Source: a virus (taxonomy: Duplodnaviria; Caudoviricetes). Taken from it: a stretch of 55,091 nucleotides of DNA. Location of the stretch: IMG/VR virus record IMGVR_UViG_3300030329_005507, positions 1-55,091 of that record; one strand, given 5' to 3'. Below, one piece after another: positions 1 to 55,091 of the stretch. The notes below the pieces were generated by a model, which was given only the letters and a program-made list of their open reading frames with translations, was not told the DNA's origin and ran no database searches. Each line of letters opens with the position of its first letter. The first letter of the stretch is position 1. The position numbers and the translations under genes are program-made.

Positions 1-2
1 GC

Positions 3-140
3 CTAAATAGCAACAATAGCTACTGTAACATAGCCGATCCTATATTAGTTTCAGAAACTGATTTTGAAGTTATAACCGAAGATCTTATAAACGATTTGCT
101 AGTACATAATGAGGTCTATGAGAAACTGTGTGATGAATAA
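3..140 (+). CDS. 3' fragment of an o-spanin (Rz1-like lipoprotein) on the assembly side branch
   Basis: Frame 3 reads LNSNNSYCNIADPILVSETDFEVITEDLINDLLVHNEVYEKLCDE*. The C-x-I-A-x-P-I...HNE...LC pattern resembles o-spanin C-termini. Stop TAA overlaps the next ATG (TAATG). 5' end is missing. Confidence 0.55.
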   Translation, partial: LNSNNSYCNIADPILVSETDFEVITEDLINDLLVHNEVYEKLCDE

Positions 141-511
141 TGTATGAATATAGATGTGAACTCATTAGAGTTATTGATGGAGATACAATAGATGTTAGCA
201 TTGATCTTGGCTTTAAGGTCTGGCTCAAAAAAGAAAGAGTCCGTTTACTTGGAATCAACACACCTGAAAGTAGAACTAGAAACTTGGCGGAAAAGGAATT
301 GGGTCTGGCGAGTAAAAGACGTCTTAAAGAATTACTTCCGAAAAGATTCAAAATAATAACTCATAAAGACGAAAAAGGGAAGTTTGGTAGAATATTAGGA
401 GAGCCAATTGTAGACCATCCAGACCACGGATTAATAAATGTTTGCGATAGGATGATAGAAGAAGGTCATGCCAGAGCATATTACGGAGGGACGAAAAAAC
501 CATGGACATAG
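140..511 (+). CDS. Staphylococcal nuclease (SNase/thermonuclease)-like protein
   Basis: Motifs RVIDGDTIDV, RVRLLGINTPE, KGKFGRILG and MIEEGHA. Confidence 0.9.
   Translation: MYEYRCELIRVIDGDTIDVSIDLGFKVWLKKERVRLLGINTPESRTRNLAEKELGLASKRRLKELLPKRFKIITHKDEKGKFGRILGEPIVDHPDHGLINVCDRMIEEGHARAYYGGTKKPWT
161..237. repeat. 77-nt exact repeat of the window end (55015-55091); circular assembly overlap
   Basis: Identical 77-mer. The match extends to 140 vs 54994 with 2 mismatches (143/54997, 160/55014); sequences upstream of those points are unrelated. Confidence 0.95.
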
Positions 512-978
512 AAGATAATAAATTTAAACTTTTAAAAATGTTAACTTTACATGAAGGATTAAAATTAAAAGTTTATGATGATGCTAATGGAAAAGAAGTA
601 AAAGCTGGAGATACACTTATAGGTCATCCAACAATAGGAGTTGGCAGGAATATAGCTTCTGATGGTTTAGGTATAAATGAAGAAGAAGCAAATTTTTTAT
701 TAATGGGTGATATTGCTCGTGTTGATAAAGAAGCTCAGTCTTGGGATGTATATAATAATTTAGATAGCATAAGGAAATCCGTTTTATTAGATATGTTATT
801 TAATATGGGACTAACAAGATTTAATCCTAGTAAATGGCCAAACATGTTTAAAGCTATTGAAGAAGAGAACTGGGATGAAGCATCTAATCAAATGTTAGAT
901 AGTGCTTGGGCAAAGCAAGTTAAAACGAGAGCAGATAGATTATCTGAAATGATGTTAACAGGTGAATGGGTTGAATAA
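502..978 (+). CDS. Endolysin, GH24/T4-lysozyme-like muramidase
   Basis: Motifs HEGLKLKVYDD, TIGVGRN, DMLFNMG and MLDSAWAKQVKTRADRL. Confidence 0.9.
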   Translation: MDIEDNKFKLLKMLTLHEGLKLKVYDDANGKEVKAGDTLIGHPTIGVGRNIASDGLGINEEEANFLLMGDIARVDKEAQSWDVYNNLDSIRKSVLLDMLFNMGLTRFNPSKWPNMFKAIEEENWDEASNQMLDSAWAKQVKTRADRLSEMMLTGEWVE

Positions 979-1544
979 TGTCTCCAAAATTATGGGCAAT
1001 ATTGTTTGTAATATTTTTCTTATCACTACTTGCTTGGTGTAGCACTGGTCATGCACAAACTAATACTGTAACATCAACTTCGTCTACTGTATCAGGAACA
1101 ACAACTGTAGATCGTACACCGAGCACAGCTTCAGCTCCAGGAGTCGTAGTAAATAATCAAGATGTTTGCTCAACAGCAGCAAGTGCAGCAATTCAGTCGC
1201 AAATATTAGGAATAGCAGGTGGCACAACTATAAGAGATTTAAATTGTGAAAGATTAAAATTATCAAGACAGTTGTTCCGTTTTGGGATGAAAGTTGGTGC
1301 TGTCGCTTTGCTATGTCAAGACGAAAGAGTTTTTCAAGCTATGGAAATGGCAGGAACACCTTGTCCATACATGGGCAAGATAGGATTAGATGCTGCAAAA
1401 GAATGGGCAGAAAATCCAGAGAAACGACCTGATTATGATAAATGGTTAAAAACTAATGAAATAAATAATGAGGAGGAATTTTTAAGTGATGATGAAAGTG
1501 CTCTTGGTATTTTTAGCATTCTCCTTATGCTGCTTTTCCTCTAA
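978..1544 (+). CDS. Exported Cys-rich protein with signal peptide and C-terminal membrane anchor
   Basis: Signal peptide ending GHA|QT; Cys motifs DVCS, NCERLK, LLCQD, TPCP; hydrophobic C-terminus ALGIFSILLMLLFL. Confidence 0.75.
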   Translation: MSPKLWAILFVIFFLSLLAWCSTGHAQTNTVTSTSSTVSGTTTVDRTPSTASAPGVVVNNQDVCSTAASAAIQSQILGIAGGTTIRDLNCERLKLSRQLFRFGMKVGAVALLCQDERVFQAMEMAGTPCPYMGKIGLDAAKEWAENPEKRPDYDKWLKTNEINNEEEFLSDDESALGIFSILLMLLFL

Positions 1545-3267
1545 TGCTCAACTATTAGAAGAAGGTTCAACTACAACCACTGAAATAGAAACTCAAGGTG
1601 GTGTAGAAGAAGTAACAGAAACAACTGTAACAATTGAACATAAAGATACAGGTGATATATTAGATGGAGACACAGGTGTCGTATCAAGTAAATACGAGGG
1701 TGATGCAGATATAGATTGGGGTGGGGCTGGTTCCGTTTATTCACATTCTTCTTGTACTGATGCTGCGAGTGGTTTCCCTGCAACTGGAACAGATGGTCGT
1801 ACTTCAGCTTGTGGACATGCAAGAACAAATAGTCTTACAACATGGAGACAATATGTTGATTTAAATAGTTTCGATATTAAAGATGGTGGAGAAGTTAATT
1901 ATGAATTCCTTTTTGCTTTTCCTAACAGCATGTACAATAACTCTGGTCAAACTGCTTATGTTCAGACCAAAGGTTATAATGATAATGCATTGCAATGGGA
2001 AACAGGGTTAGTAACCATAGATAAAACAACTTTTACGCAAAATCCTTATAATTACAACAACAATACTAATTGGGTGAATACAGTAACAGGAAGCTATGAT
2101 TTTTCAAATCAATTAGATAAAGTCTATATAGAAATTGGTGGATATGGAGAATACTATTGGGATGAGTTTCAATATAATGTAGTTTATAATCATATTACAA
2201 CAACAGTTGAAACTTGGATGCAACTTGTTCAGCAAGAGCAAGAAATTTCAACAACTATAGATTTGATGGATAATTATGATGTAGACGACTACAATACAAG
2301 TCCTGTTAATAATAGCATTGATGATATTCCTGAAATAAATTTAGATTTAGATATAGAAATTGATGAGCCAGATGTAGGAGGAATAGATATACCAGATACA
2401 ACTGTCGTAGACGTTCAAATTCAAATCCCTGAAATTGATAATGTTTCTGCGGAGATGTTTGAAGATTTAAATGTTGGTGAGCCAATGGTAAATGTAGAAG
2501 AAGTTGTTGCTGAAGTTTCAGAATTAGTTGCAGAGATACAGCAAATTGAAGTTGAAACAGAAGTTCAGCCTGCAACAAATATAGAGCCAGAAATTGAAAC
2601 TCCGACAGAAATCGCTGAAAATGTTGAAGTTGAAGAGATTTCGACCTCCGTAAATGGTGCAGGAGAGCAATCAGAAGAGGTTGTTGTAGAAAAGGTTGCC
2701 GAAGAAACAGAGGTTTCTGAACCAGAACCAACAGAAAATAAAGTTGAAGAAACAACAGAAGTTGCTGATAATGAACCAGAGGTTGAAGAAATAAAAGAAG
2801 AACAACCAGCTAAAGAAACTAAAGAAGAGCAAGTTGCTGAAAATGAACCAGAAGAAAAAGAAGTTGTTCAAGAAGAAGTTAAAGAAGAGCCAAAAGAAGA
2901 AGTTAAAGAAGAGCCAAAAGAAGAAAAAGAAATAGTTGAAGAAGAAACAAAAGAAGAAGTGAAAGAAGCAAAAGCAGAAAACAAACCAACTAAACAACAA
3001 GAAAAGAAACAAGAAAAAGCAAAAGAAATTAGAGAAAATTTTGCATCACAATATGACGCAGTAGCACAAATAACAACTCTTGCTCTTGTTAATGCTTTGG
3101 GTCCAAACATAAATACATATTCTAATCAAGTTGTTCAAACGCAACCAACATGGTATAAAAGCGAAGAGATATATTCAGATGTAGTTATGCAAGATCCATT
3201 AGGTAATTATTTCGGTGTGCGTGATAGTTTGGTATTTGAACAAATGATAGGAGAGCAATATGAGTAA
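1486..3267 (+). CDS. Exported protein with a beta-rich N-domain and long Glu/Pro-rich stalk
   Basis: Signal peptide ending SNA|QL; low-complexity acidic linker (EEVKEEPK repeats); short globular C-terminus. Confidence 0.75.
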   Translation: MMMKVLLVFLAFSLCCFSSNAQLLEEGSTTTTEIETQGGVEEVTETTVTIEHKDTGDILDGDTGVVSSKYEGDADIDWGGAGSVYSHSSCTDAASGFPATGTDGRTSACGHARTNSLTTWRQYVDLNSFDIKDGGEVNYEFLFAFPNSMYNNSGQTAYVQTKGYNDNALQWETGLVTIDKTTFTQNPYNYNNNTNWVNTVTGSYDFSNQLDKVYIEIGGYGEYYWDEFQYNVVYNHITTTVETWMQLVQQEQEISTTIDLMDNYDVDDYNTSPVNNSIDDIPEINLDLDIEIDEPDVGGIDIPDTTVVDVQIQIPEIDNVSAEMFEDLNVGEPMVNVEEVVAEVSELVAEIQQIEVETEVQPATNIEPEIETPTEIAENVEVEEISTSVNGAGEQSEEVVVEKVAEETEVSEPEPTENKVEETTEVADNEPEVEEIKEEQPAKETKEEQVAENEPEEKEVVQEEVKEEPKEEVKEEPKEEKEIVEEETKEEVKEAKAENKPTKQQEKKQEKAKEIRENFASQYDAVAQITTLALVNALGPNINTYSNQVVQTQPTWYKSEEIYSDVVMQDPLGNYFGVRDSLVFEQMIGEQYE

Positions 3268-3895
3268 TGAAGTAGAATACAAAGGCATAAAAGTTAAAGG
3301 AGGGAAGTTATTATTAATATTTCCTTTGCTTGGTACAATCGGTGGTGCAATATGGGCAGGTTTTGAAGGTTATGCTCGTTGGGTAGCGATGGAAGACCAA
3401 ATAGCTAATTATACTGCTCCAGATTTAAGTGGTTTTACAAAACAATTAAGTGAATTTGATACTTCTGTTAATGTTACGAATGAAAAGATAGAAAACTTAG
3501 AAACTAAATTAGAAAACGAAATTACAAACATGAATACAATTTTACAATCAGAAATATCAACAGCATTAGAGCTTGTGCAATCAGCTCAAAGTGATGCTAG
3601 AGATATTCGTAATGAACTGCGTAAGGATATTAATGAGGTTATGGATAATATAAGTGCTGTTGACAAAAGGTCAAGAACTACAGAACAAGAAATAAGAACA
3701 AGTCAACGCACAGCAGAGAATGATGTAAGGACTTTAATACAGCATGCAGAAGACAGATTCGATGGCAAAAGAACTGCTATTGAAAGTGATTTTACTAGAC
3801 GCATGGAAAATGTTGATTTGCAATTAAAAGAGCTTGAAGATAGATTAAGAGAGATGCTTCAAAGAGCTCTCAATAATCCACTTACTGGACAATAA
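3260..3895 (+). CDS. Single-TM inner-membrane protein with a long coiled coil
   Basis: TM segment LLLIFPLLGTIGGAIWAGF followed by ~150 aa of heptad-rich helix; start overlaps the previous stop. Confidence 0.75.
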   Translation: MSNEVEYKGIKVKGGKLLLIFPLLGTIGGAIWAGFEGYARWVAMEDQIANYTAPDLSGFTKQLSEFDTSVNVTNEKIENLETKLENEITNMNTILQSEISTALELVQSAQSDARDIRNELRKDINEVMDNISAVDKRSRTTEQEIRTSQRTAENDVRTLIQHAEDRFDGKRTAIESDFTRRMENVDLQLKELEDRLREMLQRALNNPLTGQ

Positions 3896-3905
3896 TTGTT
3901 TTAAT

Positions 3906-3937
3906 TTATTTTTTTAAAGCTATATTTAAAAAAATAA
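3906..3937. promoter_or_regulatory. 13-bp perfect AT-rich inverted repeat upstream of the head genes
   Basis: TTATTTTTTTAAA-gctata-TTTAAAAAAATAA in the intergenic gap. Confidence 0.45.
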
Positions 3938-3953
3938 CTAATGAGGTGTTGGT

Positions 3954-4103
3954 ATGGATGATGTTGAAATCATAGTAACAGGAGTCTCGTCGAAAGGAGA
4001 GGTGAAAGTTGACAATAACAGACCTATTAGAGAAGATGAAGGAGACGCTGGAGGAACAACGGAAGAATCTAGCGAACGAAATGGTAGAGGGGAGAATCTC
4101 TGA
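3954..4103 (+). CDS. Possible 49-aa acidic ORF overlapping the next gene
   Basis: GAGGTG upstream of ATG 3954; translates MDDVEIIVTGVSSKGEVKVD...GENL*. Confidence 0.35.
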   Translation: MDDVEIIVTGVSSKGEVKVDNNRPIREDEGDAGGTTEESSERNGRGENL

Positions 4104-4206
4104 TTTTAACCAATATCAAAAGAACGTCGGTATTGCTGAAGGTTTAAAAAGAGCCATTAACACTATCGATGATGTTTTTAAAAAACTAGACAGAGAGGAT
4201 GGATAA
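4009..4206 (+). CDS. Small conserved-looking head-module protein
   Basis: 65-aa helical protein with DFNQYQKNVGIAEGL, in the usual slot before the GroES-like gene; AAAGGAGAGG upstream of a TTG start. Confidence 0.75.
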   Translation: MTITDLLEKMKETLEEQRKNLANEMVEGRISDFNQYQKNVGIAEGLKRAINTIDDVFKKLDREDG

Positions 4207-4606
4207 CATGGCTCATCTCCATGAATTAAATTGGGACAACGATCCCGAACAAGAAACACCAAAAAATCTTCCAAAGCCAACTGGCTGGAGAGTTTTAATT
4301 CAACCACAAGCACCAATAAAGAAAACTAAAAGTGGCATTTATTTACCATCTCAATCTCAAGACAATGAAGAATATTTAACAGCTCATGGTATTATATTAG
4401 ACCATGGACCATTGGCTTGGTGTGAAAGAGAAACAGGTCGTCAATGGCACAGAGGCAAGTGGGCAGATATTGGTGACCATGTCACATTTGGTAAATATGC
4501 TGGACAAAAATTAATTATTAATAGTGTCAAGTTATTATTATTAAATGATGATGAGATAACTTCTGTTGTTCCTAAAGGATGCAACATACAAAATTATATA
4601 CCATAG
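4199..4606 (+). CDS. groES: GroES-like co-chaperonin
   Basis: PKPTGWRVLIQP, KTKSGIYLP, GDHVTFGKYAG, LLNDDEI. Start may be ATG 4208. Confidence 0.88.
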   Translation: MDNMAHLHELNWDNDPEQETPKNLPKPTGWRVLIQPQAPIKKTKSGIYLPSQSQDNEEYLTAHGIILDHGPLAWCERETGRQWHRGKWADIGDHVTFGKYAGQKLIINSVKLLLLNDDEITSVVPKGCNIQNYIP

Positions 4607-4627
4607 CGAAAGGACTTGGAACGCACC

Positions 4628-5518
4628 ATGATAGAAGAAACTGAAAAACAAGAAGATCTTCCTTTAGAATTGGAGATTGATACTTCAGGAGAAACCTCGC
4701 AAGAAACTCCTGATGATATAGAAATACAAGAAACCAAAGAAGAGACCAAAGAAGAAAAAACAGAAGACAATGATTATAGTGATAGAGTTCAGAAAAGAAT
4801 TAAAAATTTAGTTAATCAAAGAAGAGAATCTGAAGCAAAAGCAGCAGAAAAAGATAAAGAATTATCAGATCTTAAAATGAGATTAGCTAGACTTGAACAA
4901 GGTGATACTGCTAGACAAGATCAGCAATTTCAAAGCAATTATCAATCTGTAAAAGAGAAAATGCAGAAAGCTATTGAAGAAGGAGATACAGCTAATCAAG
5001 TTCAATTAGCAGAGCAACTTGCTGATATGAGAGCTACTGTAAAAGTTCAAGAACTTCAACGTCAGCAACAATTACAACAGAGAACTCAATCACCGACAGT
5101 TGGCAAAGCAGCACAACCACAAGCACCTGCTAAAGCAATGTCTTGGTGGCAAAAAAATCAATGGTTCAATGGTAGTGGTTTTGAAAGAGAGACTGCTGCT
5201 GCAAGAGCAATTGATGTCCAACTTGATTTAGAAGGGTTCGATAAAAACAGTGATGAATATTATTCAACTCTAGATAATCGTTTACGAAAAATGTTTCCCG
5301 AGTTAATATCACCAGAAGCAAGTGTTAAGACTAAACCAAAAAGCAGAAGTCGACAACCAATAGCTCCATCTGCAGGAGGGTCAAGTGTTAATACAGGCAA
5401 TAGAGTGCAAATGACAAAGGACCAATTACGAATGGCTAGAGAACTAGGATTAACCGATAAACAACAACTAAACGCATACGCAAGCGAATTGCGAGCTAAT
5501 ACTAAGGAGAAATCATAA
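4628..5518 (+). CDS. Probable scaffolding protein
   Basis: Acidic N-terminus, YSDRVQKRIKNL coiled coil, W..KNQWF, C-terminal QLRMARELGL; located upstream of the capsid gene. Confidence 0.7.
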   Translation: MIEETEKQEDLPLELEIDTSGETSQETPDDIEIQETKEETKEEKTEDNDYSDRVQKRIKNLVNQRRESEAKAAEKDKELSDLKMRLARLEQGDTARQDQQFQSNYQSVKEKMQKAIEEGDTANQVQLAEQLADMRATVKVQELQRQQQLQQRTQSPTVGKAAQPQAPAKAMSWWQKNQWFNGSGFERETAAARAIDVQLDLEGFDKNSDEYYSTLDNRLRKMFPELISPEASVKTKPKSRSRQPIAPSAGGSSVNTGNRVQMTKDQLRMARELGLTDKQQLNAYASELRANTKEKS

Positions 5519-6000
5519 TGGTTCAAAATCGTAATATCCGTGCAAAAGAAACTCAAGAAAAAAATCGCGAGTCTGAAGCTCGTGTTGAAACTAGCTGGAA
5601 ACCACCTTCCCTACTAGACGCTCCTCCTGCAAGAGATGGTATGGTACAAAGGTGGGTTGCTACCTCGATCCTGGGGAAAGAAACTCCTGATAATGTTTTC
5701 AAAAGAAAGAGAGCAGGATGGGAGCCAAGATCTGCTGATTCTGTGGGTGATTTTCCAATTCCGACAATCAACCATGGGCAATGGAATGGATGTATTGGTG
5801 TAGAAGGTATGATACTTTGTGAAATGCCAGAAGAAATGTTCAAAAAGATGAAGGACTATATGCATGGCAAAAGTGAAGAGCAAAACGAATCTATATCAAA
5901 TGATTTAAGATCTATTGAGAGATCTGGAGGAATACCGATTCACGAGGATCGTAAAAGCTCGTCTAGTCGTGGCAGAGATTTATCTGTCATGGATGATTAA
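5518..6000 (+). CDS. Head-module hypothetical protein
   Basis: WKPPSLLDAPP, RWV, GWEPR and GMILCEMP motifs; sits between scaffold and capsid genes. Confidence 0.75.
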   Translation: MVQNRNIRAKETQEKNRESEARVETSWKPPSLLDAPPARDGMVQRWVATSILGKETPDNVFKRKRAGWEPRSADSVGDFPIPTINHGQWNGCIGVEGMILCEMPEEMFKKMKDYMHGKSEEQNESISNDLRSIERSGGIPIHEDRKSSSSRGRDLSVMDD

Positions 6001-6024
6001 CTTTAACTTAATGAGGAAAGATAA

Positions 6025-6576
6025 ATGGCAAATGTAGACTCACCATTTGGCTTTGTGCCAGTTAGACATTTATCTGGAAATGCCCCAAGAACTAATAAAT
6101 ACACAATTACAAGTGGTCTTGCGGAAAATATTTTCCGTGGCGACCTTTGTATTCTGACTGCTGATGGTGTTATAACACCACACACAGCAACAGAAGTTAA
6201 TAACATTGGTGTATTTGCTGGAGTTTCTTATACAGCTTCAGATGGCTCTTATGTATATTCAGATTATTGGCCAACAGGTACAACAGCTACAAATATCATA
6301 GCTTATGTTTATGATGATCCTTACACTGTTTATAAAGTTCAATCAGACGGCTCACCAGCTCAAACTGATATTGGCGCATGCGCTGATGTTGTTGCTGGAA
6401 CAGGTTCAACAACCACTGGGCAGTCTGCATTCGAACTTAATTCAAGTATGGGTACAGGAACAGCAACAGCTAAATTAATCGCTCTCTGGGATTCACCAGA
6501 GAATGCTTTCGGAACCAATGCAGTCATGGAAGTGCTTATTAATGAGCACATCCTAAAAGATGCTGCAGGAATATAG
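6025..6576 (+). CDS. Probable capsid decoration/cement protein
   Basis: MANVDSPFGFVPV start, Gly/Thr-rich beta protein immediately upstream of the capsid gene. Confidence 0.65.
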   Translation: MANVDSPFGFVPVRHLSGNAPRTNKYTITSGLAENIFRGDLCILTADGVITPHTATEVNNIGVFAGVSYTASDGSYVYSDYWPTGTTATNIIAYVYDDPYTVYKVQSDGSPAQTDIGACADVVAGTGSTTTGQSAFELNSSMGTGTATAKLIALWDSPENAFGTNAVMEVLINEHILKDAAGI

Positions 6577-6585
6577 GAGGGAATT

Positions 6586-7494
6586 ATGGCACTAAATAGA
6601 GCGAATTTCGCAAAACTGCTCGAACCAGGACTTAATGCTCTCTTCGGTCTCGAGTACGCAACATATCCAGAGGAGTGGAAAGCAGTATTTTCATCAAATA
6701 CTTCTAACAAAGCATTCGAAGAAGATGTTCTTCTTGAAGGTTTTGGAAATGCTCCAGTTAAAACAGAAGGTTCTGCAGTAGCATATGATAATGCAAGTCA
6801 ACAATGGACTGCTCGTTATCAGCATGAAACTATTGCATTAGCTTTTGCTATAACTGAAGAGAATGAAGAAGATGGACAATATGGCTCTCTTGCTTCCCGT
6901 TATACAAAAGCACTTGCTCGCTCGGTTTCTTCAACAAAAGAAATCAAAGCAGCAAACATTTTGAATAACTCAACAACTGCTGGTTACACTGGTGGTGATG
7001 GAGTCGTTTTATTAAGCACTTCACATCCATCTCGCGCAGGAAATCAAAGTAATACATTGGCAACTGCTGCCGATCTTACAGAGACTTCTTTAGAGCAAGT
7101 GTTAATCAATATTGCTGATATGAAAGATGATCGTGGTTTGCGCATTGCTGCACAAGGCACAACATTAATCATACCAACAGCATATGTTTTCCAAGCACAA
7201 AGATTATTAGAATCTGCTGGAAGAGTTGGAACAGCTGACAATGACATCAATGCTATCAATTCTGGTGGTTATCTACCAAATGGATATCATGTCATGAGAA
7301 GACTGTCTGATTCTGATGCTTGGTATGTTAAAACAGATGTTCCTGATGGACTTAAAATGTTCCAAAGAACACCTTTGAAAAAAGGTATGGAAGGTGATTT
7401 CGAAACTGGAAATATTCGCTACAAAGTTCGCGAAAGATACAGCTTCGGATGGACTGACTGGCGTGGAATTTTTGGTTCAGAAGGTGCAACCTAA
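6586..7494 (+). CDS. Major capsid protein, Mu gpT-like family
   Basis: LEPGLNALFGLEY, HETIALAFAITEE and DFETGNIRYKVRERYSFGWTDWRG; strong GGAGG RBS. Confidence 0.9.
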   Translation: MALNRANFAKLLEPGLNALFGLEYATYPEEWKAVFSSNTSNKAFEEDVLLEGFGNAPVKTEGSAVAYDNASQQWTARYQHETIALAFAITEENEEDGQYGSLASRYTKALARSVSSTKEIKAANILNNSTTAGYTGGDGVVLLSTSHPSRAGNQSNTLATAADLTETSLEQVLINIADMKDDRGLRIAAQGTTLIIPTAYVFQAQRLLESAGRVGTADNDINAINSGGYLPNGYHVMRRLSDSDAWYVKTDVPDGLKMFQRTPLKKGMEGDFETGNIRYKVRERYSFGWTDWRGIFGSEGAT

Positions 7495-7505
7495 TATGTA
7501 GAAAT

Positions 7506-7540
7506 ATCAAGGGAGTTTAATCGCTCCCTTGATTATTTAT
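7506..7540 (+). terminator. Intrinsic terminator-like hairpin after the capsid gene
   Basis: ATCAAGGGAG-8 nt-CTCCCTTGAT followed by TATTTAT. Confidence 0.7.
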
Positions 7541-7541
7541 C

Positions 7542-9968
7542 ATGGCAGAGATTAAAATTTCAAATTTAGACTGGTTTGCTACTCTTCCAGAGATGCAACA
7601 AAATATATTGCATCAAAATTATCCAACAGACGAATTAAAACAAGGATGGTTTGATTTAGGTAAACCATTTGTTTACGAAGCACCATATACTTATCCTATA
7701 GATCGTGATCCAATGACAGGACTTGGTCCTGATCCTATTACAAAAATGGTTAATTTCGAAATTAATCCTAATTTAGGAGTTCTTGGTAAATTTAAAATGG
7801 AAAGGAATGTTCCTTTAAAAGAATACAAACAAGATCCTGATCCTGCAAATTACACTTCTCTTGTAGAAACTCCTTATTATATGAAAACACTTCCTTTATA
7901 TTTTACTCCAGCTGCACCATTTGCTGCTGGTTTTGATATAGCAGAAGGATTATATGATTTTAATCCAGCACAAGTTGCAATGTCAGCTCTTGGTGTTAAT
8001 CAAATTTCTAAAACATTACAACTTCTTTTAGCTGCTGGTGGTATTGCAGGGACACCTACAGAAGCTGAAGGAATTACAATAAGCAAAGCAATAGATTATT
8101 TATTAGGAATGCCATTAGCTGCAAAAGGCAAACCAATTACAACATCAGCAAATCAATTATTAAAAAGACTTGAAACCGATTCAAAAATTCCTGGTGGTGT
8201 TGGTGCTAACCAATGGAGAGAGATAAGAGAAAATTTAGAAGAGATTGGTTATGATTTAGATAAAGTTAAAAATGTTGAAGAAGTTTTAGATGATATAAAA
8301 TCTAACAATTGGACAGACAATTTAACAAATAAAGTTGTTGAAACTCCATATGGTAACCTTGACACTACATTTTACAAACCTGATACAAATAATAAAAAAA
8401 TTACTCATAATTCTCAAACTTCTAATCTAGATTCACAAATGCATCAAGGAAGTAATAATTCAAAAGGAGTTGTCTCTCATACAATGTTTGAAATTGAGTC
8501 AGAAAAAGATGGCATGATTGTTCAAAAAGTTTTAAAATTAAAAGAATTCCAAAACGATGCTTCATCTATAATTAGATTTACAGGAGCGAAAGGAACTCCT
8601 AAGAATGATGAATATTTAAGAGCTAATAAAGAATTATGGGAAGCTATGCAAGAGCAAAGAGCTCTAGAAAAAGCGAAATTTGTAAAAGATAATCCTGTGA
8701 TCCAAGGTGTAGAATTACCTTTATCTGTTCCAAGTCACACAGATATTATAACAGAAAAAATAAGTAAAAGAAAATTCGATGCAATAATAAATCATCCACT
8801 TTTCAATTCTAAAAAATTTGAACAGTACAAATTAGATTTTCCTGAAGATTGGAAAAAGATGGAAAATTCTTTATCTGAAAAAGGTTTTATAGACACAAGA
8901 CTGCATATTGAAACAAGAGCTGCAACAAATAAAATTTTTAATGATTTTTCAACAATAATTAGGCAGCTAGATCCAGTGAAAGGATGGAGTGAGACAACAG
9001 GTTTTATTTATAGAGAAGCTCCTTTCCCTAATGTTTTAAACAATCCTAATAAGCCTGCACCTTGGTTACAAGAAGAAGTTTCTAAAATGCTAGATAAAGC
9101 AGCAAATGATCCGAATATAGTTAAAATTACACTTCCAAATGCAGAAGAAGTTATAACAAGATGGAGAACTGCAGGAGATGCAACTCATAATATGTTTAGG
9201 AATCTTTATAACAACGAACTTCCTAAAGTTTTAAAAAAGATGGGAATAAAAGTTTCTGATGATACATCGTTTAAATATGTTAGGAGAAGTGGTGAAGATC
9301 CTTATAATAATTTAATAGATGTTGTAACAACACACCACGCTACACTTCCTATTAATTTACAGAATAGACTTTCAGATGATTTGCAATCTATTACTTTGCG
9401 ATATCGAGATGGAGTTCCTGGAAGAGTATTATCTCTTTCTGATGGGATGGATGGTCATGTTTATAGAAAATATACTATAGCAGGTTTAGATTATGTAGAA
9501 GGTGATCCTAAAGAGTTAATAAAGGAAACTACAAAAGTAGCAAATAAAATGGCAAAAGATTCTATGAAAAGTTTGGGTTCTGATTATATAAATACTTTAG
9601 AAGAATTTAGTGCTGAAATTATAAGAGTTGTTCCTGAAAGTGAAAAAGCGATAGATATATTTTTAGATGTTTATAAAAAAGCTGATAAAAGAGCATCACA
9701 AGGAGCAAGAAAAATTATAGAAAAAATTGGAAAATTAGAAGGGTTAGATTCTGGACAAATAAAAATGGCGATTGATGATATGATGAATGCATATTCAGAA
9801 GTTTTAGCTATTCAACTTCCTAAGATGTTTGAAGGACTTCCTCCTGCATCAAAAGAAATTTTAGAAAAAGCAGGAATTAATAAGAAAAGTTTTAAAGGAG
9901 GAAAGTTCATAGAATTAACACCAGAACTAAGAGATAAAATTACAAACGAAGGCATATATAGGAATTAA
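7542..9968 (+). CDS. 808-aa accessory protein with motifs of large polyvalent/ejected phage proteins
   Basis: Long open frame with SHT-F...KVLKLKEFQND, EAPF...W, LYNNELPKVLKK and IELTPELRDKI; no evident SD. Confidence 0.6.
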   Translation: MAEIKISNLDWFATLPEMQQNILHQNYPTDELKQGWFDLGKPFVYEAPYTYPIDRDPMTGLGPDPITKMVNFEINPNLGVLGKFKMERNVPLKEYKQDPDPANYTSLVETPYYMKTLPLYFTPAAPFAAGFDIAEGLYDFNPAQVAMSALGVNQISKTLQLLLAAGGIAGTPTEAEGITISKAIDYLLGMPLAAKGKPITTSANQLLKRLETDSKIPGGVGANQWREIRENLEEIGYDLDKVKNVEEVLDDIKSNNWTDNLTNKVVETPYGNLDTTFYKPDTNNKKITHNSQTSNLDSQMHQGSNNSKGVVSHTMFEIESEKDGMIVQKVLKLKEFQNDASSIIRFTGAKGTPKNDEYLRANKELWEAMQEQRALEKAKFVKDNPVIQGVELPLSVPSHTDIITEKISKRKFDAIINHPLFNSKKFEQYKLDFPEDWKKMENSLSEKGFIDTRLHIETRAATNKIFNDFSTIIRQLDPVKGWSETTGFIYREAPFPNVLNNPNKPAPWLQEEVSKMLDKAANDPNIVKITLPNAEEVITRWRTAGDATHNMFRNLYNNELPKVLKKMGIKVSDDTSFKYVRRSGEDPYNNLIDVVTTHHATLPINLQNRLSDDLQSITLRYRDGVPGRVLSLSDGMDGHVYRKYTIAGLDYVEGDPKELIKETTKVANKMAKDSMKSLGSDYINTLEEFSAEIIRVVPESEKAIDIFLDVYKKADKRASQGARKIIEKIGKLEGLDSGQIKMAIDDMMNAYSEVLAIQLPKMFEGLPPASKEILEKAGINKKSFKGGKFIELTPELRDKITNEGIYRN

Positions 9969-9971
9969 GCA

Positions 9972-10005
9972 TTTACTTTTAAGCAGTTTTCAAGTAATAA
10001 TTAAA
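9972..10005 (+). promoter_or_regulatory. Putative promoter TTTACT...TAATAATTAAA
   Basis: Same -35 hexamer as the early promoters; near-twin at 53423-53455. Confidence 0.45.
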
Positions 10006-10008
10006 TAG

Positions 10009-10066
10009 GTCTGGGATTTTTACTCTAAAGACTGCCCCAGCAGACGCTCAAGAAGACTTTAGAGTG
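10009..10066 (+). ncRNA. Pseudoknotted structured RNA, probably Mu-gpT-DE-like
   Basis: CTGGG(10011-15)/CCCAG(10036-40) interleaved with ACTCTAAAG(10022-30)/CTTTAGAGT(10057-65); GC-richer than its flanks. The family name is from recollection of the genomic context. Confidence 0.55.
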
Positions 10067-10092
10067 CAACCTTTTTTGAGAAGGATTTTATT

Positions 10093-10548
10093 ATGGGAAC
10101 AACTCGTTTTTCAGGTCCAATAAAAGCTGGAACAATCGCCGATACAACAGGAACTACAGTTGGAACAGATGTTAAAAATGTAGGTTTTGTTAAAATGGCA
10201 CAATCAGCAACTTGGGAACAATCTACAACAGCAGCAGATACAGGGATAACAATTCCTGCAAATAGTCAAATAACAGAAGTAACTGTTTACATTACAACAG
10301 CTTGTAATGGTGCTTCGCAAAATTTAAGTGTTGGCACATCTACTGCATCTACTGAAGTATTTACAGCACTAGCACTAGGAACTGCTGCTGATGTAATTAA
10401 ATTCGGTTCAGCTGGAACTATAACTGATGCTGATACATGGAAAGATATTGGTACTGCTGATAAATCTATTTATGTTGATTTCTCTGCTGGTACTGCTGGT
10501 CGAGGAGTGATAACTGTAGATTATATTCAGAACATTAATCTTGCATAA
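10093..10548 (+). CDS. Virion structural protein
   Basis: MGTTRFSGPIKAG start, IPANSQI motif, Thr/Ala-rich beta composition. Confidence 0.7.
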   Translation: MGTTRFSGPIKAGTIADTTGTTVGTDVKNVGFVKMAQSATWEQSTTAADTGITIPANSQITEVTVYITTACNGASQNLSVGTSTASTEVFTALALGTAADVIKFGSAGTITDADTWKDIGTADKSIYVDFSAGTAGRGVITVDYIQNINLA

Positions 10549-10559
10549 GGAGAAATTTA

Positions 10560-10973
10560 ATGGCTGATATAACAACTACAACAACGATAAATGATAGTGT
10601 CAGAGAAGTTGTTATGGCATTCCAATATCAATATATTGATACTGGTAATGAAAGTGCTGTATTAAAAGTTGATGTTTCTTCATTAAAAAAGAATAGCAAT
10701 GGAGATTCATGCACTAGTGTTCGAATTGTCGAAGCATGGTGGACCATTTATGGCATGACTGTTGAAATTTTAGCAGATGCATCAACCGATGTTATAATGA
10801 TGCATCTTGATGCTGACCAATCAGGATATCAGGATTTTACTAGATTTGGTGGATTGCCATCTACAAAAACTTACGGAACTTCTCCTGGTGGTGATATAAA
10901 ATTTACAACAACTGGAGCAGGAGCAGTAACAGATAGTTATCAGATTTGTTTAAGGATGCAAAAGTTATATTAA
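10560..10973 (+). CDS. Virion structural protein
   Basis: ESAVLKVDVSSL...DFTRFGGL...GDIKFTT in the structural operon. Confidence 0.7.
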   Translation: MADITTTTTINDSVREVVMAFQYQYIDTGNESAVLKVDVSSLKKNSNGDSCTSVRIVEAWWTIYGMTVEILADASTDVIMMHLDADQSGYQDFTRFGGLPSTKTYGTSPGGDIKFTTTGAGAVTDSYQICLRMQKLY

Positions 10974-10974
10974 A

Positions 10975-11658
10975 ATGGCAACATCTGGAACAGTAACATT
11001 TAGACCAAATATTGAGGAAGTTATTGCTGAAGCATTTGAAAGATGCGGAATAGATCCTCAAACACAAACAGGAGACAGAGCAGTTTCAGCACGAAGAAGT
11101 TTGAATCTGCTTTTCTCCGAGTGGTCGAATCGTGGTTGGAATTATTGGACAGTGCAATATAAGACAATATCGACAGTTGCAGCACAGTCTGATTATACTT
11201 TATCAACAGGTCTAGTTGATATTATAAGTACAGTTTATAGAAAAGTTTCTGGTTCAACTTCAAGCGACCAGATCGTTAATAGAGTTTCAATATCAGATTA
11301 TAATCAACTCCCTGATAAAACGACAAGTGGAGTTTCTTCACAATATATGCTGAATAGACAATACACACCAGTAATGACTGTTTGGCCAGTGCCAGACAAT
11401 GCTGATGATTCGATAAGATATTATGGTGTATTTCAATTAGATGATGCTTCTGCATCTAATCAAGATGCTGATGTTCCATATCGGTGGTCAGATGCTATGT
11501 GCTCTGGACTTGCAGCAAAACTTGCTGTAAAATATGCACCAGATCGTGTTCAATTATTAATGCAAGATGCAGAAAAAGCATTTCAATTTGCTTCAGCAGA
11601 AGAGGGAGCAAATGTTTCTTTAAGAATAAGACCAACAGGACTGAATTTAAATGGCTAG
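10975..11658 (+). CDS. Head-tail connector/tail tubular protein A-like
   Basis: MATSGT, EAFERCG, ARRSLNLLFSEWSNRG, VWPVPD motifs. Confidence 0.75.
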   Translation: MATSGTVTFRPNIEEVIAEAFERCGIDPQTQTGDRAVSARRSLNLLFSEWSNRGWNYWTVQYKTISTVAAQSDYTLSTGLVDIISTVYRKVSGSTSSDQIVNRVSISDYNQLPDKTTSGVSSQYMLNRQYTPVMTVWPVPDNADDSIRYYGVFQLDDASASNQDADVPYRWSDAMCSGLAAKLAVKYAPDRVQLLMQDAEKAFQFASAEEGANVSLRIRPTGLNLNG

Positions 11659-12529
11659 ATATGCAACAGGGAAAAAATCATTAGCAATTTCAGATCGTAG
11701 TGGTTTTCGTCTTAAATATAAAAATTTAAAAACTGAATGGAATAATCTTCGTGTTGAGCCAGAAGAATATGATCCAAAGCAACCTCAATTAACTCCTGCA
11801 AAAAATGTAATAGATGCTGTTGCTTTATTCCAACCGAGACCAGATAATGATCCTACTAATGTTTGGATTAATTTGCAATATGGTTGGTTTGATTTTAATA
11901 AAGCCAAAACTGATGCTGATGGATTTACACAAAGGTCTTTAGACTCTACACAATATCAAAAACCTCAAATGCCCCATGCAAAAGGTAATGTCGGAAATGT
12001 TTCTATTGAATTCCCAACAATAATTAATCAAACTGGAGTTAGTGCAACAGGTTTCACTTCACCTTATGCTCCTTTAATAAAACTTTCTCCAACACAAAGT
12101 GGAGTTGCTGCAACAGGAAATATAGGAACTATTGCAGGGTTTACAACTGAACAAGCATTAACAGGTGTCGCAGGTACAGGTGTAATAGGAACTTATGCAG
12201 AAACAGATGGTGTTAATTTAAGTATTACTGAAGCAGGTGTCGCAGGTACAGGTGCAATAGGAACAGCATCAGCAAATCCAGACCATAATAGGTGGGGGAT
12301 TGGTCCTTGGGGAACAGGTGCTTGGGGAATAAGTAATCCAGCCCCAGAAGTTGATGTAACAGGTGTCGCAGCAACAGGTGCTCTTGGAACTATATCAAGT
12401 ATAACAACAGGTGCTTCAGTAACAGAAACAGGTGTCGCAGGTACAGGTGCTCTTGGCTCAATATCTGTAACAACTACATATACATCTTGGGGTGATGAAT
12501 CTTGGGGTGATAGCACTTGGGGACAATAA
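11651..12529 (+). CDS. Structural protein with GVAGTG repeats and Trp-Gly motifs
   Basis: N-domain AISDRSGF...EW...PKQPQL...RPD; repeated caggtgtcgcaggtacaggtg; WGxxxWG motifs. Confidence 0.7.
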   Translation: MARYATGKKSLAISDRSGFRLKYKNLKTEWNNLRVEPEEYDPKQPQLTPAKNVIDAVALFQPRPDNDPTNVWINLQYGWFDFNKAKTDADGFTQRSLDSTQYQKPQMPHAKGNVGNVSIEFPTIINQTGVSATGFTSPYAPLIKLSPTQSGVAATGNIGTIAGFTTEQALTGVAGTGVIGTYAETDGVNLSITEAGVAGTGAIGTASANPDHNRWGIGPWGTGAWGISNPAPEVDVTGVAATGALGTISSITTGASVTETGVAGTGALGSISVTTTYTSWGDESWGDSTWGQ

Positions 12530-12532
12530 CAT

Positions 12533-13156
12533 ATGAATTATAGTGAATTAAAAACAAATATACAAAATTTTTTAGAAGATGATGGCACAGAATTATCTAG
12601 TTCTTTAGATGTAATAATAGAACAAGCTGAAGCAATGATATTCCAAAGAGCTCCTAATTTGCCTTGTTATAGAGGTTCAGCAACAGGATCTTTGGTAGTT
12701 GGTCAAACCAATTATACAATTGCAACAGCAAGAATGATTAGACAAGTTTCAATTACAAGTTCAAGCAATACAGTTTATCTAAATCATAGAATTGACTCAT
12801 ACTTGAATGATTATTGGAAAAATCCAAGCACACAAGGACAGCCAGAAATGTATAGTACACAATCTGCTTCAACGTCTGGAACAGTTATTAAACTTGCTCC
12901 AACACCAGATTCTACTTATGCTTATGCAGTTGATTATATTGCTCCTGAAACTGGTTTATCTTCAGGAAATACAACAACTTGGATAAGTAATAATGCAACT
13001 AATGTCTTGTTAAGTGCTTGTTTAAGTGAAGCTTCTGCTTTTCTTAAAGCACCAGAAACGTTATCTTTATATAAAACTCAATTCGATGAAGCGATGGCGA
13101 TGCTTCAAGAAGAGATGAAAAGAGATTATGCAGCAGAATACAACGGAGGAATATAA
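12533..13156 (+). CDS. Head-tail adaptor-like protein
   Basis: MNYSELKTNIQNF, LAPTPD, TTWIS, LLSACLSEA. Confidence 0.7.
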   Translation: MNYSELKTNIQNFLEDDGTELSSSLDVIIEQAEAMIFQRAPNLPCYRGSATGSLVVGQTNYTIATARMIRQVSITSSSNTVYLNHRIDSYLNDYWKNPSTQGQPEMYSTQSASTSGTVIKLAPTPDSTYAYAVDYIAPETGLSSGNTTTWISNNATNVLLSACLSEASAFLKAPETLSLYKTQFDEAMAMLQEEMKRDYAAEYNGGI

Positions 13157-13572
13157 TGGCCATATCACAAGCAATGTGCACAAGTTTTAAAGCTGAATGT
13201 TTAGATGAACAGCATGACTTGGCAGCAGATACAATAAAAATAGCTCTTTATACGAGCAGTGCATCATTAGGTGCAGGAACAACAGCATATAGCACATCGA
13301 ATGAAATTACAGGAACTGGATATTCAGCAGGTGGTGAAACATTAACAAGTACTGTTGTCGCAACAACAGGGACAACAGCATATTTTGATGCTGCTGATCC
13401 TTCTTGGAGTTCAGCAAGTTTTACTGCTAATGGTGCTTTGATTTATAATAGTTCAAATGGAAATAAAGCAATTGCAGTTCTTGCTTTTGGTGGAGACTTT
13501 ACAGTAAGTGGTGGAACATTTACAATAGTTTTCCCAGCTCCAGGAGCAGCAGCAATTATAAGGATAGATTAA
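13156..13572 (+). CDS. Tail structural protein
   Basis: MAISQAMCTSFK, KIALYT, GYSAGG, GALIYN, GTFTIVFP. Confidence 0.75.
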   Translation: MAISQAMCTSFKAECLDEQHDLAADTIKIALYTSSASLGAGTTAYSTSNEITGTGYSAGGETLTSTVVATTGTTAYFDAADPSWSSASFTANGALIYNSSNGNKAIAVLAFGGDFTVSGGTFTIVFPAPGAAAIIRID

Positions 13573-13573
13573 A

Positions 13574-14980
13574 ATGGCAAGTTCATATTCTACAAATTTT
13601 GGCATAGAGGAAATGGCAACAGGCGATCAGTCTGGTACATGGGGAACAACAACAAATTATAATTTTGACATAATAGATAGACTGGCAGCATATGGTACTG
13701 TTGCTTTGTCCGATGCTTCAACAGCAACATTGACAGTAAGAGCTGCATCTCCTTCTTCTGGATCTAGTAATGTTCAGAGTGGAATGTATCGTGTAGTCAA
13801 ATTTACAGGGACATTAAGTCAACACTGTACAATAACGATCGCACCAGCAACAACAACAGCATATTTTATGATCCAGAATGCTACTTCTGGAGGTTATAAT
13901 ATTCTTATGTCTCAAGGGAGTGGAGCAGCAAAAGTAACAATTCCTAGTGCAAAAACGAATATTATTTATTGTGATGGTAGCGATGAAGTTATTTCTATAA
14001 CAGATAAACTTGCTTTTGGTAATCTTGCTCTTGCAGCCAATACTTTATCAAGCACCGATACTAATGGTGATATTAATTTAGCACCTAATGGAACAGGAGA
14101 TGTTGTTCTTGATACAGATCTTGTTAAAATTGGTGGTGGTTCTGAAAATGGTGTAATAACATCAAATGGTGCATATGATTTAACTTTAGAAACTAATTCT
14201 GGGACAAATTCTAGTAAAATTACAATTACTGATGCTGCAAATGGTAATGTTTCTGTAATTCCTAATGGAACAGGGGAATTAGTTATAGGGAGTGGTTCTG
14301 CTGAAGGAAAAATTACAACAAATGGCGCATTTGATTTAGAATTAGATACAAATGGGGGAACTAATTCTGGTGTCATTAAAATAGTTGATGCTGCAAATGG
14401 GAATATTGAGTTAACTCCTAATGGCACAGGAGAAATATCTGTAGGAAGTGGTGCTGCTTCAGGTAAAATATCATCAAATGGTGCATTTGACCTTGAATTA
14501 GATACTAATGGTGGCACAAACTCTGGTTCAATTGTAATTACCGATGGTGCGAATGGTGATATAACAATAGCAACTAATGGTACAGGTGCTATTGTTCTTT
14601 CTGATGATGTAGTGCAACAAGCACAAATGAAAGATTATGCAGAAACTGTTTATGCGAATGGTTCTAAAACAGCAGCATTTAATTTAGATTTAACAAATGG
14701 AAATGTCCAATCATTTACTGTAGGTAGTGGAACATTTAATGTAGGAATTACAAATTCATTGGCAAGTCATTCTAATTCTATAACTCTTATTATTACAAAT
14801 GGGGGAGCTGGTACAATTACATTTAAAGCTGGAGCTCATGATGGAGGAGGAAATTCTGCTAAATGGGCAGGAGGAAGTGCTCCTACATTAACAACTTCTG
14901 GAGTTGATGTTATTACATTAACAACTTTTGATGGTGGCACTAATTTTTATGGCTTTGCTGCAGGATTGGCGATGGCATAA
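13574..14980 (+). CDS. Tail fibre with three 52-aa internal repeats
   Basis: SGTWGTTTN N-terminus; repeat period 156 nt (14165, 14321, 14477); C-terminal WAGGSAPTLT...DV...DGG. Confidence 0.8.
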   Translation: MASSYSTNFGIEEMATGDQSGTWGTTTNYNFDIIDRLAAYGTVALSDASTATLTVRAASPSSGSSNVQSGMYRVVKFTGTLSQHCTITIAPATTTAYFMIQNATSGGYNILMSQGSGAAKVTIPSAKTNIIYCDGSDEVISITDKLAFGNLALAANTLSSTDTNGDINLAPNGTGDVVLDTDLVKIGGGSENGVITSNGAYDLTLETNSGTNSSKITITDAANGNVSVIPNGTGELVIGSGSAEGKITTNGAFDLELDTNGGTNSGVIKIVDAANGNIELTPNGTGEISVGSGAASGKISSNGAFDLELDTNGGTNSGSIVITDGANGDITIATNGTGAIVLSDDVVQQAQMKDYAETVYANGSKTAAFNLDLTNGNVQSFTVGSGTFNVGITNSLASHSNSITLIITNGGAGTITFKAGAHDGGGNSAKWAGGSAPTLTTSGVDVITLTTFDGGTNFYGFAAGLAMA

Positions 14981-17544
14981 TGAGTTTAGGAGCTAACAAA
15001 CAAGCATTAATGGGTGCTGCTGGAAGTTCTGGAGCTTCTGATAATTTCTATACACATCAAATAGCAAATTCAGTTAGAATGAGTTTGAGTGGAAATAGCA
15101 CTTTAAAATTTACAGCAGGTACTCCGACAAGTGGTAAAACTTTTACATATAGTTGGTGGTTTAAAAGATATGATATTGATAGTACCTCTACTCAAAGCAG
15201 TAATGTTTTTTGTGCAGGAACAGGTGGTGGTACTTATGTATTTTGGCCATTTACTAATAGCTCTACACCACAATTTAATGGTAATTTTTCTGGTGGTAAT
15301 TTTGGAGATAATCGTTTAACCACAAATATGGAGTTTAGAGATCCATCGGCATGGTATCATTGTGTATTAAGATTTGATAGCACTCAATCATCATCTTCAC
15401 AGAGAGTTCGTCTGTACGTTAATGGTGAAGAACCAACATATGAGGATGCTTCTGTTCAATCGGCTATAGCACAAGATGGAACTTATTCATTTATGAATGC
15501 AAGTGGAGTAGTACAATCTTGGGGTGGTATTTCTGGAGTGGGTACTGGATCTGAAGGTGTTGATGTTCAACTAGCAGAGATCGTAATGTGCGATGGGCAA
15601 AGTTATGCTCCAACTGAGTTTGGAGAAACAAAAAATGGTGTGTGGATTCCTAAAGATCCAAGTGGATTAACATTTGGAAACAATGGTTATTATCTTAAAT
15701 TTACAAACAGTAGTAATTTAGGAGAAGATTTTTCTGGTAATGATAATGATTTTACTGTAGCAAATATATCATCATTTGACCAAATGACTGATACTCCAAC
15801 TAATAATTTTTGTACTATAAATCCTGTATATAGAGGAGAACAAACAACTGATGCAAAGTATGGAGTTTTATCTAAAGGTAATTTACAAATTGAATATAGT
15901 GGTAGTACAGATGGGCAACGTCCAGGCACAATTAAAGTACCAGCTTCTGGAAAATGGTATTTTGAATATGCAATAACTGGTGGTGGAGGTTCAAGCAGTT
16001 ATTCTCCAGCAGCAGGTATTATTGATCCTAATACATATACTATGAATGGAGGTAATTATAATGATACTGGTTCTATTCAATATACCAATAGTGAAAATAA
16101 AGTTAGAAAAAATGGTTCAATAGTAGGAACATATAGTGGCTCAAGAGGTTCTAATGGTGATGTCATGGGTATTGCTGCGGATATGGATAATGGTGCTTTT
16201 TATGTTAGTAAAAACGGAACATGGTATGCTATAAGTGGAGGTTCTACAGGTGATCCAACTTCAGGTGCTAGTAAAACTGGAGCAGGTGCAACATGGACAC
16301 CAGCATCAGAATATATGAATGGCATGGTTCCTTTAGCAGCTCCAACTGGAGGAAGCCAACCAATAATAATTATGAATTTTGGACAAGAAGGTACTTTTGC
16401 AAACACAGAAACAGCAGGTGATAACAGTGATGAAAATGGTTATGGTAATTTTTTCAGTGCTGTGCCATCTGGCTATTTAGCAATATGCACACAAAATTTA
16501 ACTGTTGCAGATGCAATTGATCCTGCACAGACTGACGACAATTTTCCAAAAGAATTATTTTTCATGGCTAGTTATAGTGGTAATTTAACTGGCAGAACTA
16601 TAACTACAGAAAATCAACCAGATTTAATAATTAATAGACATTCTAATACAGCTCAAAATTGGTATTATGTAGATTCTACTAGAGGAATAACAGCTAATAA
16701 ATATATTATATCAGACACAAATGCTGCTGAAGCAACTTTTCCTCAAAGTAATTACACTTCTGTAGGTGCTACTTCAGTAGGTATATCAAGTGGAACGTGG
16801 TTAAATAGTACAGGTTCAGAATATAAAATGTGGATGTTGAGAGCAAATGGAGGGACTACATCTTCTGGCTCTGGGGATTTAACATCAACACATCAAGTCG
16901 ATCCTAGTGGTGGATTTTCTATTGTTAAAGCAGTAGGTGATGGAGGATCTGGATCTAAAACTGTTTCACATGGCATGTCAGCAGCTCCAGATTGTATTCT
17001 AGCTAAAAATTTAGATTCTACTTTTAACTGGGATACTTACTGGTCTTCTGGTATTACTGCTACAAAATCATTGAGATTAAATACAAATGAAGGACAACAG
17101 ACAGGTCGTTGGGGCACAGTTAATTCTTCTATATTTACATGTGAATATAATTATACTTGGGTAGGTACAGATAACTTTATTTATTATTGTTTCAGAAACA
17201 TAGAAGGATATATTAAAGTGGGCAACTATATGGGCAATGGAAATTCAGATGGTCCATTTGTATACACAGGATTCAAACCTGCATTTGTGATGATAAAAGG
17301 TGCAGTATCAGGTGCAGCATGGGCATTGCAAGATAATACAATTTCTCCTTTTAATCCTTCTCCTGGAATTTTAGAGCCAAATAGTAATGGTGCTTTATAC
17401 ACAACTGCAAATCCAAATTTAGATATTTTAAGTAATGGTTTCAAAGTAGAAAATAACAATGCAATGATGAATAGCACAAGCTATGATCCTTATGTATATT
17501 TAGCCATAGCAGAAAATCCATTTAAATATGCACTAGGTCGATGA
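14980..17544 (+). CDS. Tail fibre/receptor-binding protein with ConA/LamG- and SPRY-like domains
   Basis: FRDPSAWYH, TFGNNGYYLKF, SGKWYFE, NFGQ, GPFVYTGFKPAFVMIK, YLAIAENPFK. Confidence 0.8.
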   Translation: MSLGANKQALMGAAGSSGASDNFYTHQIANSVRMSLSGNSTLKFTAGTPTSGKTFTYSWWFKRYDIDSTSTQSSNVFCAGTGGGTYVFWPFTNSSTPQFNGNFSGGNFGDNRLTTNMEFRDPSAWYHCVLRFDSTQSSSSQRVRLYVNGEEPTYEDASVQSAIAQDGTYSFMNASGVVQSWGGISGVGTGSEGVDVQLAEIVMCDGQSYAPTEFGETKNGVWIPKDPSGLTFGNNGYYLKFTNSSNLGEDFSGNDNDFTVANISSFDQMTDTPTNNFCTINPVYRGEQTTDAKYGVLSKGNLQIEYSGSTDGQRPGTIKVPASGKWYFEYAITGGGGSSSYSPAAGIIDPNTYTMNGGNYNDTGSIQYTNSENKVRKNGSIVGTYSGSRGSNGDVMGIAADMDNGAFYVSKNGTWYAISGGSTGDPTSGASKTGAGATWTPASEYMNGMVPLAAPTGGSQPIIIMNFGQEGTFANTETAGDNSDENGYGNFFSAVPSGYLAICTQNLTVADAIDPAQTDDNFPKELFFMASYSGNLTGRTITTENQPDLIINRHSNTAQNWYYVDSTRGITANKYIISDTNAAEATFPQSNYTSVGATSVGISSGTWLNSTGSEYKMWMLRANGGTTSSGSGDLTSTHQVDPSGGFSIVKAVGDGGSGSKTVSHGMSAAPDCILAKNLDSTFNWDTYWSSGITATKSLRLNTNEGQQTGRWGTVNSSIFTCEYNYTWVGTDNFIYYCFRNIEGYIKVGNYMGNGNSDGPFVYTGFKPAFVMIKGAVSGAAWALQDNTISPFNPSPGILEPNSNGALYTTANPNLDILSNGFKVENNNAMMNSTSYDPYVYLAIAENPFKYALGR

Positions 17545-17563
17545 TTAATAAAGGAGAAAAACA

Positions 17564-18199
17564 ATGTGGGCATTAGTAGACGACTCAAATAAAATAACAA
17601 ATGTTTATGGAGAGTTTCCTTCGAGAATTACCATAAACAATAGGAATTACGATAAAGCAGAATTAAATGCTATGTCTGATTCTGAAAAATTAGCAATAAA
17701 AATATATCCTGTTACAGCAGCAACAGAATTAGATGATAAGTATTATATTTCTAATGATCCTACTTATGCAGTTGATGGGAATAAAGTAGTTGAAACAATA
17801 ACAAAATCTGCGGACAGAAAACTAGCTGATGAAGATGCTAAAGATGAAAAAGGCAATCAACTTTTACATGATGATGGTTCGAAAGTTATTAATTACGGAT
17901 TAAAAACACAAGCTAAAAACAAAGCAACATCAGATGCTGATGGATTGCTTAAAGATTTTGATTGGTTAATACAACGCAAAGTTACTGCTGATACTGCGAT
18001 TCCTTCAGATGTTCTTACATATATGGCAGCAATAAGAACAGACCATAAAGCGATATGCGATGCTATTGATGGTGCTAGTGATTTAGATGCCTTTATTGCA
18101 TTGCATAATGATACCTATAAAGGTGATGGTACAGTAGATGTTGTGGCGAGAGTAAATCGTTGGACTTCAGATGCTAATGTAAAACAGCACAGGAGATAG
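17564..18199 (+). CDS. Tail-fibre-associated protein/chaperone
   Basis: MWALV start and LLKDFDWLIQRK...IP...YMAAIRT motif directly after the fibre gene. Confidence 0.65.
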   Translation: MWALVDDSNKITNVYGEFPSRITINNRNYDKAELNAMSDSEKLAIKIYPVTAATELDDKYYISNDPTYAVDGNKVVETITKSADRKLADEDAKDEKGNQLLHDDGSKVINYGLKTQAKNKATSDADGLLKDFDWLIQRKVTADTAIPSDVLTYMAAIRTDHKAICDAIDGASDLDAFIALHNDTYKGDGTVDVVARVNRWTSDANVKQHRR

Positions 18200-18200
18200 T

Positions 18201-18374
18201 ATGGCAAGAGTCTCTGCAGAAAAAGTACAAGCGAAACTTGATACACATGAAGCTGTATGTGCAGAAAGATGGAAAGAAACCATATTGCGTATAAAACGTC
18301 TAGAAGCTATAATGATTGGTTTCTGTGGAACCACGATAGTTATGCTTATAACAATGTTATGGAGGCAAATGTAA
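18201..18374 (+). CDS. 57-aa membrane protein (absent from the ORF track)
   Basis: MARVSAEKVQAKLDTHEAVCAERWKETILRIKRLEAIMIGFCGTTIVMLITMLWRQM*; AGGAG RBS; C-terminal TM; TAATG coupling to the next gene. Confidence 0.75.
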   Translation: MARVSAEKVQAKLDTHEAVCAERWKETILRIKRLEAIMIGFCGTTIVMLITMLWRQM

Positions 18375-18829
18375 TGGCATTACCATTAATTGGAGGATTA
18401 TTAAGTTCTGTTGGCGATATTGCTGGGACATGGGTCAAAGGCAAAATGGAAGAGAAAAAAGCTCAAACAGAAATAAAAGTCGCAAAAGCAAAAGCAGAAG
18501 CAACTGTTTATGAAAAACAAGCGACTGGTGAGCTTGATATGGAGAAATCTTTAACAGAACAAATGGGTGGTTCATGGAAAGACGAAGCTTGGACTATTTT
18601 CTTTATTGCAGTTCTTGCAGGATGTTTTTTACCATGGACACAAGATGCAGTAAAAGAAGGATTTATATTCCTTGATGAAAGCACTCCTGATTGGTTTGCA
18701 AACTGTATCTACATTAGCATTAGTGCTTCTTTTGGGTATAGGGTTGGCAAAGCTGGTATGGGCATGATAGGAACCATTAAAAATGGTAATAAAATACAAA
18801 AAAAAGAATTAGTTAAAAAGGATGACTAA
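18374..18829 (+). CDS. Holin, 3-TM (GTA-holin-like) type
   Basis: Likely start MALPLIGGLL at 18374; GSWKDEAWTIFF motif, two further TMs, SASFGYR. Confidence 0.75.
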   Translation: MALPLIGGLLSSVGDIAGTWVKGKMEEKKAQTEIKVAKAKAEATVYEKQATGELDMEKSLTEQMGGSWKDEAWTIFFIAVLAGCFLPWTQDAVKEGFIFLDESTPDWFANCIYISISASFGYRVGKAGMGMIGTIKNGNKIQKKELVKKDD

Positions 18830-18831
18830 TA

Positions 18832-20676
18832 ATGCCATTAACAGGGATTGATATAAAACCAGGAATTGTAAAAGATATACCATCATACACAGCAGGAAAA
18901 GTTGGTCCTTATTGGATTGATGGTGATAAAGTTCGTTTTGAAAATGGATTCCCATCTAAAATCGGTGGTTGGCTTCAAGAAACTACAACACCACCAACAA
19001 TAACATCTTCAACAACATTAACAGCAGGAAAATGCAGAGCTATGGTTAATTGGAGATCTCTTAATGGTACAGATTATGTTGCACTTGGTACAGAAAAACA
19101 GCTATTAATATTATTAGATGGTCAATTTTACGATATAACACCTTTAAGAAAAACAAGCTCTTTAGGTGCAAATCCATTAACAACAGCTGATGGCTCTACA
19201 ACAGTTACAGTTACAGATAATTCTCATGGTTGTGTTTCTGGAGAAATTGTAAGTTTTTCTAATGCTTCGACATTTAATAATGTTACTATTGATGGTCCTT
19301 ATGAAATTATAAATGTTACGAGTGCCAATGCTTATGAAATAACAGCAACAACAACAGCTGATGCAACAGGTGCTGGTGGTGGCTCTTCAATAACAGCCAA
19401 ACATCTTATAGGTAAAAGTGAAGGAATGAATAATGCTACTGCATCAACAGCATTAGGTTATGGAACTGGTCCTTGGGGAGATTCAACTTGGGGAACAGCT
19501 CGTTCAGGAAGTGCAGTGACATTAGATTTAACAATATGGAGTTTAAATCTTTGGGGTGAAGATTTAATTGCAACTGTTAGCAATAATTATAGCTATTATT
19601 GGGATAGTTCTGGTGGAGTTGCAACAAGAGCAACAGTAATAAGTAATGCACCACAAACAAGTCGTTTTACAACTCTTTCTTTCCCTGATAGACATCTTGT
19701 TTCGATGGGCTCTTATGATAGTGGTGCAAGTGCACAAGATCCTATGTTAGTTGCATGGTCAACACAAGGAGATTATAATAATTGGACTGTGTCTGCTGCA
19801 ACAACTGCAGGAAGTCAAAGATTACAAGAAGGAACTAAAATAGTTGCTGCTGTAGGAACTCGAGAAGAAATTTTTATTGGTACTGATGAAGCGATGTATG
19901 GTATGGCTTTTGTAGGACCACCATTTACATTTGCATTTAGACTTTTAGGAACAGGATGTGGACCAATATCTTTAAGATCCATGGTAAATGAGTCTGGGAC
20001 AGTTTTTTGGATGGGAAGAAAGAATTTTTATTCTTTTGATGGTCAAGTTAAAGAGCTCCCTTGTCCGATGCAATTTCACATTTTCGATACTTTAAACTCT
20101 CAGCAAACACAAAAAATATTTGGAGTTTTAAATAGAGAATTTAAAGAAATTATGTGGTTCTATGTTAGTAATGATTCTTCTGATGAAGAGCCAGATAAAT
20201 ATGTTATGTATAATTATGAAGAGAATGTTTGGTCTTTAGGATCTATGTCAAGAACATCATGGCACGATGCTTTTGGTGTTAGAACTGTTCCTTATGCAAC
20301 AGATCCAGATGGTAAACTTTATAATCAAGAAACTGGCACAGATGATAATGGTAGTGCTATGACTTCTTATGTTGAAAGCTCTCCTATGGAGCTTAATCTC
20401 GGTGATTCCCCTGATGGAACCAATCTTTTTATGGTTGATAGGATAATTCCTGATGCTACTGTAACTGGAAGTCTTTCTATAACATTAAAATCTGCAAAAT
20501 ATCCTAATGGTACAGAAACAACAAAAGGACCATTTACTATTTCACAAAATACAGATAAAATAAGTTGTAGAGCCAAAGGTCGCCAGATGAAAGTTCGTTT
20601 TTCAAGTTCTGATACTGGAGATAATTGGGCACTTGGTCGTTTTAGAATTAATTTACGAGGAGATGGAATGAGATGA
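18832..20676 (+). CDS. Tail nozzle/tubular protein B (P22 gp10-like)
   Basis: WIDGDKVRF..GFPSKIGGW, WGEDL, beta-propeller-like body, C-terminal RAKGRQ...DGMR. Confidence 0.8.
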   Translation: MPLTGIDIKPGIVKDIPSYTAGKVGPYWIDGDKVRFENGFPSKIGGWLQETTTPPTITSSTTLTAGKCRAMVNWRSLNGTDYVALGTEKQLLILLDGQFYDITPLRKTSSLGANPLTTADGSTTVTVTDNSHGCVSGEIVSFSNASTFNNVTIDGPYEIINVTSANAYEITATTTADATGAGGGSSITAKHLIGKSEGMNNATASTALGYGTGPWGDSTWGTARSGSAVTLDLTIWSLNLWGEDLIATVSNNYSYYWDSSGGVATRATVISNAPQTSRFTTLSFPDRHLVSMGSYDSGASAQDPMLVAWSTQGDYNNWTVSAATTAGSQRLQEGTKIVAAVGTREEIFIGTDEAMYGMAFVGPPFTFAFRLLGTGCGPISLRSMVNESGTVFWMGRKNFYSFDGQVKELPCPMQFHIFDTLNSQQTQKIFGVLNREFKEIMWFYVSNDSSDEEPDKYVMYNYEENVWSLGSMSRTSWHDAFGVRTVPYATDPDGKLYNQETGTDDNGSAMTSYVESSPMELNLGDSPDGTNLFMVDRIIPDATVTGSLSITLKSAKYPNGTETTKGPFTISQNTDKISCRAKGRQMKVRFSSSDTGDNWALGRFRINLRGDGMR

Positions 20677-20927
20677 CAACAGGAACTAGAAGAGGAAGAT
20701 TACCAAGTGCTCCTGCAGAGTATAATGTTAGATGGGGAAATACTTTAATTAATCAATTAGAATTAAATTTATCAAATACTAATTTAGCAGCATCTTCGGA
20801 AAATTATAATGTTTCAAATGTAACATTAGATAGAACAATGGATGCAGACTCAACAACATTAGCAGAATTAGCAGATGTCCTTGGGACATTGATTACAGAT
20901 TTAAAGAATAGAGGAGTAATAGGATAA
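20673..20927 (+). CDS. Small tail-associated protein
   Basis: LPSAPAEY motif; coupled to both neighbours. Confidence 0.65.
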   Translation: MTTGTRRGRLPSAPAEYNVRWGNTLINQLELNLSNTNLAASSENYNVSNVTLDRTMDADSTTLAELADVLGTLITDLKNRGVIG

Positions 20928-22435
20928 TGGCTGAAATAGATACAGGAATAATTGGTTCTGGATTAGGAACTTTAGGATCTCTTACAGATCCAGAAACAGG
21001 TATACCATATAAAACAGATTATTATAGTACACCTTTTGATGATAAATCTGGTGGTGGTTATTTTTATGGAACAGGATTTAATCCTTCCCAAAGATTTATT
21101 TACCAAAGACTAAGAAGAGATTCTGGTGGCGATCCTATTAAAATGTTTGAACAGTGGGAAACTTTTTCTGATGAAGATAAAGCTTGGATTGCAGAAGCAG
21201 ACCAAAGAAGAGATGAATTAACTCCTGAAGAAATTTCAACCATAGATATTTTAAAACAAGTTGGTGGAGAAGCTATTAAACCATTCCTTCAAGAAGCATC
21301 CAAAGCAGCATTATATTCTTCTGGTAATACATTAGGAAGTCTTGGTTTTGATCCTTTGGGTTCAGATGCTAGATTAACAGAAGCAGTAAAAGCAGATATG
21401 GGCACTGATTCTGTAGGAATGTATTCTCTTAAAAAAGCAACACCTTTTATGAAAACTCAAGGAGAAGAACTTCAAGCATTAGCAAATAAAGCACCAATAG
21501 GATATGAATATAGTCCAACACTTAACGATCCTTCAGTTAAAGTTGATTTTACAGACGAAAACGTTTTTATGGATAGTTCTGGTACAATTTACAATAAAAG
21601 AGGAACTTCTCCATCATACACTACAAGTTCAGTTCAGGGAACTGTCGCACCAAAACTTTCATCTTATACTAGTCCTGGTTCTTCAGGATATGGTATGAGT
21701 GCTGCTCCTTCTGCAAGTTTAGCAGGACAAGGAAATCCTACTACTGGACAATTTGGTTATAGTCAAACTACTGCTGGACCAACATCACAAGTAGCAGGAA
21801 ACATTGTAAGTGATGGGATTGCAGCTGAACCAGGATTTTGGAGTAAAGATGCATTTAGTGCTAGAGCAGATTCTGCATTTGCACCAACAGCCATGGCAAG
21901 TAATTTTGCTGTAAGTTTTGGTGTAAATCTTATAACTGGTAGGGGTAAGCCAAAAGAAAGAATTGAACAAGCAGCAGATACAGCAATTGGTTCAACCATC
22001 GGAACAGCAATCGGAACAGCAATCGGTGGTCCTATTGGTGGATTTATTGGCTCAACTATTGGCTCTATTGTTGGTGGTGGTGGCAGAGTTATTTGCAATG
22101 AATTAATGAGACAAAAATTATTAAGCAGAGAAGATGTTATTTTAGATTATAGATTTACAAAAGACTATTTAACACCAACTCATGTAAGAGGTTATCACGT
22201 GTGGGCAATATCTACAGTTAAACAGATGCGAAAAGGTCGTTATGTTAAATTCTGGAGACATATTGCGAAACATCGTGCAAACGAAATTGCTTATATATAT
22301 GGTAAAAGAGATAAACCAGATTATCTAGGCAAGGTATATAGGAAAATTGGCGAACCAACATGTTGGGTAATTGGATTATTCTGTGAAAAGTCTGATTGGT
22401 CAATACTTTATAAGGAGAAAAAAATTGGCAATTAG
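20927..22435 (+). CDS. Probable ejection protein with glycine zipper and C-terminal VIC...GYHxWA module
   Basis: GSTIGTAIGTAIGGPIGGFIGSTIGSIVGGGG followed by RVICNEL...RGYHVWA. Confidence 0.65.
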   Translation: MAEIDTGIIGSGLGTLGSLTDPETGIPYKTDYYSTPFDDKSGGGYFYGTGFNPSQRFIYQRLRRDSGGDPIKMFEQWETFSDEDKAWIAEADQRRDELTPEEISTIDILKQVGGEAIKPFLQEASKAALYSSGNTLGSLGFDPLGSDARLTEAVKADMGTDSVGMYSLKKATPFMKTQGEELQALANKAPIGYEYSPTLNDPSVKVDFTDENVFMDSSGTIYNKRGTSPSYTTSSVQGTVAPKLSSYTSPGSSGYGMSAAPSASLAGQGNPTTGQFGYSQTTAGPTSQVAGNIVSDGIAAEPGFWSKDAFSARADSAFAPTAMASNFAVSFGVNLITGRGKPKERIEQAADTAIGSTIGTAIGTAIGGPIGGFIGSTIGSIVGGGGRVICNELMRQKLLSREDVILDYRFTKDYLTPTHVRGYHVWAISTVKQMRKGRYVKFWRHIAKHRANEIAYIYGKRDKPDYLGKVYRKIGEPTCWVIGLFCEKSDWSILYKEKKIGN

Positions 22436-22793
22436 TGAAGAAGAAATGATGATGAAAGAGACTGTTAGAGAAACTCCAGTGGCACCGAGTGCACCAGCCC
22501 CAGCACCAGCTCCACAAGGAGTTTCTCCGACATTAAATCAAGCTATGGGTGCAGAGACTTCTGAGATGATGAAAGTTGCAGATCCAAAAATACAAATGGT
22601 TCTTATGTCTCGTCTTGAAAGTTTAGCTCCTGAAGAGTTGAAACAATTAGATAAAGTTATAGATGGTAGCACAGCAAGGATTTTAATGAAATTACTTCCA
22701 GAGCTTGAGCCATTAATGATGCAATTAGCAGAAGCTGGAATCGGTGGTGGCAATGCAGAAGCTGAGATGGGTGCATTAAGTGGAATGATGTAA
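22425..22793 (+). CDS. Hypothetical virion protein
   Basis: Probable TTG start at 22425 after AGGAGA; ends AEMGALSGMM. Confidence 0.6.
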   Translation: MAISEEEMMMKETVRETPVAPSAPAPAPAPQGVSPTLNQAMGAETSEMMKVADPKIQMVLMSRLESLAPEELKQLDKVIDGSTARILMKLLPELEPLMMQLAEAGIGGGNAEAEMGALSGMM

Positions 22794-23233
22794 TGGAGAT
22801 ACGAAGAGCAAATGCTTTAGATATCTCTGCACTTATTCACTTAATAATGAAAATGCACAGTGAAGCAGAAGTTAAAATACCAACTTTAGATGTTGCCAAA
22901 GTTACAGATTCTGTAATACATGCTTTGAAAGTTGGAGTTGTAATTGTGGCTACAAATGATGAAAAGAAATTAATAGGTTCAATTGGAGGTTATGCTGCAG
23001 AAGATTGGTTTTCAAAAGATAAAGTTTTAGGAGATCTTTGGTTTTTTGTTCTTGAAGATTATAGAAAAACAAAAGCAGGAATTTCTTTAATAAAAGAATT
23101 TATTAATGTTGGAAAAGAAGCTAAATTAAATATTAAGTTAGGACATATATATTTTGGCGATATTGAAAGAAAAGATAATTTTTATGAAAAGCTCGGTTTT
23201 GTTAAAGCTGGGTGTACTTATGTGGAGAAATAA
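22793..23233 (+). CDS. GNAT acetyltransferase
   Basis: IRRA..D start, FFVLEDYRKTKAGISL (motif A), FYEKLGF. Confidence 0.85.
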   Translation: MEIRRANALDISALIHLIMKMHSEAEVKIPTLDVAKVTDSVIHALKVGVVIVATNDEKKLIGSIGGYAAEDWFSKDKVLGDLWFFVLEDYRKTKAGISLIKEFINVGKEAKLNIKLGHIYFGDIERKDNFYEKLGFVKAGCTYVEK

Positions 23234-23236
23234 TTA

Positions 23237-24304
23237 ATGGGTGGTATGTGTACAGCTCAAACTGAAATAATCCCTACAGAAACTGATGTTCTTGAAGGGA
23301 CAGAGATACCTGAATGGGTATCGAAAGGTGGGCAACTTTTATTCGCTGAAGCAGTAAATTTAGCTGACCAGCCATTACAAACTTTTGATGGTGCTCGTCT
23401 TCCTGTTTATGGTAGATTAGGAGATGATGGTAAAGCAGCAGAATTAACTTATGAAACTGTAACAGATCCAGATACAGGAATGACAAGTCAAAGATTAACT
23501 AATCCTGCAGACCAACTTTCTAAATTAACTCCAACAGAACAACAAGCTGTTCAAAAATTAATGAATGAAGGTGGAGATTGGCGAGGATATATAGAAGGAA
23601 AGACTGGAGTTAGAGGAACAGAAGGTTTATTAAGCGACTTTACACAAAACATAGGACAACTCCAACCACAAGCATTTGGACAAGCAGATTTAGATAAATA
23701 TATGCCTACTTTTATGAGTTCTGTTGATCCTGCATTAGAAGATGTTTCTCAAACTTTTAATAGAGCAAGACAAGATGCATCAGCTATTTATGGTGGTGGT
23801 GCTTTTGGTAATGCTAGAATGGGAGTTGAGCAAGCAGAATTAACTAGGAATGAAGCTAGAGAAAGAGGAAGGATACTTGCTGATGCAGGTGTAAGAGGAT
23901 TAGAATTTTCTGCAGCACAAGCAGAAAGAGATAAAGCTAGAGATGAAAGGATATTTGATTTAACACAAACAGCTCGTTTAACAGGAGCAAGAGCTTATCA
24001 AGATGTCGCTCCTTTAGTTCAAAGTCTTTCCGAGCAAGAAGCTGTTGGATTATTAGGTGCAGGTGAAGCTGAAAGAACTTTAGATACACAAGCTTTAGAA
24101 CTTGCATATAGAGATTTCGTAGAGCAAAGGGAATATCCTTTTAGCTCATTAAATTTTGCAATCGGTGCTTTAAAAGGGATTCCTTATGAAACTCGTGAAT
24201 TTGCAATGCAACGTGGTGGTGAAGTAATACAGTCGCCAAGTGTGTATGGTCAAACGATAGGTGGTCTTGGTTCTCTTTATAGTGCATACAAGATGTTACA
24301 ATAA
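23237..24304 (+). CDS. Ejection/pilot protein
   Basis: Helical, Gln/Ala-rich; GGAFGNAR, EQREYP, C-terminal GQTIGGLGSLY. Confidence 0.65.
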   Translation: MGGMCTAQTEIIPTETDVLEGTEIPEWVSKGGQLLFAEAVNLADQPLQTFDGARLPVYGRLGDDGKAAELTYETVTDPDTGMTSQRLTNPADQLSKLTPTEQQAVQKLMNEGGDWRGYIEGKTGVRGTEGLLSDFTQNIGQLQPQAFGQADLDKYMPTFMSSVDPALEDVSQTFNRARQDASAIYGGGAFGNARMGVEQAELTRNEARERGRILADAGVRGLEFSAAQAERDKARDERIFDLTQTARLTGARAYQDVAPLVQSLSEQEAVGLLGAGEAERTLDTQALELAYRDFVEQREYPFSSLNFAIGALKGIPYETREFAMQRGGEVIQSPSVYGQTIGGLGSLYSAYKMLQ

Positions 24305-25842
24305 TGGTAGATTTTACGAAAAAATTACTGCAATTAGGTGCTTCTGGAACTAATCCTAATAATTTGAATCCTCAGTTGGGTGCACTTGCTCCGTACATAA
24401 ATCTTATGGAAAGTGTATATCCTCAACAGAATCTTCTTTCTCCTGAAGAGCAAGCATTCCTGTTCTTTACTAAGATGGCAGAAGAATCTTCAAAACCTGG
24501 AGCAACAGCGATAGGTGCAGCAGGAACTGCAGGTCAAGAATTCCTTAAAACAAAGATGGCACAAAAGCAGTTAGACCAAACAAGAAGCAAAGATATATTG
24601 ACTGGTGCTGTATCACTATCAGCTGCATTAAATAAACCAAAAACAATTAAAAATTTAGATATTGGTGTTGCAACTTATTTGTCTGAAGCAGATGCATTAG
24701 CACAATACCCAAAAGCGAAATTTGGAGATTTTTACAAAAGTATAACTGCTCCCAATGATACTATGATAGGAACTCCTATTTTAAATGCTCAAGGAAATCA
24801 AATGGGTATTAAAGGAACTTATTTAAATGAAACTTTAGACAGTGCATTTTTAATGCCATTAAGTACTGCAGCTTCAAGCTACAAAGCTTCTGAGCTTGGA
24901 GATATTTTTTGGCAGTATGCACCAACTATAGAAGAAGCTAAAGAAAAAGCAAGAAAGTTTTTAATCGAATCTGGTATACCTTCTGGTGCTGCTGGATTTG
25001 AAAATGTTATCAATCAAATTGTTACAACAGATTCAAATCTAGATGGTCAACGTTTTATCTCTGGAGATTCTTATAAAGCTTTCGGTGTTGGTGTTAAGAA
25101 TGGTGTAGTTGAAAGTATCTTTATGAAAACACCAGATAAAAGTCAAGATCCACCAATTGTTAAAATAAGAGACGAAAGATTAAAACTTTTAAATAAAACG
25201 TTAGATACAACAAGGAATAAATCTAGGAATGTTTTACCAAGAACAGATGGACTTATGGAAGCATTATTATCTGGCAACACTGACACAGGAATATTAACGA
25301 ATTTATTTTTACCATTTAAACAAATTTCTAGACAAATATTCGGTACAGATAGTGCTGCAGTTAGTGCTGCAGAGAATATTCAAGCTATGTCTTTTGCATT
25401 AGCACCATTAATGCGTCCAGTTGGTTCAGGTTCAACTTCTGATATGGAATTTAGAGCTTATCAAAAAGCTGTATTAGATTTAACAAATACTCCGATGCAA
25501 AATTATATTAGTTTATATGTTTTAAGAAAAAGCACAGAGAATAATGAAAAACTTGCTGAAAGAGAGCAGGAGCTTTGGAACAATCCTAAGCTTTCTCCAG
25601 AAGCCATAAATAAAACTATTAATGCAATGGACAAAGGAATATTTTATAAGTTCCCAGGAAACTCTGAAGAAGTTATGGCTATGCCAGAAGGAGACGAGAA
25701 AATAGCTGCAGAGAAAAAAGAAGTTCAAGATTGGTGGGACACTGTTCCTCAAGGTGGAGTTGCTATTAATAACGTACCACATATAACAGGGAAATGGAAA
25801 GATTATCCATATCTTATTAAAGGCTGGAAAGGACAACTGTAA
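24304..25842 (+). CDS. Ejection/DNA-transfer protein
   Basis: MRPVGSGSTSDMEF motif; position among the ejection genes. Confidence 0.6.
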   Translation: MVDFTKKLLQLGASGTNPNNLNPQLGALAPYINLMESVYPQQNLLSPEEQAFLFFTKMAEESSKPGATAIGAAGTAGQEFLKTKMAQKQLDQTRSKDILTGAVSLSAALNKPKTIKNLDIGVATYLSEADALAQYPKAKFGDFYKSITAPNDTMIGTPILNAQGNQMGIKGTYLNETLDSAFLMPLSTAASSYKASELGDIFWQYAPTIEEAKEKARKFLIESGIPSGAAGFENVINQIVTTDSNLDGQRFISGDSYKAFGVGVKNGVVESIFMKTPDKSQDPPIVKIRDERLKLLNKTLDTTRNKSRNVLPRTDGLMEALLSGNTDTGILTNLFLPFKQISRQIFGTDSAAVSAAENIQAMSFALAPLMRPVGSGSTSDMEFRAYQKAVLDLTNTPMQNYISLYVLRKSTENNEKLAEREQELWNNPKLSPEAINKTINAMDKGIFYKFPGNSEEVMAMPEGDEKIAAEKKEVQDWWDTVPQGGVAINNVPHITGKWKDYPYLIKGWKGQL

Positions 25843-26030
25843 TGATGGAAAGTTTTGCAAATTTTTTACATAGAGTTTTTATAGCAGATAATTCTGAAGA
25901 TTTAAGTAAATTAACTAAAAAACAGCTTGAATTAAAAGGTCGTGAAATAGGAATAGAATTAGACAGGAGATACAAAAAAGAAACTCTTGTAGAAATTTTA
26001 GAAAAAGCAATGAGAGCACCTAATGGCTGA
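25842..26030 (+). CDS. Small Rho-N/HeH-like nucleic-acid-binding protein
   Basis: LSKLTKKQLELKGREIGIELDRRYKKETLV. Confidence 0.6.
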   Translation: MMESFANFLHRVFIADNSEDLSKLTKKQLELKGREIGIELDRRYKKETLVEILEKAMRAPNG

Positions 26031-28215
26031 AGCAAAAGAGACTGAATTATTTCCTTTTGATGAAGAAGAAAAAGAAGAAGAGGAAATTGTCGTTACGGAA
26101 AAAGAAGAAGTTGTTACTGAAGACCAACCATCTCATGAATATATGGAAATGCCAGAGTTTGGAGAGAATGTAACAGGTTATGGTTTACTTGATAAAGAAA
26201 CTTATCAATCTTTAAAATCTGCATTTGTTGATAATCCTTGGGAGCAGGCTGAAATTTATGAAAATATTTTCGGTGATGATCCAAGATGGGGAGGGATTGA
26301 AGCTGATAAATATAATAATCCTATCGTAAAATGGAATGATACAGCTTATTATATCAATAGACCAGGATTATCTACTACAGATATTGCTGAAGTGACTGCT
26401 GAAATTGCTAAATATGCTCCTGTTAGTAAATGGGTTGGTGGTGCAAAAAATTTACTTGGTAGAGTAAAAAGAGGTGCTTTGGGTTATTCTGGAACAGAAC
26501 TTGCTAGTGAAGCAGCAGAGAACATTATGGCACCAGATACAAATAGAAGGATGAAAAAATCAATTGGTGATATTGCTATGGGAACAGCAATACCAACAGG
26601 GATAGGTGTCGCAGCAGATATTGCTGTTCCTCCTGCTCTTAGAATTGGAGGACAAGTTTTAAAAGGAGCAGCAAGAAAAGGTGTAGAGCAAATTGGTAAA
26701 TTATCAGCACCACGTTACCAACCAGCTGTTCAAAAAGCTGCAGATGCATTCAAACCTAAAGAACAAATCACATCTAAATATCCTTTAACAGTTGGGCAAA
26801 AAACTGGAGATCTACAGCAATTAAAATCAGAGGATCTTTTTCGTAGAGCAGGACCAGATATTATAAGAAATTTTGATGAAAGACAATTAAATTTAATAAT
26901 TAAAGATGCAGAGGAATTACGTAATGTTATGGGATCTGGAGATCCTTTAATATCTCAAGCAGATGATGTAGGTATGGCTGTTGGAGAAAGAGTTCAAACA
27001 ATTGTAAGTGATGCTGCAGAGAATTTAAAAAGCCAAGCAAAAAGTGGATATAATTTTGTGAAAGAATTAGATGACACAATATTAGATGTACCATACTCTA
27101 AAAATCTTGGCAAAAATTTAGTTAATGTTATTAAAAATGAAGTTGATGCAGACACTTTAAAGATGTTGCCGAATCTTTCTAATGTTTTAAAAAGAATGGA
27201 AAAATTAGCAAAAACAGGAAAATTTGTAACGAAAAAAGGATCCCAAAATGTTAATGATTTGTGGTCATTACAGAAACAATTAAATGTTCTTGCAGATAAT
27301 GCTGGTCCTGGAAGAGAACGAGCTATAATAGGAATGATAAAAAGACAACTTGATGGTGAAGTTTACAAAGGTATTGATTCTGGATTTATTTCTGGTAATG
27401 CAGATATTTTACAAAACTTAAAAAACTCAACAGGGATGTATGCACAGTATATGGGTCTTACTGGAGAAAGTTGGGCGAAAACAGCACCAGAGAAAAAAGC
27501 AAATCTTATCCTTAAGAAATTAACAAATACACAATACTCTCCGAGAGAAGTTGTTGAGTCTCTTTTCGGTCATGCAAAATTCAATACAAAAGGTGAAATG
27601 AAACTTGTTTTAGAAAAATTAAATAAATTAATCCCAGAAGAACAAATGGTTGAAGTTAAAGCATTGATGAAAGATGCAATTTTAACAAAAGCATTTACTA
27701 ATAGAACTGGGAAAATTACAAGACAAGGTATTATAAATAATTTTGATAATATATTCGTTAAAAATAAATTTATAGTAGACGAGCTTTTCTCTCCTGATGA
27801 AATTTTAAAAATTAAATCTTTTAGAGATGAAGTTATGCCTACACTAGCAGCAGAGATAAATACCAATCCTTCAGGAACAGCATTCACTCTTGTAACTGCT
27901 TTAGAGAACATGGGTCTTATTGGCTGGACAAGGTCAGTTCCATTCATAAGAGAAGTAAGAGAAGGAATGCAAGAGATTGGTGAAAGAGCAAGAATGATAG
28001 AAGCAACCAGACAATTTATGCTCCGACTTGATAATCCTTTATTTACTTCTGTAGTTCCATCAGCGATAGGAAGAGAAGTTATAGAAGATAAACAGCAAGA
28101 AGATATAGAAATCCAACCAAGTGGTCAAGAAATAGAATTTAACTCTAATTCTTTAAACAAAATAATTACAGGGTTAGGTACGGAAACAATAAAAAAATTA
28201 GTCCGACAATTGTAA
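26023..28215 (+). CDS. Large ejection/DNA-transfer protein (P22 gp16-like position)
   Basis: YYINRPGLS, PLTVGQKTGD, NPSGTA; last gene of the + arm. Confidence 0.65.
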   Translation: MAEAKETELFPFDEEEKEEEEIVVTEKEEVVTEDQPSHEYMEMPEFGENVTGYGLLDKETYQSLKSAFVDNPWEQAEIYENIFGDDPRWGGIEADKYNNPIVKWNDTAYYINRPGLSTTDIAEVTAEIAKYAPVSKWVGGAKNLLGRVKRGALGYSGTELASEAAENIMAPDTNRRMKKSIGDIAMGTAIPTGIGVAADIAVPPALRIGGQVLKGAARKGVEQIGKLSAPRYQPAVQKAADAFKPKEQITSKYPLTVGQKTGDLQQLKSEDLFRRAGPDIIRNFDERQLNLIIKDAEELRNVMGSGDPLISQADDVGMAVGERVQTIVSDAAENLKSQAKSGYNFVKELDDTILDVPYSKNLGKNLVNVIKNEVDADTLKMLPNLSNVLKRMEKLAKTGKFVTKKGSQNVNDLWSLQKQLNVLADNAGPGRERAIIGMIKRQLDGEVYKGIDSGFISGNADILQNLKNSTGMYAQYMGLTGESWAKTAPEKKANLILKKLTNTQYSPREVVESLFGHAKFNTKGEMKLVLEKLNKLIPEEQMVEVKALMKDAILTKAFTNRTGKITRQGIINNFDNIFVKNKFIVDELFSPDEILKIKSFRDEVMPTLAAEINTNPSGTAFTLVTALENMGLIGWTRSVPFIREVREGMQEIGERARMIEATRQFMLRLDNPLFTSVVPSAIGREVIEDKQQEDIEIQPSGQEIEFNSNSLNKIITGLGTETIKKLVRQL

Positions 28216-28638
28216 CACATAAATCTCTTGTGGCTGATTATAAATCCATTCAGCTTTATAAACTTTTAACTTCCCTTTATCATTAACTAATTCTGTAGCA
28301 ATGTAATCTTGCATCTCTGAGATTTGAAAACATTTGCCTTTTATAAGTTGCTCAAAGAACATAGATAAATACCCACCAGAATCCCACCAGCGAATAATAG
28401 GATCCCACGACTCCTTGGTGGCGCAATAATGCATTGTACTATCTTTAAATATGCCTTCTTTAACATTTGTTTTGCCATAGTTTTGCTCCCAAGTTAATTG
28501 TGTTAATTCACAATTTTCTTTACATCTTAATATTTGTTTGGAAAAGATCTCGTTCGAGAAACTTACTTTTATTCCTTGTAAGTTTATTAAGCAACTCATC
28601 AAGAAAATCAAAAGCAAATTTATCATATGTCTTTTCAT
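28198..28638 (-). CDS. Hypothetical, possibly exported protein
   Basis: MKRHMINLLLIFLMSCL signal-like start; overlaps 28520-28705, so the start is uncertain. Confidence 0.4.
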   Translation of the reverse strand: MKRHMINLLLIFLMSCLINLQGIKVSFSNEIFSKQILRCKENCELTQLTWEQNYGKTNVKEGIFKDSTMHYCATKESWDPIIRWWDSGGYLSMFFEQLIKGKCFQISEMQDYIATELVNDKGKLKVYKAEWIYNQPQEIYVLQLSD

Positions 28639-28705
28639 CTTTTTCCAAACATATTTTTCTTTTATCAACTATTGCTATTTTCTTTAGATATTCTTTTTCG
28701 TCCAT
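28520..28705 (-). CDS. Small hypothetical protein
   Basis: GAGGAGGTG upstream; 61 aa. Confidence 0.45.
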   Translation of the reverse strand: MDEKEYLKKIAIVDKRKICLEKDEKTYDKFAFDFLDELLNKLTRNKSKFLERDLFQTNIKM

Positions 28706-29108
28706 TTTTCATCACCTCCTCTAATGATTTCCAATTTTCTCTTTGCATAATTCCTTTATGATGCCAGACTGCTTTTTCTATTAGGTCTGAAGGTTTAATC
28801 TTATTAACTAAATCTTCATCACCTTTAAATAGCATAAGCCAAGTTCTGCCAACTCTCAAAAGTATCCAGCAAAGACCACCATGATTAATATAATCTTTTA
28901 ACCATAAATGTTGGTGTTTTTTAAGACCGACAGAAACTTTTCTACCAGCTTTAAAATCTTTTGCGAACTTCATTTCAAACCAACCACTTCTGCCTTGACG
29001 TATAAAATAAACATCTGGCATACCAACCATTACTCTATTTTCAACACGATACATTTTTAATGGTAAATTATTTCTTACTAATGACCATAATGCTTTTTCA
29101 CTCATCAT
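28665..29108 (-). CDS. PD-(D/E)xK nuclease, VRR-NUC/Holliday-junction-resolvase-like
   Basis: MSEKALW, RVEN...GMPDV, WFEMK, HQHLWL; likely start near 29105-29108. Confidence 0.8.
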   Translation of the reverse strand: MMSEKALWSLVRNNLPLKMYRVENRVMVGMPDVYFIRQGRSGWFEMKFAKDFKAGRKVSVGLKKHQHLWLKDYINHGGLCWILLRVGRTWLMLFKGDEDLVNKIKPSDLIEKAVWHHKGIMQRENWKSLEEVMKNGRKRISKENSNS

Positions 29109-30783
29109 CAATCTCCAAGAACATAGACCTTGGATCTTCATTAACAATATCAGCTACAGATTTTTTATTTCTTAAAGCTTTTATTATTCTGCCATCTACA
29201 GTCTTGTTCGCTTCCATGTCTATGTAAGTTATATTTTTGGTTGTTCCAATACGATGGCATCTATCTTCAGACTGTAATCTTGTTTCTAAATCAAAACTAT
29301 TAGAATAATATATTGCATATTCTGCTGCAGTCAGTGTTAATCCTATTCCTCCACTCTGTGGCTGTCCTATAAAGTATTTTATTTTGGGATCTCGTTGGAA
29401 TCGGTCTACAGCTGTTACTCTATCATCACTTGAAACATCGCCATAGTAAACCACAGCAGAGTCTCCTAATGCTGCTCGTATGGCCATTATATCAGCTCGG
29501 AATCGAGCCCAAATGATGATTTTTGCGTCTATTTCACTAATTATGTCTAAAAGTGCTTTTAAACGAAGATTAGTTTTATTAATTGGTTTGACTTCATTTT
29601 CAGATGGGAACCAACCACAGACAACTTGCTGTAATCTTAAAATTCTAGTGATTGTTTCTGGCACACTTATTTCATCATCACCTAATTGAGCGACATATTC
29701 ATTTTTAATTGAATTATAAATTTGTCTTTGCTCTTTAGATAATTCTACATAAGCTCTCTGATATATTTTTTCTGGTAAATCTAAACAGTTCTTTTTTAAA
29801 ACTCTATAAGAATGTCCTTTGATGCTGTTTGTTAATTCATCAACATTTTGATAACCAACAATCCATTTACGATTATCAAATTCACGCATCACGCAGTATC
29901 TTGCACGGAAAGTGTAAAAACTATCATAACCAAGAATATAAGGATCTAAAAATTTGAATTGTGAAAAGACATCTTCAGCACCTTTAGTTACTGGAGTTCC
30001 TGTAAGTATTCTTTTGTATTTTGCAAGTTTACCTAATTTAGTGATTACTTTTGTTCTATGCGTTCCTGGAGTTTTTATCCTAGAACTTTCATCAACAACT
30101 AAAAGACAATCATGAGAAAGCAAAATGTTTTCTAAATATTTCATAGCAACTTTTGAAACAAATGCTTCAACATTGAAAGAGAAAACTTTTAATATTTCTT
30201 TTGAAGCTATAACATCATTAAATTTCTTCGTATGAGTTTTATTCATACCAGAATAATAATAGATAGAATCTATTGGACACCATTTAGGCATATGTGCTGG
30301 TATCTCATTATTGAGCCAATTTCTATGAACACCATTAGGTGCTATAACAACTAAACAATTAATCTTTCCTTTGCCATAAAGATATGCAGCATTGTCAATT
30401 ATTATTTTAGTCTTTCCTGTTCCTTGTTCCATTAACAATGCAAAGTTCTCTTTATCACGACTCATGTAAAAAGCTTTTCTTTGATGCTCAAAAGGTTTTG
30501 TCTCAAATGCAAAATCATCAATGGGTGGAGTTTCAAATGTTCTATTTCTAGTTGCTTGTTCAATAGTCTCTATATAATCATCAAGAAAAACTTTTGCTTC
30601 ATCATTCCATTCTGCGTCTGGCCAATGCTTTGCTATATAATTTATGTTTGCTCCTGTTGGAGAAAATAGCATGTCACGATTTATCCACCTATGGAATCCT
30701 GGAAGTCCACTTAACAATTGTGTATTGCTAGAATCTAATTTAACTCTAGCAATACATTGTTTTCCTTTAGCGATTATTTGCAT
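29098..30783 (-). CDS. SNF2-family helicase
   Basis: MEQGTGKT, VDES, ILTGTP, GIGLTLTAA, QSEDRCHRIG. Confidence 0.92.
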   Translation of the reverse strand: MQIIAKGKQCIARVKLDSSNTQLLSGLPGFHRWINRDMLFSPTGANINYIAKHWPDAEWNDEAKVFLDDYIETIEQATRNRTFETPPIDDFAFETKPFEHQRKAFYMSRDKENFALLMEQGTGKTKIIIDNAAYLYGKGKINCLVVIAPNGVHRNWLNNEIPAHMPKWCPIDSIYYYSGMNKTHTKKFNDVIASKEILKVFSFNVEAFVSKVAMKYLENILLSHDCLLVVDESSRIKTPGTHRTKVITKLGKLAKYKRILTGTPVTKGAEDVFSQFKFLDPYILGYDSFYTFRARYCVMREFDNRKWIVGYQNVDELTNSIKGHSYRVLKKNCLDLPEKIYQRAYVELSKEQRQIYNSIKNEYVAQLGDDEISVPETITRILRLQQVVCGWFPSENEVKPINKTNLRLKALLDIISEIDAKIIIWARFRADIMAIRAALGDSAVVYYGDVSSDDRVTAVDRFQRDPKIKYFIGQPQSGGIGLTLTAAEYAIYYSNSFDLETRLQSEDRCHRIGTTKNITYIDMEANKTVDGRIIKALRNKKSVADIVNEDPRSMFLEIDDE

Positions 30784-31517
30784 TTAACAGTTTCTATTTT
30801 AATAGCATTTCTTTTTATATCCCAATCAAGATCTCTAGTTCTGCCACCTTTGCTAATAAACTTCTCATAAGATATTCCAGGATTGTTAATTACTATCTGC
30901 ATAGAGTGCCATCCGAAAGATCCTTTTCTCCTATCATTATGAGATATTGGGTGCAAGAATGTATCAGCATATTTTGAGTTTGATTTAGATTGTTTTAATT
31001 TACCAACTTCATGGATACTATTTATGTGTTTGTTTTTACCATTAAACTCATCAATATGTTTAGCACCACCTTGGTCAATTACCCAGCCATCTCTTACAAC
31101 TTGAACATGACCAGTAGTTGTAACAATATAAGTTTTACCTTTTACTGTTCCCCACTCTACAAAATTTTTCAGAGTTAATACTGTATGACCACCACTCTTT
31201 TTTGCGATGTTAAATATATTCTTCCAATTAATTTTTGTTGTTTTAAGACCTATCTTTTTGTATGCTATTTCTCTTACATCATCATAAGTTGCACCAGTGA
31301 ATTTAGTCTTTTTAGAAAACATATTATTTTTTGTTTTAATATTAGATAAAAGTCCACCTCTCCTATCTCTGTGAAGTCTTTCTAAAAGATCCCAAGCAGC
31401 ATCAAAAGAAATGTTGGCAGCAATAGCCATAGCTGTTACTCCACAATTTGGTCCACTTCTTGCTCCTTCTGGAAGAGCAAGACCTTCAGGTTTTTTATTA
31501 GTAGTATTTGACATCAT
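30774..31517 (-). CDS. Papain-like (C39-type) Cys peptidase domain fused to a small C-terminal domain
   Basis: GPNCGVTAMA (Cys), TTGHVQVV (His), VIDQ (Asp); C-terminus paralogous to that of 37837-38385. Confidence 0.55.
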   Translation of the reverse strand: MMSNTTNKKPEGLALPEGARSGPNCGVTAMAIAANISFDAAWDLLERLHRDRRGGLLSNIKTKNNMFSKKTKFTGATYDDVREIAYKKIGLKTTKINWKNIFNIAKKSGGHTVLTLKNFVEWGTVKGKTYIVTTTGHVQVVRDGWVIDQGGAKHIDEFNGKNKHINSIHEVGKLKQSKSNSKYADTFLHPISHNDRRKGSFGWHSMQIVINNPGISYEKFISKGGRTRDLDWDIKRNAIKIETVKCK

Positions 31518-31546
31518 TTTATTCCTTTCTAAATTGTCTATCCCCT

Positions 31547-31575
31547 ATCATATCTTATTTGAGCAGATAAGTAAA
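31547..31575 (-). promoter_or_regulatory. Sigma70-type promoter with 18-bp spacer box
   Basis: TTTACT-17 nt-TATGAT; box CTTATCTGCTCAAATAAG on the - strand (31554-31571); AGAAAGGAAT RBS downstream. Confidence 0.8.
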
Positions 31576-31609
31576 GTCTTTTTTTACTTTTATTTTACAA
31601 TGACTTAAC

Positions 31610-34393
31610 TTATGTTAATTTCCGCCATCTTTCCACATACACTTTTCTAAATCCTTGCTTGACTCTTCCTTTTATTAAATACCAATCTCCAATTTTCCCT
31701 TCTTCAACAACTGGCTTCCCGAGAGTTGGATATTTGAATCTATCTATGGTACTTATAATTGGTCCTGTATCATCTTCAAAAGTTAAGTTGAGCCATAGAT
31801 TATGAGTCTCTACTCTACGACCACCTCTCTTTGCTAAATTAACTGTCTCATTCATATCTCTTAAATTCTTCTCAGTAAGCTTCCCGAAGAAAACAAAAAC
31901 TCCTGGACGATCTGCATCTAATTCTCCTATGTCTGTTATTGAAGAAGTTATGCCATGCTCTCCTGGATCTTTTTTAATATGTCCGAATAATCTTTCACAT
32001 TCAAATATATCATCATAAGGAGTAACACCTTCATTTAAAAGTTTTTCTTGTCTTGGTGTAAAAGGTATTTTTTCACTTCTTCTTTTAATTATATCTTCAG
32101 CAACTTTAGCACCAACACCTTTTATATTTGTTATTCCTCCTATAAGATCGCCATCTTTAACAGACCAATTTTCTTCAGATCTTTCTCTGTCATAAGGTTT
32201 GTATTCAAATCCTTCTTTTACAAGTTCTCTTAATAATCTAACTCCTTGATTTTCATCACGAACATTCCGTAAACACGCAGCAGCAAATTCCAAAGGAAAT
32301 CTAGACTTAAGAACACAACACCAATAAGAAAGAAGACCATAACTAATAGCATGAGAACGATTAAATGCCCAAGAGCCCATAGTATTAATATTATCCCATA
32401 TCTTTTTTGCTTCGTTTTCATCAAGACCATTTTCCTCTGCACCTACTTTAAATCTTTCCCAATATTTATCAAAAAACTCTTGCCCAAGAGATTTACTCAT
32501 AGCTTTCCTTAATTGAGATATGTCTTCCCAAGACAATTTGCCAACATGTCTGCCTATCTCCATAACTTGCTCTTGATAAACTACAATGCCATGAGTTACT
32601 TCTGTAATGTCTTTAACTAAAGGATGTAAATATTCTATTGGTGCTTCACCTGTGTGTCTTCTTATGTATTGAGTTGTTCCTCCAGAGACCAATGGTCCTG
32701 GTCTACCTAGTGCTGTCAATGCAGCGATATCTTCGAAATTATTAACTTTCATTTGTCTAGTTAAAGATTGAAGAGCATATCCTTCAAATTGAAATATACC
32801 AGAATATTTTTCATCATTTAAAACTTTAAATGCTTTTTCATCATCAAGTTTAAATTCTACTAATTTTTCCCTGCTCCATTTAACTTGGTCTAAAACATCT
32901 TGTAATACTGATAATGTTCTAAGTCCTAGTGCATCAATTTTTAATAAATTTAATTTTTCTGCATCATACTTATCAACTTGCAAAGCTTCTGTTTGCTGGT
33001 TGAATGAACAATAGTCTCTGATTGGTTTTTTAGTTACAACTATCGCAGCAGCATGGACTCCATGGTGTCTTGCATGAAATTCCATATCTGCTGCGATCCT
33101 CATTTGGGGATATTTTTTAAGAATTTTTTTACCTATTTCTAAATCATTAAATGTATCTAATATGCAGAACTCAGCACGAGCATCTCCACCACTTCTTTCT
33201 ATTATTGCACCTTTTAAATCATTAACTTCCCATTGTGGAATTTTTAAAGCTTTAGCAACTTCTGTAATTGTACTTTTTGCTTTGTATCTACTTATTGTGC
33301 CAAGTCGTGCAACTTTATCTGCACCATATTTTTCTTTTAAATATTCAAATACCATATCTCTTCTATCGTCTTGGAAATCAATATCTATATCAGGCAAATC
33401 TTCTCTGTTAAGATCTATAAATCTTTCAAATAATAAATTATGGACTAATGGGTCTACATCAGTAATCCCTAAAAGATAACAAACTAAAGAGCCAGCACTA
33501 CTTCCTCTGGCAGGACCAACTAGCATATGTTGTTTTGCATAATTTACCATATCAGCAATAACAAAAAAATAATCTTCATATTTTTTCTCATCAATTAATC
33601 TTAATTCGTATTTTAACCTTTCTTCATATTTTTTATCTTTTAAATCGACACTTAATTTTTCTGCACCTTCTAAACAAAGTTGCAAAAGAGATTTTGTTTT
33701 ATCAAACTCAACCAATTGTGCTTCTGTTAAAGATGCATTGCAATCATTAGCTATTATGTTTGTATTATCAATCGCTTCTTGTGGTGCCCAAGGAATAGCA
33801 CTTTTATACTCCCACTCGTTTAACAGATGCATTGGCTTTGTGCTATCTTGTCTATTCATACCAACAAGAACTTGATAGACTTTTTTATCTGCTAATGTTG
33901 GGTAAAAATTATCACTTGTAGCAACCAAAGGAAATTTAAGATCTAAAACTTTTTTTGTACTCATAGGATTTATTTCTGCAAATACATTTTTATTTTTCGG
34001 TAATAATCCCCAATTAGGATTTGATCCAGAAAGTATAAAAACATCATCTGATATATCAAAAAGACAAGGATAATCTAAACGAGGAATATAATAAAAATGC
34101 TCTTTAGCTGTAGCTAAAGAAGTAAGATTATATATTTCTTTTAATCCTTTGTTATTCTTAGCTAAAAAAGTCATGTAATTAATAGGCTGTTTAGTTCTTT
34201 CTTTTGCATCTTCAACAAATGCTATTTCTACTCCGAATATTGGATTTTTACATAATTTAGAAAATGGTACATGCCCCCATGTTCCATCATCTGTTATAGC
34301 TATTTTATCTGTATTACAAGTTTCAATTATTTTCTCTAATGGTCCATATGCACGGCGAAAAGAATATTCTGTCCTTACTTTTAGATTAATCAT
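31610..34393 (-). CDS. dnaE: DNA polymerase III alpha subunit (family C)
   Basis: PHP-like N-terminus, GPARGSSAGSLVCYLLGITDVDP, FERF...PDIDIDF, HAAAIV, KIDALGL, YQEQVM, FNRSHA. Confidence 0.95.
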   Translation of the reverse strand: MINLKVRTEYSFRRAYGPLEKIIETCNTDKIAITDDGTWGHVPFSKLCKNPIFGVEIAFVEDAKERTKQPINYMTFLAKNNKGLKEIYNLTSLATAKEHFYYIPRLDYPCLFDISDDVFILSGSNPNWGLLPKNKNVFAEINPMSTKKVLDLKFPLVATSDNFYPTLADKKVYQVLVGMNRQDSTKPMHLLNEWEYKSAIPWAPQEAIDNTNIIANDCNASLTEAQLVEFDKTKSLLQLCLEGAEKLSVDLKDKKYEERLKYELRLIDEKKYEDYFFVIADMVNYAKQHMLVGPARGSSAGSLVCYLLGITDVDPLVHNLLFERFIDLNREDLPDIDIDFQDDRRDMVFEYLKEKYGADKVARLGTISRYKAKSTITEVAKALKIPQWEVNDLKGAIIERSGGDARAEFCILDTFNDLEIGKKILKKYPQMRIAADMEFHARHHGVHAAAIVVTKKPIRDYCSFNQQTEALQVDKYDAEKLNLLKIDALGLRTLSVLQDVLDQVKWSREKLVEFKLDDEKAFKVLNDEKYSGIFQFEGYALQSLTRQMKVNNFEDIAALTALGRPGPLVSGGTTQYIRRHTGEAPIEYLHPLVKDITEVTHGIVVYQEQVMEIGRHVGKLSWEDISQLRKAMSKSLGQEFFDKYWERFKVGAEENGLDENEAKKIWDNINTMGSWAFNRSHAISYGLLSYWCCVLKSRFPLEFAAACLRNVRDENQGVRLLRELVKEGFEYKPYDRERSEENWSVKDGDLIGGITNIKGVGAKVAEDIIKRRSEKIPFTPRQEKLLNEGVTPYDDIFECERLFGHIKKDPGEHGITSSITDIGELDADRPGVFVFFGKLTEKNLRDMNETVNLAKRGGRRVETHNLWLNLTFEDDTGPIISTIDRFKYPTLGKPVVEEGKIGDWYLIKGRVKQGFRKVYVERWRKLT

Positions 34394-34925
34394 CTAAATG
34401 TCCTTTCGCTTTAAACCATCGTAAAACTTCTACAGTCGCCTTTACATCAGCCATAGCTCTGTGTGCACCTTTATGCTCTTGTCCTGTAACCTCTTTATAT
34501 ATGTCAACAAGCTTACGTTTCTTTCCCCAAACTTGTTGGCTGATTTCAACAGTACACAACTGCTTTGGTGGCCAAGGAAAATTTGTAACTTTATCTATTC
34601 TTATTAGATTATGTTTCAATATACCTTTATCAAAAGGAAGATTGTGAGCAACAATTGTATCTTCACCTAAGAAAAATTCTGCAAGCTTATCAAAATAACT
34701 AACAAATGGTGGCTTGTCTTTTAAATCTTCATCTTTTAAATTAGTTATTTTTATTATTTGCTCAGGGAGTGGGAAACCAGGATTGACTAAAAATTCTAAT
34801 TGTCCAACTCCTTTAAAATCATTATCTAATTTTATTCCAGCAAATTCTATAATATGTGGTTGCTCTCTTATATCAGAAGCTTCTGGCATTAGCAATCCTG
34901 TTGTTTCTAAATCAATAACTATCAT
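34386..34925 (-). CDS. DEDDh 3'-5' exonuclease (DnaQ/epsilon-like)
   Basis: IDLETTG, AHNLPFD, AHRAMADV; likely start MIVID. Confidence 0.9.
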   Translation of the reverse strand: MIVIDLETTGLLMPEASDIREQPHIIEFAGIKLDNDFKGVGQLEFLVNPGFPLPEQIIKITNLKDEDLKDKPPFVSYFDKLAEFFLGEDTIVAHNLPFDKGILKHNLIRIDKVTNFPWPPKQLCTVEISQQVWGKKRKLVDIYKEVTGQEHKGAHRAMADVKATVEVLRWFKAKGHLDD

Positions 34926-35190
34926 CAATTGTCTCCAATATAAATGCATAAACTCCTAAATCATGAATTGAATCTTGATGTGGTTTATCCCATTTGTTGC
35001 AGTATCTTATTAATTTTGTAACAATAAGATTTAATGCTCCATATCTATTAAAGTCTTCAGGAGTTTTTAAATCAATACCATTAGGGAAAAGTATTTTCAT
35101 TATCTCACCTTGAACAAGATAAGAATGACCATACTGCTCACCTCTTTGTTTAGCTGTTTTAAGAGCTTCTTCAATCTTCTTTTCAAGCAT
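34912..35190 (-). CDS. All-alpha NTP pyrophosphohydrolase-like protein
   Basis: QRGEQYG...KLIRY...HQDSIHDLGVYA. Confidence 0.65.
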   Translation of the reverse strand: MLEKKIEEALKTAKQRGEQYGHSYLVQGEIMKILFPNGIDLKTPEDFNRYGALNLIVTKLIRYCNKWDKPHQDSIHDLGVYAFILETIDDSY

Positions 35191-35386
35191 AATGATTGTC
35201 TATCTCTTTTTTCAATTTATTAACTTTTTCTGTAAGATCTTCAACTTGTTGCATAACTACATCTATTTCAGTAATGTGCTTTTCTAATCTATCCATCAAT
35301 GTAGGATGCACATCTAAAAGTCTCGCAACTGGTTGTCTATCTAATTCTAAATTATTATTTATTATTCTCAAGTGAGGTCTAGTCAT
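35183..35386 (-). CDS. Small coiled-coil protein
   Basis: Likely start MTRPHL overlapping the upstream stop (TGATG). Confidence 0.55.
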   Translation of the reverse strand: MTRPHLRIINNNLELDRQPVARLLDVHPTLMDRLEKHITEIDVVMQQVEDLTEKVNKLKKEIDNHYA

Positions 35387-35826
35387 CAGTATTCTCCTTC
35401 TGCAACTTGCATACAAGAAAGACCTAAGTCTCTCCACATTTTAACAACTTTGTCTCTATCTTCTAAAACAAACCAAACTTTTTTATCAGCAAAATGCGTA
35501 TTGTAAATATCTCTTTTAACATCTGCATCGGAGCGAGAATCTCCCAATCCTCGCATGTAAAGTCCATGAAAAGGAATATCATTTACTCTTAACCATTCCT
35601 CTGTATCTTGTTTCCATTTATCTTCACGACCAGTTACTATGTGTATCTCAGTTTCATCATCTCTGTAAAACTCTCTTAAGATATTAGCAATGTCTTCTTT
35701 AACCGAATCATTATTTGCTCTTGAATTGAACTCTTCCCAATTCTTCTCTTTTCCTTTTACATAATTAATCCTATGTAAAACATTAGCAATGGTTCCATCA
35801 ATATCGCACAATATAACTCTAATCAT
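35386..35826 (-). CDS. HAD phosphatase (T4 PNK 3'-phosphatase-like)
   Basis: CDIDGT, VTGR, LYMR...D..VK, EDRDKVVKMWR. Confidence 0.88.
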   Translation of the reverse strand: MIRVILCDIDGTIANVLHRINYVKGKEKNWEEFNSRANNDSVKEDIANILREFYRDDETEIHIVTGREDKWKQDTEEWLRVNDIPFHGLYMRGLGDSRSDADVKRDIYNTHFADKKVWFVLEDRDKVVKMWRDLGLSCMQVAEGEY

Positions 35827-36487
35827 TTTTATCCTCCTTTTTAGAATTTAATGCTTTAGCCATAGATGGTGCTGCCCATTCTGTTGGAGTTAAAAATGGT
35901 TCTGCCCAAGGATGTTTATTAACAACTTCTTTTACCATAAGCTTAAACACTTCTTGATATTCACCTTGTGCTCTTGGACTTAATCTAGATTTAGCCATTT
36001 CATGTAAAGTTCTAAGAGTGAATTTGGCTACAATATTAGTATGAATATTAGTCGGTAAAACACCACGAGCATCCTCTGCATTTATACCCATCTTAAGAAG
36101 TTCATAATATCCTGTGTGAATATCCTGCATAGTTTCTTCATAAACTTTTTTTGCTTCAGGATTTTCTAATATAGCTGGTGACATATAATAACCAAAACCA
36201 TCCATCTTTACAGTTCTTTGAGATTGTTGTGCATAACTTCCTTGACGAGTTCTTACGAACTGATGGGTGAATGCTCTTGTAACATCTCTTATATCAAAAG
36301 TATAATCTACAAATTCCCAAGACGATTTAATTGTTTTAAGCATGTAATCTAATTCACCTTGCTTTTTAGTCTCTGGCCATTTTTTGATCGAATCATAGGC
36401 ATTATCTACATTCATCAATCTAGTGTTCTTTGTAAAAAGCAAAAGATTCTTTGCATCTTCAGTGCAGTTTATTAATGTAACTTTCAT
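35819..36487 (-). CDS. thyX: ThyX-family flavin-dependent thymidylate synthase homolog with a variant motif
   Basis: HQFVRTRQGSYAQQSQR (canonical RHRxxSxxxxSxR), EDARGVLP, RAQGEY. Confidence 0.8.
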   Translation of the reverse strand: MKVTLINCTEDAKNLLLFTKNTRLMNVDNAYDSIKKWPETKKQGELDYMLKTIKSSWEFVDYTFDIRDVTRAFTHQFVRTRQGSYAQQSQRTVKMDGFGYYMSPAILENPEAKKVYEETMQDIHTGYYELLKMGINAEDARGVLPTNIHTNIVAKFTLRTLHEMAKSRLSPRAQGEYQEVFKLMVKEVVNKHPWAEPFLTPTEWAAPSMAKALNSKKEDKND

Positions 36488-36489
36488 AA

Positions 36490-36924
36490 TTAATTCCTCT
36501 CTATCTCTGTAAATATTTCATTATTAAATTGTGGTGGGAAAGATAATAAAACATAAGCTTCATAACCAGAAGTTGTTTCTATTATCTCAGCTTTTAATTG
36601 TCTGTAATTTTCTATTGTCATTTTAATATCTTCTATCATAGCTATCTCTGAACCTTGAGAAGTTCCTTCTGATAAATGATATTTAGAGCGACCTTTTACA
36701 TCACTTGATATTTTGTCAGCAGCAGATCTTTTTGCAGCCATAATTGCCATATCAAGTGCTAATTGTTTGTGCTTAGATTGACCAAAGCCAGAAGTCGTAG
36801 TGAAGCTTTTATTATATGGTGGCTCTAAGTACCAACTTGGTATTTCTATTTTATAAGGATTACTGCAACTTATTAAAGAGAAAATTATCCCAAAAAATAT
36901 TATCATTAATATAATTTTATACAT
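36490..36924 (-). CDS. Lipoprotein, LPP20-like
   Basis: Lipobox LISC after a hydrophobic stretch; PSWY, GFGQS, ALDMAIMAAK. Confidence 0.7.
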   Translation of the reverse strand: MYKIILMIIFFGIIFSLISCSNPYKIEIPSWYLEPPYNKSFTTTSGFGQSKHKQLALDMAIMAAKRSAADKISSDVKGRSKYHLSEGTSQGSEIAMIEDIKMTIENYRQLKAEIIETTSGYEAYVLLSFPPQFNNEIFTEIERN

Positions 36925-37840
36925 CTTCTTTTCCTTTCTCATGTAATGCTCTTTTGTAGCTGTTATTTAAAAAACCATCAATGACATTTATATCTTTAAC
37001 AACATCATCAAGGAGTAGCTGTCTCCAAGTGGCGAATCTTCCTAAAGAATATATTCCGTATTTTTGCGTTGTCCAGTGAATAAATTCTCTTCTTACATAT
37101 TCATCAATTGGCAACAACTTACCATATTGCATCTCTGATTGTTTTATCGGTGACAATCTTTTTGGATGTATACCAAAATCATCCATTAATGCTCCCATGA
37201 TATCAGGACCAGAATTTTTAGGTGGTCTTATAAATTCAGCGATAACCACTTTGCCAGTCACAGATATCCTATAATAATCTATTAATGGGTCTGGGTAATA
37301 AATAGTCTGATTAACATTTATCTCTGGATCTGTAATTTCAGTTCTTTGAGACCATATTGTTTTGAATTTAAATTCTGGCACATTATCCCAACCAGTTAGC
37401 TTCATTAAGATAGGCATAGGGATAGTAGATATAATTGGCTCACCAGAATTTTCTTTAACTTCTTCAAGTGTTTTATTATATTCAATATTAATACCTTCAG
37501 CCATCAAGCTAATTAAATTTGGTGGTGCAATATATCTCTCCACTGGTTCTAAATTATTAATAGACCGATCGAAATAACTTCCTGTCACTTTTTGAGAATA
37601 AAGATTAGATAAATATAATGTTGGTTCAGTGTTAAGAACTTTATCATATTTTATTGCTTTCCTTACTTTAACTTTTTTGAATGGGATGTTGGTAGCAACT
37701 CCAACAGAGTTATTTCTAAAACGCAAAAGAGCATCATGATTATTTGGTAATGATTTTTGCTTCTCTCTTATCTTTGGTGAATATCGACGCAACATATTTG
37801 CTGCCAATAATCCAGCCATGCCAGAGCCATAAATAATCAT
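36917..37840 (-). CDS. FAD-dependent oxidoreductase (Rossmann fold)
   Basis: IIYGSGMAGLLAA, ISTIPM, SLGRFATW. Confidence 0.75.
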   Translation of the reverse strand: MIIYGSGMAGLLAANMLRRYSPKIREKQKSLPNNHDALLRFRNNSVGVATNIPFKKVKVRKAIKYDKVLNTEPTLYLSNLYSQKVTGSYFDRSINNLEPVERYIAPPNLISLMAEGINIEYNKTLEEVKENSGEPIISTIPMPILMKLTGWDNVPEFKFKTIWSQRTEITDPEINVNQTIYYPDPLIDYYRISVTGKVVIAEFIRPPKNSGPDIMGALMDDFGIHPKRLSPIKQSEMQYGKLLPIDEYVRREFIHWTTQKYGIYSLGRFATWRQLLLDDVVKDINVIDGFLNNSYKRALHEKGKEDV

Positions 37841-38385
37841 CTTATTACTTTAACTCTTTTCATGTAAAGATCCCACGCAAGGTCTTGTCTTCTTCCTCCC
37901 AGTTGTATGTATTTTTCATAAGGAATCTCTTTATGTTTTAATATTATTTCAAAAGAATTAAAGCCATGACTAAATCTTCTCCTTGGGTTGTTCTCACAAG
38001 GATCTTTTAATATAATCCTTTTCCCTTCATAAATAGATTTCCTTCCTCTTTTTCCTGCTGGTTGTTTTAAATGCTTAACAGTACTTGTCGTCTCTCTTAC
38101 TTCAATTAATTTTTTTGAAGCTAATTCCATAAATAAATTCCAAGTTCTCCTGACAGCTGTTTTCCTATCAGCAAATCTTTTAACCTTATCTTTTAATGCT
38201 AAAGAATTATAAACAGAAATTAAATCTTCATTTCTAAATATATAATTATCAAAAAAATCTTGCTCACTTGTAACAAGAATTCCTGAAGTTGGATCCAAAG
38301 AAGCTCCTGATTTACTTGTAAATGCAATTATAGAATCTTTTGGATTACCATATCTGTGCAATGTAACTTTAAATATAAACATCAT
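37837..38385 (-). CDS. Hypothetical protein with the shared C-terminal domain
   Basis: NPRRRFSHGFNSFEII...YEKYIQLGGRRQDLAWDL; AGAAAGGAAT RBS. Confidence 0.7.
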   Translation of the reverse strand: MMFIFKVTLHRYGNPKDSIIAFTSKSGASLDPTSGILVTSEQDFFDNYIFRNEDLISVYNSLALKDKVKRFADRKTAVRRTWNLFMELASKKLIEVRETTSTVKHLKQPAGKRGRKSIYEGKRIILKDPCENNPRRRFSHGFNSFEIILKHKEIPYEKYIQLGGRRQDLAWDLYMKRVKVIR

Positions 38386-38564
38386 TTATTCCTTTCTAAA
38401 ATGTATTCTTTTTTATTTTTTGCTTTTGAATTTAAAATGCTTTGATATTCTCTGAAATATGGATTGTTTTCATTAAATACATGACCACGACAAATGCTTA
38501 TGCGATTTATTGCAGCAATCCTCTTGTCCTTCCATTTAGAAGTATTTCTAAAACATTGTAACAT
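38382..38564 (-). CDS. Small hypothetical protein
   Basis: GAGAAAGGAAT RBS upstream; 60 aa. Confidence 0.6.
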   Translation of the reverse strand: MLQCFRNTSKWKDKRIAAINRISICRGHVFNENNPYFREYQSILNSKAKNKKEYILERNK

Positions 38565-38624
38565 TTTAATTCCTTTCTCAATAATTACTTTTATCTCTCT
38601 AAATTAATAGAAAGTAAAGTAAAA

Positions 38625-40094
38625 TTAAAATTCGAAGTATTTTGTAGAGTTTGGTCTAACAAGAACAAGTTTATTTTTAGTTCTTGTTAATGCTACATAC
38701 CAGACTCTCAACTCTTCATCTTTATGCATGTTCTGCCATGATTTTGTTCCTACATCAGTTAGAATCATAACATTATCTGCTTCTCCTCCTTTCACTTGGT
38801 GAATTGTACTGATAACAATTTTAGGTTTTTCATTAAGCTTTTCTCCATTACGCAAACAAGAACGTATGTACTCTCTTTCATCTGGTGGAATTAATTTTAA
38901 TATTTCCATCCAGTCTTGTTTTAAAGAACTATTTGGTAAACCAATATCTTCTATTGTGTATGTTTTCTTTTTACTAAGTTTATGTTCTATTGGTAAAAAA
39001 TTAATAATATTTTTAGCTTCGGAAGGTGTCAAAGAATTACCTTTTCTTAAAGACTCCCAAGAAACAATAGCTTTTGTGGTATCAGTATCTAATGAATTTT
39101 TACCGAATAATAAATATCCACGACCTTGTTGACGAGCAACTTGTTTTAATCTTACAAGCAAATATTTTGAACGAGCTAATAATAACCACTCTCCTGATAA
39201 CTTTACCTCTTGTTCATTTGCTACCCATTCAACTTCACCTCTATCTAATTTAGGTTTCCAATTTTTTCTATATCTATTTCTTATCCTATATAAAACCGAA
39301 GAAGCTAAAAAATGAACAGACTTTGGTATTCTGTAAGATCTTGGTAAGACTATCTTATGACCTTTTAATGATAAAAATTTAGAGACATCAGCACCTGCCC
39401 ATCCAAATATAGCTTGGTCATCATCACCAGCTATATAAATTTTTTTTGCATGTTTTGCTAATTTAATTCCCATCTTGTATTGCAAAGAAGATAAATCTTG
39501 AGCTTCATCAAATATGCAAATATCTATTGGCAATGTTCCTTCATATTTCTCCAGCATATCTGTAAAATCAAATAATCCTAATTCTTGTTTGTAAAGCTTT
39601 AAAGCTTTCTGATATTGTTCAACGGCATGAAAATTTAAATCATCTACATTTAAAATATTAAACTGCTCTTCTATATTCCTCATGCTCATCCTAGATAATG
39701 CATCAACACGAGCACATTTATCTCCTAAACTATCTCCGATAGGAACATGAGTAATCTCATCATAAACTCCACGGAAACTTATTCCCATTGCTTTGCCAAG
39801 CTTTTTATAATGAGATGTTGTCATAACTTCATCACGACGAAGACCTAATTGTTTGAAAGCTAAAGAGTGCAAAGTTCTAAAATAAGGCAATCTGTCTTCA
39901 TCAAATCCAAAACGACTCATTGCTCTTTCAATAGCTTCATCTGCAGCTTTCCTAGTGAATGCAAGGAATGCTATTCTTTCTGGTGGTGTTCCACTTGCAA
40001 GAGCTCGGTCTACAACATTAAGAAGAGCAGTTGTTTTGCCAGTTCCTGGAGGACCAAGTATAATGTTAACTCGATGATTTGACTCTACTTCCAT
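38625..40094 (-). CDS. UvrD/Rep SF1 helicase
   Basis: GPPGTGKTT, FTRKAA, TLHS, DEAQD, GDDDQAI, TIHQVKGGEAD, YVALTR. Confidence 0.93.
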   Translation of the reverse strand: MEVESNHRVNIILGPPGTGKTTALLNVVDRALASGTPPERIAFLAFTRKAADEAIERAMSRFGFDEDRLPYFRTLHSLAFKQLGLRRDEVMTTSHYKKLGKAMGISFRGVYDEITHVPIGDSLGDKCARVDALSRMSMRNIEEQFNILNVDDLNFHAVEQYQKALKLYKQELGLFDFTDMLEKYEGTLPIDICIFDEAQDLSSLQYKMGIKLAKHAKKIYIAGDDDQAIFGWAGADVSKFLSLKGHKIVLPRSYRIPKSVHFLASSVLYRIRNRYRKNWKPKLDRGEVEWVANEQEVKLSGEWLLLARSKYLLVRLKQVARQQGRGYLLFGKNSLDTDTTKAIVSWESLRKGNSLTPSEAKNIINFLPIEHKLSKKKTYTIEDIGLPNSSLKQDWMEILKLIPPDEREYIRSCLRNGEKLNEKPKIVISTIHQVKGGEADNVMILTDVGTKSWQNMHKDEELRVWYVALTRTKNKLVLVRPNSTKYFEF

Positions 40095-40278
40095 GTTTAA
40101 TCTTTCTTATTATTTCTTTAACAGACATAACAGAAGTTAAAATATTATGTGGGAATCTTCCCTCTTCAATCATCTGCTCTGTTCCTAATACGAGATCCAA
40201 AATATCTGTATCTAATATTTTCTCTCTCACTCTCATTATTATTTCTTTATTATTCTCTCTTGTTACCCAATCACCCAT
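40066..40278 (-). CDS. Small hypothetical protein
   Basis: Coupled to the primase stop; GGAGG upstream. Confidence 0.55.
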   Translation of the reverse strand: MGDWVTRENNKEIIMRVREKILDTDILDLVLGTEQMIEEGRFPHNILTSVMSVKEIIRKIKHGSRVKSSS

Positions 40279-41810
40279 TAAAAATCCTCCTTCACTGTTG
40301 ATGGTATTTCAAGCTCTTCTTCCTCAAAGAACTCAGGAGCATTAACAGACCAAACCTTCACTGGTTTGCCTTTTATTCTAAAAGTCTTCCTTTCAGCTCC
40401 TCCCTCTCTGAGCCAAGACCATATTTGGTGCTGAGAAGAATACTTATATCTTCTTGTGTCTAAGTAAACAAATAAATCTTCTGAACGGAAATAAACTCTA
40501 TCTTCTTCTATATTATTCCATGGTTTACCATTCATTATTTCATCACGATGACGAGCTTGAACTTTCCCAGTTAAGAATGTATCAAGTAATTTTTCAAACT
40601 GACCTTTTGGTGATGCATCGTCTGGGTCATGTATCACTTCAACAACTTCTAGAAGCTCATTAACTCTAGATTCCCATTTAGGTGCTGGCATGGTACTTGG
40701 ACATTTATTTAATCTTTCCACGCACATCTTTTGTAATTTTCTTTGGTCTAATAATTGTTCGGTTGTAACTTCAATTCTTTCCCCACCAATTTCTATATAC
40801 CATCTTACTGACATTTTGTTTTCAGTTTCATATTTAGTTATGGCATCAATCTCTATTGTTTGACCAGCACCAGCTCCTCCACCTATACCAAAAGGTCTTT
40901 TAAGACATTTAGATTTTTCACAGTAATTGCATATTGGTGCCTGCTTACATGTATAGATGTAATCTTTTTTAGCAACACCTTTTATTATACCACTAACTTC
41001 GGTTGCTGATAATGATGGCTTTACATATTCATAATTATGACGCATGACATCTTCTTGCCAATCGTCTGGATTCTTTTTTCTATAATAAACACCGATGTTA
41101 AATAAAGATACATTACGAGTTCCTTCTGGGAATCCCATTGTAGATAGATATTGTAGACAAGGAGGACCATCTTCAAATATAGCTTCAAGTTCTGGTTCAT
41201 AAGCATCTAAATCTTCTATTGTGCACGTTTTCTGTTCTGCGAATTCTATAAATTCTTTTAAATTTAATCTCTTGCCATTTTTTATTGCATATCTTTCTGA
41301 GTTCTCACCACCATGATAACATAAATTAATCCAATTACCTCTGTCTCTTTCATTAGCTCTTTGCACTTGCTTAGGGAATATTTCTACACCACCATAACCT
41401 AATTGTGCTGCAAACTCATTTAATTTGCTTACCATCTTTGTTGCTTTAATTGGTGGGTCTGTAAATAAATAAAGGTGAGCACCACCACTTTTACTTCTAC
41501 ACATAACAAGTGGCATATTTTGCACTCTTTTTTCTAATTCTTCTAATGGTTCACTTAACTTAACCATGCCACGAATATCTATATCAATACAACCGAAACT
41601 GCATGTGTTATCTTCTTTAAGCATAATGATGCCGAGTATTGAGCCATCCCCTATAAGATGGTCTTCAAAATTTTTAATAGAAACTGGTTCTGAAATTGTT
41701 AATGCTCTTCCTGAAAGCTTTCCATCTGCACCTGTTGTGACTGTTCTGTATTGTCCGTATGCATTTTGATAACCATCAAACAGTTTCATAAATCTTTTTG
41801 TAAGATCCAT
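40278..41810 (-). CDS. AEP-type primase with PriCT-like and Cys-cluster regions
   Basis: FGCIDID, RSKSGGAHLYLF, EIFPKQ, GPPCLQ, GTRN, C-x5-C-x2-C-x4-C. Confidence 0.82.
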   Translation of the reverse strand: MDLTKRFMKLFDGYQNAYGQYRTVTTGADGKLSGRALTISEPVSIKNFEDHLIGDGSILGIIMLKEDNTCSFGCIDIDIRGMVKLSEPLEELEKRVQNMPLVMCRSKSGGAHLYLFTDPPIKATKMVSKLNEFAAQLGYGGVEIFPKQVQRANERDRGNWINLCYHGGENSERYAIKNGKRLNLKEFIEFAEQKTCTIEDLDAYEPELEAIFEDGPPCLQYLSTMGFPEGTRNVSLFNIGVYYRKKNPDDWQEDVMRHNYEYVKPSLSATEVSGIIKGVAKKDYIYTCKQAPICNYCEKSKCLKRPFGIGGGAGAGQTIEIDAITKYETENKMSVRWYIEIGGERIEVTTEQLLDQRKLQKMCVERLNKCPSTMPAPKWESRVNELLEVVEVIHDPDDASPKGQFEKLLDTFLTGKVQARHRDEIMNGKPWNNIEEDRVYFRSEDLFVYLDTRRYKYSSQHQIWSWLREGGAERKTFRIKGKPVKVWSVNAPEFFEEEELEIPSTVKEDF

Positions 41811-41828
41811 AATATTACCTCTCTAACT

Positions 41829-41852
41829 GTGGGTGGCTTTTACACCACCCAC
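41829..41852 (-). terminator. GC-rich hairpin between the SSB-like gene and primase
   Basis: GTGGGTGG-8 nt-CCACCCAC with no U-tract; may be an attenuator or processing site. Confidence 0.5.
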
Positions 41853-41859
41853 TTCATTA

Positions 41860-42663
41860 TTAGAAATTTTCTTCTGAAGTATTCTCAGGAGAAACATTAA
41901 CTTTACCTGATTGGATCTGGTCTCTAAAAGATCTTGCAGCTAAATAAATGCTTTCTCCTCCAGGGATTTTACCTATTATCCCACCAGATTGAGCATCATA
42001 CATTTGGTCAACTTGCCAACCAAACCAACTCCCCTTATCATTTTCTTCTGGGACAGTAGTCAATGTATATGCATTCCAAAAACAAGCAGGATTAAATGTT
42101 CCACCTTTTGGATTAGGAACTTGTAATTGTGCAATCATTGAATTCCATCTTTTTGCTTTTTTAAGCTGAGACGATGTCATTGACAATAATGCTTGATTAA
42201 AGATCCCAGTTTTAGGATCTACGATATAAACATAATACTCAGCAGTTGTTACAATCTCATTTCCTTCTGGAGTAATATCTCGGAAGGATTCTGCATCTCT
42301 AGTGCAAGTTGATAGAATAGAACTATCACTGCCATGGTCGTTTACTAAACCACCACCAGCACTTCTAGGTTTCCACTCTATATATGCACGACGATAACTA
42401 ACAGGAACAACAACTATTCCTTTCTCGCCATCATATGCTTCACGTGTAACAGTATTTAATATGAAACCTGCTTCTGCACCTTCAATGTAAGCACCATCCC
42501 TTTTATTTACTTGTGGGGATAATGATTGTAAGACTTGAAGTCTTGGTATCATATAGTCATCACGTGACATAGTTTCTTGACCAACACCTGCATCGTCAAT
42601 TAATATAGATGGGTCAAATGTAGTTACTTCACTTTCTTTTTTAGTTTCTATTTCTTTAGACAT
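41860..42663 (-). CDS. Probable ssDNA-binding/annealing protein
   Basis: IPRLQVLQSLSPQV, YIEW, MTSSQLKKAKRWNS, NDKGSWFGW, acidic tail ending in F. Confidence 0.65.
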   Translation of the reverse strand: MSKEIETKKESEVTTFDPSILIDDAGVGQETMSRDDYMIPRLQVLQSLSPQVNKRDGAYIEGAEAGFILNTVTREAYDGEKGIVVVPVSYRRAYIEWKPRSAGGGLVNDHGSDSSILSTCTRDAESFRDITPEGNEIVTTAEYYVYIVDPKTGIFNQALLSMTSSQLKKAKRWNSMIAQLQVPNPKGGTFNPACFWNAYTLTTVPEENDKGSWFGWQVDQMYDAQSGGIIGKIPGGESIYLAARSFRDQIQSGKVNVSPENTSEENF

Positions 42664-42665
42664 AA

Positions 42666-43253
42666 TTATTTCCTCTCAATTTTGGCACGATTGCCAGTGA
42701 ATATTTTGAAATCCTCATAAGGAACATTTTTCCCTTCAGAAATTTGTTCTTTAAGCCAAGCATTTAAACTACTCGGATGGACTCCAGCTTTGCTCGAATA
42801 CAGGTGGTCTTTCTCTGCAAGTGATTCTTTAAACTTTGCACACTTCTCATCCTCACCTGATTGAAACTGAACCTCAACAATATTTTTAATCATAGAAGAA
42901 GCTTTCTGATTTCTTAAATAACTAAAACATCGTTCTTGGCGAAGTTTGAGATCGTCTCTTTTATCACCTTTTGCTTTGTCAATAGCTCCTTGTGATGGGA
43001 TAGATCCTGAGACAATATCATTCACTGTTACACGAGTGCCGTCGTTAAGCTTGAACTCTTTTATATTCAAACTCTGCATGAGTTCTGGGAGATCTTGCTC
43101 GGCAACTCTTTTGAGATCCTGCTTCGCTTGTTTAAGTTGTTCTTCTAGCTCTACAATCGAATCCTCTAATTGTATCTGCCTTTCAGCCAACTCACTTACT
43201 GCACCTAGTTCATTTGATGAAGATGCCACATCGTCAAGCGGATTTATTTCCAT
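42666..43253 (-). CDS. Replication-module coiled-coil protein
   Basis: LPELMQSLNIKEFKLNDG and VHPSSLNAWLKE; paired with the SSB-like gene. Confidence 0.7.
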   Translation of the reverse strand: MEINPLDDVASSSNELGAVSELAERQIQLEDSIVELEEQLKQAKQDLKRVAEQDLPELMQSLNIKEFKLNDGTRVTVNDIVSGSIPSQGAIDKAKGDKRDDLKLRQERCFSYLRNQKASSMIKNIVEVQFQSGEDEKCAKFKESLAEKDHLYSSKAGVHPSSLNAWLKEQISEGKNVPYEDFKIFTGNRAKIERK

Positions 43254-43620
43254 AACTTGATTCCTTTCTCAATTCCAAGGTCAACGGCATATACCAACCA
43301 ACTCGTCGATCTCTGCCACCTTGCTCGATATTACGTTCCCATCTGAGAACGTTTACTATTGGGGAAACTTCTCCAGCTATCATTGAAACAATCATAACAG
43401 CTGTTGGGTCTCCACCTCCTGCCCATAGTAAATAATCGTCTGGGCTGAAGCTCTTTAATATTCTTCTTGCTTTTTGTATTGATGGTCCTGGAAGGAATTG
43501 AGGATTATCATTATCCTCAAATATCGGGACTAGCTTTCCATATCTTGATGCATCTGTTAAATCAGGCACCCATCCATATTTATTCATTTTTGGTCTTTGG
43601 ACTATATATACATTTGGCAT
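43234..43620 (-). CDS. Small Rossmann-like hypothetical protein
   Basis: VYIVQ, ASRYG, FSPDDYLLWAGGGDP, LRWER. Confidence 0.65.
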   Translation of the reverse strand: MPNVYIVQRPKMNKYGWVPDLTDASRYGKLVPIFEDNDNPQFLPGPSIQKARRILKSFSPDDYLLWAGGGDPTAVMIVSMIAGEVSPIVNVLRWERNIEQGGRDRRVGWYMPLTLELRKESSYGNKSA

Positions 43621-43817
43621 TATTGTTTCTTTCCATTTTTGTTATATATAAGAGTATTGCATCTTGTACAAAATATCTTAAGCACTTCATTAATATTTAA
43701 TTGTAATAAATCATTTACTCCGCATCTTGGACAAGTAACATGGGAGTGCATTTTATTTGTCTCGCCAGAAGAAGACGAAGCAGTTGTCCATGTTGAAGTT
43801 GAACTTGACCAAGTCAT
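43620..43817 (-). CDS. Small Zn-ribbon protein
   Basis: CPRC...CTRC. Confidence 0.55.
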   Translation of the reverse strand: MTWSSSTSTWTTASSSSGETNKMHSHVTCPRCGVNDLLQLNINEVLKIFCTRCNTLIYNKNGKKQ

Positions 43818-43821
43818 TATA

Positions 43822-44124
43822 TTAATGCAATGTGTCTGATGTGAATTGTTTTGCTAAATCTACACCATTATTAATATCTTCAGGAGTAATCTTTGGCAAC
43901 TCATTATAATATTTAAATGATATGTCTAAGAATACTTTGGTGTCTTTATCTAACATAACCTCTGTTCTCATCTCAACATCGTTATGTATGAATTCAAAAA
44001 GTACAGGAAATTTATAGTCATCTGGTAATTTTTTAATTTTACTTACTACTAGATTTCTATTCCTTCCTCTACGGATGGATTCATTATTAGCTTTTATAAG
44101 TAGATCTTTTGTAAAGTATTTCAT
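43822..44124 (-). CDS. First gene of the leftward operon, hypothetical
   Basis: Start MKYF at 44124 after AGAAAGGAAT. Confidence 0.7.
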   Translation of the reverse strand: MKYFTKDLLIKANNESIRRGRNRNLVVSKIKKLPDDYKFPVLFEFIHNDVEMRTEVMLDKDTKVFLDISFKYYNELPKITPEDINNGVDLAKQFTSDTLH

Positions 44125-44174
44125 GCTATATTCCTTTCTAAATATTTTTTTATCATAAGCTTTATTACTATAAA

Positions 44175-44202
44175 AGTATATATAAAAAAATAATAAAGAC
44201 AA
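44175..44202 (-). promoter_or_regulatory. Leftward promoter
   Basis: TTGTCT-16 nt-TATACT. Confidence 0.55.
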
Positions 44203-44225
44203 CAAAAACTTTTTTCTAAATCAGA

Positions 44226-44350
44226 GGTTTCGTGGTAACGATGGTTTCGTTTGTGTTAAGATCGTTATTAGTCAAAGATTTGAAGGCGTTACCTAACTGA
44301 GAAAAATAAGGTAACTTTTTTTGTACTTTGGTAACTTTTTTGTTTACTTT
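44226..44350. repeat. Short-repeat cluster at the divergence point; candidate origin or packaging site
   Basis: GGTAAC at 44234, 44310 and 44330, inverted at 44288; GGTTTCGT at 44226 and 44243. Confidence 0.5.
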
Positions 44351-44371
44351 TGTTTTTTATTGGCGTATGAT
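44343..44371 (+). promoter_or_regulatory. Rightward early promoter
   Basis: TTTACT-17 nt-TATGAT, then palindrome TACTTATATAAGTA (44371-44384) and GAGAAAGGAAT RBS. Confidence 0.8.
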
Positions 44372-44400
44372 ACTTATATAAGTAATTGAGAAAGGAATAA

Positions 44401-44763
44401 ATGATGAAAAAACTTATATTTATAGTTAATAATGATAATATAAAATCTGAATTAACTGATATTCGTGAAAGTCTTGGGTTGGCTACTGTATCTAATGCAG
44501 TTATTGAACTGTGTAATGATTTTTGGTTAAATCCTTATAATAATGATTATTTGATGAAAAATGCTGAAGCTAATTTTAAAACTGTTATTTCTCCGCATGG
44601 TGGTAAATGGTTTTGTGCTAAAGGTAATGAATCTGATAAATCGTATCCTGTTTATTTAAATAAAAAAGCTAGTACTGAATTTTCTAAAGTTTCTGAAAAA
44701 GTTGGTTTAAAAACTGGTATGCTATTAAGTTATTTAATTGATAGCTATTATTTAGAAAGGTAG
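44401..44763 (+). CDS. Possible tandem ribbon-helix-helix regulator
   Basis: Two strand-helix-G-helix segments: LIFIV...IRESLGLATVSNAV and YPVYL...SEKVGLKTGMLL. Confidence 0.5.
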   Translation: MMKKLIFIVNNDNIKSELTDIRESLGLATVSNAVIELCNDFWLNPYNNDYLMKNAEANFKTVISPHGGKWFCAKGNESDKSYPVYLNKKASTEFSKVSEKVGLKTGMLLSYLIDSYYLER

Positions 44764-44766
44764 TTG

Positions 44767-44795
44767 TTTACTTATCTGCTCAATTAAGCTATTCT
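44767..44795 (+). promoter_or_regulatory. Early promoter with 18-bp spacer box
   Basis: TTTACT-17 nt-TATTCT; box CTTATCTGCTCAATTAAG (44771-44788). Confidence 0.8.
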
Positions 44796-44822
44796 ATAAT
44801 TACAAAACTGAGAAAGGAATAA

Positions 44823-45008
44823 ATGATGTCAAAATTTAATAACTCGTATATGCTAGATTTCGCTGACTATTATAAACCTAAAAAATTAGAAGGTGGCAAA
44901 TCTTACCAAGCATATCTTAAACGTCGTAATGCACACTTTGCTAAAAAGAGAAAAGAAGAAGAACAGAGAGATCTGGATAATACTGCAATTAGTCAAGGAG
45001 AAATATAA
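44823..45008 (+). CDS. Small early protein
   Basis: GAGAAAGGAAT RBS; 61 aa. Confidence 0.7.
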   Translation: MMSKFNNSYMLDFADYYKPKKLEGGKSYQAYLKRRNAHFAKKRKEEEQRDLDNTAISQGEI

Positions 45009-45592
45009 TGAATATATTTTTTGTAGATAATAATCCTGAAACAGCAGCAAGAATGCTTTGCGATAAGCATATTGTAAAAATGCCATTAGAGTCTGCCCAG
45101 ATGCTATCCAGTGTCTGGCATAGATATGGTCATGGCGATAAAGTACAATATAAAGAATCATTTAAAAATCATCCATGCACTTTATGGGCAGGTGATAGTT
45201 ATGAAAATTATATTTGGTTAAGAAAACATGCTTTAGAATTATGTTTTGAATACACCAGACGTTATGGTAAAATTCATAAATGCCAACAAGTTATATTAGA
45301 TTTGTCAATCCCAACAAAAAAGATATGGCAAGAATGTTTTTCTACAATTCATGAAAGTTGTGCAAAAGGTTTTACAAAACCACCACAATGCATGCCAGAC
45401 ATATATAAAGCTAAAGATACTGTTCAAGCATATAGGCAATATTACGCATACCATAAAAAAGATATTGCTTATTGGGGAAGAACTCCTACACCAGATTGGT
45501 ATACTGAAATGACAAGTTGTTTTGCTGAAATGCCTCAATTTGAAGGAACTGTTAATGCCCTTGACAAATTAACAATAAGGAGAAATGCATAA
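45008..45592 (+). CDS. Pyrimidine-dimer DNA glycosylase (T4 endonuclease V-related family)
   Basis: MNIFFVD...LCDKHIVKMPLESAQMLS, NHPCTLW, EYTRRYGKIH, PPQCMP, AYRQYY. Confidence 0.8.
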   Translation: MNIFFVDNNPETAARMLCDKHIVKMPLESAQMLSSVWHRYGHGDKVQYKESFKNHPCTLWAGDSYENYIWLRKHALELCFEYTRRYGKIHKCQQVILDLSIPTKKIWQECFSTIHESCAKGFTKPPQCMPDIYKAKDTVQAYRQYYAYHKKDIAYWGRTPTPDWYTEMTSCFAEMPQFEGTVNALDKLTIRRNA

Positions 45593-45972
45593 TGTCTAAT
45601 TCACTTTTAATTAAAACTGTAACAAATTTCCAAAAAGCTTGGCCAGAGTGGGACTTCTCAAAAGAAACTTACGAAGAAGATCCTGAGGATGCAAAAGCTT
45701 GGGATTATTGTTTTACTCTTGGGAGCAATATTAAAGTTTGGGGTCGCAAAAGAAAGAAAGATAATCATGTAGAGACTCTAATGATGGCTCGAATATATAA
45801 AGTTTATGAGGAAACTTTCTTTCCTAATTGTCGGAGCAGACCTTCTGAAATGGCTGCAACTATGGAGCAGAAATTAACACTTGAATATTCTGAGGAGGAT
45901 TTAAACTGGTACAAGTCCATGTTTCCTGAAGGTGTTGAGGTAATAGTTATGGAAGGAAAACCTAACTTTTAA
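45592..45972 (+). CDS. Hypothetical early protein
   Basis: 126-aa ORF with AGGAG RBS. Confidence 0.7.
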   Translation: MSNSLLIKTVTNFQKAWPEWDFSKETYEEDPEDAKAWDYCFTLGSNIKVWGRKRKKDNHVETLMMARIYKVYEETFFPNCRSRPSEMAATMEQKLTLEYSEEDLNWYKSMFPEGVEVIVMEGKPNF

Positions 45973-45980
45973 TAAAAAAC

Positions 45981-46009
45981 TTTACTTAATTGAGCAGATA
46001 ATATATTCT
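45981..46009 (+). promoter_or_regulatory. Early promoter with the spacer box inverted
   Basis: TTTACT-17 nt-TATTCT; box CTTAATTGAGCAGATAAT (45985-46002). Confidence 0.8.
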
Positions 46010-46041
46010 ATTACTATAACAATAATTGAGAAAGGAATACA

Positions 46042-46371
46042 ATGAAAAATACTATTGACGGAAAAAAATATGCTAATATGCATCTTTATACGGATATTAA
46101 TCCTTATGAGATCATTGAAGTTAGAACTCCAAATAAAATAATTGTTCGTTTGATGGATGCAGAAAAAGATCCAAGTGTTAAATTAAAATTTCATCCTGGA
46201 GGTTTCTGCGGACATGTAAGTAATCAAGATGAACAAAAATGGTTCTACAAAAGTAACAAAGATAATCCTGTCGTAACAATTTGGAAAAGAAAAGATGGTC
46301 ATTTTTACGATGGGCATTTAAGATTTGTATTAAGTGATGAACCAATTATGCATTATGATTATAATTTTTAA
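46042..46371 (+). CDS. Hypothetical early protein
   Basis: 109 aa; FHPGGFCGHVSNQDEQKW...HYDYNF; GAGAAAGGAAT RBS. Confidence 0.75.
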   Translation: MKNTIDGKKYANMHLYTDINPYEIIEVRTPNKIIVRLMDAEKDPSVKLKFHPGGFCGHVSNQDEQKWFYKSNKDNPVVTIWKRKDGHFYDGHLRFVLSDEPIMHYDYNF

Positions 46372-46440
46372 TCATGGTCAGTTATTACTTTATTCTTGGA
46401 CTTTTTTAATTTATTCTTATTTTTAAAGTTCCCTGACTTT

Positions 46441-46478
46441 AGAGAGTGGTTCCTAGCTTGGTTCTGCTCTCTTTTTTT
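46441..46478 (+). terminator. Intrinsic terminator closing the early region
   Basis: AGAGAGTGG...CTGCTCTCT stem (with G-U pairs) followed by a T-run. Confidence 0.7.
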
Positions 46479-46554
46479 ATAAAATGTATAATCTAAATTA
46501 GGTTTTTCACCTTGGTAAAAGGTCTCTTTTATCATAGCTTTTTGTATTTTCTCC

Positions 46555-46579
46555 TTTATTTAATTAAATAAGTTATTAT
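46555..46579 (+). promoter_or_regulatory. Box plus -10 element upstream of terS, without a good -35
   Basis: TTTATTTAATTAAATAAG, 1 nt, TATTAT: same box-to--10 geometry as the early promoters. Confidence 0.5.
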
Positions 46580-46622
46580 CTTTTAAATCAAAGGAAACTA
46601 ATCTTTTAACAGAGAAAAAGCG

Positions 46623-47189
46623 ATGGAAGAAAATAATAAAAAAAGAGGAAGACCTAAAAAAGCTCCTGAAGAAACAATTCAAGTGCAAAGACCGATAAAC
46701 CATGGACCAAAGCAGAAGTTCAATGGACGATTTAAATCGGTTGAGCCACTTGGGTCAGAACAACCAGCGAGGAAGGGAAGATACAAATGGAATCACAAAG
46801 CATTAACTCATTGGATAATGGGTCAAGCAGATCCTGCAGGTTTTCTTGCTTCTGTAATGGCAGGGAAAGAGATCTTTCCTGTTTACTCTAGAGATTCTCT
46901 GGGTAAAGTAGAAAACGTTGGCAAAGTTTCTGCAGATCCCGAATTAAGAGTTATGGCTGCAAAAACATTACTTTCTAAATGTGTTCCTGATTTAAAGTCT
47001 GTTGAAGTTAACACAACACACGAAGAAAGAAAAGTTATTGATATAAGTAGATTGGATGATAATGACCTCACAACAATTGAGAGAGTACTTGAGCACGCTG
47101 TCCTTGAGTCAGATCCGAGCGGAGAAGAGTCGGAGGAGTCTGAAGGAGTTTATCAAAAGCTCTTGGACGACAATGGAACCAGGACGTAA
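46623..47189 (+). CDS. terS: Probable terminase small subunit
   Basis: Position before terL; KRGRPK, DPAGFLASVM, LRVMAAKTL...PDLKSVE. Confidence 0.7.
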   Translation: MEENNKKRGRPKKAPEETIQVQRPINHGPKQKFNGRFKSVEPLGSEQPARKGRYKWNHKALTHWIMGQADPAGFLASVMAGKEIFPVYSRDSLGKVENVGKVSADPELRVMAAKTLLSKCVPDLKSVEVNTTHEERKVIDISRLDDNDLTTIERVLEHAVLESDPSGEESEESEGVYQKLLDDNGTRT

Positions 47190-48564
47190 TTTTTACGACA
47201 ACTGGCACATAAATGCAATATGCGACCACCTACAAGCAGTTGTTAATGGTGATATTAGAAGATTAATAATTAATATTCCACCAAGACACATGAAGTCAAT
47301 TACTGCAGCTGTCGCACTTCCTGCTTGGGCATGGATAAACAAACCAGAGAAACGATTCTTATTTGCATCTTATGCTGGTTCTCTTTCCATACGTGATTCT
47401 GTTAAATGCAGAAGATTGATTGACAGCAAATGGTATCAAGAAAACTTTGGACATGTTTTCAAGCTAACTGGTGACCAGAACCAAAAGCAAAGGTTTGAGA
47501 ATGATAAAACAGGAATGCGAATAGCTACTTCTGTTGATGGTGCACTAACTGGTGAAGGTGGAGACATAATAGTTATTGACGATCCTCACAATGTTCGCGA
47601 AGCAGAGTCTGCAACTGTAAGAGAAGGAGTTCTTGATTGGTGGGACCAAGCTATGCAAACAAGACTTAACGATCCTAAGACTGGAGCATTTATAATCATA
47701 ATGCAAAGAGTCCATGAATTAGATTTAACAGGACACATATTAGCGAACAGTAATAATTGGGACCACTTATGTTTACCAGCAAGATATGAGATTGAGCATC
47801 CTTCAATTTCTTATTCTTCTATTGGGTTTGAAGATCCTAGAAAGAAAGAAGGAGAACTTCTTTGGCCAGAAAGGATTGGCGAAGAAACTCTTTCCGAATT
47901 AGAAAATTCTTTAGGAGTTTATGCTTCTGCTGGACAACTACAACAAAGACCAATGGCAAAAGGTGGTACAATATTAAGAGCAGAATGGTGGCGAGAGTGG
48001 GAAGAAGAATTACTTCCCGAAGTTGAATATGTAATACAATCCTGGGACACTGCATATTCTACAAAGGAAAAGAGCAGTTTCTCTGCAAGAACAACATGGG
48101 GAGTTTTTAATAAAAATAATCAATGGAATGCAATTATAGTAGATTGTTGGTTTGATAGAGTCAGTTATCCTGATTTAAGAAGAGAAGCACAAGATGCATA
48201 TAATGCCTATGAACCAGACGCAGTTTTAATTGAAAAGAAAGCTTCTGGTCAATCACTCTTACAAGACTTAAGAATGGCTGGAGTTCCTGTAATTCCTTAT
48301 TCACCAGATAGAGACAAAGAAGCTAGAGCACATGCTGCTTCTGCTCTTTTAGAGGATGGTCGTATATGGTATCCCGCAGGAAAGAAATGGGCAAAAGATG
48401 TAATAAATATATGTTCTGCCTTTCCAGCAGGTGAAAATGACGATATAGTAGATACATGTACACAGGCATGGTTAAGATTAAGGAAGCAATGGTTTCTTTC
48501 CCATTCCGAAGATTTTGAGGACGATTATGTTGAACAACCACCAAAAGTACCATTGTATGGATAG
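47056..48564 (+). CDS. terL: Terminase large subunit
   Basis: INIPPRHMKS, IIVIDDP, IIMQR, QSWDTA, IEKKASG, DDIVD. Confidence 0.95.
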   Translation: MIMTSQQLREYLSTLSLSQIRAEKSRRSLKEFIKSSWTTMEPGRNFYDNWHINAICDHLQAVVNGDIRRLIINIPPRHMKSITAAVALPAWAWINKPEKRFLFASYAGSLSIRDSVKCRRLIDSKWYQENFGHVFKLTGDQNQKQRFENDKTGMRIATSVDGALTGEGGDIIVIDDPHNVREAESATVREGVLDWWDQAMQTRLNDPKTGAFIIIMQRVHELDLTGHILANSNNWDHLCLPARYEIEHPSISYSSIGFEDPRKKEGELLWPERIGEETLSELENSLGVYASAGQLQQRPMAKGGTILRAEWWREWEEELLPEVEYVIQSWDTAYSTKEKSSFSARTTWGVFNKNNQWNAIIVDCWFDRVSYPDLRREAQDAYNAYEPDAVLIEKKASGQSLLQDLRMAGVPVIPYSPDRDKEARAHAASALLEDGRIWYPAGKKWAKDVINICSAFPAGENDDIVDTCTQAWLRLRKQWFLSHSEDFEDDYVEQPPKVPLYG

Positions 48565-48570
48565 GAACAT

Positions 48571-51048
48571 ATGGCAAAACTAAACAAAAATGATAAAGTA
48601 ATTCCTTTTGCTGAAGGTGCTCCAGCAGACAATCTTATTGTTGAAGAGTTAGACAACGAAACAGTTCTTATAGGAGAACCAGAAGAATACACAGAACCAT
48701 CAACAGAGTTTGATGCAAATTTAGCTGAAGTTATAGACCAAAAAGAAATAAACGAACATGCTACGATTCTGCTTGATTATTATGAAACAGATCGCCAAGC
48801 TCGTTCCACTTGGGAAGAAAGATATAAAGAAGGATTAAAAACTTTAGATCCTGATGGTGGGATGATGGACTCTGATGACCAAAGAGCAACAAGAGGTCTG
48901 AGTCAAGTTGTGCATCCTATGATTGCAGAAGCAGCAACACAATTTCAATCAAGAGCCATCGCAGAACTTTTTCCTGCTGGTGGTCCTGTTAAAACAGTTT
49001 CTATCGGAGAAGCAGATGACGATGTACAAGAACAAGCTATCCGTGTAAAAGATTATATGAATTATCAACTTCTTGAGGAGATGCCAGAATATTTCCCAGA
49101 TGTTGACCAAATGCTTTTTCATTTGCCTTTGATTGGTCAAACTTTCAAGAAAGTCTGGTACGATCCTGCGATGAAAAGAATTACAAGTCGCTTTGTTAAA
49201 GCAGAAAATTTCGTCGTCGCTCCTGAGAGTACGGATCTCTTAACTTCCCCTCGATATACCCATGTAATAGAGATTACAAGAAACGAATACAATAAGTTCG
49301 TGCAGGCTGGTTACTATTTGCCAGCTGATAAATTCTCGAGCGATGGCGATCCCAATGAAGATGTTACTTACGAGATAGAAGGAATTGATCCTTCTGCTTC
49401 TGAAGGAAACGATGAAGTCATCACTCTTTTAGAGATGCATACAAGTGTAATATTTAAAGGGATTGATGGTGGGGATCCTGATGATGTAAACTCTGTAGCA
49501 CTTCCTTATGTTATCACGATAGACGAACAAAGCCAACAGATTGTTTCTATAAGAAGGAACTGGCAGGAAGACGACGAAGAGAAGGACAAACTTAATTGGT
49601 TTGTTGAATATAAATTCCTTCCTGGTCTAGGATTCTATGGTTTCGGTTTATACCATATTATCGGTGGTCTTGGGAAAGCAGCAACAGGTTCATTAAGAGC
49701 TCTTTTAGATTCCGCAGCATTTGCAAATATGCAAGGTGGTTTTAAATTAAAAGGTCGTGTTCCTGGTGGAGAGCTTGATGTTAATCCTGGAGAATATGTT
49801 GACCTTGATGCAGCAGTTGATGACATTGGTAAAGCAATCATGCCATTACCATTTAAAGAGCCATCAAGCACATTGTTCCAATTATTAGGATTTATTGTTG
49901 ATGCAGGAAGAAGATATGCAGCTGTTGCAGATTTAAATGTGGGTGATGCTAATCCAAATGCTCCTGTAGGAACAACCATTGCTATGTTAGAGCAAGGATC
50001 TAAAATATTTTCAGCTATTCATAAAAGATTGCATTATGCACAAGGAAAAGAATTTAAACTTATAATGCATTTGAATGCAGTTACTTTACCAGAGCAAGTG
50101 AACTTTGCTGTTTCTGGTGCGAGCCAAGTTATCTATGCAAAAGACTTTGATGAAAGAATTGATGTTATTCCTGTTAGTGATCCAAGCATCTTTAGTTCTA
50201 CACAAAGAATCGCTCAAGCTCAAGCAATATTACAATTGGCACAGTCAGCACCTAAACTGCATGATATGTACGAAGCTTATAAAAGAATGTACGAAGCGAT
50301 TCGTGTTCCTGACATTGACCAAGTATTAAAGAAACCAGAAGAAGCACCAAGTCTCGATCCTGTTGATGAAAATGTTTCAGCATTACTTGGCAAACCAATC
50401 AAAGCTTTCATAGACCAAAACCACGAAGCTCATATTGCAGTGCATATGCAATTCTTACAAGATCCGAGTTTAGCAGGCAATCCAATAGCTCAAAAAACTA
50501 TTGGTCCTATGATAATTGCTCACATAGGCGAACACGTTGCTATGCTTTATAGAATAAGGATGCAAAAAGCAACAGGAGTTGAATTCCCTAAAATGCCTAA
50601 TATTAGAGATCCGAAATTCCAGTTTGAAAGCATATCACCAGAGCTTAATAATATGATTGCTGAAAGAGCAGCACAAGTCGTTCAACAATCTCCTAAAATG
50701 CAATCAATTGGTGGGTTAGATAAACTTGGTGGTGCTGGTGCAAACAATCCTATGAATATGGCACAACAACTTGCGAAGATTGAAGCAGAATCCGTTATGG
50801 CGAGGACTAAAGCTGAGATACAAGCAGACCAAGCAAAAGCTAAATCTGACATGCAAATAGACCAAGCCAAAGCTCAAGCTGATATTCAAAAAGACCAAGT
50901 TAAAACTAAAATGGATATAGACAAGACTATCGCAAAAACTCAAGCAGAGCTAGAAGCTAAACTTGCAAAATTAAATGCAGATATAGAAATAGCGAAACAA
51001 AAAGCAGTTGCAGAAATACAAATGAAAGGAATGAAAGATGAATTATGA
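48571..51048 (+). CDS. Portal protein, P22-like, with C-terminal coiled-coil barrel
   Basis: Follows terL; HPMIAEA, GFYGFG, LPFKEPS, SAIHKRLH; Q/A/K-rich helical tail. Confidence 0.9.
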   Translation: MAKLNKNDKVIPFAEGAPADNLIVEELDNETVLIGEPEEYTEPSTEFDANLAEVIDQKEINEHATILLDYYETDRQARSTWEERYKEGLKTLDPDGGMMDSDDQRATRGLSQVVHPMIAEAATQFQSRAIAELFPAGGPVKTVSIGEADDDVQEQAIRVKDYMNYQLLEEMPEYFPDVDQMLFHLPLIGQTFKKVWYDPAMKRITSRFVKAENFVVAPESTDLLTSPRYTHVIEITRNEYNKFVQAGYYLPADKFSSDGDPNEDVTYEIEGIDPSASEGNDEVITLLEMHTSVIFKGIDGGDPDDVNSVALPYVITIDEQSQQIVSIRRNWQEDDEEKDKLNWFVEYKFLPGLGFYGFGLYHIIGGLGKAATGSLRALLDSAAFANMQGGFKLKGRVPGGELDVNPGEYVDLDAAVDDIGKAIMPLPFKEPSSTLFQLLGFIVDAGRRYAAVADLNVGDANPNAPVGTTIAMLEQGSKIFSAIHKRLHYAQGKEFKLIMHLNAVTLPEQVNFAVSGASQVIYAKDFDERIDVIPVSDPSIFSSTQRIAQAQAILQLAQSAPKLHDMYEAYKRMYEAIRVPDIDQVLKKPEEAPSLDPVDENVSALLGKPIKAFIDQNHEAHIAVHMQFLQDPSLAGNPIAQKTIGPMIIAHIGEHVAMLYRIRMQKATGVEFPKMPNIRDPKFQFESISPELNNMIAERAAQVVQQSPKMQSIGGLDKLGGAGANNPMNMAQQLAKIEAESVMARTKAEIQADQAKAKSDMQIDQAKAQADIQKDQVKTKMDIDKTIAKTQAELEAKLAKLNADIEIAKQKAVAEIQMKGMKDEL

Positions 51049-51556
51049 AGACCAGTTTCAAAAAAGATATCAAGATACATTAGCTAAACTTGCAGAAGGA
51101 GTCGCAGCAGGACAAGCACCTGAAGACGTTTTTAAAATGATACAAACAGCAAGTCTCGATAAAGGCGATCCGACTTTTAGAGAAGCACAAGCACAAGCAT
51201 TGGGTCCAAAGATGGTTGGTTCTGGAGTTATTAGTGATGTTGAGATAGAGAATGTAGAAAAATATACACCAGAACAAAGAATGCAAATGGATCTTGGTAA
51301 ACCACTTTCTGAAATTACAGAACAAGAACGCAGAGGTTGGATGGCTATGGATCGCGAGAACAATATGGCTATTGGCTCTATGTCAGATGAAGAAATTATG
51401 ATGTATGAAGGTTCTTTACCTTCAGGTTCTTATGAAGATATGAGAAAAAGGGCATTAATAAAAGAAGGACAAACTTTAGGAACTGGTGCAATTGGCGAAC
51501 TTCCTAGTAGTGTTGAAGGATTTTTAGGTAACTTAAGAAGAAAAATAGGAGAATAA
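51038..51556 (+). CDS. Hypothetical post-portal protein
   Basis: 172-aa ORF coupled to the portal gene. Confidence 0.7.
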   Translation: MNYEDQFQKRYQDTLAKLAEGVAAGQAPEDVFKMIQTASLDKGDPTFREAQAQALGPKMVGSGVISDVEIENVEKYTPEQRMQMDLGKPLSEITEQERRGWMAMDRENNMAIGSMSDEEIMMYEGSLPSGSYEDMRKRALIKEGQTLGTGAIGELPSSVEGFLGNLRRKIGE

Positions 51557-51558
51557 TT

Positions 51559-51735
51559 ATGCAAGAATTAATTAATCGATTTAAAGAACCATCATCTTAT
51601 GCAGCTTTGACAGGTGTGTTAGCAATGGTTGGTGTAATAATACCAAATGATTTATGGCAAAATATTGTTATGATTTGTTGTGGTGCAGCTGGAGTCTTAG
51701 GATTCTTTATGAAGGAAAAAAAGAATGGAAAATGA
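51559..51735 (+). CDS. 58-aa two-TM holin-like protein (absent from the ORF track)
   Basis: MQELINRFKEPSSYAALTGVLAMVGVIIP...IVMICCGAAGVLGFFMKEKKNGK*; AGGAG RBS. Confidence 0.7.
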   Translation: MQELINRFKEPSSYAALTGVLAMVGVIIPNDLWQNIVMICCGAAGVLGFFMKEKKNGK

Positions 51736-52003
51736 AATGACTGACAGTGGATTAGATATCCATGCAATGTTTGAAGCAAAGATGGGTTTCTCTGCTAACG
51801 AGATTGAATTGAATGACGACCAAATTAAAAAATTCCTTTTGCTTTGTCAGCAATCTTATTTAGAAGACGAAGGCATGATGGAAGAGTCTCATGATGAAGA
51901 AGGTGAAATCATAGAAGATGGCGATATGAAAGTTATCAAACTTCATGGTTCTGATGCAGCACATATGATGGACAAGCTATTAGGTAATGGCGACAACTAT
52001 TAG
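51725..52003 (+). CDS. Small acidic protein
   Basis: 92-aa D/E-rich ORF. Confidence 0.65.
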   Translation: MENEMTDSGLDIHAMFEAKMGFSANEIELNDDQIKKFLLLCQQSYLEDEGMMEESHDEEGEIIEDGDMKVIKLHGSDAAHMMDKLLGNGDNY

Positions 52004-52005
52004 TC

Positions 52006-52611
52006 ATGCCCAAGCTTCCTGTAAAGATTAAACCAGGAGCACTTCCTACGACAACAGACGAAGTAACGCAGGGAGTTTTAGATAAGCTCCCTGAAGTTGA
52101 CAGAAGAGAATTAATGCGAGGTGCTCTCGGATCTCTTGGAGATTTAAGTCTTGCAGGCAAAGCAGTTGATGTTGTTTCTCCTGCTCTTAAATCAGCTTCA
52201 AAAATAGAAGATTTTACTCCTTTCGATTTCTTTAATCTTCCTTCTATGAAAAAATTAAAATATGAAACTTACGATGATTATGCTCATGAAAATCTTTTCG
52301 ATGATGATGCATGGCAAATCTTTTCAGATTTGTTTTCAAAATCCGAATTGAAAGCAAAGAATATAAATTATAACAATGCTCGAGAAAAACTTCTTGCAGA
52401 TGAAAAGTTATTAAAAGATTTAGCAGATGATGATGTAATGTTTGAAGAAAATTTCAAAGGTTTTTTCGATGGAGAGATAGAAGAATTTTTAGATGGTGCA
52501 AAGAAATTCGAAGACCTTGATATAGACATTCAAGAAGGATTACGATATTTAATTAGCGATAAGAAAATGACTCTTCCTGAAATTAGGAAATTTATACTGG
52601 ATCCAGATTAA
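52006..52611 (+). CDS. Shared-leader protein A with acidic C-terminal domain
   Basis: N-terminus MPKLPVKIKPGALP...VTQGVLDKLP is paralogous to the next gene. Confidence 0.75.
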   Translation: MPKLPVKIKPGALPTTTDEVTQGVLDKLPEVDRRELMRGALGSLGDLSLAGKAVDVVSPALKSASKIEDFTPFDFFNLPSMKKLKYETYDDYAHENLFDDDAWQIFSDLFSKSELKAKNINYNNAREKLLADEKLLKDLADDDVMFEENFKGFFDGEIEEFLDGAKKFEDLDIDIQEGLRYLISDKKMTLPEIRKFILDPD

Positions 52612-53414
52612 TGCCGAAGTTGCCTATCAAAAAACCAGGAGCTCTTCCTGTAGTAACAGAGAAAGTAACTGAAGGTGTTCTTGATAATCTCCCTGATAAA
52701 AATATACTGGAGCTCATTTCTCGTGGTGCATTAAAAGATATTCCTAAACAGGATCCAAATAAACCAATGACAAGTGTGCCTCAACGAGATGTATTAAAAA
52801 AATCTTCAGACACGAGCACTGCAAATTTAGCTAAAAAAACAGGGGATCCAGATGCAGATGCATTCTTTTCATTTTTCAATAAGATGGAAATGGGAGCAGA
52901 TGAATTAAAATTTATTATGGAAGATTTCAATTCTTTTATTGATAATGTTTATGATGATGTTTACAAAGGTGAAGGAATTTTTTTAGATGATGCAGAAAGA
53001 TTAGCAAATAATCCTAATTTAATTGAAGGAGAAGATTTTTTAAGATATGGAATTCCTGATGAAGGAAAATTGCAACAATTTATTTATGATGAGACACAAA
53101 GATATTTGGAGAAATTTCCTGAAGAGATGTATGTTTTTAGACAAGGTGAAATAAATAATCCAGATTCTCTTTTTTCTTTTTCAGTAGATCCTGCGCCAAA
53201 AGAATTAATACGTCATATGAATAGAGGTGCTCCTGTAGATATTTACAAAGTTAAGAAAACAGATATAGAAGCTGCACCGAATGCAATTTTAGAGCCAAAC
53301 TATGGAATCCCTGATGAAGAGGAAATATTAATAAGAGCAAAAGATGTGACAAAAGTTGGAGAGAATAGCATTCAAAATTTATTTGGAGAAAATATTGTGT
53401 TGCCTAAGAAATAA
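52611..53414 (+). CDS. Shared-leader protein B with ADP-ribosyltransferase-like C-terminal domain
   Basis: MPKLPIKKPGALP leader; R-S-E pattern YVFRQG / SFS / EEEILI. Confidence 0.65.
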   Translation: MPKLPIKKPGALPVVTEKVTEGVLDNLPDKNILELISRGALKDIPKQDPNKPMTSVPQRDVLKKSSDTSTANLAKKTGDPDADAFFSFFNKMEMGADELKFIMEDFNSFIDNVYDDVYKGEGIFLDDAERLANNPNLIEGEDFLRYGIPDEGKLQQFIYDETQRYLEKFPEEMYVFRQGEINNPDSLFSFSVDPAPKELIRHMNRGAPVDIYKVKKTDIEAAPNAILEPNYGIPDEEEILIRAKDVTKVGENSIQNLFGENIVLPKK

Positions 53415-53422
53415 AAAAAGAA

Positions 53423-53455
53423 TTTACTTTCTGAGTAAATGCAATAATAATTAAA
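53423..53455 (+). promoter_or_regulatory. Putative promoter for the basic-protein cluster
   Basis: TTTACT-17 nt-AATAAT; twin of 9972-10005. Confidence 0.45.
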
Positions 53456-53483
53456 CAATTGCTTTAATCCAAAGGAGGAACAA

Positions 53484-53654
53484 ATGAAGAAACAAGGTTA
53501 TAATGCTCGCAAAGATGAACAACTTGGAATGAAAAGAGGAAAACAATCCAAAAAGAAAATGTCTGCAGCTGGTCGTCGTAAAGTTGCAAAAGCTACTCGT
53601 AAACCAAAAGGTTCTTACGGATTTAAAAAGAAGACAGCTAAAAAGAAAAAATAA
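53484..53654 (+). CDS. 56-aa highly basic protein
   Basis: MKKQGYNARKDEQLGMKRGK...KKKK*; AAAGGAGG RBS. Confidence 0.8.
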   Translation: MKKQGYNARKDEQLGMKRGKQSKKKMSAAGRRKVAKATRKPKGSYGFKKKTAKKKK

Positions 53655-53795
53655 ATGCCAGTAAAAAAAGTCAAAGGTGGTTATCGTTGGGGAACGACTG
53701 GCAAAGTATATAAGACTAAAAAACAAGCAGAACGACAAGGTCGTGCAATATATGCTTCTGGTTACAAACCAAAAAAGAAGAGGAGAGGAAAATGA
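53655..53795 (+). CDS. 46-aa basic protein
   Basis: MPVKKVKGGYRWGTTGKVYKTKKQAERQGRAIYASGYKPKKKRRGK*. Confidence 0.8.
   Translation: MPVKKVKGGYRWGTTGKVYKTKKQAERQGRAIYASGYKPKKKRRGK

Positions 53796-55091: not shown

Follow-up and report, generated by a model that had tools for sequence, protein, structure and literature searches.

What does a phage do with a flavoprotein, a variant thymidylate synthase and a phosphatase encoded next to its own replicative polymerase? The question is raised by an uncultured 55-kb phage (IMG/VR record IMGVR_UViG_3300030329_005507), whose whole stretch of 55,091 nucleotides, here called the window, was taken as a complete genome and whose virion, judging from SU10 adaptor domains, is podovirus-like in appearance. 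A sequence-only reading had proposed that an FAD oxidoreductase, a ThyX variant, an HAD phosphatase and an NTP-PPase make a non-canonical pyrimidine for incorporation by DnaE. In the translated ORF list, the minus-strand ORFs around ThyX form one run joined by overlaps or tiny gaps (Table 1), and the tight coupling up to the exonuclease and DnaE genes described in that reading is borne out by overlaps of 1-52 nt and a single 2-nt gap. The core module consists of the flavoprotein, the ThyX variant, the PNKP-type HAD phosphatase and a DUF6378-like four-helix protein, and it immediately precedes the exonuclease and DnaE genes. The genes and motifs listed earlier are present, whereas the 'NTP-PPase' label is unsupported. 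Two ORFs of the run, the 150-aa lipoprotein-like and the 84-aa coiled-coil ones, were absent from the earlier list.

Table 1. ORFs of the run and a related downstream ORF in the window.
Feature	Position	Strand	Remark
182-aa protein of unknown function	37837-38385	-	4-nt overlap with flavoprotein gene
Flavoprotein, 307 aa	36917-37840	-	26-nt overlap with lipoprotein-like ORF
Lipoprotein-like ORF, 150 aa	36490-36942	-	between flavoprotein and ThyX genes; 2-nt gap to ThyX
ThyX-family flavin-dependent thymidylate synthase variant, 222 aa	35819-36487	-	8-nt overlap with HAD gene
Stand-alone HAD phosphatase, PNKP type, 146 aa	35386-35826	-	Pfam HAD_PNKP; 52-nt overlap with coiled-coil ORF as listed, 1 nt if internal ATG used
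Predicted coiled-coil ORF, 84 aa	35183-35437	-	between HAD and 92-aa genes; 8-nt overlap with 92-aa gene
Four-helix protein, 92 aa	34912-35190	-	38-nt overlap with exonuclease gene
DnaQ-like 3'-5' exonuclease, 187 aa	34386-34949	-	Pfam RNase_T, phrog_192; 8-nt overlap with DnaE
DnaE-type DNA polymerase III alpha subunit, 927 aa	31610-34393	-	homology to F8/14-1 polymerase
247-aa protein	30774-31517		downstream of DnaE

The translation of the flavoprotein contains the GxGxxG (G5-x-G7-x-x-G10), ISTIP (residues 136-140) and GRFATW (267-272) motifs from which a fold of the UDP-galactopyranose mutase (UGM) or amine-oxidase type had been guessed. A Pfam scan found no family for it, neither GLF nor Amino_oxidase being matched, and in PHROGs it belongs to phrog_4828 ('unknown function', 2.8e-58). 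Its AlphaFold2 model (pLDDT 94.2) agrees with the guess: UGMs top the Foldseek list against the PDB (E 1e-10, TM about 0.6), and the best VIA-align match is 4dsg_A, the T. cruzi UGM (Z 21.3, rmsd 3.6, 297 residues aligned), followed by protoporphyrinogen oxidases (Z 17.8-18.7), with class A flavin monooxygenases and amine oxidases sharing the fold at Z 14-16.5. The family comprises 1016 clusters at 50% identity, and its profile gives a weak match to A. fumigatus UGM (E 0.04) through the motifs ISTxP...YxPE...YRA(S/T)I and GRF(A/G)(T/S)WR; invariant residues include G5, G7, G10, E26, H35, R40, R92, R102, R191, K241, R268 and D283. Homolog searches found no cellular relatives, the family being essentially viral, and we describe the protein as a phage-specific flavoprotein with a UGM/protoporphyrinogen-oxidase/amine-oxidase-type fold. 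UGMs are sugar-nucleotide enzymes. Like its best structural match, UGM (Glf; T. cruzi 4dsg, A. fumigatus 3ukh, bacterial 3hdq), the flavoprotein begins with a GxGxxG...E dinucleotide-binding segment, but sequence identity is 10-18%, and the UGM chains matched in the fold searches are 55-200 residues longer, so that the flavoprotein probably lacks part of the UGM apparatus for substrate binding. One metagenomic protein (P0142), a singleton from one contig only, carries a YfbR-like 5'-deoxynucleotidase domain fused to the flavoprotein.

The ThyX variant matches Pfam Thy1 over the full-length domain (7.4e-39; 134 bits versus a cut-off of 24.8), and its best PDB sequence match is T. maritima ThyX (5e-9). 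With canonical ThyX (PF02511; T. maritima TM0449, whose numbering we use for aligned positions) it shares this domain, the arginines R78, R80, R90, R147, R165 and R174, which are kept in 81/81 members of its clade, and the likewise conserved Ser88. As all arginines of the dUMP/FAD site are present, the variant may be an ordinary dTMP synthase. It differs from TM0449 in that RHR is RTR (R79-T80-R81 in the translation), SxRY is SQRT (S89-Q-R-T92), His53 falls in a 4-residue deletion of the Gly-His loop, His59 is Phe and Arg74 is His. The RTR and SQRT substitutions, which the sequence-only reading had already pointed out, are not peculiar to one sequence: throughout the 81 members, His53 is lost, His59 and Arg74 are replaced as above, His79 is Thr (78 members) or Asn (3), and Tyr91 has given way to Thr, Val, Ala or Ile. 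In canonical ThyX, a histidine stacks on the folate. Of four further phage ThyX proteins used for comparison, three keep GH, RHR and RY. The variant residue pattern recurs in a 'ThyX-like' protein of a Gordonia phage and, since Gordonia is outside the ten (of 19) organism groups listed in the flavoprotein tally, the ThyX variant may occur without the flavoprotein.

The next gene was correctly labeled an HAD phosphatase: it matches HAD_PNKP at 1.5e-31, and its DxDxT motif reads C-D-I-D-G-T (residues 8-13). In Pbunavirus, Wifcevirus and Rhizobium phages, the HAD domain is fused to the domain that forms the 92-aa protein of the window. The 84-aa ORF (GTG start as listed; 67 aa from the internal ATG), which has weak coiled-coil Pfam matches only, takes the position of the long linker of the fused Pbunavirus protein. 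The 92-aa protein aligns with positions 246-323 of the 339 of phrog_4889 (5.7e-15) and with the C-terminus of a protein of locus L003, and is the counterpart of the C-terminal domain of Pbunavirus ORF057, a 'polynucleotide kinase/phosphorylase'. Although it has no Pfam match itself even at E<=10 (DUF6378 and MazG included), DUF6378 is the sole Pfam family matched by its own family (23/34 members at E<=1, best 1.5e-5), which suggests a divergent DUF6378-family member. MazG-type NTP-PPases are marked by an EExxE-type acidic motif. The proposed NTP-PPase identity is not supported: the model of the 92-aa protein (four helices, pLDDT 89) has no significant fold match in the PDB, MazG-type chains appear only at a Foldseek E of about 5 (TM 0.36-0.51), and no EExxE-type motif was found among the invariant residues of the family alignment. 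The MazG-type all-alpha NTP pyrophosphohydrolases (iMazG 2q73; cyanophage S-2L MazZ 7ody) are likewise small four-helix proteins of similar size, but the 92-aa protein shares with them no significant fold match, Pfam MazG assignment or acidic cluster.

The remaining genes of the run frame this enzyme set. The exonuclease has matches to RNase_T (2.2e-26) and to phrog_192 (1.2e-42), whose annotation is 'DNA polymerase exonuclease subunit'. Over some 800 residues, DnaE shares about 40% identity with the protein annotated as DNA polymerase in phages F8 and 14-1 (E 1e-167), and the genes syntenic to it in loci L001-L003 are annotated 'DNA polymerase III alpha subunit'. The 150-aa ORF, with a hydrophobic N-terminus followed by LISC, a weak LPP20 match as its only Pfam hit (E 0.059) and a homolog in 11/80 related loci, is probably a moron outside the enzyme set. 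The 182-aa protein has no Pfam family; its gene, translationally coupled to that of the flavoprotein, has a homolog upstream of the flavoprotein gene in 54/69 related loci, and its C-terminal 52-aa domain recurs in the 247-aa protein (40% identity, E 9e-13, BLASTP). Among the roughly 60 ORFs of the complete genome scanned against Pfam or PHROGs, we found no kinase, in agreement with the sequence-only reading, and no glycosyltransferase or known amino-acid:DNA transferase; this genome also lacks an accessory SDR and other genes that relatives carry.

A gene-neighborhood search, which the sequence-only reading had proposed as a check, revealed strong conservation. In the 80 closest viral-contig loci, where each gene was scored only if enough sequence was available, the order is kept throughout: the flavoprotein gene is followed by ThyX in 75/75 loci, HAD in 56/56, the 92-aa gene in 49/49, the exonuclease in 41/41 and DnaE in 34/34, and the 84-aa ORF has a homolog in 38/51. 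Cultured phage records number 362 for the flavoprotein, 360 for the ThyX variant (E<=1e-30) and 349 for the 92-aa domain, with near-identical host profiles (Pseudomonas 292/289/279, Escherichia 27/27/27, Xanthomonas 6/6/6); about 350-360 records hold all three, among them Rhizobium phages of 200 kb as well as Pbunavirus, Wifcevirus and Carpasinavirus. Phages as different as a Vibrio phage of 40 kb, Carpasinavirus, Pbunavirus and Wifcevirus share the gene order. Rhizobium phage TM61 (203 kb) has the trio within 6.4 kb beside NUDIX, dUTPase and ribonucleotide reductase genes, not DnaE, which ties it to nucleotide metabolism rather than merely to one replicon; this context fits ordinary dTMP supply equally well.

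The chemistry of two cultured relatives bears on the product. According to the available text of a preprint (Yee et al. 2025, PMC12191111), LC-MS and restriction digests detect a sugar-like hypermodified thymidine at TG sites in the DNA of Pbunavirus F8 and 14-1. At TG sites of the virion DNA, about one T in four is replaced by thymidine derivatives (362 U and 390 U) that are interpreted as derivatives of a sugar alcohol and a cyclised aldopentose, and about three quarters of thymidines are canonical. Such phages are said there to be without known hypermodification genes, and that text names no biosynthetic genes (PMC12191111). Both phages encode homologs of the flavoprotein (34% identity, E 2e-44 and 5e-43), ThyX, the 92-aa domain, the exonuclease and DnaE. 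The Pbunavirus module, ORF065 - ORF059 (ThyX) - ORF057 - ORF056 (exonuclease) - ORF055 (DnaE), holds homologs in the same order on one strand, with identities of 34% for the flavoprotein, 38-39% for ThyX, whose residue pattern is identical, and 40% for DnaE. It differs in that the HAD and helical domains are fused via a long linker rather than separate, ThyX has a Cys-rich C-terminal extension in place of the 222-aa form, and five small ORFs, not a lipoprotein-like gene, are inserted between the flavoprotein and ThyX genes. The DNA chemistry is that of F8 and 14-1 only, and a low-power test for relaxed avoidance of TG/CA-containing palindromes gave no signal in this genome. Between F8 and 14-1, the flavoproteins are 97% and the ThyX proteins 94% identical, and of the module enzymes ORF057 diverges most (80%); because the adducts differ despite near-identical flavoprotein and ThyX, their identity may be set elsewhere. 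Modification at TG sites implies a DNA-level, sequence-reading step, and none of the module proteins is obviously a DNA-modifying enzyme that would supply it.

We therefore favor, at somewhat short of an even chance, the interpretation that the region is a minimal phage-specific pyrimidine-deoxynucleotide tailoring module, co-inherited with the exonuclease and DnaE, which most likely helps make a sugar-derived 5-substituted deoxyuridine like that of F8 and 14-1, alongside or instead of dTMP; as such, it is a plausible candidate source of sugar-decorated thymine of the F8/14-1 kind. The ThyX variant would bind dUMP and FAD and activate uracil C5, its one-carbon chemistry probably being altered because the folate-stacking histidine is lost. 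Just as UGM works at the anomeric carbon, the UGM-like flavoprotein could then use reduced flavin to act on a phosphorylated sugar or nucleotide; the HAD phosphatase would take the phosphate off the adduct or off a competing canonical nucleotide; and the product, or a donor derived from it, would enter DNA via the phage replicase or a further DNA-level enzyme. The earlier proposal of a non-canonical pyrimidine gains from the conserved neighborhood, the clade-wide ThyX changes and the hypermodified thymidine described in the available text on F8/14-1 (PMC12191111), but it loses its NTP-PPase component, the putative partner of the HAD phosphatase in clearing the canonical dNTP/dNMP, and has to accommodate the intact dUMP/FAD-site arginines and a TG-site step with no obvious enzyme.

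A real, if somewhat doubtful, alternative is ordinary nucleotide supply, in which the ThyX variant makes dTMP, the flavoprotein serves as an accessory redox partner or is a conserved but unrelated protein of the replication module, trimming of the nucleotide pools falls to the HAD and helical proteins, and the DNA is canonical. Thymidylate synthase is common in phages, the variant scores far above the Pfam cut-off with its dUMP/FAD-binding arginines and Ser88 in place, the TM61 trio adjoins dUTPase and ribonucleotide reductase, kinase, transferase and glycosyltransferase are absent from the roughly 60 ORFs scanned, and the canonical majority of F8/14-1 thymidines reported in the available preprint text means that dTMP is needed anyway. 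What dTMP supply leaves unexplained is the co-inheritance of a flavoprotein without cellular relatives with this ThyX clade (about 360 cultured phages, 75/75 loci) and the loss of His53, His79 and Tyr91 in 81/81 members; moreover, F8 and 14-1 do have modified thymidine, for which that text gives no origin (PMC12191111).

Two further readings concern single parts of the module. It is unlikely, in our estimation, that the PNKP-type HAD and its helical partner remove 3'-phosphates from nicked phage DNA for the exonuclease and DnaE, with ThyX and the flavoprotein as independent neighbors; this reading covers the HAD and helical genes only and is compatible with the others, so that its low probability is no exclusive share. 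Such end healing is suggested by the best family match, the phosphatase domain of polynucleotide kinase-phosphatase, by the position of the HAD gene upstream of the exonuclease and DnaE, and by a DNA ligase gene within the same module in the Vibrio phage, F8 and 14-1. However, Pfam detects no kinase domain, the HAD-helical fusion of TM61 sits among nucleotide-pool enzymes away from a DnaE gene, and repair does not account for the close association of the helical domain with the ThyX clade and flavoprotein. That the flavoprotein is instead a hydroxylase or oxidase acting directly on base or DNA (e.g. by pyrimidine oxidation), rather than a UGM-like non-redox enzyme, with ThyX only supplying its substrate, seems to us very improbable. 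Its fold is indeed common to class A flavin monooxygenases and amine oxidases, and the available text of PMC13326640 describes a phage thymidylate-synthase homolog that performs flavin-dependent pyrimidine hydroxylation, but UGMs top both fold searches, and sequence-level motif matches are to UGM only.

Compared with the known thymidine hypermodification pathways (Lee et al. 2021, PMC8989533), which combine a ThyA-type dUMP hydroxymethylase, a 5-hmdU DNA kinase, an aGPT-Pplase amino-acid:DNA transferase and tailoring enzymes, the tailoring module favored here differs: a P-loop DNA kinase, aGPT-Pplase, PLP or radical-SAM enzyme was not found in the roughly 60 ORFs (Pfam or PHROGs), and its synthase is of the ThyX type, unrelated to ThyA. 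Both nevertheless place a thymidylate-synthase-superfamily-like starting enzyme by the phage replication genes, and both include a flavoenzyme, which is MnmC1-like in PaMx11 gp47 (PMC8989533) and UGM-like in the window.

The genome, rated 100% complete by CheckV (55,091 bases, G+C ~33%, no tRNA genes found in the window), carries the terminase, portal, capsid, an SU10-type adaptor and other late genes on the plus strand. One replication module runs on the minus strand from ~44.2 kb to ~28.2 kb in the order primase, UvrD-like helicase, the genes of the candidate pathway, DnaQ-like exonuclease, DnaE, a 247-aa protein and SNF2 helicase. Between 38385 and 31610 the ORFs either overlap by 4–52 nt or are spaced by 2 nt and are therefore translationally coupled, which bears out the tight coupling proposed by the sequence-only reading. 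The genes and motifs named in that reading are all present; the label NTP-PPase that it gave the 92-aa protein is not upheld, and two ORFs in the range had gone unmentioned: an 84-aa coiled-coil gene, and a 150-aa lipoprotein-like ORF that separates the flavoprotein gene from ThyX. The latter is found in only 11 of the best 80 of 468 relatives and may be a moron serving, for example, superinfection exclusion. The enzyme–polymerase block is bracketed by a repeated C-terminal domain of 52 aa (40% identity, E 9e-13). It is shared by the 247-aa protein, encoded directly downstream of DnaE, and a 182-aa protein whose gene directly precedes the flavoprotein gene; neither protein matches a Pfam family. 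A megablast search with 14 kb of the window found no match among cultured phages. CpG is strongly depleted across the window (observed/expected 0.41), with CCGG occurring 0 times against 9 expected and TCGA 58 times against 132 expected.

Features of the window and of related loci. The locus column gives loci that carry the gene downstream of the flavoprotein gene on the same strand, out of loci with enough flank among the best 80 of 468 confirmed relatives; the next column gives records in the cultured-phage collection with the threshold applied.
Feature	Genome or locus	Position	Strand	Loci	Cultured-phage records	Remark
182-aa protein	window	37837-38385	-			
Flavoprotein, 307 aa	window	36917-37840	-		362 (E<=1e-5)	
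Lipoprotein-like ORF, 150 aa	window	36490-36942	-			LISC after a hydrophobic N-terminus; LPP20 match weak (E 0.059)
ThyX variant, 222 aa	window	35819-36487	-	75/75	360 (E<=1e-30)	
HAD phosphatase, 146 aa	window	35386-35826	-	56/56		
84-aa ORF	window	35183-35437	-	38/51		
92-aa helical protein	window	34912-35190	-	49/49	349 (E<=1e-3)	
Exonuclease	window	34386-34949	-	41/41		
DnaE	window	31610-34393	-	34/34		
247-aa protein	window	30774-31517	-			
DenV-like protein, 194 aa	window	45008-45592	+			Pyr_excise (Pfam), 4.4e-12; phrog_624
GNAT acetyltransferase	window	22793-23233	+			Acetyltransf_7 (Pfam), 8.1e-8
Cpn10/GroES-like co-chaperonin	window	4199-4606	+			1.3e-10
Staphylococcal-nuclease-like protein	window	140-511	+			SNase, 1.2e-9
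ThyX	Carpasina (L002)	7004-7762				Cys-rich extension
ThyX	Pbunavirus (L003)	8193-9110				Cys-rich extension
ThyX-like thymidylate synthase, 378 aa	Gordonia phage Suzy (L086)	302-1438				
HAD-helical ORF057	F8 (L092)	15772-16836				
HAD-helical ORF057	14-1 (L093)	15940-16956				
SDR reductase	L030	11036-11812				accessory
206-aa protein	L027	4201-4821				accessory
Class I methyltransferase	L005	10786-11349				accessory

The ThyX protein spans the whole of the Pfam Thy1 profile (PF02511, profile positions 1–191 of 191; 134 bits, cut-off 24.8; E 7.4e-39). The canonical ThyX motif is RHR-x7-S; the window protein reads R79-T80-R81-x7-S89, with SQRT at 89–92, and RHR-x7-S does not occur. The RTR and SQRT variants picked out earlier are thus real, and the departures extend to all 81 clade members (the window, three cultured phages and 77 viral-contig loci) in an alignment that also held four other phage ThyX proteins and to which T. 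maritima numbering was transferred by phmmer alignment to T. maritima ThyX chains. All 81 retain the residues aligned to Q75, E58 and R78, R80, R90, R147, R165 and R174, the arginines being those we take to bind dUMP and FAD in the T. maritima enzyme; the Ser88 position holds Ser or Thr. All 81 also have a 4-residue deletion of the Gly-His loop at the position of His53, Phe for His59 and His for Arg74. The His79 position is Thr in 78 of them and Asn in three, and the Tyr91 position is Thr, Val, Ala or Ile and in no case Tyr. His53 reportedly forms a stack with the folate pterin; the PDB includes entries in which Ala or Asp takes its place, so the residue has been studied. As judged from the alignment, the pattern says that the nucleotide and flavin sites would be intact and the carbon-donor side rebuilt, and does not indicate the product.

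Of the four comparison proteins, three have GH, RHR and RY. The remaining one, from Gordonia phage Suzy, shows the variant pattern: the Gly-His loop is absent, the motif reads THQxVRTR, and SMRF stands in place of SQRY. Because Suzy shares this pattern and Gordonia is not one of the ten groups of organisms that the flavoprotein tally lists by name (the tally has further, unnamed groups), the ThyX variant may be broader than the module and occur without the flavoprotein in Gordonia phages. The ThyX proteins of Carpasina and Pbunavirus, in contrast to that of the window, carry a Cys-rich C-terminal extension (HCVATGxCAFPR...C.FY.P.MD), which may be a metal or cluster site.

The flavoprotein matches no Pfam family at E<=0.01, GLF included, and falls in phrog_4828, annotated "unknown function". 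It belongs to a large and essentially viral family, with 2262 proteins at E<=0.001 in a word-index search and 1016 clusters at 50% identity in an exhaustive search. An AlphaFold2 model built from a 48-sequence alignment (pLDDT 94.2) retrieved UDP-galactopyranose mutases (UGMs) as the top Foldseek matches (E 1e-10, TM ~0.6). A Foldseek-independent fold search with VIA-align placed T. cruzi UGM first (4dsg_A, Z 21.3, rmsd 3.6, 297 aligned), ahead of protoporphyrinogen oxidases (Z 17.8–18.7) and then amine oxidases and flavin monooxygenases (Z 14–16.5); structure rows of the ESM Atlas gave PPO/mutase clusters (TM 0.74–0.78). The earlier guess of a UGM/amine-oxidase-type fold is therefore right by predicted fold, yet the protein is not a GLF member by sequence, and it is 55–200 residues shorter than the UGM chains found in the fold searches. 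Against the PDB, the single sequence gave a chance match only (E 1.8) and the family profile a weak one to A. fumigatus UGM (E 0.04), spanning three motifs that include YRA(S/T)I and GRF(A/G)(T/S)WR.

The three motifs on which that guess drew are found in the translation (GxGxxG at 5–10, ISTIP at 136–140, GRFATW at 267–272). Invariant in the 48 sequences are G5, G7, G10 and E26, that is, the FAD-binding GxGxxG and the acidic residue ending strand 2, together with R40, R92, R102, R191, R268, H35 and K241; these arginines, H35 and K241 would suit a phosphorylated substrate. R191 aligns, in an HMM alignment that is weak (E 23 for the stretch), to A. fumigatus R327 of the YRAT motif, presumably the catalytic-site arginine of UGM. 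A search for longer proteins with the flavoprotein in fused form (539–2000 aa) came back empty. The sole fusion, of a YfbR-like HD domain to the flavoprotein (P0142), is weak evidence since it is a singleton on one contig. A complex prediction for two ThyX copies with the flavoprotein scored 0.00 against a mark of 0.32 and, run without controls, counts neither for nor against binding.

The HAD protein matches Pfam HAD_PNKP (PF25109; 109.9 bits, cut-off 27.6; E 1.5e-31) and has the DxDxT nucleophile motif as D9-I-D11-G-T13; D-x-D-G-T is present in all homolog N-termini inspected except one (L054). Even at E<=10 the 92-aa protein finds nothing in Pfam, and its relatives match DUF6378 only (23 of 34 members, best E 1.5e-5). 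It is confidently modelled as four helices (pLDDT 89), for which nothing in the PDB is significant: MazG-type chains appear at a Foldseek E of ~5, and the best VIA-align Z is 7.0, to unrelated helical proteins. EExxE is the acidic metal-binding motif of MazG-like NTP pyrophosphohydrolases; the invariant residues of the family alignment (T12, Y20, G21, P36, G38, K59, R62, D73, S74, D77, V80, Y81) include no such acidic cluster. On these grounds we treat the MazG reading as a possibility and have not adopted it.

The module is conserved well beyond the window. Near-identical host profiles were found for flavoprotein, ThyX variant and 92-aa domain in the cultured-phage collection, as a comparison of tallies rather than of record lists: Pseudomonas 292/289/279, Escherichia 27/27/27, Serratia 9/8/9, Rhizobium 8/10/9 and Xanthomonas 6/6/6, respectively. 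The neighbourhood comparison suggested at the outset came out in favour of a conserved module, with the order flavoprotein, ThyX, HAD(-helical), exonuclease, DnaE kept in four cultured-phage groups (a 40-kb Vibrio phage, Carpasinavirus, Pbunavirus and Wifcevirus) and in all viral-contig loci with enough flank. The synteny of the 80 loci adds less than this cross-family comparison because they form one fairly close lineage (52–63% identity). In Rhizobium phage TM61 (203 kb) the three core genes lie within 6.4 kb amid NUDIX, dUTPase and ribonucleotide reductase genes, a context that points to a tie with the nucleotide pool and not with one particular replicon.

Among the best 80 of 468 relatives, the module also holds an SDR reductase (33/80; also inside the module of Carpasina and of Wifcevirus FEC19), a 206-aa protein (28/80) and a class I methyltransferase (6/80). 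None of these is in the window, which therefore represents a minimal core. A homolog of the DenV-like protein (T4 endonuclease V / pyrimidine-dimer DNA glycosylase) lies between ThyX and HAD in 48 of the 80 loci; in the window it is ~7 kb away on the opposite strand. We rejected it as a core member: it occurs in 595 phage records, mostly of cyanophages, Vibrio and Acinetobacter phages, with Pseudomonas accounting for only 38, a distribution that does not follow that of the module.

The sugar-like modified thymine of Pbunavirus DNA dates only from a 2025 preprint (Yee et al., PMC12191111), whose consulted portions report that F8 DNA resists five enzymes with TG in their sites, that new derivatives of thymidine, at 362 U and 390 U, show up in nucleoside digests of F8 and 14-1, and that modified derivatives stand in for about a quarter of the thymidines in both phages. 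The same portions cite Pbunaviruses as modified phages from which the known modification genes are absent and give no genes themselves; no gene assignment was found in the literature consulted, to which the journal version of the END-nuclease work (Nat Microbiol 2026) and its supplements may add. By tblastn, the window proteins find homologs in F8 and 14-1 (flavoprotein 34% identity, E 2e-44 and 5e-43; ThyX 38–39%; DnaE 40%), and both phages also hold homologs of the 92-aa domain and the exonuclease, in the module order of the window. F8 and 14-1 share 97% identity in the flavoprotein and 94% in ThyX. The HAD-helical protein ORF057 is only 80% identical, amid neighbouring replication proteins at 94–99%, in two phages whose adducts differ.

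Taken together, these results support a conserved set of enzymes, confined to phages, that acts on pyrimidine deoxynucleotides, and make the module the best available candidate for the Pbunavirus thymidine modification. A role in modification, as put forward in the sequence-only reading, seems to us a real possibility that falls a little short of an even chance: conservation and the F8 and 14-1 homologs speak for it, and the missing link from gene to chemistry and the unsupported NTP-PPase speak against it. A flavoprotein resembling a sugar mutase would be in keeping with an adduct derived from a sugar; a ThyX whose carbon-donor side is rebuilt would be in keeping with non-standard C5 chemistry. 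The reading has its weak points. TG specificity calls for a DNA-level reader, which is not evident in the module; F8 and 14-1 differ in adduct and, by sequence comparison, barely in flavoprotein or ThyX; the possible occurrence of the ThyX variant without the flavoprotein in Gordonia phages may be another. As had been noted of kinases from the start, neither a kinase nor a transferase is recognisable among the ~60 ORFs scanned. Avoidance of TG/CA palindromes, a proxy for TG-site protection, did not differ from that of other palindromes in the window genome (Mann–Whitney p 0.93 for 4-mers and 0.91 for 6-mers; power low). Plain dTMP supply, the rival to be set against these points for and against modification, is rather doubtful, if quite conceivable.

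A more specific form of the modification reading, which we consider unlikely, would have the UGM-fold flavoprotein and the folate-site-less ThyX join a sugar to deoxyuridylate, at C5 or at the C5-methyl, through a flavin-mediated C–C or ether coupling. UGM chemistry proceeds through a flavin-N5 iminium at sugar C1, and in ThyX chemistry a flavin-N5-bound carbon is passed to C5 of dUMP. The adduct masses fit such a coupling when calculated with standard formula masses: the value of 362 U corresponds to dU + pentose − H2O + 2H and equally to dT + tetrose, that of 390 U to dU + hexose − H2O and equally to 5-hmdU + pentose − H2O.

Beside the module, among late and structural genes, the window encodes a co-chaperonin, a nuclease-like protein and a GNAT acetyltransferase, the last without a link to the module. 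Acetyltransferases tailor some thymidine hypermodifications, PaMx11 gp48 being an example in the consulted part of PMC8989533.

The module provides a short, testable list of three to four candidate genes for the Pbunavirus modification. Among Pseudomonas phages, Pbunaviruses rank with those most used in therapy. If the link is true, it would represent a new enzymatic route of DNA hypermodification, would make modification predictable from sequence in more than a thousand phage lineages, abundant marine ones included, and would bear on restriction and defence evasion, host-range prediction, and sequencing or amplification bias in viromes. Should sugar-to-C5 coupling hold as well, the 1016 flavoprotein clusters, which come from public genome and metagenome data including Tara ocean, would imply that such bases occur in a large part of the phage DNA in the environment. 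If the link fails, there remains a flavoprotein family that is large and purely viral, together with a ThyX subfamily.

Known 5-hmdU-based systems rely on a ThyA-type hydroxymethylase, a P-loop 5-hmdU DNA kinase and an aGPT-Pplase transferase, whereas the window lacks all three, no ORF of the ~60 scanned from the complete genome matching any of them in Pfam or PHROGs; sugar-to-C5 coupling, if true, would be a new route to hypermodified thymidine without 5-hmdU kinases or glycosyltransferases. With the Pbunavirus-type module, in contrast, the window shares homologs of all core proteins, in equal order and beside exonuclease and DnaE, and it contributes a complete genome in which the core is reduced to a minimum, while F8 and 14-1 are now directly confirmed to carry the module.
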